A stretch of 64,000 nt of DNA from Blasia pusilla (Eukaryota), in assembly GCA_050084515.1 (NCBI GenBank), contig CM114271.1:43958001-44022000 (forward strand), read 5' to 3'. How positions within the stretch are numbered: the first letter of the stretch is position 1; every line of letters starts with the position of its first letter. The translations under genes and the position numbers were made by a program. Below the pieces are notes generated by a model. That model had not been told where the DNA came from, did not search any database, and saw only the letters and a list, made by a program, of their open reading frames with translations. Shown piece by piece: positions 1 through 64,000 of this stretch.

Positions 1-748
1 ATTTTGTTTGTAACTATTTCCATGGTGATCCAATCTTCTCAATTTAAGGCCCAATCTGTTCATCTTCTCAAGCTTGAACTTTGGGTTCTTCTTTTTTCCA
101 CTTAAGATTGAGATTTCTAAAGTTGTTGGGATCTTTGGACCTCCTTCTCTCCTAAATGTGCTCATAGATTCATATACGCAATTTCAAACATAGCACTCTC
201 CTTATAGAGTGATACCGGGTTACCATCTGGATCTTTTGATACGGGCTCGGCCCAACATTACGAACTCATTCCCTCATAGCGGTCATTGGTGGGTGGCTCA
301 CTTACTCCCCACATCCTCTTTTTCGGTGTTTCCAATTTCTTTCATAATTTTCTTCTCGAATGTCAGTTTTGGGCGTGTTTGGGCCTGTTTCGATCGTCTT
401 GACGAGCTCGTTCTTTTGATATCAAGTAGGTTTTCTAATTTTTCTTCCTTCTTTGTAGACGCCTATTTTTGTGTACGGGTTTGTTTTAGGTCAATTCCTC
501 CCAAAGTCTTCCTTGCTCTTTCAACTCCTTACCTTATTGTTTCGCCCCTACATACGTTTAGGACATTAGAAATTCATATTCTTAAGCCACCTCTTCCGAT
601 ACCATATCCATCACTTTTCCTTTTCAATTACTTTTTATATTTTTCTTATAATAACTTTCAATCATAAATTCGGAATTGCCTAATCTTCATCTCTCCACTA
701 CTTTTGCTTTGTTCGTTATCCTCATGATTTCTCCAAACCACGTTTTGT

Positions 749-3700
749 ATGTCTTTTCTTGTCTTCGGAGACTTTCCTACCTTTACTTCTATGTCATCAG
801 AGATGGAGTTGGATTCTCCATCTACTCGCTTATCTGGTTTTACACGCCCTCCTACAGCCGTAACCTCTCCCCTTGGTTCACCTCCTCATCGTCGATCTTG
901 CCATTTTCCTCCAGATGCTAATACACCCATTACACTCGCTACATTTCTTCCGGATTCTCCTCTTCTCCCTTCTTCGCCTTGTCTTATTGAGCCTAATCCT
1001 GATCCATTATTACCGAATCCTTCTACTTTGCCATCCCCACATATCTCATCTATGCCCTTGCTTCCAACTCCCATCTATTCTACCCGAATCTCCCCTCTTC
1101 CTCCTCCTCCTTCCCCAACCTATTTACCCCCTCATCGTCGGCCATCACCACCTCTTGCACCTCCCACCTCCTCTCCTTGTAACCCTTCTACTTCTCCATT
1201 TGTACCAAAGGTTCGTTGCATACCTTGTGGTAAGGACTTTGCTCCTAATGGGATCAAAAGACAACATGCATTTGTCGATCCATGCATGGGCCTTCAATCC
1301 CTAACCCGATACCAACTCCAACTGCACTCCCCACAACAACTTCTTGACCTGGTTAAGCCAAATTGATCTCCTTCGCTCTTTCCATCCAGGTCTTCCTCGT
1401 CCTAGACTCTACACTCGCATTCCTATTGCTCTTCGCCCCATCACCCAACAAGCTTTGCTATTCCCATTAGAAAGGTTAGCGCGTGACCCCACAAATATAT
1501 ATGCTTGGTATCTCCTATTACTCTTCCCACAATGGGTTTTAGTCCTCCCTCCAAGGGGGGGTGCAACGGGTCATCGTGAAACCTCCACACGTATTCAACG
1601 CTTTATGTCAGGGGATTGGGAGAATCTTCAGAATGAGCATGTACTTCGAGTTGAGGCCTTAGCTGCGGCTCATCCCACTCAACATGCCAATCATGGGAGG
1701 CCTTCAATACAACAACGCCTTCGACGAATTCTACTATTGGGGCAGATTGGTGAGTTTTCACGTGCAGCTCGAGCATTGGGTCCTCTTTCTCCGACGGTTC
1801 CAAGTGGGGAAACAGTGGCTCTCTTAGAAGCTCTTCATCCTCTTTCAAGTGGCGATGCTCCATCTTTTGTGGAAGACTATACAACAGACCTTGACTTGGA
1901 GCTTGACTTGGAGGTTTTCACAAGGGCTTTTCTGCATACTCCTCGCTGATCAACAAGCGGGCTATCAGGGATGGTTTTTGAGCATCTCCGCGATTGCTTT
2001 ATCCCACCAAATTCATCAAGTGGCTTTGTCTCTCTATGTAAGGTGTGTGCACATATGGCGGCGGGTTGTCTCCCATTCTCTATCTCTCGGCTCTTAGGGG
2101 CTTGTCGTTTGTTGGCTATGGATAAGCCTCCTTCAGGTGTGCGCCCTTTGGTTATTGGAGAGGTTTTATACCGCTTGGTCACTCGATCCCTATGCTTGCA
2201 ATTTCGTCCTCACTTTAGTGCCCACTTATTTCCTCATCATTTTGGAGTGGCAACTCCTGGAGGTTGTGAGGCTGTGGTGCATGGGATTCGTTCCACTCTT
2301 GATATTCATCCAGATTGGGTAGCAATTCAAGTCGATGTGGCTAACGCATTCAATTCAGTTTCTCGTGCGGCCATCTTTGAGGAATTACGTTGTGCAGGAA
2401 GACAACTCGCGAGCCTCATTCCATTTGTTCGCTCCTTCTATGCCTATGATACGCCCATTATCTATTCCGATCATGCTACTTCTGGGGAATATAGTATTCT
2501 ACAATCCGCTTGTGGCACACGTCAAGATGATCCCATGGGGGGCCCACTCTTTGCCATTGCCCATTTTCGTGCCCTTCGAGCATCAACGCAAGCATTTCCA
2601 TCTTGTCTTTTCCCTTCTATTGCTGATGACACTCACATTTTAGGTCCTCCTTCTGAAGTGGTTCCTACTTATACCCATTTTGTGGAGCAACTCTCTTTCT
2701 TAAACCTTAAAGTCCAACCTAGTAAATATGGAGTATGGTCTCCTTCATGCCTTCCCTCAACATTCACCCCACCTACTCTTGATTTTCCCATTTACATTGA
2801 AGGGGTTAGAGTTCTTGGGATCCCAATTGGCTTCATCGACTATGTCTCAAAGTTCTTGGATTAGGCCCTTTTGAAAGACGTGGAATGGCTTCATTTATTA
2901 CCTCATCTTGGGGATCCCCAAGTGGCTTATGGGATTCTCTCCCAATATTTTCTTTGACGTCCTTCCTACCTTCTTCGCACTTCAAGCTTCTTACATCGGC
3001 TGGCCTCTTTTGATGCTTCTATCTTGGCAACTTTTGGTCAAATTCTTGGCCCGAATACCTTTGAGGGAGAGGATGGTGTCTTTGCTTCACGACAAGCTAT
3101 CTTGCCTATTTCTTTTGGAGGGGTGGGACTATCCTCCACAGTCACATCTGCTCCCGCAGCCTTTTTGGGGAGTTGGGCGTTGGTAGCATCGATTATGGCT
3201 TCAAGGTTTCTCCAAGGAGATACACCTATCTTGATGGATCATATCGCCCATGTCGAGGAGGAGGACTTGTTATTTCAACAACAACTAAGATCTGCACGTG
3301 CTCTTCTTCCTCTTGCTACACAAGCAATTCTACCCCCTTTTAGTCAACTAATTACAGAAGGGCTACTTCAAGAGCATATCTCCGAGAATCTGCATCAAAT
3401 AAACTTTTCCAGCATTCTCTCAGAGGCATCCTCCGACGCCAATCGAGCCCGTCTACATTCATGTGCTGGTACCGGAGCGGGGTCGTGGCTTACTACAAAT
3501 CCTCTTATTCTTCCATTTTGTCTTCCTCGAAGTATATTCTCGACAACTTTGCGGTTACGTCTTGGACATCCCCATCCTTCTCTCTTAGGTGTGCCGAATT
3601 GTGTATGCGGGGATCCCATTGATGCCAAGGGCATCCATATTTTCCGATGTGTACATGGTGGAGAACGAACGGCCACACATGATGTCATTAGAGAGGCGGT

Positions 3701-4169
3701 AGCATCAGTGGCTCGTACGGCAGGATACACCGTTGGGCAAGAGCAGCTCCATGTCCTACCTTCAACCACACAAGCAACCTCTCGTCGGAGAGTGGATCTT
3801 GTTATGTCTCGAGGTGGATTCCGGACACTAGGTGATGTGGTGGTTGCTGATCCAACACGTTCTGACATGATGTGTAGAGCCGCACATACCAAAGGTTTGG
3901 CGGCCAAAGCTGCAGCAAGAATCAAGGAGTTAAGTTATGTTGTGAGACATGCGACTGACGGATTTATTCCGTTTGCAGTGGAAGTATTCGGTCATTTACA
4001 TGTATCTTTTGATACTTTCCTGAAAACATATGCTTACCACTCCCTCGAGAATCATTACCTTGCCCCTTCCCGTAGTCCTTCTCTCTCGGTTGTTACTACT
4101 TATTTTAGGCAATGCATCTCAGTGGCCTTACAACGTGCACAAGCCTCGGCATTAATACGTCGTGCGTAG
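749..4169 (+). mobile_element. CRE/R2-superfamily-like non-LTR retrotransposon (RT + C-terminal restriction-like endonuclease), pseudogenised
   Basis: Pro-rich N-terminus with CxxC (CIPCGKDF). RT motifs GVRPLVIGEV, FGVATPGG, VDVANAFNSVSR, GTRQDDPMG, IADD. CCHC knuckle CVCG...H...C. RLE motifs HDVIR, RRVDL, GDVVVADP, KELSY, FIPFAVEVFG. 1344-4169 reads in one frame with three in-frame stops (1949, 2864, about 2957), plus a frameshift upstream of 1344. Confidence 0.85.
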
Positions 4170-5760
4170 GTGGTGGGAGGTTGCTCGCCTCGTCGTCCAT
4201 TCACATCTGACCAACCACTCATGTTCTTGTCAAATTTGTTTCAGGCAATCAATCGTGTTGCTTGTTGAACCGGTGTTTACGTGGGCTTGTTGCCATTTTC
4301 TTTTTGCATTCTTTAATGCATTTTTTTACTCCTCTCTTGAATTGTTATTACCTTTCTTTGTCCTCGTTTGAGGTTTATTTTTTAATAAAGTGGATCCATT
4401 GTAAATTCTCTAGTTTGTTTTGAACAGATGTAAATTATCTCTAAAATTTTGTTTTTTAAACCATTTGGTCATTTTAAATAATCTTTGAATTATCTTATTA
4501 AAAAATGAAATTTTAATTGAAAAAATTAAAAAACTCTCTCCGGTTATAATATAAATTTGTTGTGAATTTTATTGAGAATAGTCTCACTTTCGTCCTCGTT
4601 CTTATTTTCGGCGAATGGCTTCGGTCGTGGTTTGGTTTTAGGTTTGGCAGTTACGCTCATAACGACTCAAGCAGGAGAACGTGATACAGCGATTTACGTC
4701 AGTATGCAGCGCATTGAAGCCATTCTAAAGTCGGAAGAACACAGTATCGAGTATCTGAGCAATAATTCGTACTGACGACTTCATCACTGGACAGGACGAC
4801 TATGCTATCGGAGCACTGACAGCTGACATGTACGTGCAAGACGAGTCGAGGTACAGTTAACCCTAGGATTCAGTCGAAGTCATTTGGATCTCGGGAAGGA
4901 TGTGGTACGTGCGCATGGTCTGTGATTGAGACTCCCCGTTCCTCCTGTCGAGGCTGTTACTAGCATGGCAGGACATCGCAATTATTGTCTCTTCGCTTTT
5001 TGGGATTGTTACATGATTTATACGTATTCAACTTTTCAAGGCTTAAAACTCTGAATTATTTAAAGGTTCTTCCAACTTCAGCACCTCTGACCCTCGACAG
5101 CGACAGTAATTGTTGCTGTTGCAGCCAGAACAGCACCCATACGTTCAGCGTATCATGTGGATCGTGAAGCAGGGATACATCTTAACGTCACATTTATTGA
5201 AGAGCGATTCTTTTGAGATTGCTCTGCGATAGTAGCAAAGCCAAATCTATCGAGATTTCGTTCAACTACAAATTAACAGCCATTACGTCCTCTTCTCTTC
5301 ATTTATGAGATCATGACTCAGAAATCCAAGATTCAAGAGTGTGGATTAAGCAGCGTTGTGGGCCCATCTGGTAGATCCAACCTGGAGGTGAAAGACGAGG
5401 CCTCGAACTTTTGGTGCTTCAGTCCACATTTCAGTTGGAAGAATCATTTATAGAGAATAAATAGAACAGATATACATTGATCGTGCGCTTGGCTTGGCTT
5501 GGCATGCGGCAGTCGATCGTTCCGTATCAATCAAGTTTTTTCTATATAACTGGATCCGTGTAAAGACATGTCCTGGATGTACTAAGACATTTTGAGAGTA
5601 ACCTAGCTTGAGCGCCTGCATTCACGAAGTGGCTCAACCATTCCGAGGCCACAAAATCGTCAAATAATCGTGCTGTTAGTGTGGGGTCCGCGACATTGTA
5701 GATTCTACCCCGAAAAACGATCTGCATGACCGGGACCAGTAGTCTGTGTTTCATTTGCCA

Positions 5761-7378
5761 TCAGAGTGCAGCGAGTTGCTGAATATTAATTGGACTAATA
5801 GAACTAGGACCGCCGGTGAAAAAGGCTTCCCCAAGCTGCACATTCACTGCGTCAGTGGGGTGGAAAGGGTCCCAGAAAAGGTATTGCGACCTCTGTGTAC
5901 AAGCTTGAATTCCTTGAATGCATGGAACTTGGCCGTTGTAAGCTCCCAGCCCGCAGCACCCACGGTTAACGACTGACAATCCTATATGCACCATCGACGT
6001 TCTCCGATTAGATCAAAACGCTTGAGAATTCAATTCAATTCCCCGGGTTGCCAATCCACATATTCGCGACAATTTGACGTCTAGATAAGAGTAGAGAAAG
6101 ATTCATACCGTAATTTTGAGGATTTTGTATTTTATCGAACACCAGGTCGTAGGCGTTTCCGATGACGAGGGTCGCTCCTGTCAGCTGAGTACTGAGCGTA
6201 TTTAATCGCAATCCCAAGGCACGATTGAAACCCATAACGTAATCGTTGATGAAAGTCACGCAGGAACCATCCCGAACTCCATTATTGGCAAGTTGCGATG
6301 GAATGCAACCGAGGGGACCCACATTGAAGATGGCCATCTTACGAGCTCCCAGGTTGTACAGTGTCTGGAAAGGGTTGAAAAGACGTAAGATTCTCAGCTG
6401 GACATGCAATGGAGGGGGCACGACTACATCGGTTGATAGGAAGGGAGGAATTCATGAGATGGGATACTCACAGTGATCTGGCGAGAAAATTCGTTCACAA
6501 GCAAAGCCTCGTACTGTTGTGGTGTATATTGACGACGTGTCGCGGAATCTTGGAGCAGATAATTGTTAATATAGTCGTTGCTCCCAACCACCCAGAAGTA
6601 GAGAGACTCTGCGAATAGTTTAGAAGCAGCAGTAGGTCCCACAGTTTGAGTGATCTCCTGCTGGGTGTTCTGGAAGTATTGCAGCTGCTGATTTATCCCA
6701 ATGCGACCAATCTGCACATTTGCATGATAGTGAATTCCATCTACCAGTCAGGCACCACCTTTCGATGTCTACGGCAGCGATCACAACTAAGTGCAGAAAT
6801 GGTGAAACACAAATAACGACTTTGGTAGTAAACTCACATAGTTTGCTCCAGTGCCGTCGAGAATGCCACCGGCGGCTGAGGCATAGTTGACACCACCCAA
6901 AATGGCAGCACCTTTGGCGTTGGGATCCAGGTAAGCGGGGAGAAAATTCATGTTCATCTTCTGTACTGCAGTGGGACCAACCATCACAGAAGTTACAGAC
7001 GCTCGAGCTGAAACGGATACATGTATATGAGTATGGAAACGAACTCATCTGATTCGATTACAATCACAGACCTAGACAATACATAATCTTGACCAGAGTG
7101 ATGAGTGAGTACTTACTGATGATGTCGACCACGGTGCGGCCATTGCAGAATCGTCCTGTCGCAGAACCGCCAGGGAAGTCCACACCGTTAGGTGGAAAGT
7201 TCGACTTCGCAAGAGTAGAAATGTAGTTATTGTTTCCTGGGTCCACGAGGGAGTCTCCAAGCACGAACATGCCGGGCACTAAAGGTTGCTGTGCTTGTGC
7301 AACGTATACAAGAGATGCCACCATGAACGGGGCGATCCATTGTCGCGGCAATCTACCCAGTTCCTGTATGACCTCCAT
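5761..7378 (-). CDS. GDSL-type (SGNH) esterase/lipase, 5 exons: 7378-7117, 6965-6838, 6711-6472, 6364-6109, 5981-5761 (368 aa)
   Basis: Blocks [35 protein letters not shown] and FWDPFHPT (DxxH). All four introns are GT-AG with compatible phases. Exon lengths total 1107 nt (369 codons including the stop). Hydrophobic signal-like segment near the N-terminus. Confidence 0.95.
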
Positions 7379-9180
7379 TGCTCTCGGAAACGGCAGCACA
7401 GCACCTCACGTTCTGCAGCACAGGAGCACAAGTGAGTGGCGATCTACATCACAGACTTCAAGTAGTGGCCCCCGAGCTGAAGACTGATCATGAACTCATT
7501 CGTATCGAAGCCAATCCCGTGTACACTTCAGAACGGAACTGGCTTTAAAACGAGGCGTAGAAGAACGCAGGGGAGTGACTAATTATATCCCTTACTTCAA
7601 GTAGTTCCCCCCAGCTCAAAACCAACCATAAGCTCAGTCGTATCAGACACAGCTACATGAGCCCTGAACACTGAATGACTGGAAAGTGAGGAAACGAAAT
7701 GAACCAGGGAAGCAGCTACTGGTTGAAAAGCGGGCATGAAGTTTCACGACTTTGCCGCAGCTGTCAGTGGGGCGAAAGCGGACATTGTGCTGAGAGTGCT
7801 TCACATTACTGAGCTCGCGTAGCAGTAAAGTTTCACTTCACGTGTTCAGTGTGCACCTCTGCTCCTAGCTGAAGGAGACAGCAAATTTCCTATGGGGGAA
7901 AACTCAGACATGAGTTCTAATTAGCACAAGCAGCTCACGAATCGAGACCTGCGATCTAGGAAAGAGCTTGCATACCTGAGCTGCGATGAAGAACTGCTGC
8001 TGATACTGTCACTCATTCACGTCCACTGTGGTCGCGGGGCGTGTGAATAGTATAAGTCCTCCTCAGTGGTGGCTGCTACTCACTGCCTGGAGAACGCGGA
8101 GAGTGGTTTGGCCGCCCGAGAGGTTCTCAAATAGCTAGACAGAGTATATACAGGTGTAGCCCCGGTGACGAGTTCGAGTACCCCTACAATTAAATGTCAC
8201 TCACTTCAGAAAGGCATGGGAGCTGCCAGCATTTAATGCCCATCTCGTCTGGCAAGTACGAGCACCATCTTGGACATCAAGATTCCAAAGGGGCCGTGAA
8301 GAGCGCAGGCAATCCAACTGTGGTAGATGTGTAACCAACTTTCACATCCAGATCTACAACAACCAGAGGTCCAGCCAGAGCACTCGGATTAGTATACATA
8401 GTGTGACCCAGAGTGTATATCATGTAAGGTTTCAGATTTGATGAGCTTTAAATCCTTCCCTCCACGACAACTCACCTACCCCTTGTTAAACCTGTTCATC
8501 ATGTGCTTAGCCTTTCACTCCCAGCTAACAAACAGTACCCACATCGTCACCCCGGAATCCGGATGGCAACCGCAAGCAACTGCACCACCGGCGTCCGGTC
8601 CCCCGACATGAGTCCAGTGCCCACTCGAGAGGCAGTAATTGCGGTCTAGACACATGCAACGTATCCTCACGAACCAAAATCATTTATCCTCCGGCTCAAC
8701 TCAGTTCGCCGCTTCTATATAATATATATAAATAGAAAATAGGAGGGGAAACCATAGAGAAAAAAAAAAACCCCAAGGGCCAAAACAGGGAGTTTTTTAA
8801 CGAAAGGGGATAAATTTATGGCTGTAGGCTGAATTAACCGGAAATTTAAAAATTTAACCGGTTTCAAAATGGAATATTTGAAATTCCCGGAAATTTTCTG
8901 GGTTTTTCTTTATTTTTTCAGTATTTTTCCGAAATTTTATTTTTCTCTTCAGTTCATTTCTAATTACTCATAATGTTGTTCGGCTAATATCCGGGATTTT
9001 GAAATACTAACCGGAAATTTTTTCCCTGCCTCTTTTGACTTCATTTCTACTAGACTTCAGCCTCTTATAGACTTCAATTTTATTGCAAAGATTCATTTCC
9101 CACTTTTGTTTACTACATCATCATTGGCTAGGCCTGGCTAGGCCTCCCACCAGTTGGGAACCAAGGATCTTACCCCTCTA

Positions 9181-9220
9181 TAATACATTGAAGCTTTTTA
9201 ATAAAAGCTTCAATGTATTA
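9181..9220. repeat. Perfect 18-bp inverted repeat (hairpin)
   Basis: TAATACATTGAAGCTTTT (9181-9198) and AAAAGCTTCAATGTATTA (9203-9220), just downstream of the hAT ORF remnant. Confidence 0.9.
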
Positions 9221-9266
9221 GGAAAGGGACCCCCTTATCCCTAACCCTAAGCTTTTCCCCGTCATC

Positions 9267-11400
9267 TTACACATCCACAAAAACTTCACTTGGATCTAAA
9301 GCATTTAAATTTACACGAACCTCTGGTGGAATTTCTATCTCAGAAACATGTCTCTCAGGATTGGCATACACATACCTAAAGTGTGTTGAATTCTTCCAAA
9401 GAACTACAAATTCAACCAACAAAGCTTCATAATCATCTATTTTCCCCTCTAAGGCAATCCTAAGAACAACATCCAAATGCTTTGTCATTAATCTATTCCT
9501 ACTTTTAGTCTTAATCATATTTTCACAGAGAAGGCTCTCTCACAAATAGGAGTACTAACACAATGTACCCTAGCAATATTAGCTAAAATGAGCAAGTTAG
9601 AGAACTTACATTGCAAGGACGGGCTCCAACTTACCATAGCCCACAGGTCCTTGAAGTTCCGATCTTTCCACTCCGTGGTGGCCATGAGCTTAAATGATTG
9701 AAACTCTTGTTTCATGGCTCCTATACTTAGTAAAGAAGGTTGCAAGTGACCTTTGAAGGCTAAGTCCGTCCCAAAATGTGTACATAGGTCATCCAATTCC
9801 TTACAACCCCAACGATTTAGTACCACTTGCCTTGAAGGCATGTGTAGAGGATTCAGTATCCTCATAGCACTAATCAAGTTGTTGTCCTTAAACCCATCTC
9901 GTAAAGCTACACAAACACTTTCAGAAAAAAAATTTTGAAACAACAAGGCAGCCTCTAGATCCTTCCATGTCTGATTCCTCAACATTTCTATGCTATGGAA
10001 CTTTCTGCCCCTAATCTCAGATTGGAAACATTTCAAATAACTCCCTGGAGGACCAAAGTCTGGTAGGATGTGATAACCTGTTTCTTGAGAGAAAGTGGAG
10101 GCATTCAGATGAAGGTTCTCCATTACAAAATTCATTGTTATAGAAGCTATTTCAGAAGTCACTATACTACCTATGGTACTAACATCTACAAACTTATATT
10201 GGAACACCTTACTCAAGTTAGCAAAAAGAAACAAAATATCTGCCAAAAAATATAGCTGATAGATCATCTGAAATGATCTGAGTTTGTTATAAAAATTACC
10301 AGCATTACCATCATCTTCAAACGACGAGATATCTCTGAAATATGTAAGGACAGATTCGAATGAGTCACATAAACAAGTAACAGCCTGCCAACGTGACAAC
10401 CAACGAATTTTGTGGTACCTCTACATCACTTTCTGAGAATTGTTCAACCTCTCTTGCAAAGTTGCAAGTCCACGCTTCTTCTTAGAAGACCTTCTAAAAT
10501 ATCCAGCTTTTGCATTCAAGATTAAATCTATTTCTGTAGATATATCTTTACACCCTACACCTTTTGTGCTGTTAAAGCAGCCACGTTTGTCCCGTGCGCC
10601 ACGCAATGCACAGACAACATAAAAGGATTTAACTTCTGTTTCATCTGAGAGGCTACTCCGTTTTGGCTTCCTACCATAGTGGAAGCTCCATCAGATCCAA
10701 AGGCCACCAGTTTTGATCCCTCTAGTCCCGAATCCTTTATCAACTCCAACAAATTGTTAGTGATTGCATTCGAATATTTCTCTCGACATTGTAACAATCC
10801 TACCTAAACAACTCTCCACTCATCTAAATAAGTTGCAAATACAACAAGGTGTCCAGTGACAAAAATATATGTGGACTCGTCAATCATTATCCCAAAGAAA
10901 AGAGATTGTTGCACTTTAGAAAGGTTCCTCCTAAGAAAAACTTGACTAATATAATAACACATATGAGCACAACTTTTTTCATCTTGGTACAAGTCGCGGG
11001 TTATAGTTGCATTCACATAAATCAATAACTTGCACAGATTTGAGAATTTTGAAAATGGCAAGGCTTCCTTTGCAATGAAATATGCACATTTGAACAGAGT
11101 CAAAAGTGCAAGATCACAAGTCCGATTTGTAGTCGCTATACCCTTGGCCATGGATCCGTTCCCCATATTCGCAGCCCATGCAAGCTTCATGTGCTCATTC
11201 GACTTACCATGATTTGTGAAGGCCAAAACCTTACAGTTAATAGCTCCATCCCTAGCAAAGGAGCTTTTCCCCTTACCCTATCTATAAACTTTACAGAAAA
11301 TCCTACCATATTTTAAATGGAATTCTATCCAATCGAACATGCTATACCATAGGTCCTTCCAAGCCAATCGATTCTTTTCAATTGAACTTGCCAAAGGAGC
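9267..11400 (-). pseudogene. hAT-superfamily transposase remnant (ZNF862/DUF4371-like with hATC dimerisation region), frameshifted
   Basis: FFGIMIDESTY, LVAFGSDGASTMVG, SVHCVAH, WLSRWQAV and CVSTPICERAFS occur in successive broken ORFs. Repeated CCGGAAAT-like subterminal motifs at about 8835-9020. Confidence 0.85.
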
Positions 11401-11459
11401 ATTTGATTGGTCCACCTCTCTCCCATCTTATGATCCTGATCTACTGCCCTCTTCTGAAA

Positions 11460-13850
11460 TCCTTGTACAACATCTCATTCATGGTTCGCTGCCTCTTAGC
11501 CATATAGAGGCTAAATGAGTGGGATGTGTACTAAATTAGGGTGGGAGTAACCTATTGTACCGTGACTAGAGGTTATGCAACCTCCTGTAACGTGAGAGGC
11601 TCTAGTAGAAGTCAACAAGCCAAGCGGCCGGCTCCCAAGGAAGGGCGGATAGCTTGTGAGGGTGGCAAGCGACAAGAAGGGAGAAACAGCCTAAGACAGG
11701 CAACTTGAAGCCAACTCTATGATACAACGGCTAGCTACAAAATAGAAATGAAAGATAACAATAAACACAGGGGCACGAAGGAAAAGTGAAGCAATCCCCC
11801 AAGATGCAGAAGTGATGCAGCCCCGAGCTCAAAGCAAAAGTGAAAGAGCCCCGAGCTCCAAGCAAGTAACTCAACAAAGGTGAAGCAGCTCGGGCACAAT
11901 GCAAAGATGGAGCAGCCACCGGACCTAACTTAAGGGTTGAGCGAGCAGATTATGAAGAGTGAAACGGCAGCCCTGAGTCCCCAACCAACTACCCCCGCAC
12001 TACCTCCTAGAGCCACACACTTGCACACATTGTTGCCCAACCCCGAAAGCCGAAGACCCACTATGTCCGAGCTCATGAGTTTCGTGAATCCCAAAGTGAA
12101 ACACTCTGCCAACCACAAAGCTACGTGGCGGAGTACCCGCCAGTAGAAACAAAGAATCGAGCAACTCAGACCCCAACTCGATCAAAACGCACTCCATAAA
12201 GGACCCTTTCTGACTGAATGGAAAACTGTAGCACCCCGGGCTCCTTACAAAGCAGCAAAACCAACACATCGAAGAATACGTTTTGACTCAAAGGAGAACT
12301 TGAGCAGCCCAAGGCTCATACAAATCAGCAAAGCAATGCTATGGTAGCCCAACCTCGGCACTACGCAAAACTAAAACATCCCTCGGGTCCCAACTAGATG
12401 AAAGGCAACTCCCTGAAGAGCAACTCTCACTCCATGCATAACTGGAGCAGCTCGAGCTCGATACAGACCAACAAAAGTGACTCACGGAAGAAAAGCACCT
12501 AGCTCCAAGGCAAAAGCTAGAAAGTCCCAGGCCCACGCTCGATCAAAAAGTGAAGCAGCCCAAGTGCGCAGACGTAGAGCAACTCAATAACGGAATGACA
12601 ATGTGCGAAGAAACAGAGTCACAAAGAACAACCGCACGGAAGCAAAGAAAATCTTCGAAGAGAGAGAACAAGAGTGGAGGCTGAAGTTGTTGAGCGGCCT
12701 GAAGTTCTGAACGACCAAAATAAGCTCGGCCCCGCATGCCCTGCACTACCCCTTTGAGTCACACTTCCGCCACACACTACCCCTCCGAGGCCTAGTGCAG
12801 ACTAGAGAGTCGAGAGTCGAGAGTCGAGACTGCAAAGTCCGGACTCCGACGAGTGGACTCCCGAGTCTGGACTCTCGAGCCTCCAGAGTCCAAAACGTCC
12901 GGGCTCAGCTGCCGCACCAGGCGGCTTGCCCTACGATGAAGGGCTCCGATCTCTTAGATCTTAGCCCTCCATCCCCAAGTGATAATAGGTTCAGATTTGC
13001 GGGAACTGGATCGTTACTCCGTAACAAACCGGCTTGTCTACATCCGTTCACAGCTGGAATCCGAGGGCTTTTCTCCCGTTTCGTCGAAATGATGCAAAAT
13101 CCGGTTATTTTTTGTCACTCACATTCCCGGCCAGCAAATCTCTGGTTAATGTCTGGAATACGTCGGAAATGTAACCGGGCAGAATGTTGCACGACCAAGT
13201 TTCATCGGTTCTCCCCGGACATCGGGCCAAAACCGGCCCCGAGGAGAAAGAAGGGGGCCTTCGCCGCGTCACGGTCGAGTCCCTCCTGAGCCTGAGCACG
13301 ACACGGTGGAAGGGAGCCGGGCCGGGCCGATGAAAAGCTGAAAAGCTGGCACTCCACGAGGCCTGCACATGTTGGATATCACCTACCTACGGACTAGGGC
13401 TTTCTGAAGCCGCTCAAGGGCGTAAGGAGACACGATAATAAATCGAACGGGCGAGTAATGAACGAGCTTTAACGCCATAGCTCTCGGGAGTACACGCCAG
13501 TAGAGTATGCCAAGGCAGGGTAGGGAATGCGCCACCATCGAGGTCTAGGTCAGGGTCGAGGTCAGAACATTTATGCTTTTAAGGTCTAATGTCTGGCCAA
13601 TCGGCATTCAAGAAGAGCTGACTGAACTGAATACTGGAGTAATGGTTCGCCTTGGTGTAGGAGGTAGTTACGCAGACACGGCTTCAAGGCCCTGGCAGTC
13701 TCATCACTTTTACTCGAGCATTAACCTTCGATAACACCGACCTCCGCATCTCGAAATACTGCTCGCTCCACTCTCACCCCCCACGAGTCACCAGTCTCAC
13801 CACTCACTCAGTCCGTCCCGATCTTCGCTTTCACGGATACATACATCCTC
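11460..13850. mobile_element. Probable non-coding insertion (LTR-like or non-autonomous element) upstream of the hAT remnant
   Basis: Abrupt shift to higher GC, recurrent GAGCTC/CCCCGAG motifs and a GAGAGTC tandem at about 12805-12830. No credible ORF; termini not identified. Confidence 0.35.
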
Positions 13851-15199
13851 TGTGCATACACACACTCCTCCCAATTGCAGGAACTCTTCGTAGTATGTAC
13901 TGCATTAAACCTGAAGACTTATGGAAATCGTCACGACCACGTGCACGACAGTTCACGTTTAACTTTTGGTTTCAATTTTTACTATTTTCAACTTTCCGTT
14001 CATTTACGACTTTTTGCATGTTCTACTTTGGCGGAAAGAAATTCTAGTGGAATTTTTAGAGAGATGGCTATCGGTTTACATCATTTCGGATAAAATTTTG
14101 AGTTCGTTTCTTCTCAAGAAAATATTATTTCTTGTCCTCATTTCCTCGCACTAGCCACCTATCAAGTTAACACGACAGTTTTTATTTTTTATATTAAAAA
14201 TAAAAGATTGTAGTAATAATGGTTGTCCATGATGAGTTTGTTGAAATGGTAGCTAGAGAGAAGACAACGATGATGTCTCATATCTTGGAAGTTTTATTTC
14301 ACAATAAAATTCCTTAAAATACAAGATCATTTGTTTACATCTTATCTTTGTTTGGAATTCTAGGGAACCATTATAGTTATCAAGCTTCTATCATCTACTA
14401 GTGATAATGTCACATACAATTAGCCATGAAAGAAGAAAGGATAAGGTAAGTAAATGCAAATTTTTGAATGGTTTGATCTTGCCTCTTGTTAATAGTCATA
14501 AGGAATGCGGGTAGAATGGAGAAGTAATATCCTGGGGGGTCTCACTTCCACACAAATGCCCCATCATGTGCGAAAAAGTTAGGGGTTTTTAAATTGCGTC
14601 CCTCGGAAGACTTATTAAGTTTTGTGGAAGAACAAAAGGGCATAATTTATTCCATCAAACTCTTATAAGAACTATAGGGTATTTTTTATTAGTCTTCCTT
14701 CCAAGGAAAATGTTAAGATAAGATAGGGTTTATACATGTCACATCTACATATATTAAATTATTTTTTTACAAAAATTAGCTTCCCTAGCTAAAAAAATCA
14801 AATTTATGGAAAAGCTTTAGAGGGAAGAAGGGAGTCCTTACTTTCAAGTTTCCCTTTCAATTTGAGTTGGGTTTGTTGGGTCTAGGGTTTTTGCCTTCGG
14901 AGACAAGCTTTGAGCGGAAAATTGAGCCGCAACTTGAAGCCCCCTTCGAAGCGAGTGCACAACTTTCTCAGGGAGTGGTGGTGCAGTGGTGCAGCATGAG
15001 AGCGTGGTGTAGCGTGACTCGAGACTCGAGTGGCGTAGTAGGAGAAAGTGATCAGGAGTGGCCCGGAAGTTGGTATGCTCCTTTTTTTCTTGCTTTCTTC
15101 TATCGTGCCTCTATTATCTTGAGCGCTTTCCTTTCCTTCGTATGTGATTGCACAACGTAGTTGAGGCCGGAGGATGGTAAGCTTTATGGTCTAGATCAG

Positions 15200-15610
15200 A
15201 GATGCCTGATTTCGTAAGGAGAGAAGGGAAGAAGGGGAGCCTGATTTCGTAAGGCTGTTCGTAAGGCAAGAGGGCGTCGATTGGAAGGTGAGTGGAATTT
15301 ATTTATATTTGTCGGCCGGGGGGTGGTGAATCCAAGAAACTTCAGGACTATTTTCTCCTTCTTCTCTTCCAGTTTGTTGCGTCGGAATATCTGAAGGAGA
15401 CGCTCAACTTCTTCACTGGCTAGACCATCTTCCGAGCTCCTCAGTCGCATATGCCTGATTTCCTAAGAAGAGGAGCCTGATTTTGTAAGGAAAGGAGCCT
15501 GATTTCGTAAGAAGGGGAGCCTGATTTTGTAAGGCTGTTTGTAAGGCGAGAGGGCGTTGATTGGAATGTGAGTGGATTTTGTTTTGGTTGTCGGCCGGGG
15601 GGTGGTGTGT
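15200..15610. repeat. Short ~21-bp tandem motif (GAGCCTGATTTCGTAAG) and a ~90-bp direct duplication (15237-15328 / 15517-15608)
   Basis: Motif copies near 15203, 15237, 15452, 15473, 15496 and 15517. Both blocks end in GTCGGCCGGGGGGTGGTG. Confidence 0.8.
15328..15450 (-). pseudogene. Captured fragment of a plasma-membrane H+-ATPase (P3A-type) N-terminal region
   Basis: LRSSEDGLASEEVERLLQIFRRNKLEEKKEKIVLKFLGF resembles the conserved plant AHA segment EGL...RL.IFGPNKLEEKKESK.LKFLGF. No other ATPase exons were found nearby. Confidence 0.8.
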
Positions 15611-16419
15611 AGAATAGGAGGAGCAGGACGGCAGGTAGGAGTGATCGGAGCGGAGGAGGCGGGGTGGTGGTGCAGGGAATTTGTGAGATCATTTATGATA
15701 TGAGGGGGCAGGATAGGTGTTGGGCGCTTCACCTACACAACCAGGAAGTTTATAAAATCAGAGGGGCCAATTCTCTCATCGACAGCATGAAGGAGCTCGG
15801 GAAGGGTGAATTTTGCCTTGGAAGGCCTCGGTCTCTGTTATTCGAGCATTATTTGAACCCTAGAATTTGTGCAGACTCTTAAATTTAGCCTTAATCCTGA
15901 ATTGAGTGATCGATCCAGATAGAGTCCCGTGTTGGTATTGACGATCGGTCTGCGGCACCTGTGTGTCGTTCCTGATCTTTGAGATCATATGGATGATCTA
16001 TTGCCCTGATCATCCAATTGTCCCCACACTAGGCACTGCAGATTATCAACATATCTCTTGGGTTTAATTACTGAATACGATAGAGAAATTTTGTAGGTAA
16101 GCACAATGGGACTATAGTCTCATTACATATTTCAAGTGTAAGATTTTGCACAAATTACCTTGATGTTTTCAGGAGTTTTGTATCTTCAGACTCAAAACTA
16201 TAACTCATGTTGAATGGACGTTTTGGTTGGGTTGTAATGAATTATATGGATTAAGTCTTGAAGTTGGAATGAGGATAGTTATTTGATGTTATGTATGGCT
16301 ATCAATTGTTGTTGAAGCATAACAAACCTTGATTTGTGACCTCTTTTGTTTATTGTTGTGGTACATGACAGGTTGAACTACATATATGGCAGTTTGAATA
16401 CCTTTCACACCTTGTACAA

Positions 16420-18502
16420 ATGGCAAATCCTAGTTCCAACTCAGTGAGACTAGTAGAAAAGACCGCGGAAGGGAAGGATGATGTACCAGTTTGTATGTTG
16501 TCCTTCAAAGAGGGACAAACACTGGATGACTTCCACACTCGATGTGCTAGGACAGTTGACTTTGAATTTGATTTTTGGGATGATAGGCTACCAGGTAGAG
16601 TTAGACATCCTATTGAGAACCTCATTGAGATTAGTAAACTTGAAGGGAGTGTTTTTGTGATTGCACAAAAGCCTCTGGATGTATTGGGGGGGTTTGCAAT
16701 TGTGTCCTCCCATTCATCTGCTGCTACTGTGTCTATTATAGAGGACACAAATGTTGGGTCTCAATCACATACAGAAGCCACAACCCAAGAGCAAGTAGTC
16801 AATACATTGCTTGTCACAGGTTCATTTGAGTCAGTGCTTATGTCTGAGGTGGCAGCAAAGAGTCGGAATGAAGAGTGGAGCAAGCTTAAAGATTGGGTAA
16901 AGCGACAAGGATATGATGAGCATAAGTGGAGAGTGCGAATGTGGAATGAGGGGCAAGATGTCCGAGGGCATCTAGAGTGCTTAGAGTGTCGGGAGACTTA
17001 TGGGAATGCAGCTAATTCCCAAGTTTTAAAATCAATTGCAAATTGCTTCAGCAATTTCAAGACTAAGCATCTCAACAACCCTAAGTACAAGGACAATTTT
17101 TGTAAGAGACGGGGTCTACCTAGTACATTGATTTCTCCTAGTGACATTATACAACAACCTCAATGGGATCATGAACATCAGATCACCGTAGGTTTAGGAA
17201 TAGTTGAGAAAATGAATGTAGAGGTTGGGGGTGAGACAATAGTGTTCTCTCTGATGCCATCTGTTGTTGATACGCAGTTTGCACACATGTCATACCTGTT
17301 CAAGGTACGATGTATAATCTGTGGCAAGTTGCATACAGACATGTGCCCAAGAAAGGCCAATTTGGAGCATAATCTACGACAACACTTGGTTAGTCGTGAT
17401 CACTTGGATGCTCTTGACACTAGAGAGGTCACTGCCCAACTTGTCTTGAGGTCTGGGAAGAAGGGAAGACCAAAGAAGCCAGATCCTAGGGACTTATTTC
17501 CGTCTCAAAATTCCATTACCAAATTCTTTAACCCTGATGCCTTCAAGGAAGGAAGCAGTTCAGGAAAAGGTGGGTTTGCTTCCTCCATTTTTTTTGGACT
17601 AAGTTTGCTTTGTTGGGGCTTCTAGGAGTCAAACATCCAATGGAGAGGAGAGTTGATGGATGTGAAGGCCATACTAGATGATCAGACAGGAGGAACTATT
17701 TGGGATTGTGAGCTTACCACTTCAACGCAAGTGTTCAACCCAAGTAGTAGGTCAATTTTATGTATACAAGGTTGTTTTAGGCACAAGCTTTGCTCTAGAT
17801 TGTCAAGTAATGCGGGAGGGTTTGAGAACCTCACTTGTAGTCATTGTGACTCCATTAAGCGGGAGGATGATTTTCGTGGTCGGGTGCACAGGGAAGCGTG
17901 CATAGAGGAGGGAGGACAACTCAAAGAGGTATGGCCATGAAGTACTTGACCAAGACAGAGTTGAAGGAGTATGTGGGAAAATTGAACACTCAATTTAGGA
18001 GACAACCTTGGCTTTTGGCACAACAATCACAAAGAATTTGTGCCTTGAGTATTAGGCGAAAGAAGCTAGAAGATATGTTAGGAGTAGCTGCAGATAGGAA
18101 AGATTTTAGACTATTTCTTAGGAACGTAGTAAATGGACATAGGGATGGGGCATTTGGTGGTAAGGAGGGGTTGTGGGATTTCCTGAAAGATGTGGCTAAG
18201 AATTTGCAGAGAGTGGCCAATGGTTATTGTTATAGTAAGAGAACCAAAGCTTTTTCCCAAGCCATGTTCCAATTTGGTGGCCGACAAGTTGCCCACTGCT
18301 TTCAGGAAAACTTGGGAGGGCCAGGTCTGAAGATCTTGAAATGTGACAGAGCAAAACTACCACCCTTTAGAGCTGGGCTACAAAAAGAGATATTTCAAGA
18401 GGTCTCCCGAGTACTATTTGCATCAAAACAACTACTTGGAATCGAGGGAGATGTGTCTGTAATGTTCGCTGAGGATGAAACAAGGATAAAAGAAAGGCCA
18501 AG
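16420..18502 (+). pseudogene. 5' part of a degenerate DNA-transposase-like gene (Zn-finger-like N-terminus; first catalytic Asp region FAEDET), possibly P-element-like
   Basis: CxxC/H clusters (CLEC...KHL, CIIC...RQHL...DH), an AT-hook-like KKGRPKK, and VMFAEDETRIKERPR followed by a splice donor AG|GTGTGT at 18503. Broken by a stop and a frameshift. Superfamily assignment is tentative. Confidence 0.55.
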
Positions 18503-18870
18503 GTGTGTTTGAATCTTTGATAATTTTTTCTCACCCTTATGTATTTTAAAGGAATCATTTTTCATTTTTGGTACCCCTAAAATTCTTTAAGTAAAGCAAT
18601 CACTTGAAATAAATAAGACCTTGAAAGAAAAGAAAAGCACCAAGTTAAGTTAACATCCAACATGTTATCCTTACACTATGATAGAGGGGTATTGAACCCC
18701 TAATTGAGCAAGAGGCTCAATCAGCCAATCTGTCATCCCCCTAACCTACTCCCTCCCATTATCCTACTCACAATTCAAGAGTGTCAAGTACACTCTAAGC
18801 ACACTCCATAAAAAAATTTAATTTAACATATCTCAAACATAAAAAAAACTCACCAAGATCAACTCACACT

Positions 18871-19634
18871 CTAAATATATGTAGTCAAAGCATGTAAGTC
18901 AACTGAATCAAGTATATATATTCTATCTTGTACCCCTAATTTCATTGTTAAATTCACATTAGAGATCACAATTTCAATATCAATCCATTGCACATCTATT
19001 GCATCATAATTGAACAAGGTTTTGGGTGTTACCATGGCTGAAAGACTTGTACCAATTACACATAATACGACAAATGCTTCCCTTTTGTCCAGGAGGAGGT
19101 ACATGCCTGTTTAACAAGTCCAAGGCCGTACGACGTCGTGACCAATGTGAACCATTCTTTTGAATCATAAACACAATACGCCCCAACCAATACTCTTTTT
19201 TGCAACTCCTGCCTCCACTGCAAGTTGTGTCTCTTTTCCCTTCCTTTTCTTTGACTTTGTTGATCTTGTGGAAGGGCCAACATTTTCTGTAGATTCAAAC
19301 AAAACTGCAATATCACTACCAACATCAACCAAACAAGGTGGGCAATGAGGATCACGTTCCTTTCCCTTACCAGTAGTGTAATAAGTCTTTTGGGCTATTC
19401 GAGTTAGTCCTACAAGTTGCAAAGTGTACAGAGCGTAATTTTGGCATTTTCTCATGCAAAGGATTCACAATTACTACTCTAGCATACATACCTTTCGCAT
19501 ATTTCTCAAAAGTACTCACAATTTTATCATACCCTTCATTACCTTCCCCAACAAGTACTTCCAAGCCAAAAGAGCATGTATGTTCTTCCGAGGGACCACA
19601 AAAACCAATATGCGTGTCATATTTAGCCTCCCAT
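18871..19634 (-). pseudogene. Inverted 3' part of the same transposase-like gene, with an internal deletion
   Basis: Acceptor TGATAG (19640-19635) then A TGG GAG GCT AAA TAT GAC = (R)WEAKYDTHIGFCG...ARVVIVNPLHEKMP...FATC. It then joins a C-terminal-type segment (VDVGSDIAVLF...CNWY...) ending at 18871. Confidence 0.55.
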
Positions 19635-19899
19635 CTATCACAACAGAAGTATCAAGTTAGAACATAAGCCTAATAGAAAAAAATAAACATGACATATAAA
19701 TATGCAAAGTAATATAATCATTATGTTAGAGCATACCCATACATATATCAAGGCCAAATTATTTTTTCACTTATAAGTTAGGGGGTCTAGACCCTAAAAC
19801 GTCGCAGGTGATGTAGAGCCCTCCATATAGTGACCCCCCCGAGGTAATATCAACTAAAGTGAAATGGCAAGAATCATATATAATTAATTGAATATGTGG

Positions 19900-21960
19900 A
19901 ATGAATGCTCAATCCCCAATATTCTTGTGTGTAATCATCTTTGCATGTATGACACGTTGCATACAACCCTAAATCGCCAATTTGCTTCATGTTTAGATCC
20001 ATTCATATTTCAAAGGAGTATAATCGACACACCAATCTTCAATAATAAATGATGTGGAGGCAATCCCAAAGGTAAGCATACATTCAAAAACTCAATGGAA
20101 TAGATATGACTCATTCCTTCATGTTGAACAAGTCCATCGCAAGGTTGCATGTGGACAAAGTCAGTGTGCGCGGGCATGTCCATGTCCGTGGACTTATTTC
20201 TGTCCTATGGAATGACTTGTCCCTATGGGCCCCACCTCCCCCTTCTTTCTCATCCTTCCCACTTGCCTCGATGTTCCGCACTTTCCCTTTTCTTCCTTTC
20301 TCCACCTCCACTCCCTCTTTCCTTATTGCCCTGCCCACCCGCCCCTACCTTGCCTTCCACCACGAGCTATAAGTATGGATCCCAACTCTTGCAATCGATA
20401 TCCGTGGATATGTCCATACTTGTGCACCTAGGAACAGACTTGTCCGGTTTTTTGTGCAACTATGGTCCATCGCGTATATAGGTATGCTCCTCCATGAATA
20501 ATAGGATGGACATCTATATTAGAAAGGGTCTCTATCTCATACCAATCTTATGTAATGACCAATTACAAGAAGAAAAAAGCTAGGTGCAAGGATTGATTAC
20601 CTATCCATGAAATCAAGACATGCATAATATCAACGTTAATCCAATCAACATCTCTATTTCTTGGTTTCAAAATACTAATAATCCTCAAGAAGTTGATTTC
20701 ATTCCATTAAGACTTATCGTTCTAAAAAATAATGGCTCACAACCTTGGCAAATCTCTAGTATCCAGTAAGGAAATGCTAAGGGTTGATGAGATGGAAGGC
20801 CTACCAAAGAGATACAAGAAGAAATTATAGATGTGATAAAGAGCTAGCAAAAAAATTCAGGTTGGGAATTGAGGAGATTGTCAAGGTTTTGATTCTAAGT
20901 ACCTTCAAATATAGAAACTCTCATATTTGTTATAAGATTTATGAAACTCACATAAGACTAAAAAAATAAATCTTTTGATGGTGAATGGTACAATTTCTGG
21001 ACGATTTCCTCGACAAACAATGACAAGGACTTGAAAAAAATTAGTCTACTTAGAGTCCCAAAATAAGCTCTCCAAACGAAAAATTCGATGGAAAAACGGA
21101 AAAAAAAATTGCCATAAAAATCATCTATGTAGATGGAAAGAAAGGGTTGGCAGAGCTAGGCAAACGCCTTTACTCATATGCCCCAGATAAATGATAGGTT
21201 TGAAGTGTAGATTCATTCTAATTAGTGAAAAACGTGAACGTTGACCAAAGCAACAAAAGATGATGAACAAATTACATTTTCTTTTTAGGCCAAGAAAGCA
21301 AAGAAGGCTCAAGGATTGGTTTTCCATAATGGTTAAGTATGGATCTTACAAGATCCATACTTATATTCTCGAGTATTTTCAAAGGCTCATGACATAAATA
21401 TTATGGGTCATGTGAAGCTGAAAAACCTTGAAGGGGTCATAACGGATATACTATTGGACCAAAATGAGAGAAGATGTTGATACGTACGCAAGGAGTTGAA
21501 TGATTTATCAACTAATCAAGGATAGTAATTCTAAACCAAAAGGATTGTTACTGCCCATCCCAACATCTCATAAAGATTGGGAACAAGTCACCATGGATCT
21601 TATTTGTAAGCTACCAAATACCTTGCCATATACGATTACAAGATATGACTATATTGTAATGTTTGTGGATAGACTAAGCAAGATCATATACCTCTATCTG
21701 ACCAAGAAGATCATCACCGCCCTAAAGTTGGCTAGGATCTACATTGAGACATCTTTGTTCATCTTGATCTTCCTAAAGTGCTTATCATTGATCTAGTCAC
21801 TGATAAAAGAATCCACTTCTCAAATCTATTTTCAATGGCCTTATTTAGATTTCTCCAAACTAAACTAGTCATGTCTTCTAATTATCAGCCTCAAACCGAT
21901 GGATAAACTAAAAGAGTTAACCGTACTATTAAGAATATGTTATGGGTTTAAAGATTAAAG
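19900..21960 (+). mobile_element. Highly degenerate Ty3/gypsy integrase relics
   Basis: KPKGLLLPIP...WEQVTMDLICKLP...YDYIVMFVDRLSK at 21530-21690 and a QPQTDG-like motif at about 21885-21905. Possible chromodomain relic (MRWKAY) at about 20785-20860. Confidence 0.6.
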
Positions 21961-23424
21961 GTGTCATGTCTTTTAGAGTAGATCTACAAGTTTTGATATA
22001 GCACCTTTGAGGATATTGGAGGATAATCTCAAGATGTCGAGGATAATCTGTTGAGGCCTTGGGTAACCTAAGAGAGCAGGTTTCCCCTTCATTTAAGCTC
22101 ATTCACAAGAGGCGAAAAACTTCTTCTTTGCGCAGGGGTTGAATCCACATGAACTTCGAGACGCCCTCAATACAACTTGACAACTTATGCTAAACCATCG
22201 TCAAAATCCATTGGTGGATGACTTTATTTGGAGGAGATTCGGATTGATCTTGCCACCTTTCTTATGGCAAGATATTTCTGAAAGTACTGAAGGCGAATAT
22301 CCTCGAACATACTATTACTTTCGTCAAATGTAGGAGGAACTCTTTGGATTCTTTGTGAGAGAGTGGGAGATGTTTCTAACACAACCAACACAAGAAACCA
22401 ATGATGGTGAAGCCGATGTTGAGTTGGAAAGGACTATTCCTCGTGGAGGTGGGACGCGTATGACTAGAGCTAGGGGAAGAGGAGGAAGAGTTTGTAAGAC
22501 GTCTACATCGGCATTACATATATCTGATGATGAATCAGATTAGATATAATGGGTTCATACTTATATCTTTGTAATGTACATAAGTATTAGGTTTCTCTCA
22601 ATCCAAATGTTTTGTGGGATACTCCTCATTTGTTGTGAATACATTTTCAAAACAATTCAAAATATTCCACTGAGGAGACTTGTGAATGTGAGCAAGTCAC
22701 GAAGGTTGTCCATGAAGTAAGTTCATGAAATGGATCAAAGTTTTCTCTTGGATTATAAGTCCTTGGATAAAATGGAAGGTACGATAATTGAAATGTTTGT
22801 TTGATAAAAAATTGAATATTTTATTTATTACTAACTCCTCAAAATTTACGAACTCATCAAAATAAGTGATTTTCTTTTATTTATTGAAAGATGGAGATTG
22901 GAAAAGGGATGAATTTTTTTTCCAAAATTAATAAAGGAAAATGTATGTTTAAATTGAATTGTAAAGGAAAATAATGCATGAATTGTGTTTAGTGACCAAT
23001 ATTGCATATGGTATAATTTGAAATGGATTTGGATGGAATAGAAAACAAAATTTATTTATTAATTCCTATTTTATTTAATACTATAATAGGTGAGCATAAA
23101 TATTAAAAAAAATTTAATTTTTTTGAAAATGTTAGATAAAGAAATTATTTGTGTCTTGATTCATATTTAATGGAAAGGGAAATTGAATTTTAATGGAGAA
23201 GGAAAAGATTTGGTTCGAATTTTATGCAAGGGTGAATTTACTTACGGGACTAGGATATCATTTACATTTGAATTCATGATTGTAATTACTTACAAGAGTG
23301 AAATCTAATAACTCTTCTAAGATTTTATAGAATAGTGCAGATAGTCCCCAAGTTATATCTATCACTCTTGTAAAGTCTCAACACAAATTAAGTTGTAACC
23401 ACAATTGTAAAAATGATGTTTTCA

Positions 23425-25400
23425 ACTCGAAGACGTAAAAATTGAATGAAAAAAAGGTCTTTAATTTCTCATTTTGTCCAACCTTTCCATCTTGAGCTGA
23501 AATTTGGCCCACATGGTCCACAAGATGGATGTTCCACTCTTGCCAAGTTTCAAGAAAAATGGAGTTAAAACCACAAGCTCAAAAATTGGTAAGTCATTTT
23601 CTAACCCGCACCATCAAACCTTATCTCAAATTCAGGTTTTTTCATTTTTCATCTTTTGTCTAAATTTTCCATATTGAGCTCAAATTTTTCCCACATGATC
23701 CCCAAGTTGCATTTTCCACTCTTGCCAAGTTTCAAGCAAAAGGGAGTTGTGAGAAAATGTGAGAAAACAGAAAGTGACGAAATCACTGAAATCTTTACAA
23801 AACTTAGAGATACAAAGTGGCCTAGTCCGTCCGTGCGCTCACAAAAGAGCTTCGATGGAACCTGAACATGGAGATAACTCGACAAACGAGAATGCGCTAC
23901 CACTGCAGCTCCCGACTATTTTGCTACTCGGGAGACTAGGGATTTTACGTATTTTTCTTCATTTCTATTAATAAAAAAATTTTGCATCAAGGTGCCCCAC
24001 ACCCTGATACAATATAGGGTTAGATAATCGTAGTAACGCTACTCCTGAAACCACCTACGTCATATTATTATGACTCCTTCGACATCTAAGTCGGAACCAT
24101 CAATCTAGGCTTCTCCTCATACAAGGGGGCCGATCAGATTAATGGTGCTCAGAGAAGTGGATGTTGAGAATCCAACAGAAAAACCTCACAAATTAATAAC
24201 TCCTTTTTGGACCTATAGAAATAAAGATTTCTCATTTTTCATCTTGTTCAAATTTCCCATCTTGAGCTGAAATTGGGCCCACATGCTCTCCAAGGTGCAT
24301 CTAACCCTCTTTCCAAGTTTGAAGCAAAATAGAGTTGGGACCACAAGCTAAAAAATTGGTAAGTCCTTTTCTAACTCGAACCATCATACCTTATATCAAA
24401 ATAAGGTTTTTTCATTTTTTATCTTGTCCAACTTTCCCATCCTGAGCTAAAATTTGGCCTACATGGTCCCCAAAGTGCATTTTCCACTCTTGCAAAGTTT
24501 CAAGGAAAATAAAGTCATGAGAAAAACCTCAAAAATTAATAACTCCTTTTTTGACTCGAATCATCAGACCTTCTATCGAAGAAAGATTTTTTCATTTTTC
24601 ATCTTGCCCAACTTTCCCATCTTGAGTTGAAATTTGGCCCACAGGGTCTCCAAGGTGCATCTAACCCACTTGCCAAATTTCAAGAAAAATGGAGTTGGGA
24701 GCACAAGCTCAAAAATTGGTAAGTTCTTTTTTGACCTGAACCATCAGACCTTCTATCAAATTAAGATTTTTTTCATTTTTCATCTTGTTCCACTTTTCTA
24801 TCTTGAGCTGAAATTTGGCCCAAATTTTCCCCAAGGTGCATGTTCAACTCTTGCCAAGGGAGTTGTGAGCAAAACCTCGCAAATAAATAAGTCCTCTTTT
24901 GTCTCGAACCATCAAACTTTGAATGAAAAGAAGGTTTTTCATTTTTCATCTTGTCCAACTTTCCCATCTTGATCTGAAATTCCTCCCATATGTTCCCCAA
25001 GGTGCATGTTCAATCCTTGCCAAGTTTCAAGCAAAATAGAGTTGGGCACAAAACTCTAATAATTGGTAAGTCCTTTTTGGACCCCGAACCATCAAACCTT
25101 GAATGAAAATAGAGTTTTTTCACTTTTCACCTCGTCCAAATTTCCCATCTTGAGCTAAAATTTGGCTCAAATGGTCCCCAAGGTGTATGTTCCATTGAAA
25201 GAAGGTTTTTTCATTTTTCATCTTATCCAACTTTTAGATCTTAAGCTAAAATGTGGATCACATGGTCTCCAAGCTGCATCTAGGTTTCTTGCTAAGTTTC
25301 AAGAGAAATAGAGTTGGGAGCAAAACCTAAAAAGATAGAATGTCCTTTTTTGACCCCAACCATCAAACCTTGAATGAAAATATGGTTTTTTCATTTTTCA
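23425..25400. repeat. AT-rich tandem array with a ~180-bp monomer and alternating monomer variants
   Basis: TTTTTCATCTTGTCCAACTTTCCCATCTTGAGCTGAAATTTGG-like core recurs near 23465, 23646, 24236, 24416, 24597, 24778, 24944, 25124 and 25214. Confidence 0.9.
23758..24177. mobile_element. Solo LTR (420 bp) inserted in the tandem array
   Basis: TGT...ACA termini and a 5-bp TSD GAAAA (23753-23757 and 24178-24182). Removing it restores the monomer sequence GAGTTGTGAGAAAAACCTC. Confidence 0.85.
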
Positions 25401-25419
25401 CACCACTTGTGCTAAGATG

Positions 25420-27250
25420 GACTTAGCCACAGAGCACAATGTTGGTGCACCTTGACTGTGCATGCTCCACCAATCAGAGGGACATAGTGAATGAACAACT
25501 TCTCTACCAAACTCATCCACAAATAGTTCCTAATGATTCACAATGTTGCCCAACTCTCGCAAGCAAGTAGCCACATAAGAATTAGCCTTGGTGACATTGA
25601 GGCCATGCACCCCCTTTGCATAAAGTTTCAAATATTGTTTGAAATCTCTCATGCACTCAGCATTTGAAGTGATGTCTTAAAACTATCAAGAAGATTGTAA
25701 GGGGCGAGAATTAGTAGCCTATTGCATGTGACTTGTTGTGGATAAGTTCCCACCGCCTAGAAATAACATCGATCATCTCCGTAGCTCTAGACATTGTGAC
25801 AAAATAATTGCGATGCCTTCTACCCATACCGGGCCATGGAGTTACAGGAAAAGAACAAGCCTCTTCCATTATCTCAAAAACACAGCCATAAATATCCTCC
25901 GTCATTGCTTAATGACCATCACACTCTCTCAAAAAAATAATAGTTGGTTGAGCTACAGCAAACAACTCCTCACCCTCGATCCAAAAATCGTGATTCGCTA
26001 CAGTAGTCTCAATCTCTCGTGCCTTCTCCCTTTGCCCCGCATCCCTGCCATTGAATTAATCCCTAAAAGCATTGGTGACAACCATGGCATGGAACGTCTC
26101 CCTCAATTCTAGGACGCGTCCCAACATGATAAAATTTGTGGCAAAGCATGTGTTTGCAAGACCCAACAATCCTCTCTTCCCCGGATTGGTTTCCATGAAT
26201 TTGGCCATCACTCAAGTTCTAGTCTTCATAAATACTACCATCTCACGAGCTTGTGCAAAAATCTTGTCCACCCAAGGCCATTTATCCCACTCTTCGTAGA
26301 CTAGATCAAGAGAATTTGATACGCATCCACCCTAAGGAATATGAGGAAACTTTGCTTTGATAAGTTTCCATGCTACTCGCTTATTTCTAGCATTTTCTGT
26401 CACAAGTTGCAACACATTCTCAAGATCAATGTGCATGATAGTCCTCTTTATGTGACCTGCCAACCATTCCGCTGTTTGGGATTCCCCTTTGATGTCTACC
26501 GACTCAATCATGACCTCACCTTATGGACAAGAGACTATTATGTTCACTAAAGACTCGCTTCTCACATTGGTCCAAGAATCCGTTATGATCGTGGCCCCCA
26601 AATGCAAATTTTCCAATATGCCATCCACCTTTTCCTTCAAATTTCCCATATGTTTCTCAAGTAGGATGGTGCCCAACGAATTGTAACTAGAACTTGAGTA
26701 ATCCTTCAACTTTGTTGTTGCCAACAATGCTTCTTTGAAAGCATCCTACCGTACTACGTAAAATGATATTCCACATTCGTAGAAATACTTTGCTCACATG
26801 TCATTCGTAACTTCTATTCCTTGGATGTTGAAACAATCCCTCAGATCAGCTTGCTTCTTTCTTTCCAAAACTACTACTCCCTCGAATGGGCCCAACAACT
26901 CCTTTGTGGTCCTCGAGACTGTCAGTCCGTGGCATGTCCGCAACCCCAACAACATTTTATACAATATAAAAACTATTTCCTATTTTTTGCAAACCTATTT
27001 GTAATGGAGTCGTCTCTTCCACTTCACTCGAAGGTCTTGCTTCCCTTCTTTGTCGAGTTTCCACTAGTACCCTGTTTGGTAGATCCTGTTGCACGCTGGT
27101 AGGGACCTTCACACATAATTTGGCATGAGGAGTATCATGATTCCCATCCTTTGTCTTTCGTCTCTCTCATGTAAAATGATCCACCATCAGCGTGCTATGA
27201 TAGATTTTCATAGAATAGGAACAATACTTGCACTACCATCTGCTTGATAT
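25420..27250 (-). pseudogene. hAT transposase remnant (DUF659-type)
   Basis: GATIITDSWTNVRSESLVNIIVSCP and VISRRWELIHNKSHAIGY resemble conserved DUF659/hAT segments. Many stops and frameshifts. Confidence 0.7.
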
Positions 27251-27782
27251 TCCACTTTTGGTCTGTACTTCTTCCTAAGCTTTAGTCATGACTACACAGG
27301 CAAACACTAACCCCATCCAACAATATTTGGAAAATTTGCAACAATTTACTATATGAATATTTAGTATATATTGATCAGTAAAATATGTGCAAATTACACC
27401 AAATATTGTCCGTGAATGCTCCAATTACAAAACTTGGAACACTCACTATGAACAAGAAAGATCAACATGCTAACCTAGAAAATTTAGAAACTGATTATTT
27501 TGGTAAGATATCGTTCGGAATAGAGTTGGATTTCCACTTTGGAAAGTGGATCTTCATCCCTACAATAGGTCAAGAGCCAATGAGTTGACATGCAAGCATA
27601 GGTTATCATGGAGAGATCTTGGGAGAGGAAAGGGGGTATACCCAAGGAGAGAGAGCTTTGGATCGAGCTTATTCTCTCTTTCTTGAATCTCTTCGCATTA
27701 GCCAAGGAAACTATGGTCCTCCTTGCATGTGAGTAACCCAATCTCCTCATTAAGAGAGTGGGTTTGGTTTAAGATGCGAGAG

Positions 27783-28411
27783 ACTATACTCATTAAGTAG
27801 TGCCTGTCATAGCCTTGCGACCATAGTCCCGGCGCCTTGGTTGGATGGTGCTTGAGACTGGGATGGGTGTAGAGAGATAAGCAAGTGAAGAAGGTACCAT
27901 ATGAGAGGAGGGAGACACTCTCATATAGTGTGAGTGCTGACCAAACAACGTGTTTGTACGGAGCTTCCAAGTGTCAACCAAGAAACTCTTCACCACACCA
28001 TCTAATTTACCTGATTGGGATCCCCAATAGACATTATTTACCAATGCAGTAGCTTTGGGCAATGAACCAAGGCTATTGAATATGTTGAAAAATTAGGGTG
28101 TTACCAGCTTAGCAATATTAGCATATGCTCTTGCTCTGTGTGTTGTGAATTTTGTGCAGGAGACCAAGTAATGACTAGAGGTTTCGTCCCCATCGTCACA
28201 CAAGGCGCAAGAGTTTAGTTGTGTTCCCATCGTACTTCTCTTATGGTTCAAGGGGATTGCCCCAGGTTTGAACTTGAACTTGAGCCGGGTTCCCAAGCAA
28301 GGGGTTCCCCGCAAATAGTTCTTCAATTCTGCCTTCTCGGGATATACCGTCAAAAGAGAGAGGTTATAAATTTTCTTGGCTTCCTCCATGATGTTCTGCT
28401 GTGAGCGTTTG
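27783..28411 (-). mobile_element. 5'-truncated copy of the LINE at 58159-62566
   Basis: Reverse complement closely matches 61945-62566 (LKFKF.TGAIPLNHKR, CALC...HYLVSC, 3' end CTTAATGAGTAYAGT). Flanked by (GA)n at 28412-28432 and GAGAG at 27778-27782. Confidence 0.95.
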
Positions 28412-29101
28412 GAGAGAGAGAGAGAGAGAGAGGTGGAGTTTGTGTTCATATGGTGAGATATTTTGAGTGCTTGTGATTTACAAAAAAAGAACGAGAGATT
28501 GAGAGCTCTACTTTAATGCATGAGTTTTTTGGTGTCTCATTGTTATTGCAAGTTGGGGGCCTTATTTCTTGTTGAGCGTCTGATGGGAGTGCTCACGGGA
28601 GCAAGAGTCGATGATTTTATTTTGAGCTAGCGTTGTTTAATTTTTTTCACAAGAGAGTGGTGCACGGAAGCGCTACCAAATTTTTTTTTATAGAAATTGA
28701 GTATGGAGTTGGGTTCTCCATATCGATGCTCTCAACAGCACCTTGTAGCTTGCTGGATTTATGTTGCATAGGTTTGCAAATTTTGTGGAAGAAATCAATA
28801 CATAAGTGTTGTCAATTTTTCTATGGATTTTTTCACAACGGATTGCACGTACGCCAATCATCGTCAGTTTGAGATGAAGGAGCTAATTTATTGATGTTGT
28901 AGATTAAGAAGTCATGCATTATGTTAAAGAAATGATGTGCAATTTTGACATCTGACCTCAAAGTTCTACTCATTCCTGTGAGGCTGTCGTAGCCAACACT
29001 TGAAGGTAGAAATTTTGAAATCTTGTAACTCCCTTTTTTTGGGGTTAGAAAAATAAAAATCATTTTATTTTAGTGTATAGGACAAAGAGAAAGAGAGAAT
29101 G

Positions 29102-29244
<143 letters not shown>

Positions 29245-32200
29245 CACGGTGACCTATGCTCACAGGTCACCTCCTTGGCTCTTGACCTGCTGTAGCGAGT
29301 CAAGGGCCACCTCTCAAAGTGGAAAGTCAACTATACAAAATGGTAACTTGGCCGAAGTAGCAGGTTTTTCAATATGGCTCCAAATGAACCGAAACGAATG
29401 GGAAACCTACTCTCACAGGTTACCCGTGGCCTCAGCAGGTCATCCTTGACCTCCTGAGGCTTTCCTCTAGTATCTTTGAAGGCGCTCTACTAGATCTTGT
29501 CTATCTATCTTAATAGACGTGATATCCTCGCTGTTTCGTATGATTTCTGAAATCTATTGCATGGTTGTCTCCGGGTGCCTTTTAAGAGACAATGGACATA
29601 AGTGTGAGCACAATTCAATTGACCATAACCGAGAATTGAATACAAGGTCAAAGAATCACGATAATCTGCTATAGAGCAAGGTCGTTTGGGCTCCCTTGTC
29701 TTGTTGGTAACCAATTGGGTAGGCTACGAAACAATGGCAAGAATGACAAGCATACAATAGAGATAGAAAAGGAAAGAAAAAAAATTATGGCAGTTGCAAA
29801 CGAAAGAGATAGTCTTAGGGGCCCAAGAGCTCCACCCGACGATAGTGTTCACGGCACTAGCAGTGCCCACAGGGACCGATAATCGAGAGACTTAAGTGTG
29901 GTGCACTTTGGGGAATCATGTCAAGTTCCAAGCAGTTTGTTGCCATTGTGTATTGTGGCACGCACTATGAGTACTGAGATCAATATTCTTACTTGTCATG
30001 AAGAAATTGCCAAAAATCAGACAGCAATAAAAGTGACGAAGGCATTTTGCTACAAGTACAGATGTGGTGTTTGGGAAGAAATGTTTATAGGGCACTATTA
30101 AGTAAGCAACACAATTAAGGCAAAATTTTGATTGCTCTAAATTTCATATCTGTGAACACAGATGTCGAATCTTTCGTTCGCTGTCTGTGAGTTGCTTTTT
30201 TCTGGAGTGTGCAAGCAATTAGTCGATAGGTGCCGCCACATAATGTCCCCAATTATGTGAAATAAGTGAAATTACAAAATGGTAGAAACAAAAATCTAGA
30301 GCCACAATAGAAGGTAAGATCGTCGTGTTGTTGGAAGCATGCAAGTTGTGAGCTAAGCTTTAGAAAACACATAGTGCAACAGGATTCTAAAAATATGAGA
30401 TAAACACTGCTGGGAAATGTAGGGGCAGAGGAAAGAAATATTTCCTCAATCGACCAAAAATAGGCCAGGTAATTTCATTCATTCATAGTTCATAGGCCAG
30501 CTACTTGAGCACCTCAAACACATCAATTGACACATCAAACAACATAGCCTACACATCGGAAGTCCAAGACAATCCGGAGTGGAAGAAACTCACACTATTG
30601 GAAGCATTCAACAATTGGAAGTCCGAGACAAAGTGAAGAAGAACCCCGCCACAAGGAAGCAGCTAGGTAGCACGCTCTTTCCTCAAGGAAAAAGCCAACA
30701 AAAGAGGTAACCCTATGGACGCACCCTTTTAGTAACGTATCGACATCACTACCCACCACTTGGCAAGGTCCCACGACCCTAAATATCACCCCCAAAAAAT
30801 GTATTGCGCATTCCTAAGGGCTTGATTCCATGTGCGCAGGGTCGCGACACCATAGAGTGTCTCCGATTTTTCTGCACCCAAAACTTTTGGGCGCGGAGTT
30901 GGCCCAGGGTCCTCGCGACCCATTTTACGGAAATCCGTTAGTAAGTAGTTGAGACCAGTGTTTTTATCCTCATGAACTCGTTGGATAACTTTTTTCGAAA
31001 TCGAGAAAATGGGTCATCGCTACCTCTGCCCTTGCCCATGGAATCGACCAAGATCAAGGGATTTTTTTCGCGGGAACGGGTACATTGCCGGTGATTCGTA
31101 GTCCGGATCGGTAAAATCAGATTTCCGACGGTTTTTCAAGCCCGCATGGGTTTTTGCGAAGAGTTTCAAATGAATTGGATTTTTTTGTCTTAACCGGCTA
31201 TGATTACTCATACCCCGATATCTCCCCCATCATTGGAATCGCCCGGGTCAAAGCAATCTTATTGTTCTAGTGCCAACACATATGCCCAACTACGATATCG
31301 ACACCCTGCCCTCCCTCTTCCTTTGTGTACTTAGACTATTTGTGGCAACCATATTTAAAGGCAGAATTTCCGTTCTATAGTAGGGGTTTTCAAATAATTT
31401 TACAAAGGTTGAGATAGAGAGAGTGCACTACTCTCTCCTCTTGAGAATGTGGGCAGTTGCATAAAGAAGACCTGGGTCATAGGTCAAAGGATTCCTGCTT
31501 GGCTCCTGGTTTTCAAGTTTTGTGCGAGTGGGGAGGGATGATAAGTGGCTTGAGCTTGAGAAATTGGAAGAGTAGGATGGGACAGAAGGTCGTATGGTGA
31601 AGACACTCTCTCTATGGATCACATCCATAGAGAGCATCTCGAGCTTGAGAGAGAGAGGCATCGGGCGGTGAGAGAGTGGAGAGTGATTGGTGGATGTTTA
31701 AGAGATAAGTAGGTTTGATCTCTAACCGCTTAGCCTATAGGTTTAGGCAATCATTGATCTTTCAAGCACCATGGGTACTTTGTTCTACGACATCTTGAAT
31801 TTGATTGCTCACAAGCATTAAATATTTGGTGACAACTTTCAAAAAGCTACCTCAAACCTGCCCTTGCAGCCGAATTGCTAGAGAGTAAATCATACTCGGG
31901 AAGGGTGATAGCTTGCTTGTTCTAACATTTTCTGGATTACAAAGATTTGAGGACGAATTCACTTGCCCAGAGTGTAGTAGGAGGGCATTACAATCTATTG
32001 TTCGCACATTGTGATCTACATCACTTTTCTGTCAAATTTCAGCTAGAAGGTACCTGGCCCAATCGTTTAGAGAGTTCAAGAGTCGATCCAAGGGAGATAG
32101 TGAAAGTGAAGCACCTCATCTTATATGGACGTTCTTTGGATTGGAAAACTTAATAACGCTTGAGCACAAGACCGATCTGGGTTTGTTGATTAAGCTTGGG

Positions 32201-34539
32201 GAAGGGTATGGGAAGATTTGATTGCAGGGTTGTTGTTGCCTGCAAGATGTGAGTCACATAGTTTACATCCAAGTTGGAGAGCGTTTAGTAAAGATACATC
32301 TCTTGGAGGATTATATATATGGGCAGGGATAAATGTCAAACAGGAGAGATAATATTCACAATGACTTACTTTACAATATTTCTGTGCATTTTGGACAGAA
32401 ATGAAGTTTTATATATACACGAATTCAACCACCGTTGATCTCTGATACAGACATATCTATATGTGGTTCTGCACAACTCTGGCTTTCTTCCCATTCTCTT
32501 GACGTGGCAGTGCTATTTTCACGGCGCTCCTGGTTGGAAACCAATCTATTGGGGTTAGATGCAAAAGATAACAGAGTTAGCATGCGATAGCGAACAATTA
32601 CTAAGCCTTGGCAACTCCTTTCTCTACATCTGTACTTTAACATGGTATAGAGGTCGATCCGTCAAATTTTTAATCCTACTGTGGCCTCACATGTTCCCCA
32701 AGATTGTTCCTTGGGGACAGCAGACGTCTCGCCAACTCTGTAGGCGTTTCTGAAGCCAAGAGGACCCGGAGAGAATCCCGGATCTGATGGATGATATGAA
32801 GGATCCAATCCTTCATTTGGTACATGGTTGGAGAGCCAATCCTCACTACTTTCTTCTACTGCTTTGCAATAGTGGCGGATACATCACCGCTGATCACTCT
32901 CTCCTTTGACGCGCCATGTGAAAGTGGAGCGTTACTCATTTGTTAAGGGGTTATTCAGGTTCAGTGGACGCAACCGTTGCCACGAAGAATTCTAGAGAGG
33001 ATGATACATGCGGTCGTTGCTTCTGGGCTTTGTTGAATTTCTCTTGACAATTGTTCCCATGTAGCATGACATAGAGCTATATTGGAAGGTTGGAACTTGA
33101 ATCCCGTCATCTTCCTCTTCCAAGGATTAGTACTTGCTTGGATTTTTTCAGGTGCATTCCCTTGTGCTGACTTATTTGGTGTTGTCAAGAAAGCCATAGC
33201 ATACATGTACCTACACTTGGATTTCAAACCTACAATGGCACACTCAAACACTTAGGATCGGGTTGCAAGTACTGAGGGAGTAGTATGAAGCAGTGTAGAT
33301 GAACATTTCTTACCTATTACTAGTGGATGGAAAATTTTCAGTTTCTATACCTTGCAGAAACCATCGATCAAGAATTCACTAATTATGCAAGTACACATTG
33401 GAAAAAGTGATATACATCGAAGTTAAGCTCTATACAGAAAATCAAATATGCACTTGCATCTCAGGGAGTTGCTCGCAGACCTAAGTAACTGAATGCAAGC
33501 CTCGTAAAAGCATCTCATACACAGCGGGCGCCGCTCCGAAGTTGTGTACACAAAACCTATAAGAATGAGGTAACGAAGATCCTCGTGAATAAGTATTACC
33601 AAAAATGGGGCCTCCGACTTGAAGCAAAACTCATCTACACAACAAGAAAGGATTCCGCCTAAGGTTTGACCCAAAAATCACGTTGAAAATTCCCTGTAGC
33701 TGTCAAATGGTCTCACAGAAGAAATGGTGTGGAAATAGTCACGATTGTCAAAAGATTTGACACATCCATAGCAACGTCAAGTCAAGCAACGACCAGGATA
33801 CAACAGGTATAAGTTCTTCGCCACTTCCAGTACGAATCACCACTTCCAGTTCTACCTCGTTCTCTTCTTCTCCCAAATGGATCACCTGTTAAGTTGTCAG
33901 CGTTCCATCGATGATGAAAGCTCGAAACTCTCGTGCTCTGTTATCTAGCAATCAGGGTGGTAACGGAGCTCCCCTCTGCCCTTTCTCTCTTGATTGTGTG
34001 TAGCGAGGTAGCACACGAAGTATTCCATCCTACCCCAACCAAAATTTTGAGTCCCATCTATTTCACCTTCGACTCAATCTGCCTCCACTCGGAAGTAATG
34101 TATATCGTTTCTGAACTAATCCTGGGTGGCAATTTTGCATGACTTTCCCTGTTGCACTGACTAACTTTCTTCAAAACTACCTATTCGCTCAGAATGCACA
34201 CGATGCTTATCGCAAACTCTCCTCGCCGAAGTGAATCGACAACTGAAGGAGTCACCTGCCTTTGCCACTGCTTGCCAGTGCTTGAATTAGTTAATGTGTC
34301 GTCGCGCGCGCAGCGTCTGACCATGGTGTACTTGCCTTGAGGTCTTAATTCTTTTGTATTTTGAGTACTTATTATATTCTTCAGTTTTTCTTCCTTACAA
34401 AATTGTATTATTATTATTGGACTATAATACTTTTTTATTTGTAAGAAAAAGTTTTTTTTGACATGTGGCAACTAGAAACAAATTTTTTTTCTAATGGGCA
34501 GCAAGAAAAATATTTTGTATTTAATTTGATTAATCCTTT

Positions 34540-35045
34540 CACTCCGTGCATGACATGGGTGGGTTGCCCACTAGTTTATAATATTATAGGAGAGTATTTT
34601 TGACGCATGATAATTGGGAAAAAAATATTTTCCCATATTACAAGCAATAAAAATCAGTATGCGACCCCAAATTGAGTTTTATAACGGTATTCGGATGTTT
34701 GGGAAACAAGAAAACAATCCAAGTAACACGGCGAGAGGAGTTTGGAGGTTTGGAGAATACGGCAGTCGGCAATAGGGAGAACACTGCTAGTTTAAGTAAC
34801 ATGGCTAGTCTATTCTATTTCGTATTAATGAGACAATAACACGATGGACACTAACAAGGTCGAGTTCACATCCATCCAATCGTTAGAAAAATCATATCCG
34901 ATGGTTGAGAACCCTACAAAATAACTTGCATTTTGTAAGCTTTGCACACGGAGTTGACTATTGTAGGGGCCGTAAATAACTAGAATTTTTTCATAGCTTG
35001 GTTAGTCTTTCACTCCCATGCATGACTCAAGTTGTACATTAGTAC
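34540..35045 (+). mobile_element. Possible non-autonomous Helitron termini
   Basis: CCGTGCATGACATGGG hairpin then CTAG|T at 34571-34575. An AT-rich start-like sequence follows (TTTATAATATTATAGGAGAG), and a decayed second copy of the end motif lies at about 35008-35043. Confidence 0.35.
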
Positions 35046-35590
35046 TCTATTCATTTCTATTTCTACCCTAACCCAAAGTGGATCATATCTCCCTGGTTCA
35101 AAATTCTCTTCAATGTCACCTTCCCTTTCATACTGAAATTTTAAATGCGGTCTTTTCAATTTTTAAAATTTCCCTCTCTTATCCAAAATCTTACATATCG
35201 AAAGTGGTAAGAAAATCATGCTATAAATTTTTTGGGAAAATATAACTTGAATAATTTTTAAATTCCTAGAGAAATTTCACATTAATGATTGTGAAAGAAA
35301 ATGGTTTATTGGGTTCATGAAGAGTTTAAAATTCCAGACCCCTAATGTTAATAAAAGTAGGGATCATGGTTTAATGTCCTTTGTAAGAAAAATAAACCTA
35401 TTTAAAAAAATCTATAAGAAAAATTCAAGAGGAATCTATAATTTTTGACATGAAAAAAAGATAAAAGGTGCATACATTAAGTTTTTCATTAGGACAATGC
35501 ATAGAGTACAACTATATTAGAAACTTTCAATAAAATAATTCTATTTTTTTCTAATTTAAATGGAAAAATAAGTTGAAGACTGAAAGGAAG

Positions 35591-36013
35591 AGATAAGACA
35601 TGTGTCAAGAAAGGAATCTCTATGATCCCAAAGTCTACCTTTTGTTAATAATATGGATGGAAATCTTAGTAGGGCATCTCCATCTCATTATACATCTACA
35701 AAGTGGGATTTATTTTTGAGCCCTCCCCAAATAAGTTGGAGATCAAATATAATTCTAAAGGAATTTCATTTCTAAAAATTCTAAAATTTAGATTCTAATT
35801 TTTTTATAAAGTACATAGGAAAATGTGTTGAAATTTTAATAATGAAAGGAATTGATAAGACATCCGCCATGAAAGGACTCTTTATGCCAAATTCCACCTT
35901 ATGTTGATAATATAGATGGAAATATTATAAGGGCATTTCCATCTCATTATACCATTGCAAAGCAGCATTTATATTTGAGCTCTTTCGAAATACGGTGAAG
36001 ATCAAATATAATT
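35591..36013. repeat. Diverged ~160-bp direct repeat (35591-35753 / 35854-36013)
   Basis: Shared GATAAGACAT...GATGGAAAT...AGGGCAT.TCCATCTCATTATA...GATCAAATATAATT. Confidence 0.7.
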
Positions 36014-38271
36014 TGAATTGACCTTTGAAAATACATGGAATTACAAAGGTTTGGTAAATTTATGTTCATTACAAATAATAATTGACTCGTGTATATAATT
36101 CATAAGGATCCTTTGCATATACAAAGTAAAAACCTTCAAGAACATGTGTTTTGAATAGATCATGTCACAACTCATAAGATATTTCTATTGGACATAGGGT
36201 TGAAATTAAAAAAAGCATGCACTATATTCCCCTCTTATATATAGTGAGAATGCACTTCACTTTTTTGAAAAGAAATTTTCCAACTTCCAAAGAAGCTGAA
36301 AAAAATTGTGTAAGGCGCCTTCTAGGTGGAGATGCACTTATGTCACTCGAAAAAATACTCGGTTTTATGACTATGTTTAATGAATCATATAACTTACTTC
36401 ATGATTAAGAATGACCAATTTCTATTTTACTCACAAAAACTAAGTCACTAATACCTTATTGAGTAGCATGACTATCTTGGATTTTTTATGTAGAAGGGTC
36501 TACAACACAATTATTTTGGCATGATTGCCATGCCACACATATTAGGTGTCAAAATGACATATGGACATGAGGATGAATATTGATATGGTATGTACTATTA
36601 GGAACAAATTAGTTAGTCTTATCATTATTTATTGTGACATATCATCACAAGACAACTAGGTTAGTGGTTAATATAATAAATGATCAAACACGAGGAAAAT
36701 TTCTAAAACAATTGAATCATTAGATGACAAGTATACAAACATCATATGTCAATTTTCCAAATATGACTGTACCAGTCATTTTTATCATTTAAGTAATAAA
36801 TCTAGCCAATGATTCAAAATGACTTTGAGAGTTTGGATATAACAGCTACAAATAACTAGGAGGGTTCTCTTGCGATTACTTTAGATGACTATTTGAGTTG
36901 GATGATGTTTGAAGGTTATTTTCAAAAAACCTTCAAACTCTTTGGGTGGAGCTTCATGAAGCGACACATTGAATAGACTAAAGACTTTCAGGAAAAGTAC
37001 CACAGGATCTTCAAGGAAGACTATGCCTATCTCTTGGTTCTAGATAATTCACTATTGGAAGCAAAGTTGACAAGAAAGTACTTGTGATCATAGCAACCAA
37101 GAGGGGAGGGGACGAAGTCATAGATTTGAGTTGTGGTGGAGAAACTATTCAGAGAGAATCAATGAAGGGTCTCCTCTCAAAGAAGGAGATTAAGATACTA
37201 TCTTTTGAACATAATATTGACCAACAAGACCGTAAGAATATCACTACAGTCGAGCGGATAAGGGCATATCACTAGGAGTTCTCAGAGATCTAGAATAGAG
37301 AGATTAAGTTTCCACAATTGCATGACGAATTTTGAAGGGAATGTCGTCTTCTTAATTGGTTTCTTGGGTACATGAAAAGTGAATAGAAGTAAGATCCCCT
37401 CTTCTAGTTGGCATTCAAAATTGGGTAGGTTTGGATTTGTAAGACAAGATTTTCACACTTTATATGAAGTGTGAGATTTTGGCCTGAAGAAGACGACACA
37501 CACACATTGGTGAAGGGAAAGTCAAAGAAGACAACAACCAAGGGAGGAAAGGTAAGGAAAAGTAGATCAAACACGTAAATGAAATGAAGATCAATGATTG
37601 GAGAGGAATTCAAATTTATCAAGGATTAGAAAATGGTTGTCAAAATTCTCAAGAAAGGGGTGAATAAGAAGATCAACATTCAGTAGAGATGTTTGGATGC
37701 AGAGAAGCTAAAATATTTGATGATGATCCCAAACCTTCTTTTGAAGATTGTGAACTTTGGAGATTTGCAAGGAGCACTTTCCAAAGAAGAAAAAAAGTGT
37801 AAGGCATGGAGGAATACATGGCGGGCATGGGTTGAGAGGGGTGTGAGAAGGCCAAGCAAAGAGGGGGATGCAAAATGGGGGAGGGCAAAGCGGGTTTAGG
37901 TGGAGAATGGGGAGGGGGCACGTGAGGAGGGCAAAGGGGGGATGGAGAGGTTAGGACGGTTGTAGCAGGAGATAAGTTTGGCGGAAAAGGAAATGTGTGA
38001 AGAAGTTAGGATAGTTGGAAAGGGGTCGGTGAAGAGATCAGAGATTAGGACTATGAAAAAAAAAAGTTAATACATGCTTATTAGTCAAATTGGTTTGATG
38101 AGTATAAGTAATTGGAAGTGGAAGAGAGAAATAAGGAAAATCTTATTTTCCATCTTCCATCGTGTCTTAAACTTGCTCATAATCTTGCTTCTTTGTCTGT
38201 CACGCACTAGTTCTTTGTCTAATCTAATTTCTCCATAGATAGTTCAACTTGGTAAGAGATAATGTGTTTTG

Positions 38272-38734
38272 TGTCACATCTGAGTAGCCGATAGGCCGAG
38301 ATCTATCGTGGATACGACATAGGAGCCAACGAACTGTCTTGAGTGTAACTTTGTCCGGAGGTGTCAGATGAGGTTGAGGATAGGTCCGTTGTGTCAGAAA
38401 CATTGTTTTTGACAATTTTCTTGTTGAGGTCTTTCACAGCCGGGTGACTTGTTGAGCAAGTCACCCACCCCTCGTAACTTGTGCGCGCAAGTTACCAGGA
38501 GGATAACTCTTTTTAGGGGAAGAGCCTTTTTGGCTCTTCCCAACCCTATATAAGGGAGGAAGATGGCTTTCCCAAGCCATCTTTCTCATGTTGGGCCGTT
38601 GGAGCATCTCTCTTGTTGTTTGTGAGATAGGACGAGGGTGCTAGCCTATGGATTTCCTAAGAGCACAAGATGGATTGGACTTAATATGCCCATGTAGATT
38701 GAGGAGTGGAGTTTTAGGCCGGGTATGCCATTTT
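38272..38734 (+). repeat. LTR segment A, 5' copy (direct repeat of 46396-46857); contains a TATA box at 38546-38553
   Basis: TGTCACATCTGAGTAGCCGATAGGCCGAGATCTATCGTGGATA... is collinear with 46396-46857. Confidence 0.9.
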
Positions 38735-41700
38735 AATCTGATATTTACATGAGAAAGATGTCATGGGGCATGTGGGAATTCGTTGTTTGCAGGTAGGCAA
38801 GCAAGTTGCCTCGATTGGGAGCCCCTGGAGACGCCGGTTGGCATTTTGTTGACTTTTTTTTTTGTTAGGATGGTTGTGAGTAGAACAACTGTCCGTCTTT
38901 CATAGATTTTGTTGGTGTAGATTGTCGAGAGAGAGCAACAGAGTGTAGCGAGAACAACGCTCGGGTGTAGTGTGGAGAGTGTTATCGACGAGAGACACAT
39001 GAGTGTCGAGAAGGAGAGGAGCAGCTTTGAGAATTGCAGCAGTCGGGAGAGGAGCTAGGGTGTAGCCGCCTAAGGTAGCTACCTTGACTTCCATTTGTGG
39101 TTGGATCGTCATCACTAGATAGTGGATCTGGTGACGAGATCACAGACGGAGGTAGTATCACTTGGCAGGAGATGGACGACATTGGCCATCAAGGCATGCG
39201 TCGTTTCTCGAGTGCAGTGGGCACCATCAACTTAGATGAATTCATCCAAGAGTTCGACATGTGGTGCGATTTCCAAGAGATACGGACCCCGACACGGTTC
39301 AACCCTTTCATGGCATGTAAGGGGTTGTTCCAGCACTTGGAATATCTATCGATGGATGATTAAATGGAGTTATGATCTTATACTCCGTAGAGATCAATGC
39401 CTAGAGGATGTATTGGGCCCCAGGTTATGTGTCCACTAGTGATCGCGAGGCATATGATGGGATTGTGAGAGGAGAGAGACCCACACAATGAGCCCCGAGT
39501 ATAGATGGAAAGGAGGGCACTGAATTAGGTGAGATGGCAGAGACCTCTAGTGGTAGAGGGCCACCAAGTTCCAATCCTACAATGGAGTTCTTTCGACAAT
39601 TGGGGAGGAGCTACAAGCTGAAGAGTCTATAGGATTTTGAGCGACGATCGGGTGAGAGTCTACGAGAGGCGTTCACACGCATAAGGAGGCTGATCATTGC
39701 TTCTTATGGAGTGATTGAGGCGCATTCAATCTAGTATTGGTACGGGGTTCTGGATTGAGAACTACGGAGGAGAGTCCGTGATGCAATGTTGCTTCATACG
39801 GCGAAGCCCACACTAAAGGTGGTCTTTGAGTTGTTTGAGCGTATTGAGCTCAACATGAGTGAGAAGCAAGTGGTGATCACTAGATTTTCTCGGGATTTTG
39901 ACGGGTTCACAGGTTACAGGAACCCCATAGGTGCCACAGCGAGCACCAGTACTACGAGAGCGGATGAGTGTGCCTAGAGAGCAGGGTGGGTACCGTGAGC
40001 CTATGAGGCAACAACCCATGCCTAAATATGTTGCCCAATAGTTACCGATGTTGTCTTGTTGGACGTATGGAAGGGTACATAGGCAGAGAGACTCCCCATA
40101 TTATGGGAGAGGACCACAAGCGCCTCTGATTGCTAAGGAGCCACAGAGGATGGCCCCACCATAGTACCAGTGTGACTATTGCCACAGATATGGTCACACT
40201 AGGGATAGATTTTTTGACCTTCGTCGAGAGGCACGTCCAGAGGTAGGGTGAGGGCATGGGGGGGTTATTCGGGAGGAGGCCGAAGAGTTATTGCTGGACG
40301 TGGTGGTGGAGGACCACCGACTCCTAGAGGAGATGGAGTAGGAGTACTAGAGACGGTGCTTCTCTCGTGCATCAATCAGTTGGAGTAGAGGATTGTTGCC
40401 ATGACGATGATGCAACGCAAGGAAGGAAGGGAGCCTAGAGTAGGTAGTGTGGCTCCAACTTCCATCTCTTACCCTGACTTGGGTGAGGATCTTGCTAGTA
40501 TGGGTTTTATGTGTAGTGCGGCTCAGGTTGAGGTTGTTGCGGTGATAACTCGAGGTGATGTGAGAGGCACTAAGCCATCGAGAGGTGGAGTTGAGATTGA
40601 CCCACTAGAGAGGACCAATGGGCGGCAGGTCAGGGTTCCTCAGTCGTTCACATTGTTAGAGGCACTACACACACCATCGATGGTGCCTCGACGACTAGTG
40701 GTGCCTACAGGTCAGGCAGGTGCGTCGACATCACGAGGAGTTGGAGTGGTAGCTCTTATGCCGACTCGAGTGGATTTAGTGTCGACCACACTGGTGGAGA
40801 TGGCCACCAGGGTGAGCGAGGCTCCATTATTTTCCGCCATAGAGTTAGTGATGTTGGGAGTTGGACCAACTGAGGTGTTCCGGCTGGCCGCCACATTGTG
40901 TGAGCTTGGAGAGGTGACAACCTCTCGTTCAAAGGTAGTTGAGGAGGTGGTGGACTTGCTCTTGTAGCAAGTGCTTGGGATGTTCCCTAATGAGTCATGG
41001 CATACGGCGGCGACAAAGTTGGTACATATGCCAGTTTGACCGGCCATAGAGTAGGCCATGGTGACACCAGGCGTGGTGTTATTCGATAACCGAGTTGAAG
41101 CATTTTTCTTGGTTAGTCCGACAGGGACAGTGTACCACCCGGAGCGCATCCTACTTGATTCGAGAGTGCAACCCTTGATGTTAAGGAAGGCGGCGTCTTT
41201 AGCTTTGGGGTAACGGAAGGCCGACATTGAGCCTTGTCCTTCCAGATACAGACCTCGATTGGGGACGTGTCACCCATGCAGTATATGACTCGACAAGAGA
41301 TAGCTGTGAGAGTCCAGCGAGCATGCAAAGGATAGCTATGGTACGCACACGTGCGATCACGACACCAACTGAGTTGTACGATATGTTGGTGGGGACTTTA
41401 GTGTTATGTCCTCTAGGATTCATCCTTGACTTCTAGGAGGAGACCGTTGCTTATCAGCAAGGTGATGGTCACATGACAGGCGGATGAGTCAGTTACCCGT
41501 GTAGTTTGCGAGACAAGATGGTCGACCACGAGATGAGTCTATGACCACGATGGCAACTTTCACAGGTAGTGTTTCTTGGCCAGGAGAATTGTTGGAGGGG
41601 AACGCACATGCAAAGGATGTCTCAATAGCGGATAGTCCCACGGAGAGACATGCCATGGCGGGTGTCTCTTCCCATGTTGGCGAGATCTCTTCACCATTGT

Positions 41701-41870
41701 GGGGTACGACTCGAGAGCTACAGAGAAGTGCGGACAACCTTGTGAGGCAGGCGTGGAGTCGTGCTTTTATCCCGGAGCATAGAGAATTAAGTGACAATTG
41801 AGCTCCCGGAGTTGAGACATTGACACCATTGGATACCACGCCCATTGTGTGGCAGTGTCTAGAGGAGGGT

Positions 41871-42770
41871 GTTAGGGTGTTAGATATCTTTGGAGGGATT
41901 AACACTATATTAGCTACGGTGTTGCAGGTGGGCATACAGGTGCATCAGTACCTTTATGTGGAGAGAGATGAGACGGCGTGGCGAGTAACATTATGTCACG
42001 TGGCAAGATTGGTCCAGAGGCATCATGAGTTGTTGTCGGTAGCTGCAATGGGATATCATCATACACTACCCGCCGACATCTCTTTGGTGGGGGTATAGGA
42101 TCTGGATAGAGTTGGCACCATTCATTTGGTGATTGCTGGATGGCCATGTCACGCTCATTCATTAGCTGGCCAAGGGTTTGGATTGCAGGATCCGAGGTCA
42201 GGGATGTTTTGGGAGATGCTGCGAGTAAAGAACGTGTCGTTGTTGGGAGACACTCGTGCACATGTGATGATGAGTATGCATCAGGTGAGGTCCTGGTTAG
42301 GACTTACTGTGTTTTTAGATGCATCCAGAGTTGGATCACGCACCCACCGTCCACGGTTGTGGTGGACAAACAAGATACCATCAGAGGTAATGAGTAGAGC
42401 ATACGATGGAGTTCAGAGAGCACCACATCTCACAGTGGATGCTATTTTGGGCTCAGGGCATTGATCTCATGTGATGACGCGGTATGATAGACCACCGTTG
42501 GTGATAGCCAATAGGGTGGGGGAGTTGAGGGCAGCCTTACCTATGTTGGTGAGCTTCCCAACATCCCACACCTTTTGTTAGGGAGGGCCAAGCATGATTT
42601 GGGATGAGGTGACCCAAGCATTGGAGGAGTCTATGCCAGATGAGCGCAAGCGCGCCATGGGGTTTGCTACGGGTACTATGGCGGTGCCTGATATGACTGA
42701 GGCATCATGGAGATAGGTGTTGGGCAGGGGATGGACCTCAACTATCTCACATGGATAGTCATCCTAGGTA
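41871..42770 (+). pseudogene. C5-cytosine DNA methyltransferase (DNMT3-like) domain inside the gypsy pol
   Basis: Motif I VLDIFGGI (41877-41900), II YVERD, IV VIAGWPC (Cys codon 42147-42149), V DPRSGMF, VI (K)NV, VIII HRPRLWWTN, IX ERKRAMGF, X R*VLG. All in the frame of the 41541, 41820 and 42126 ORFs. Four in-frame stops, a frameshift in motif X, and an apparent deletion before motif VI. Confidence 0.88.
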
Positions 42771-45700
42771 TGGTTCAGCAGAGAGAGATGCGAGTGTCAT
42801 CCATGCCATCACGTCCATGAGTTGGAGTATAGATATAGGGTCTCTACAGGCATTGGCTAAGGGCAGGACGAGGAGAGATAGGCACCCATGGACTTCTTGG
42901 GACGTTGTGTGAGCGGAGAGTGCGAAGGCGGTTTGAGCAGCACATGTTCATTTTTCGGATGTGAAGCATGGTGTAGGAGGTAAGAGTGGAGTGGATAATG
43001 CAGAGGTGGCTAGGGTTGCTACATAGCACCCAAAGTTGGAGGTTTTGTCCTCTCCGAGTGAGGTTACGATGGAGACTTGGGATCGTGTGATAGATCTCAA
43101 GTTGATAGGAGGAGAGCAACGGCGGATTCATAGATTTTTGAGAGGGCATGTAAGTTGTCTTGCCTTCAGTATGAGAGACTTGGGTACGTTGAAGGGTCAC
43201 GGGATACAGATTGAGTTGGCTAGTGATACGCCGATCTTTCGTGGATCCTACAAGTATTCCAATATCGAGCGAGCCTTGATTCAGAGCAAGAGTCAGGACT
43301 TGTTGGAGGCAGGACTTGTGGAGTTATCGCATGGGGAATATGCATCTCCCAAAATCATGCCGGCGAAGAAGGATATGTATGGAAAATGGACGGATAGGTG
43401 GATGTGCGGGATTACCAACCTATCAACCGATATATGAGGTCCGATCGATATGCCATGCTTACTCTTGAGGAGATCTTTGTTGTAGTAGGGCATGCAAAGA
43501 TCTTTAGCACTTTAGATCTCCGTGCTGGCTATCATGAGCTTCCTATCAAGTTGGAGGACAGGGAGAAGACAACATTCGGGGGGATAGATCAGTTCGGGAG
43601 AGATTGCTTGTATCAATTGGGGTTCTTACCATTTTGGTTGAAGAATGCGCATGCGGAGTTTCAGAGAGTGACGGATAGGATTTTGGTTGGCTTGGATTTT
43701 GTACGGTGTTACATAGATGATATTCTTATCTTCAATTCCACGGTTGAGGAGCATGAGCGACACCTCCAGTAGGTGTTGCTCATGCTCCTCAACCGTGCGA
43801 CACCTACTGGAGGTGTTTCGACGATTGTAGTTATATGGACTAAAGTTATATCCATGCAAGTGCATATTCTTTCAGGAGCAGATTGAGTACTTGGGACACA
43901 TGCACCATATACCCGAGTGGGTAAGATGTCTAGTAGACGAAGGTGGAGGCTATTGCGCAGATTCCATGCCCTACAAATGTGAGTCAAGTCCAAGCATTTT
44001 TGGGACTGGTGAACTTGTATCGACGGTATGTCAAGGGTTTTAGTGCGATCGCGAAGTCTTTGACGTTGCTGACGAGACTTGATCAGGTTTGGTTGTGGGG
44101 AGATGATTAGGAGCGAGCATTTCAAAAGCTCAAGGACATGTTGACGTCCTCATCCATTTTACAGAGACCAATTAGGGGTTGCCCATTCCAATTACATGCG
44201 GATTGGAGCATGTTGGGTCTAGGAGCAGTGCTTACTCAGAGGGATGACGAGGAGAGGGAGTTCATTGTGGCTAACGCGAGCCAATCGAACAACATTGTAG
44301 AGGCAAAGTACAACTCCTACAAGGGAGAGTGCTTGGATGCAGTGTGGGCCGTGGCACACTTCAGGTGCTATGTATTCGACAACCCTTTCACACTTATCAC
44401 CAATGCTAAGGTTGTTGATGGAGTCCGACAAGGTTACAGGAAAGCTTGCCATGCGGGCTCTATTACCATAGGAGTATGAGTTCGAGGTGGTTCACAAGCC
44501 AGGTCGGCTGAACCAAGATGCGGATGGGTTGATTTGTAAACCATGACTGCATCACAGAGACGACACAGGAGCTCGATGGCATGGAGAGAGTAATGAGGAG
44601 ATGGTGCCATGTTGGCATGCATCTGCCTATCTTTGTTGGTTGACTATGGCAGGTCAACCCCAAGTGGTGACTCCAGTGGTGGGGTCGGATGATGAGTCTT
44701 TAGAACTGGAGGTCAGTGAGGAGGCAACAAGTGGTCGTGATATCCATGACAACGTGGAGGTTGTGGAGTTCATACGTACTAGCATCATAGCGAGCACAGT
44801 GAGTGCTAGGGAGCGAGATCGGATCCTACAAAGAGCCACCAGGTTCAGGTGGGAGGAGACTCACATTTTGCGAGTATGGGGAGATGGTAGGATAGGAGTG
44901 GTGCCTCATCCTTCCCACCAAGCACATGTAGTGCGACATGCCCATGAGGAGTTGGGCATTTTGGAGTAAACCGTACTTACAACTTACTCCAGGTTCAGGA
45001 TTGGTGGTGCGGTATGCACACTGGGGTACAACAGCTTGTGGCCACATGTATGGTATGTAACCCAATGCGAGCATCCTTCAATGCTCCCACTACGCAGTTA
45101 CATCCTTTGCCAATTATGGGTTTAGGTTATTGGTGGAGTTTAGACTTCGCGGGACCTTTGCCATTGACGGGGCGTCATCATAGGTACGTATTGGTCATGG
45201 TGGAGCATTTCTCCAAGTGGATAGAGTTGGTGGCACTACCGGACAAGGCGAGCGAGGGAACAACTTATGCATTTCTAGATCGTGTGCTTAGTCATTATGG
45301 TGCACTAGCGGAGGTGTTGACTGACCAGGGTACCGAGTTCAGGGGAGAGTTTCAGAACTTGTGTGATCAGGCGCTGATAGATCACCGCACCACGTTAAGA
45401 GATCATCCTGAGGCGGATGGGCTGGCGGAGAGAGTAATACAGACACTGAAGAGAGGATTGTGCAAGTATGGCTTGAAGCGGAGACAATTGAGGGAGTGAG
45501 ACCTATAATTGCTCTGGTTGGCTATGGATTATCGCTTTAGTCGGCAAGTATCCTTGGTGTCATTTTCATCGTACTTTTTGCTCTTTGGGAGAGAGCCAGA
45601 TTAACCTGCAGCTATTCGACGTGACATGGCGAAGGTGTTGGATCTTGATGATCCAGATGTGTGGGTACAAGCATGTTCTCAGAGGGTAGAGATTTTTTGT

Positions 45701-46039
45701 AGAGTTATGCCCATGGCCTTTGAGAACTTAGCTATTGCTTAGCATAGGGATATATTGAGATACGCGACCATTCATGGAGGAGGTTATCATCCAGGGATTA
45801 GGAGGTTTCATCCTGGAGATTATGTGTATTTACACTAGGCGGCACCCGCGACGCTAGATGTCATTGCAGGGCGCACGATCCTACGTGTGCACCAGGTGTT
45901 ACCGACCGGAGTCGTCATGTTGGAGGGACGGGATGGTATGATTTGGAAGGATCATGTGCGTAACTATGTGCCATGTCATCTTTTGAATGTGGACAAGACA
46001 ATGGATCCGAGCTTGGCAGTGGTACCTGCAGGCTTGAGG

Positions 46040-46177
46040 TGTATGTTGTGTGGATCTGCGAGGGATGCATCCACCATGTTGATATGTGATGGTTGTTCTC
46101 GAGGATGGCATATGTCATGTCTGATCCCTCCTCTTGATGTAGTTTCTACGAGACGATGGATATGTCCGAGATGTGTA
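46040..46177 (+). other. PHD finger (C4HC3) at the integrase C-terminus
   Basis: CMLC...MLICDGCSRGWHMSCLIPPL...WICPRC, in the same reading frame as the integrase core ORF at 45014. Confidence 0.92.
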
Positions 46178-46257
46178 TAGGGTAGTAGCTCAGGTCAGGG
46201 AGATGTGTATTTTCTATCTGGAGTTAGGGGGACCAAATTGCCAGCTAGGGGGGCGGT

Positions 46258-47008
46258 TGTGTGATCTTGATGTATATGTATGAGTTGATTTCTGTACATA
46301 TGTGGATCTGCCCGTATGTGGGGAAAATTGGTGTTTTATGGTGTGGATGTGACCAACGATGTATGTTGTGTAGCAATGTGTTTGCGCACGATAATTGTCA
46401 TATTTGAGTAGCCGATAGGCCGAGATCTATCGTGGATAGGGCATAGGAGCCAGTGGACTGTCTTGAGTGTAACTTTGTCCCGAGGTGTTGGATGAGGTTG
46501 AAGATAGGTCTGTTGTGTCAAGAACGTCGTTTCTGACAACTTTCCTGTTAAGGTCTTTCACAATCGAGTGACTTGTTGAGTAGGTGATCCGCCCTTGGTA
46601 ACCTGTGCGTGCAGGTTACCAAGAGGATAGCTATTTTTAGGGGAAGAGCCTTTTGGCTCTTCCCAAACCTATATAAGGAAGGAAGATGGCTTTCCTAAGC
46701 CATCTTTCTAATGTTGGGTCGTTGGAGCACCTCTCTTGTTGTGTGTGAGATAGAACCAGGGTGCTAGCGTCTGGATTTCCTGAGAGCACAGGATGGACGA
46801 GGCTCAACATGCCGATGTAGATTAAGGAGTGGAGTTTAAGACCGGATGTGCCGTTTTTACTACTCTTATTTTTGTTGTGGGATCTCGATGTATATGTATG
46901 AGTTGATTTCTGTACATGTGTGGATCTACCCGTGTGTGGGGAAGATCGGTGTTATGTGGTATGGATGTGACCAGCGATGTATGTTGTGTAGCGATGTGTA
47001 TGCACACA
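46258..47008 (+). repeat. 3' terminal repeats: B1 (46258-46395), A2 (46396-46857), B2 (46876-47008)
   Basis: TGTG.GATCT.GATGTATATGTATGAGTTGATTTCTGTACA... occurs at 46258 and 46876; A2 matches 38272-38734. Confidence 0.9.
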
Positions 47009-47009
47009 A

Positions 47010-47700
47010 AATTTGCAACAAGATAAAGTTGGTAATATCCATGTATTTGGATGATCTAGGTAAGCATATTGATCTTCCTTGTTCCTAGTGAGTGAGGGAT
47101 GAAGTAGATGGCAATACAAGGAATGTTCCAAGACTTATGCCTTGAAAATGTAACAAACCATGCGGGTGTTAGAGCATTTCATACGGAGGAGACAAAAGAC
47201 AACGGATGGGAATATATCAAGGTTTTGCATAAATCAAAGATTTGGTAAAAGAAATTCAAAAACTTCTCAAATATTCAATCCCAAATATTTTTGGGAAATT
47301 GAAAACCCGAATGTTAAATAAGTTTTCGGAAAATTTCTTGAAAATTCCATCTTAAATATTTTGCTAAACCTTGTTAGGAATGTGGATACGCATCATGCAA
47401 AATTATGTGTGAAAGTCCCTCTTTATGTGCAACGAGATCTCTAATTCTCTTGAAGATGAAAATCATGGAAAATCGATAGAGGACGGAAGTGACGATTATT
47501 CTCACAATCGAGCGAAGTGGAGATGATGCTATTCCATCCAAATTTGCAAGACATAAGAAATAGCTTTTTGTGTCTAACTTAGAGGAATTTATAAATGTGA
47601 CACTGAATGGAGATCGCGACAAATGTAAAGGAATATCTTGGTTGATGTAATTGAGTCGCAACACCATAAGGAAACAAGTTGATCCTAGGTGTATAATAAG
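47010..47700 (-). mobile_element. Very old CRE-like RLE-region relic, possibly continuing at about 38100-38271
   Basis: Patchy similarity by eye to about 3090-3950 (CCCATCC, GTATTGCCATCTACT = VLPST, GTTGCAAAT versus GTTGCTGAT). Confidence 0.3.
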
Positions 47701-48279
47701 AAAAAAGATGGGATAATTAGAAAAAATTGCAATTTTTTCCAAGGTTTTCCCTTAATTAATATTTGATGGGAAGGGAAAAGTGAATTTTAATTGAGAAGTG
47801 GAATTACTTAGAAGAGTGGAATGTTACTTTTCCAAGGTTTCAAAAACTAAAGATTCTATTGAAATTTTGAAATGAAAAATATGGTTATTTTTTACAATAA
47901 TCATGTTAATTCATATTTGATATTTTGGGACAAGAAAATAAATTTGAATGGAAATAAAAAATTATTTTATTAATTAGAATTAACTAATAATCATACTATT
48001 AAGGGCGTTAGCCCTAGGTGAGATGCTCCTAATGAAGGCCTTGTGTGAAGCCTTTCAGTTATTGTTTAATTTTGCCTATACTAAGAACACCAATTTTGAC
48101 AAATTTGGTCTTTTAGAAAGCTTCATTTTGTTCTAATATGATTATTCATTAATATGTAAGGGTGGATGACTTACGACTTAAAGTATATGACTTGGAATAA
48201 TAAATACATTCTTCCCTTAGTCATTTGACATTCTACATAGGGGAATTACCCTTAAGAGTGATCTATATATATTTTTGGA

Positions 48280-49200
48280 TATATGGCCTATGAATTAATA
48301 GGATCTTAGATTAGTGTAATGATCCATGACTTAGGATTTAGGGTTTTGAGTGTTTAGGCTTAGGTTTTAGAATTCTACATTCATGAATTATAAACATTTG
48401 GATATATTTTTTAGGATTTATGGCCAATAAATGAATAAGATTAATGAGTGTAAGGGTGACAATATGATTTAGGGTTTAGGATTTCCAACGTATTGCTTGG
48501 GTTTTATGGATTATGGTAGTTGTTTTGGATTTAAGAACATTAGGGTATATCGCTTAATAGTCTTTAAGGCCAATAAAGTGTAATATGATTGTTATTAGGG
48601 CTTAGGCTTGAGGGCTTACGACGTATGACTTGGGTTTTAGGGCTTAGGGTTTAGGGGAGTGATGTTTTTAATAACCTATGGAAGTTATATTGCTTAATAG
48701 TACAAAATTTTATGGCCAATGAATTTATAGGATTATCAAGTGTAAGGGTGTATGACTTAAGGTTTAGGGTTTATCGCGTATAACTTGGATTTTAGGGCTT
48801 AGGGTCTAGGGTAGTTTTTTTGGTTTAATAACATTGGGAAATATTTCTAAATAATAGTATATATGGCGAATGAATTAATAGGATTATAACGTGTAAGGGT
48901 ACATGACCTAGGGTTTAGGGCTTACGACCTATGGCTTGGGTTTGAGCATTTAGGATTTAGGGTAGTTTTTTTTAGGCTTCATAACATATGGGCTTATTGT
49001 TTAGTATTTATAGTGGCCAATGAATTAATAAGATTCTATAGTGTAAGGGTTTATGCCTTAGGGTATACGGGTGAGGGTTTAGGATGGAGGCCGTGTGTTC
49101 ATAGTTTAATATGATTTGCGTGTATTGCTTGGTGTTTATGGCCAATCAATGGATAAGATATAGCCTAAGGGTGTATGGTTTTGGTTTTAGGATGTAAGGT
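48280..49200. repeat. Degenerate ~140-150-bp tandem repeat containing telomere-like TTTAGGG/TTAGGG motifs
   Basis: Units begin with TATGGCCAATGAATTAATAGGAT-like text near 48282, 48419, 48565, 48711, 48862, 49013 and 49137; most carry TTAGGG(T/C)TTAGGG-like motifs. Confidence 0.85.
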
Positions 49201-50466
49201 GACCAGGTGTATGACCTAAAGATGTATGAAAGATGTAGGATGTGGGACCTACCAATATACAGGGTGTAGTAAACCCGATTTTCATCTAATTTTCAAATGG
49301 ATGAGCATATAATTATGAATGGATTTAACAATTTAGGTTGAAATCATCAATTGGACCCGGTACATTGTGGAGAAATTTTTAAGAGTTAGCTCGGATAATT
49401 AAGTGTCTAAGATTGTAAATTAATTCTTAGACTACTACTTCGTACAAGTTGGAGGTAGATGCCTACAAGATTGATTTGAGATTAGTATGGATTCAAACAA
49501 GGAAATTTCAACTTAATTATTTTTTTCCAACCAACATAACATCCACTAACCAAATATTACTAATTTAGTTAGTGAATGTTATTTTGATGAGAATAGTGGA
49601 AGGGGAAGAGTAAATATTATTCAAAATTTTATGAAAGAAGGAAATTATTTATATAAATTAAATGATTATTTTAACTGAAATCTTATAAATTTTTTAAAAA
49701 TAAAATTATACTTAAATTTAAAGTATAAATATATATTATTAAAAAAAGAATTTTCGTGCGCTAACTTCACGATTAAATACCGATTAAAAAGAAATCATTC
49801 AAATGAAACCCGGGAGTCACATGTGTGCACGTGACCGTCCTCTCGAAATGTGGGACGGGCTTTCGCAACGGTCATTTCGCCGTCGGGACAGAAACGGTGG
49901 CCTGTGGTTCGGGAAAGCCTGCAACGGTCAGGTGACCGTTCCTCCTCGAGGGTTTGAAACTTCCTCTTCGAAATTCCACTCAGGATGGGCACTAACGTAA
50001 TCCTTCCTAAACGCAGTCTAATGTAGGCTAGCAGTTCTCTTCTCTGTTCCTCGTTGCTGAAAGCGTCTGCGTTTTGTTTTCTATTCATCGTACTTTGCGA
50101 CATTCCGTTTTAGGTTCAGACAATCTCGCTCTTCTGTTCCGACCCCGACCCTGTTCAAAATTCACCCCTTCATTTCGTTTTCAATGCTTACTGAGACTAT
50201 TTTTTCTACCTGCTGTACACTTCGATCAGTGGTGCCACTCTTTCAATTTTGTTGTCTTCTACTTCGAGAGATTCCTGTGTGTTTGCATAGATTGGTGTAG
50301 ATACTTGGCACCCGTTTCCATTTACGCCTGGTTTGCGCGCCTGTTCCCATGCGCCTACTCACTCCTACTATGCGAAAGCACAGTCACTGAAGGAGAAGGA
50401 TTCCACGACGGGAAAGAGAAAGAGATCGTGAATTTCCGAGGATTTGTGGTACAGGAATTGTTGGCG

Positions 50467-53400
50467 ATGGCTGGAGGGAGGAAGAGTGTTGGTTCTGTGA
50501 ACTTTCACGAACTTCCGCGCAAGCGGTTGCAGTCGTTATGTAAGAAGCACGGATTCCCGGCAAATAAAACCAACCAGGCGATGGCTGATGCGCTTTCGGC
50601 TCTTCTGAATGTAAGTGAAACACGTCCCATTGCACTGCAATTTCGTTCGTTTCCCTGGCGTGCTCCGGACTGCGCATAGAACCCCTTCAGAGCTGCTGTT
50701 CGTGATTCTCGCACTACGCTCAGTGGAGACGTCGAAGCATTGCCCTGCGACTGGTATCACAAACAAAACCTCTACGTTTTGGCGGGGATGAATCACACTT
50801 TTGCCGTGAGACTATCGCGCTGTGCATATTGCCAACATCAAATCTCTTCCCCTGCAAGCACTGTCAGGCATTCGAGTCTAAAATCAGTTTGCTGTCGTAG
50901 ACGCAGGAGCAAGTGAGCCACAGTATCGCCCTAGACAGTCCAACTATGACTAGCCAAAGTAGTCGTTTCTCTCCTAAGGATATGGAGGCGAGTCCTATGG
51001 TATGTGCCAAAAGTCTCCTCTTCTCCAGCAACAGATGTATCTGGGAATATCAGAGAGCGCTCGTAGTAGTCTCGCCAAAACGAAATAACATAAGCATCAT
51101 CAACTTTAAATGGTTGTTCTCTCTGGTCGTAAGCTTTTGTAGAATTTTGTATTGAGTTTGCTGCTTGTGCTTCGGTTGAAGACTGTGAAACGCACGTCAG
51201 GAGCTTATGACGAGGACTCGCTGCCGACTATTTCTGCGTCACAGCAGGAGAGTTTAGAAGTTCTGAGCACTACTCTCCCAGAGATTTTGCTCGAAGATTC
51301 AGTACGGATGGATGTTGCACACGGACACAAGGAATTGGAGGGCGTGGAATTTAGCGAGAGTACCGACCTGAAGGAGTCTGAGGAGAAAGGAGAGAACCTG
51401 CTAGATACGACAGGGTGGAAGGATATGGATGTTGGCGAGAGCAACCCAATTATGATCTCTCAAGAAGAGACAACATCAGCTATCATGGAGTCGAAGGACA
51501 TGGAGTGTAGCGAGATCTTGGAAAATGCGGTCTCTCCAAAGGAAACAGTGACTTCATCAGCAATGACAGAGTCGAAGGATATGGATTGTAAGGGGGTCAT
51601 CGAAACGCGGAACTCTCCACCAAAAAGAGGGCCTTCCTTAGGAATGACAGACCCGGTGGAGATGGATTGTAGCCATGTCCTTGGAATTATGCCAAATCCA
51701 GAGAAAAGAGAGATGCCCATCGCAATGACAGAGTCGAAGGAGATGGATTGTTGGGACCTCTCTACAGAGGGAGCAGACATTTCACTAGAAATCACAGAGT
51801 CAAACAAAATGCACTCTGATATCATCTCTGCTGAGGAAGAAGGGACTTCAGTAGAGATGACAGATTCTGAATCCACTGCTTTGACCACTGTGAATTGCGG
51901 CGATTTCACTTCAGAGCAAACAGGGACGCTCGTGGAGTTCACAGACTCCGACTCTATTGCGATCACTTCTCTGGAATGTGAAGAGTTCTTCCCAGAGAGA
52001 GCAGAAACCTCTGTAGACATGAACAAATCTGAAGGCACTATCACGAACATAATCCAGCAGGAAACGCCTCTCCCACTCTCTATCATGCCTCATTCTCCGC
52101 CAACGGAAATTTTTGTGTCAAGTGACGAGGGGGTCCGGCTGTTCGTAGACTTGAACAACCTAGGTTTTCCACGATTAGACATGCTGGTGCCAAACGAGGG
52201 TGCTGTCAATATAAGTATGTTGACACAGAGTTTGGCAAGCGATAGTTTGAGAAGAGAGTGTAAGCAAGGAATGAGTACAGACAGTATGGAAGAAGAGATC
52301 CTTGGGAGGAACAAGACTTCGACGAAATCAGAGCAGACTTGCCCCCAAGGGGTTGGCACGATGGGAGCCCAGGAGTCTAGACGGGGTGAGCAAAACGATA
52401 TCTTCACTATCGGCCCAAGAACCAATATTTCCACGCTGATGAGTTTTGCTGGATCTGTGAAGAGCGGACCATTTTCTTCTGAAGAAATCCCCCCTCTGAC
52501 GGTGTCCTTCGGGAGCCCGGTGACTTTAGCTTCTCCCTGTTTGACCAACGTATTGTATAGTCAGAAAGCAGAAGAGTGTTCCGATGGTCTTGTGTCGATT
52601 ACGGATCAGATCCACGTGAAACCGCTCGAGTACCGCTCTCAGGAGAGTGAGAAGGGATCTATGGAAGGGGCTGCTGCAGCCGAACCTCTCTCCGAGAAAC
52701 AATCTGTGCAGGTGGGTTTCAGATGACTGCTTGCATGTGGCAGCCCTATGATGCTTCGATTGCAGTTGATTGACATTCTTGATTTACCCGGGGTCTTGTC
52801 TTCTCACTGTAAAACTTGTCTCTACTTGCAGAGTTCCACCAATTTCCAATCTGAAGAACAGACGAGAAGGTTAGTTCTTTTCCTGCCGCTAAAATTACCT
52901 TGAAGAGATCTTGAATTCTGGCAGCAGGTGTTGAGGTTTACTCATATTCCAAACTGTATGTTTCAGTTGCAGATCCGAAGTCTGTTCTCCGGTCGAAGGC
53001 CGTGTGAAAGTGATTGTGAATATGCTGCAGAGGAATGAAGGGGAGAGAATGTCAAGCATAACTCCCTCTGCCACTCGTAAGGACAACTACAAACAATCCC
53101 CGCTTGTAAGGTCATCCCGTATTGCAGCAGATATAGAACGGGCGTCTAGGATGGGTCAAATCAAAAGGACAACGATCTTGGCTGGTAGAAGGTTAATACA
53201 GCAACCAATTAATTCGTTACTCTCACTTGAAGACGATCTGACGGGCGGCACGGTTGATAGGATTACATCGGCTTCAGAAACCAGAGAGGTCCATGTCGAA
53301 GAGAATCCAGAGTTCGAAGCTCTCGCGGGAGTAGCGTTGCAGGAGTGTGGAAGTCCACCTACAGATCACCAGAAGGTCGTAGTAAGTAATATCACAAAGT

Positions 53401-54817
53401 CAGATCTGTCTCGTTCACAGGACTTTCTGGGCAGAGGATCAAGGCAGGTACCAATAGCTCCATCGCGCTCACTTGGGGACGGTCTGATGGCTGCCGATAC
53501 GATTGCGTCAGCTTCAGAATGCAGAGTGGCCATTCCCGATGGGAATCCGGGATCAAGAACTCCGCCACCGGTAGTAGCGTCGACACGATTCGCCAGCCAC
53601 CACACAGACGCTCAAAAGTTTTTGCGAAATAAGGTGACAGTAGCAGATTTCTCTCCTTCACACGACAAAGAACTGAGTACCACTGGATTTTTAGGCATTA
53701 AATTCCTGCCATTCGAAAGGGAGTCAGCACTAGCCCCAAGTGCGTGTTTACCTGCAAGTGATCAGATATCCGGGGTAGAAGAGACTGACTCTACTGTCGT
53801 CTCAGCCCCACGGAGCGATGAGACCGTGGGCGCTGGTCTTCAAAGGAATGAGGGTGCAGGTAACCCGGTGACCACGGGGGTAAACCTTGTGTCTGAAGCT
53901 TGGATGTATAAACCCACGAAGCTGCCAACTGAAAAGTTCCAGAAGGTGAAGGAGAAGAACCGGCGCATTGGGTCTGCCATTGAGAGAAAGCTTGAGCACA
54001 TGGAAAGAGTGGCCATCTCAGTGGCTACCAAGGGTGAGCTCTCGAACAGAAGCTCGGTGGTAGCTGAAGTTCGCTCCAAAGCCGAGACCGCTGCCGCAGC
54101 AGCATCACCGACGTCTGTGTCGATGGATGATCAAGGGGAATCCATTTCCGATCGTGTCGATGTCGATATGATGGAAGTGTGTACGCCAGTTCACTCAGCA
54201 AAGAATGCGAGAGAGATCCCCGCATCAACCTTGAGTCCACTAGATGGTAATCTACCACTTGGAATGGAGGCCGTGGGACCGTCGCCGAAACCAAGCACTC
54301 CGAAGTCATCGGGCTCCTTTTTGGATGAGATTCTCCGGCAGACTAGTGTTGGCAAGGAAAATATCGCCAGCAGTATTTGTGCGAAGGAGAATGACAGGTT
54401 GAGAAGGCACCAAGAACTACACAAAACCCCACTAACGGGAAGGTCGAAAGAAAAGGCCCTCAGAGCTGCTGAGATCAAAGCTGCGTGCCACAGGGAAAAG
54501 ATTTTGAGGAATCGTCGTGGGTTCCTCCAAGAGACGGATTTGGAGGCGAGCTTGGTGAGTGCATGGACATACTCTTTTCTTTTTGCTTTGAGCGTACAGA
54601 AATCTCCTATCGTTTTGACTTCCTGGAACTCGACTGAAATCATCCCTCAAAGAATGCATAATAATAGATCTGAAAGTACACAATTTTTTCATTGTGGAGG
54701 TTATGTGCGTGAAGAGATGAAAGATATTTTGTGTCCAGTTTTCCTAAGTGCGACTGTGTCTAGCAGAGCACCTCAGCAAACCAATCCAAGCAAGTGGGAC
54801 TCAGCAGACTGTTGTGA
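50467..54817 (+). CDS. Uncharacterised plant protein with an N-terminal SAP/HeH-like module and a long acidic/Ser-rich disordered body. Exons approx. 50467-50610, 50901-50999, 51182-52711, 52832-52869, 52967-54554, 54764-54817 (last exon uncertain)
   Basis: FHELPRKRLQSLCKKHGFPANKTNQAMADAL N-terminal motif and FVSSDEGVRLFVDLN internal motif. GT-AG junctions with compatible phases join two stop-free exons of about 1.5 kb each. Confidence 0.8.
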
Positions 54818-56904
54818 GTGCAAAATCATTTACGCCACATCTGTCTGCATAAAACGTCAGGTACATACATACCAGCAACTTTCAGAGACCAACAATTAAT
54901 TTCCTTGATGTTGCCACGCTATCACTACTGAGAAAAGTTAGCCAAGGGAAACTACACATGAAATTATAACTGTTTTGAGTGCTGTTGTCTCATCACTGCT
55001 CTGTTGAACGACACACCAGATGGAGTTGTTTGGGGACGTGCCGAATGCGTGAAGATTGAACGAAGTAAAAGCTTGTATGTGTTGAGGGTGGTACAGCGTG
55101 CAGCGCGGGCGTCCATCATTTTCCCGGCTTGAGTTGAATATGGCAAGGCTATGACTATCTATGAGCAAACCCCTGCATCAGTCCCAAGGTCGGAACCAGG
55201 CAGGGCTACAACGGATACGAGGGCATTTACAGAGTGGACGAGCCCAATGTGGGAAAGGTTTGAATAGGAAAGTGTTTGTGCGGATGCCATTGGGGCAACG
55301 CCGTCAAATCTACAATTAACTCAATTGGAGGCAGGCTTTCTAGAGGTCGGACTAGTGAGGAAGCTACGTACCATTATCAACAGGCAACCAAAAGGTTTCC
55401 CTTTTTTGGAAGTCAGGAAGCTATCTGACTTTTATTGCTAGCGTCTTGAAGGGAAAGAAGGAAAGCAGAGATAGACGACCAGGGCGACATATCCTGGTCG
55501 TCTATTTGACATGAGAGATGACCACATTGGTCAAGAAGTTCTTCTAAGGCAGAATAAAAGTAACTAGCACAATCGTGCTTTCCCATAAGTGAATTTCTTC
55601 ATCTGTGTGATGTACGCATCGGTGTCAAGTCCCGTTAACTTGCCTCTTGCCAAAAAGACGAACCATGTGATTTCTTTTCCAAGGGTTAATTGGACTCTAT
55701 GACTAAAACACATCCATCGTAAACGATGAATATTCAAGGATATGGCATTGTTGTCCCCGAGATTAGGGGGCAAGAAAGACTTTCTAACATTCCAAATATT
55801 TAGAAGAAGCTGGATGTGTTCAATCGTCCTAGTTGAACATATAAATAGTAGTTATTCATCTCAATTTTGCTCCGATTGCCGCTTGAAAGGAAAAGAGGAT
55901 TTAGAAAATAAGATGGTAGACATGAATGAATCGAGGAGCTACGACTTAGTATGGGATGTCAAATAAGAAAGAAACTCAAGCATGTAAATGATCCTGCGTT
56001 CTATTTTGTTCGATTATGACGCAAGAGCGGGACTAAAGAAAAACACGATCTCTACGAGGAGGAATATTACTCTTTTGGCAACTTCTTTCCCAAAGACGTG
56101 GATTCCTTTCAGATTAAGATTAAACTCCCTCAAGCATCCACACTAAATTTTGAGCTCGAGAACCTCCCCTCTCAACACAATTGGGCAAGTCACTCATACA
56201 ATTGAGACACAGAAATTTAACTGCATGAGGAGATGTGAACGAGTCGTTGGAAGACTTCTTACAATTGCAATAAGGACGGGAGATCTCACTAAATGATGTT
56301 GTAAAGTGGAAAAACAACAAAGGTTTGTACTTATGTAATAATGGAAGAAAGCATCATTTATAAAAAGAGTATGAAAAAAAGTGAGAAAGAAATCAAGGAG
56401 AGAGACACGTGAAAGGGAAAGGAAATTTTTTCGGATCAATTTGAAGAATCCCATTTCCACATTTCTAACAAATGTGAATACTACGGAAACGTCAAAATTA
56501 ACTAGAAAGGTAATAAAAGCAAATATTCCTTAATATAGTGCAACCTCATATCTGATAGTGTTCATTAAAACCCATTTCTCAACATGTCGCACCTTTTGGA
56601 GACTATGCAAAGGTGCTCATGCAAAGGTGCTCTATGTCTATCTTCCATTTGGTTACACCAGTAAGGACGCGGTTGTCAAATTTTATAATGATAAAGAATA
56701 TTGCATAAAAACATAAATTTTTTATTATTTTATTATAACAATATTTCAGAATTATCAAAATTTCAATAAAATTCTAACCAAGATAATTCAACAAGATTAA
56801 AAAGTAAATTCTAACGATTTCTTAAAAAAAAATCAAATTTGAAAAATCCTAAATTATTCCCATAACTGCATTTTTCTAGGTCCACTGCGTAGCTCATCTC
56901 TTCC

Positions 56905-57092
56905 TTGCCGACATGTTGTTAAGTCCAGGGTTCTTGACCCCTAATTTTCCCCTCCTTTTTTTGCCGACGCTCGCCGATATATTGTTAAGTCCAGGGCTCT
57001 TGCCCCCTAATTTTCCCCTAATTTTTTTTCCGACGCTCATATCTTCCTCCGTTGATATATTGTTAGTTCCAGGCCCTTGCCCCCAAATTTTC
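56905..57092. repeat. Three diverged copies of a ~50-bp motif
   Basis: GATATATTGTTAAGTCCAGGGCTCTTGCCCCCTAATTTTCC-like text near 56910, 56975 and 57053. Confidence 0.75.
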
Positions 57093-58105
57093 CACTCATG
57101 TAGGGGAGCTTGCGCGCGCTCGCGTGGGACAAACTCGATTGCTCTTCCTGTAGAAAAAATCACACGAGCCGGTCCACAGGGTACGTGCGCACGAATTCCT
57201 CGAACAGACCCGAGCATACAAAATTTGCAACAAGTGGCCCAATGCCTCCCATCTTCCCACCACAAGGGGTTGAACCAATGGGTCCGAGATGCCCTAGCAA
57301 GCCTTCCACAATTCCACCTTGTTGTCAAAGGCATGAAGTTTGTGTTAGTCTCTCGCTGTGCGTCTCAGTTGTGAGTCCCTCACACTCCATAACTCCTTCC
57401 AAATGGAGTTCGATCGATGCGCGGCCTTCATCCCTCTGCGCGAGTCTCGGGAGCGGCTACTGGGGAGTGGGGGAGGTCACGGAGGTGGCCAGGACGTAGC
57501 AGCTACTCCAATTCACTGAGAAAAGACCAGTGTGGATGTTCAGCCGACGAGACTCAGAAAGTCAAACTGAAGGGCAAGGAAGTATACAAGAGATTTGCAA
57601 GAAGGAAGCAATTCAAATTTGGTAGTGTCCTTGGATTGAGGACTTTACATATAAAATTATTGGAGCTAAGACGGATGAAAGGTAGGATCCTGCCGTAACT
57701 CCCCGAGACACATCCTCCTTTCATCACCCATCCTGTCTTCTATCACAACGCTACCATATTCCACGACTCAAAACTACATTTATGCCAACAACAACCTGTT
57801 CAACCCTAAATACACCGGGATTTCAACACTCACTCACCACAAATTACAAACCTCACAGTTCTGAGAAGCTACTCTCTACTACTACTAGGCCTCCACTCCT
57901 CTCCTTCCTCGACATCATTCGCATTTTCAAATTTTTGACAAAATGTTTGCTCTTGGCATTCTCCTCTCTCATTAATTCTCATTCTTCTGCCCTGAAATCC
58001 CGACCGTCGCCCTATTTTCTTCCCCTTGTGAGCATTGTGTCTTTTCTTGCTTGTCGTTGGGGATATTCCTTAGATTCGTTTGATTGAATGTCCTCGCATT
58101 GTCCC

Positions 58106-58108
<3 letters not shown>

Positions 58109-58147
<39 letters not shown>
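58109..58147. repeat. (CT)n microsatellite at the LINE 5' flank
   Basis: Pure TC run. Confidence 0.98.
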
Positions 58148-58148
<1 letters not shown>

Positions 58149-58158
58149 ACTCTGACGT

Positions 58159-62767
<4,609 letters not shown>

Positions 62768-62866
62768 GCTGGAGATGGTCAAGTCATTCTTCTTGTGTTC
62801 TTGATAGAGCACAAGGCAACATTGCTACTAGGTTCTTGGCTGTGGGAGGTGGGGGGCACGAGCATT

Positions 62867-63022
62867 AGAGAGCTCAAATTCAACCCGAATCAACACTAGC
62901 GGGAACTATAAAAGCTCCCCATCGGCGTTGAAGGAATGAATTCTAGAGAGCTCAGATTCAACCAAAAATCAACACTGGCGGGAACTGTAAAAGCTCCCCA
63001 TTGGTGTTGAAGGAATAAGTTC
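62867..63022. repeat. Two-copy ~78-bp tandem duplication
   Basis: TAGAGAGCTCA.ATTCAACC...AATCAACACT.GCGGGAACT.TAAAAGCTCCCCAT.GG.GTTGAAGGAAT occurs twice. Confidence 0.9.
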
Positions 63023-64000
63023 TCTTCAAGTGTCATTCTTCCGTGGGAGTGACTTCACATCCGCATAGACGGATGCTGGGAACCCTCAACAGGAGCTACA
63101 AATGGACACCAAATACACTCACTTATTAGAAAATTACCTTCCTGCTGGTAGCTTGGAATTCAGCGTTCATTCACCACATCCTCCTCAGCTAATATTAGCT
63201 CCACCTCGCCCCACCTTCGTCTACGCTGCTGATTTACTCCTTCTCCAGAGTAGGTAAGAGGTTACATTTATATGCAGTAGAGGGGATTAGATGGGCATCT
63301 CATGGCCCTCTCCTTTGATAGTTAGACACTTTCGTATAGAGGGGAGGGATGACTCCATCTATTTCCCTTGTTACAGAAATTTCTTCCTATCTCCCTCCAG
63401 AAATTTTGTGTCACGGGGAAGGGCATTCATCCTTCTTTTGTTCCCTCTCCAACCATTATGGTCTCAAGAGAGGGACACACACTTCCTTCTTCCCACACTA
63501 AATGGATGACGAGGACATTTCCATCCTTTTGTCCCCTTCTCTTGAAATTCTCTTTGTTTTGTTTAATTTTGTTTTGTGTGGATTCAGAGCATAAATTTTT
63601 CTGATGCTTTGAAATGTGATGGTAAAGTAGAAAGTGGCACTTTCATCTCTACTCTCTGAATCTCTATGGACTGGTTTAAGTGGTAATATATCCAAAGGGC
63701 ATACAATACTTCTAATGCCACTTCAATTCACTCCATGCTAGAGGTAGTTGGCATCTATATTAATATGGAAGAGTATCCTCTTAATTTTTGAACACCTCTC
63801 CTTCTAACACGCATTTTCAGCCAACCCGGTTCAACCAACCGGGCAATTGGGTTCAATTTTGGAGGTCAGGTAAGTCAATTAGTCAATTTTGGGCTGACCA
63901 GACAAGTCAATCAGTCCAACAACAATATTCCTAGTACCATCATGGCTTGCTTAATATAAAGATTAGTTAGGATCTCTCCTAATATAAAAACTTGTGTAGA

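Follow-up and report, generated by a model that had tools for sequence, protein, structure and literature searches.

A dead Ty3/gypsy retrotransposon with a DNMT3-like methyltransferase domain in a liverwort: probable kinship with KnitGypsy-Dnmt3 of a freshwater alga

The closest described relatives of the element reported here are retrotransposons that carry a DNA methyltransferase (MTase) of their own. The lineage was first described as KnitGypsy-Dnmt3 in the freshwater alga Klebsormidium nitens (de Mendoza et al. 2018, PMC5890265). According to that paper, DNMT capture by retrotransposons happened more than once, KnitGypsy-Dnmt3 has a Ka/Ks below 0.2, and the legend of Fig. 4c describes the K. 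nitens repeats as "the same as that of a DIRS retrotransposon". Possible effects on the host methylome are also discussed there. When the K. nitens domain was tested in yeast, no methylation was seen, and the authors call this result inconclusive. The question of what a retrotransposon gains from its own DNA methyltransferase has so far been approached in yeast only; the domains came from algae, which do not lend themselves to experimental manipulation, and the streptophyte domain did not provide an answer. A second point of comparison is offered by the chromoviruses, in which a chromodomain on the integrase steers integration (10.64898/2026.05.21.726589).

The window, i.e., the whole stretch of DNA that was analyzed, comprises 64,000 nucleotides of the genome of Blasia pusilla. 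The host is a land plant, namely a liverwort close to Marchantia; its placement was based on an exon of a host GDSL lipase, as an identification from the element itself was considered unsafe. Taken as a whole, the region 38263-47020 on the forward strand (8.76 kb) is probably an old, dead Ty3/gypsy copy of the Gypsy-DNMT3 lineage. Its domains follow each other in the order protease, MTase, reverse transcriptase (RT), RNase H, integrase, and PHD finger, and the order RT, RNase H, integrase, which is that of Ty3/gypsy, was recovered with Pfam. The features are collected in Table 1.

Table 1. Features of the element and of its flanks (positions are those of the window)
Feature	Position	Strand	Basis
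Candidate target-site duplication AGATAA, left copy	38257-38262		Read directly; same six bases at 47021-47026
Terminal repeat A1	38263-38734	+	Starts with TG at 38263
Upstream coding remnants, gag expected there	38735-41054	+	Broken reading frames only; gag by position alone
Protease-like region, two frames	41055-41433	+	D-S-R at 41157-41165; position and similarity to relatives
Protease-MTase linker, same frame as MTase	41505-41798	+	Terminates at the stop 41799-41801
C5 cytosine methyltransferase domain, DNMT3-like, dead	41802-42770	+	Motifs; Pfam, PDB, and protein-library searches
Reverse transcriptase, two frames	43027-43772	+	Pfam RVT_1, E 3.9e-11 on 43398-43769
RNase H	43937-44476	+	Pfam RT_RNaseH_2, E 8.3e-23; RT_RNaseH, E 2.6e-16 on 44111-44476
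Integrase, zinc-binding part and DDE core	44547-45499	+	Pfam Integrase_H2C2, E 1.7e-8; rve, E 7.2e-14 on 44948-45496
PHD finger, C-terminal end of the integrase frame	46040-46177	+	Pfam PHD, E 1.4e-11
Repeat B1, directly 5' of A2	46256-46397	+	About 88% identity to 46874-47015 (88.7% over 141 nt)
Repeat A2	46396-46857	+	blastn match to A1
Repeat B2	46874-47020	+	Element ends with CA at 47020
Candidate target-site duplication AGATAA, right copy	47021-47026		Matches 38257-38262

The element is bounded by split direct repeats in the arrangement A1 ... B1-A2-B2. A1 and A2 are 86.4% identical over 463 nt (blastn, 38272-38734 versus 46396-46857), and the first ten or so nucleotides of A1 match the end of repeat B. 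The ends are TG...CA and are flanked on both sides by AGATAA; as the boundary was set by eye within a few bases, a chance match of these six bases is likelier than 1 in 4096. The split-repeat layout was found again in five further loci, of which three (L041, L050, and L069) are surrounded by 4-bp target duplications, while no clear target duplication was seen at L047 and L080. A layout with plain LTRs, in which B2 would be a stray partial LTR, was rejected because the same arrangement recurs in the five further loci and the duplications flank A1 and B2. With its split repeats, the window element does not have the combination of two plain LTRs and a tRNA primer-binding site, and a search beside A1, near 38735, for a primer-binding site of the initiator tRNA, the one tRNA tried, retrieved none with up to two mismatches. 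Split direct repeats of the Ngaro/PAT type are characteristic of tyrosine-recombinase retrotransposons of the DIRS order.

Upstream of the MTase, the element is heavily decayed. Pfam recognized no family in 7 of the 10 window pieces covering the gag and protease parts, including all three pieces at the position of gag (39088-39360, 39759-39974, and 40389-40964); no protease family was found in the protease pieces and none in the linker. With phmmer, the protease pieces match the stretch upstream of the MTase in proteins of Marchantia, Sphagnum, and further relatives, and the linker resembles its counterpart in proteins of Marchantia, Calypogeia, and Sphagnum. At the equivalent place, Pfam identifies an aspartyl protease in the K. 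nitens protein P0094 and the Closterium protein P0210. In an Rfam search, 5S rRNA was the sole match, and it was uninformative about the host.

The MTase domain was compared with known enzymes motif by motif. In the frame from 41802, the motifs VLDIFGGI (I), VERD, IAGWPC (IV), DPRS, KNV (VI), RPRLWWTN (VIII), ERKRAMGF (IX), and R*VLG (X) follow each other in this order, as the initial annotation of the sequence had named them. The annotation had proposed PF00145 as a check, and the match of the window copy lies just above the curated cut-off (22.1 bits versus 22, E 1.2e-4); the named relatives score between 24.8 and 58.4 bits. Matches of relatives in tblastn span residues 3-310 of the window MTase (41808-42731). 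The best solved structure found by sequence is the catalytic domain of DNMT3A (E 5e-4), with an alignment that runs through motifs I to X in order. Motif I precedes motifs IV-X in the window copy and in all aligned relatives, unlike in DRM enzymes. The composition given in the annotation was thus borne out: between protease and RT, a Ty3/gypsy element carries a DNMT3-like MTase that is non-permuted, free of introns, and in frame.

The window copy itself is dead and incapable of any of the activities proposed below, in agreement with the initial annotation. The catalytic Cys of motif IV is present, but the frame is interrupted by six in-frame stops (at 42096, 42462, 42579, 42714, 42756, and 42765), and a seventh lies just 5' of the domain. 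Motif VI has a Lys where 145 of 147 distinct relatives have Glu, so that an open frame with both the motif IV Cys and the motif VI Glu does not exist in this copy. The Gln position of motif IV is occupied by His (Gln in 127/147 relatives). Moreover, 84 of the 147 relatives have 17 extra residues between window residues 142 and 143, which indicates a 17-residue deletion at about 42228, and 287 DNA reads of the same species carry extra letters at 42227/42229.

The similarity to DNMT3, also part of the annotation, became clearer with a profile of the whole family. Searched against the PDB, it matched DNMT3A (6.6e-23), DNMT3C (1.7e-20), and DNMT3B (2.1e-19) best; M.HhaI (3.9e-10), tobacco DRM (9.5e-10), and DRM2 (7.5e-8) followed with weaker scores, and DNMT1 was absent among the 53 PDB matches. 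The DRM match was limited to the C-terminal part (chain residues 225-353). For the intact relative L003, the AlphaFold prediction reached a pLDDT of 94.5, and a Foldseek search with this model listed DNMT3A/B/C exclusively down to rank 50, with TM values of 0.70 and 0.78. In the rankings by profile and by predicted fold, DNMT3 is thus the nearest match of the domain, ahead of DNMT1, DRM, DNMT2, and the bacterial enzymes. With the mammalian enzymes DNMT3A/3B/3C, which are its best profile and fold matches, the family shares the motif order I-X, PC(Q/N)D-S in motif IV, and R-x-R-x-(Y/W/F)-W-x-N in motif VIII, followed by a short target-recognition region. In contrast, the sequence of the L003 model is only about 21% identical to mammalian DNMT3, motif IV reads GW(P/E)CQ in the family, and PWWP and ADD domains are absent beside the catalytic domain, the sole histone reader being the PHD finger far downstream on the integrase.

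Next to the properties of the single copy, the extent of the family has to be considered. In a library of 1.84 billion proteins, the window MTase had 1066 matches at E<=1e-3 and 405 at E<=1e-10 (best 1e-50), many of them within long polyproteins. Named relatives come from Marchantia polymorpha (13), Calypogeia, Sphagnum, Closterium, and Klebsormidium nitens; an additional alignment-based search was used for names and domain order only, its E-values being inflated because the query alignment also contained RT and integrase parts. All 19 longer matches with 38-59% identity (13 from Marchantia polymorpha, 1 from Calypogeia fissa, 2 from Sphagnum, and 3 unnamed) contain the domain, and metagenome contigs hold 426 relatives. 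In a nearby cluster of a protein atlas, the members were eukaryotic, with Streptophyta as the commonest group. In a survey of domain order in 81 sequences (80 loci and the window, which reads PR1-PR2-preMT-MT-RTn-RT-RH-INT-PHD), the MTase followed the protease or preceded the RT in 74, a different order did not occur, and seven were undetermined. A single insertion of part of a host DNMT3 gene, confined to the window copy, is hardly conceivable: besides this constant position, the domain is present in named proteins from five further genera and is under selection like the RT. A one-off capture was therefore rejected on the grounds of the 19 longer relatives, the metagenome relatives, the conserved position, and selection.

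Selection was quantified by dN/dS values. The MTase gave 0.16 across 15 deep pairs and 0.48 across 410 close pairs, and the corresponding values for RT/RNase H were 0.09 and 0.37; the deep pairs yielded 0.31 in the protease-linker region. These values blend past selection with neutral decay, and dS exceeds 1 in the deep pairs. Most of the copies examined are dead, and of the 80 loci no more than 5 have an MTase region without stops. The catalytic residues are highly conserved: the motif IV Cys is present in 140 of 147 relatives (the remainder are gaps), the two Arg of motif VIII in 141 and 140, and the Glu of motif IX in 143. By these measures, the MTase domain is under purifying selection, and it is a lasting component of a large family that extends over streptophyte algae, liverworts, and Sphagnum, in line with the initial annotation, which had assigned the domain to the family.

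The conservation also bears on the function of the domain. In living copies, it may be an active de novo DNA cytosine-5 methyltransferase; judged from the sequences, we regard the chances for and against this as about balanced. It is unlikely that the domain has been retained for a role other than DNA methylation, be it RNA methylation as by DNMT2 or a DNA- or SAM-binding module for particle assembly or targeting. Such a role would fit the yeast result with the K. nitens domain (PMC5890265), and also the 62 of 147 relatives in which motif IV reads GWECQ in place of GWPCQ and thus departs from the usual Pro-Cys. However, a mere binding module would not need the near-invariant set of the Cys, the Glu of the ENV motif, both Arg of motif VIII, and the Glu of motif IX, and profile and fold match DNMT3, not DNMT2.

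The relationship to the algal elements was analyzed with an MTase tree. The K. nitens protein GAQ93235.1 (P0094), which is partial, matches the window MTase with an E-value of 2.7e-25 and 34% identity over the match, and in Pfam it has the order zinc knuckle, aspartyl protease, DNA methylase. The tree resulted from a quick search with midpoint root and without an outgroup. It places P0094 and the window together among 46 rows (28 with the window order, 18 unknown, none with the other order) on the same side of a branch with an SH-aLRT of 99, a grouping that does not amount to a proven clade. Closterium falls between the liverwort and K. nitens. The tree side, the domain order, and the repeat structure together indicate that the window element and KnitGypsy-Dnmt3 belong to the same lineage. 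It is very unlikely that the liverwort elements took up their DNMT3 domain from a host gene in an event separate from that in Klebsormidium. Repeated capture by retrotransposons is on record (PMC5890265) and the present tree covers no host genes, but P0094 lies on the same well-supported tree side with Closterium in between, and the gag-protease-MTase order as well as the rare split repeats, the latter on the K. nitens side as far as the figure legend describes them, are held in common. The element is thus a land-plant representative of an already known kind. The initial annotation knew of no such feature described for land-plant gypsy lineages, and a literature search likewise found no publication naming such DNMT3-carrying elements in land plants. 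The novelty is nevertheless smaller than the annotation suggested, as the lineage is a described one, and at least 13 near-identical gene models of the family from Marchantia polymorpha are already public as hypothetical proteins.

The MTase/RT junction required a correction of the annotated location "inside pol". The domain does lie between protease and RT, but in the closest relatives an in-frame stop between MTase and RT is conserved, and the MTase therefore ends an upstream gag-protease reading frame. The window copy shows a rearrangement with a frame shift at this junction (about 43029-43064). At the other end of the pol part, the best solved relatives of the PHD finger are KDM5B PHD1 (2.4e-12), KDM5A PHD1, CHD4, DPF3, PHF21A, ATXR5, UHRF1, and AIRE. 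These relatives presumably read the unmodified H3 tail, and the finger may be of the H3K4me0 type, the mark being taken from the relatives alone.

We hypothesize that in living copies the MTase would be made as part of a Gag-protease polyprotein, with a smaller share fused to the RT. It could thereby be placed in the particle or the pre-integration complex and might there methylate the element's own new cDNA, while the PHD finger on the integrase might tether integration to chromatin with unmethylated H3K4. Self-methylation of the cDNA or of the insertion site, as proposed in the annotation, is an inference. Alternatively, but with a lower probability, the MTase could act on host chromatin rather than on cDNA, around the new insertion or in trans. 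It could there set up a gene-body-like CG pattern, or dampen the expression of the element to a level tolerated by the host. DNMT3 enzymes work on chromatin, a PHD finger of the H3-tail-reading type on the integrase would put the polyprotein there, and possible effects on the host methylome are discussed by de Mendoza et al. (PMC5890265). On the other hand, as a result of the stop in the closest relatives most MTase molecules would lack a link to the PHD finger, and the present results do not tell cDNA from chromatin as the substrate.

The family is multi-copy and transcribed in the liverwort host. Its copies were studied through reads: 70085 host DNA reads are at least 85% similar to the window element, 364 of them at least 99%. 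RNA reads from three runs were biased at least tenfold to one orientation, including the MTase, and this is the sense orientation if the libraries are of the usual stranded type. Most of the RNA reads are less than 90% similar to the window copy and are therefore transcripts of different copies or, over the RT-integrase part, perhaps of related families. In a sequencing-run index, the listed runs share few words with the element, and none is recorded as RNA.

A lineage that is abundant and transcribed in a liverwort, and that has more than 12 near-identical gene models in Marchantia polymorpha, is of practical interest. Marchantia polymorpha has good genetics, methylomes, and chromatin maps, and the question of the retrotransposon MTase is therefore testable in a land plant. 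In addition, counts of bryophyte "DNMT3" genes are inflated by these elements unless they are recognized. Our widest interpretation is tentative and less likely than not. It would be an ancient green-plant Ty3/gypsy lineage with its own set of chromatin tools, a DNMT3-type MTase and an H3K4me0-type PHD finger, and with split repeats. Of its two domain orders, one would belong to streptophytes and the other to chlorophytes (as judged from few named hosts), and in bryophytes the MTase would close the abundant gag-protease frame before a leaky stop. Transcription, and perhaps mobility, would persist in liverworts, Marchantia polymorpha among them, and land plants would contain an active, transposon-encoded de novo methylation that has gone unnoticed.

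A comparison with known systems delimits the element on several sides. Homologous MTases of about 26-35% identity occur together with RT, integrase, and PHD in green-algal elements (the Scenedesmus "pol" protein KAF8056149.1 and the Cymbomonas CYMTET proteins), but there the MTase lies between RNase H and integrase (RT-RNase H-MTase-integrase-PHD). In the MTase tree, these elements occupy the opposite side, where none of the 117 rows has the window order. With the Ngaro/PAT elements, the window element shares the layout A1 - internal - B1 A2 B2, whereas its DDE integrase, its TG...CA ends, its target-site duplications, and the lack of a tyrosine recombinase set it apart. Like the chromoviruses, it has a histone reader fused to the C-terminus of the integrase, with a PHD finger in place of their chromodomain. 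The closest similarity is that to KnitGypsy-Dnmt3, which has the Ty3/gypsy domain set, an intronless, non-permuted DNMT3-like domain within the polyprotein, the order zinc knuckle-protease-MTase (as seen in P0094), DIRS-like split repeats (described in the figure legend alone), and purifying selection at a level close to that found here (Ka/Ks below 0.2 versus dN/dS of 0.16). The differences are the land-plant host and the identity of only 34% between the MTases, and the conserved in-frame MTase/RT stop of the liverwort branch may be a further one.

Reading of the forward frame that starts at position 41802 yielded motifs I, II, IV, V, VI, VIII, IX and X of C5 cytosine methyltransferases (MTases) in canonical order, the same ordered set that the initial annotation had reported. 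The window translation with its stops entered as X (P0001) was used for the searches. The Pfam check proposed for such a stop-tolerant translation gave a match to PF00145 whose score of 22.1 bits (E = 1.2e-4) lies just above the cut-off of 22. The closest solved structure by sequence was the catalytic domain of DNMT3A (E = 5e-4), with M.HhaI behind it (0.063). When 1.84 billion representative proteins were scanned in full with HMMER, 1066 matches reached E<=1e-3; 405 of them had E<=1e-10 and 35 had E<=1e-30, and the strongest match was at 1e-50. Judged by these searches, the MTase domain is genuine, far past chance.

The window copy contains six in-frame stops within the domain and one just upstream (41799-41801). 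Motif VI reads KNV, at a site that is Glu in 145 of 147 distinct relatives. In motif IV (PCH), the His occupies a position at which Gln is found in 127 of the 147. An additional 17 residues are present in 84 of the 147 relatives at the point between window residues 142 and 143. Extra letters at 42227/42229 were present in 287 same-species DNA reads, and the deletion is thus private to the window copy or its near kin. The lesions described before (stops, Glu-to-Lys exchange in motif VI, deletion) were therefore all found again, and the catalogued identification as a gypsy element with a DNMT3-like MTase is correct.

The type of MTase was analyzed with a profile of eight family members, which was searched against all PDB sequences. 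DNMT3A (6.6e-23), DNMT3C (1.7e-20) and DNMT3B (2.1e-19) were followed by the weaker matches M.HhaI (3.9e-10), tobacco DRM (9.5e-10), Arabidopsis DRM2 (7.5e-8) and HaeIII (1.3e-7), and DNMT1 was absent from the 53 matches. The MTase of an intact relative (metagenome locus L003, 55% identity to the window copy) was predicted to fold with a mean pLDDT of 94.5 from a 32-row alignment. In a Foldseek search with this model, all matches listed to rank 50 were catalytic domains of DNMT3A, 3B or 3C (TM 0.70 when normalized to the query and 0.78 when normalized to the target). The motif order is not permuted. Motif order, profile ranking and fold matches all agree with the earlier description as DNMT3-like and not circularly permuted; membership in the DNMT3 clade appears probable from the profile and predicted-fold rankings.

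Features of the element and of its surroundings
Feature	Position	Strand	Remarks
Element ends	TG at 38263, CA at 47020	+	picked by eye
Repeat A1	38272-38734		
MTase	41802-42770	+	
RT	43398-43769	+	Pfam 3.9e-11
RNase H	44111-44476	+	Pfam 8.3e-23
Integrase zinc-binding domain and core	44948-45496	+	Pfam 1.7e-8 and 7.2e-14
PHD finger	46040-46177	+	Pfam 1.4e-11; found in piece 45839-46177, end of integrase frame
Repeat B1	46256-46397		
Repeat A2	46396-46857		
Repeat B2	46874-47015		
MTase/RT stop, relative L003	4494-4520 of L003		
MTase/RT stop, relative L039	4661-4672 of L039		
LINE-like element	728-4169	+	RVT_1 E 2.2e-9 on 1950-2864
GDSL esterase/lipase gene	5761-7405	-	about five exons
GDSL lipase exon	6035-6451	-	
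G > C skew	36001-50000	+	+0.22 to +0.31
Host-gene open frame	50032-54899		
Tandem repeats	51496-51751	+	3 x 81 nt (27-residue units)
5S rRNA match	58158-58303	+	85.3 bits, full model

Pfam recognized no family in 7 of the 10 element pieces tried, the gag and protease pieces among them. The protease of the window copy is a putative assignment based on its position, a D-S-R at about 41157 and similarity to relatives. At the equivalent place, Pfam detected an aspartyl protease in the relatives P0094 from Klebsormidium nitens and P0210 from Closterium.

The surroundings of the element were also annotated. The LINE-like element has long open frames and is much less decayed than the gypsy element. 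For the GDSL lipase exon, identity was 75% with Marchantia polymorpha MPTK1_1g06380 and 64% with Riccia fluitans; with mosses it was at most 59% (Sphagnum 59%, Ceratodon 57%), and with vascular plants it was lower. These values identify the host as a liverwort that is near to, yet distinct from, M. polymorpha. The GC skew extends beyond both ends of the element. The tandem repeats are part of a host gene's long open frame, in which Pfam found no family. The lone 5S rRNA match has repeat-like surroundings and is 146 nt long compared with a 120-nt model, indicating an insertion inside.

All 19 longer protein matches contained the MTase domain; their identity to the dead copy in the window was 38-59%. 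They comprised 13 Marchantia polymorpha hypothetical proteins, one protein from Calypogeia fissa, two from Sphagnum and three unnamed ones. Other named relatives were Closterium proteins, K. nitens GAQ93235.1 (P0094), a Scenedesmus 'pol' protein and three Cymbomonas proteins. A scan of all retrieved proteins with the window's own domain pieces, complemented by Pfam on examples, revealed the two domain orders described below. The catalytic set was near-invariant across the 147 distinct relatives: the second Gly of motif I was kept in 143, the motif IV Cys in 140 (the remaining 7 being gaps), Glu and Asn of motif VI in 145 and 140, the two Arg of motif VIII in 141 and 140, and the motif IX Glu in 143. 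At window residue 115 in motif IV, 62 of the 147 have GWECQ for GWPCQ, so that Glu replaces the Pro of the catalytic Pro-Cys.

A metagenome contig scan yielded 426 relatives, of which 80 were retained. The MTase region was free of stops in only 5 of these 80 loci, showing that most copies are dead, like that in the window. The dN/dS comparison across copies suggested in the initial annotation was performed by the Nei-Gojobori method on 525 pairs from 50 sequences in which MTase as well as RT/RNase H were covered; medians are given. For 410 close pairs (dS 0.15-0.3), in which neutral decay after insertion inflates the ratio, the values were 0.48 for the MTase, 0.37 for RT/RNase H and 0.76 for the protease-linker region. 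For 15 deep pairs (dS 1.2-3), which are near saturation, they were 0.16, 0.09 and 0.31, respectively. The MTase thus follows RT throughout and is under tighter constraint than its upstream neighbour. Its presence in all 19 longer matches and its low ratio in the deep pairs identify the domain as a family feature and not a one-off insertion.

About 1% of one same-species genomic run was mapped to the element at a likeness of at least 85%. The 70085 mapped reads gave a depth of several hundred in every bin, which suggests copies numbering roughly a hundred or more; only 364 reads had a likeness of at least 99%. Among 1073 places with differences between reads and window, A>G (299) and T>C (252) were leading, showing that the window copy gathered G-to-A and C-to-T changes, a load that would be as in methylated dead repeats. 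RNA reads from three runs were biased at least ten-fold to one orientation, which is the sense strand if the libraries are of the usual stranded type. From gag to MTase they reached a depth of 1-10, and from RT to PHD one of 10-43; some of the reads in the 3' part may originate from related families. Most RNA reads were less than 90% like the window copy, and therefore they stem from other copies. Taken together, the element family is transcribed and multi-copy, and its coding frame includes a DNMT3-like domain that is under selection and has the full catalytic set.

In the branch of the window, MTase and RT are separated by a conserved in-frame stop. About 96-110 codons past the MTase match, the peptide P-K-V-x-A was kept in 29 loci. 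The following codon was TAG in 23, TAA in 5 and TAC in 1 of them, and CAA CCN came next in 27 of the 29. The matching place in L038 and L039, two loci of a more distant subfamily, reads TAG CAG TTA and TAG CAA TCA. Gene models from Marchantia (P0159, P0163, P0166) and Calypogeia (P0158) as well as the unnamed P0161 end at this stop, and for L003 and L039 the RT downstream of it is in frame with the MTase. The subfamily L045-L080 has no stop between MTase and RT, and in the window copy this junction (43029-43064) is rearranged. Leaky stops of the UAG-CAR-YYA kind are familiar from plant viruses, and the MTase/RT stop looks like such a programmed read-through site. If leaky, it would lead to bulk production of the MTase together with Gag and protease, and only a minority of products would be fused to RT-integrase-PHD.

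A1 and A2 were 86.4% identical over 463 nt. B1 lies immediately 5' of A2 and recurs as B2 immediately 3' of it; no B-length copy was found ahead of A1. The repeats are, thus, not plain LTRs. AGATAA is present on both flanks, but it is only a candidate target-site duplication because the ends were picked by eye. An initiator-tRNA primer site adjoining A1 was not found. The same layout, A1 ... B1-A2-B2, was present in five metagenome loci with both ends (L041, L047, L050, L069, L080). Duplications of 4 bp surround A1 and B2 in L041, L050 and L069, and none was clear at L047 and L080. Across the window element and these five loci, split repeats are combined with a DDE integrase, TG...CA termini and, where clear, target duplications of 4-6 bp. 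The junction of B end and A start in L041 is a palindrome resembling a joined pair of element ends.

The PHD finger is common to both domain orders of the family (see below), and its best solved relatives were KDM5B PHD1 (2.4e-12), KDM5A PHD1, CHD4, DPF3, PHF21A, ATXR5, UHRF1 and AIRE. These domains are readers of the unmodified H3 tail, the chromatin state that is also read by the ADD domain of DNMT3. The PHD finger may direct integration to H3K4-unmethylated chromatin. The chances are roughly even that the MTase is active in de novo DNA methylation, accompanies Gag, protease and RT, and has new cDNA as its substrate. Methylation of new cDNA by an element-borne MTase was proposed by de Mendoza et al. 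(PMC5890265). Against activity stands the finding in that paper that the K. nitens domain yielded no methylation in yeast, a result that the authors did not regard as decisive because human DNMT3B likewise failed in the same test.

Two domain orders were observed in the family, protease-MTase-RT-RNase H-integrase-PHD, as in the window, and RT-RNase H-MTase-integrase-PHD. A midpoint-rooted tree of 163 full-length MTase domains, built by a quick IQ-TREE search under LG+G4 with SH-aLRT as the sole support measure, had two sides, each with a support of 99. The window's side (46 rows) contained 28 rows with the window's order, 18 with unknown order and none with the other order. The opposite side (117 rows) contained 79 rows with the other order, 19 with the MTase directly before the integrase, 19 unknown and none with the window's order. 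The few named rows were all streptophytes on the window's side (Klebsormidium, Closterium, Marchantia, Calypogeia, Sphagnum) and chlorophytes on the other (Scenedesmus, Cymbomonas). Sister-group elements with the MTase between RNase H and integrase comprise about 95 proteins in addition to P0010, P0022, P0050 (Scenedesmus) and P0218-P0220 (Cymbomonas). Calypogeia, Sphagnum and 11 Marchantia rows are placed with the window copy in a group of 18 rows (support 100), and the short end branches of the Marchantia rows (0.003-0.06) suggest a recent amplification there.

A full-text literature search, covering mainly main texts from non-subscription journals, retrieved no paper naming such elements in a land plant, and none is named in the accessible portions of PMC5890265, PMC6453930, PMC10952607, PMC11982613, PMC5784723, PMC9289625, PMC9033089 and preprint 10.64898/2026.05.21.726589. 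This search agrees with the earlier remark that such elements are not known to have been described from land-plant gypsy lineages. The kind itself is already known as Gypsy-DNMT3; 'streptophytes (Gypsy-DNMT3)' are listed in the same preprint. What makes the element noteworthy is its host range, which takes in Sphagnum and liverworts, Marchantia among them, together with signs that the family is active at present and its additional anatomy: a PHD finger, split repeats plus target duplications, a stop ahead of RT and, in green algae, another domain order. K. nitens P0094 has a zinc knuckle, an aspartyl protease and a DNA methylase in the order of the window element, and the Fig. 4c legend of PMC5890265 ascribes to the K. 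nitens element 'the structure of repeats ... of a DIRS retrotransposon' together with Gypsy domains. The two elements share the tree side, the domain order and, according to that legend, the repeat layout, and therefore the window element was filed with the K. nitens lineage. In summary, it belongs to the known Gypsy-DNMT3 kind as a member from a land plant and does not represent a new kind.
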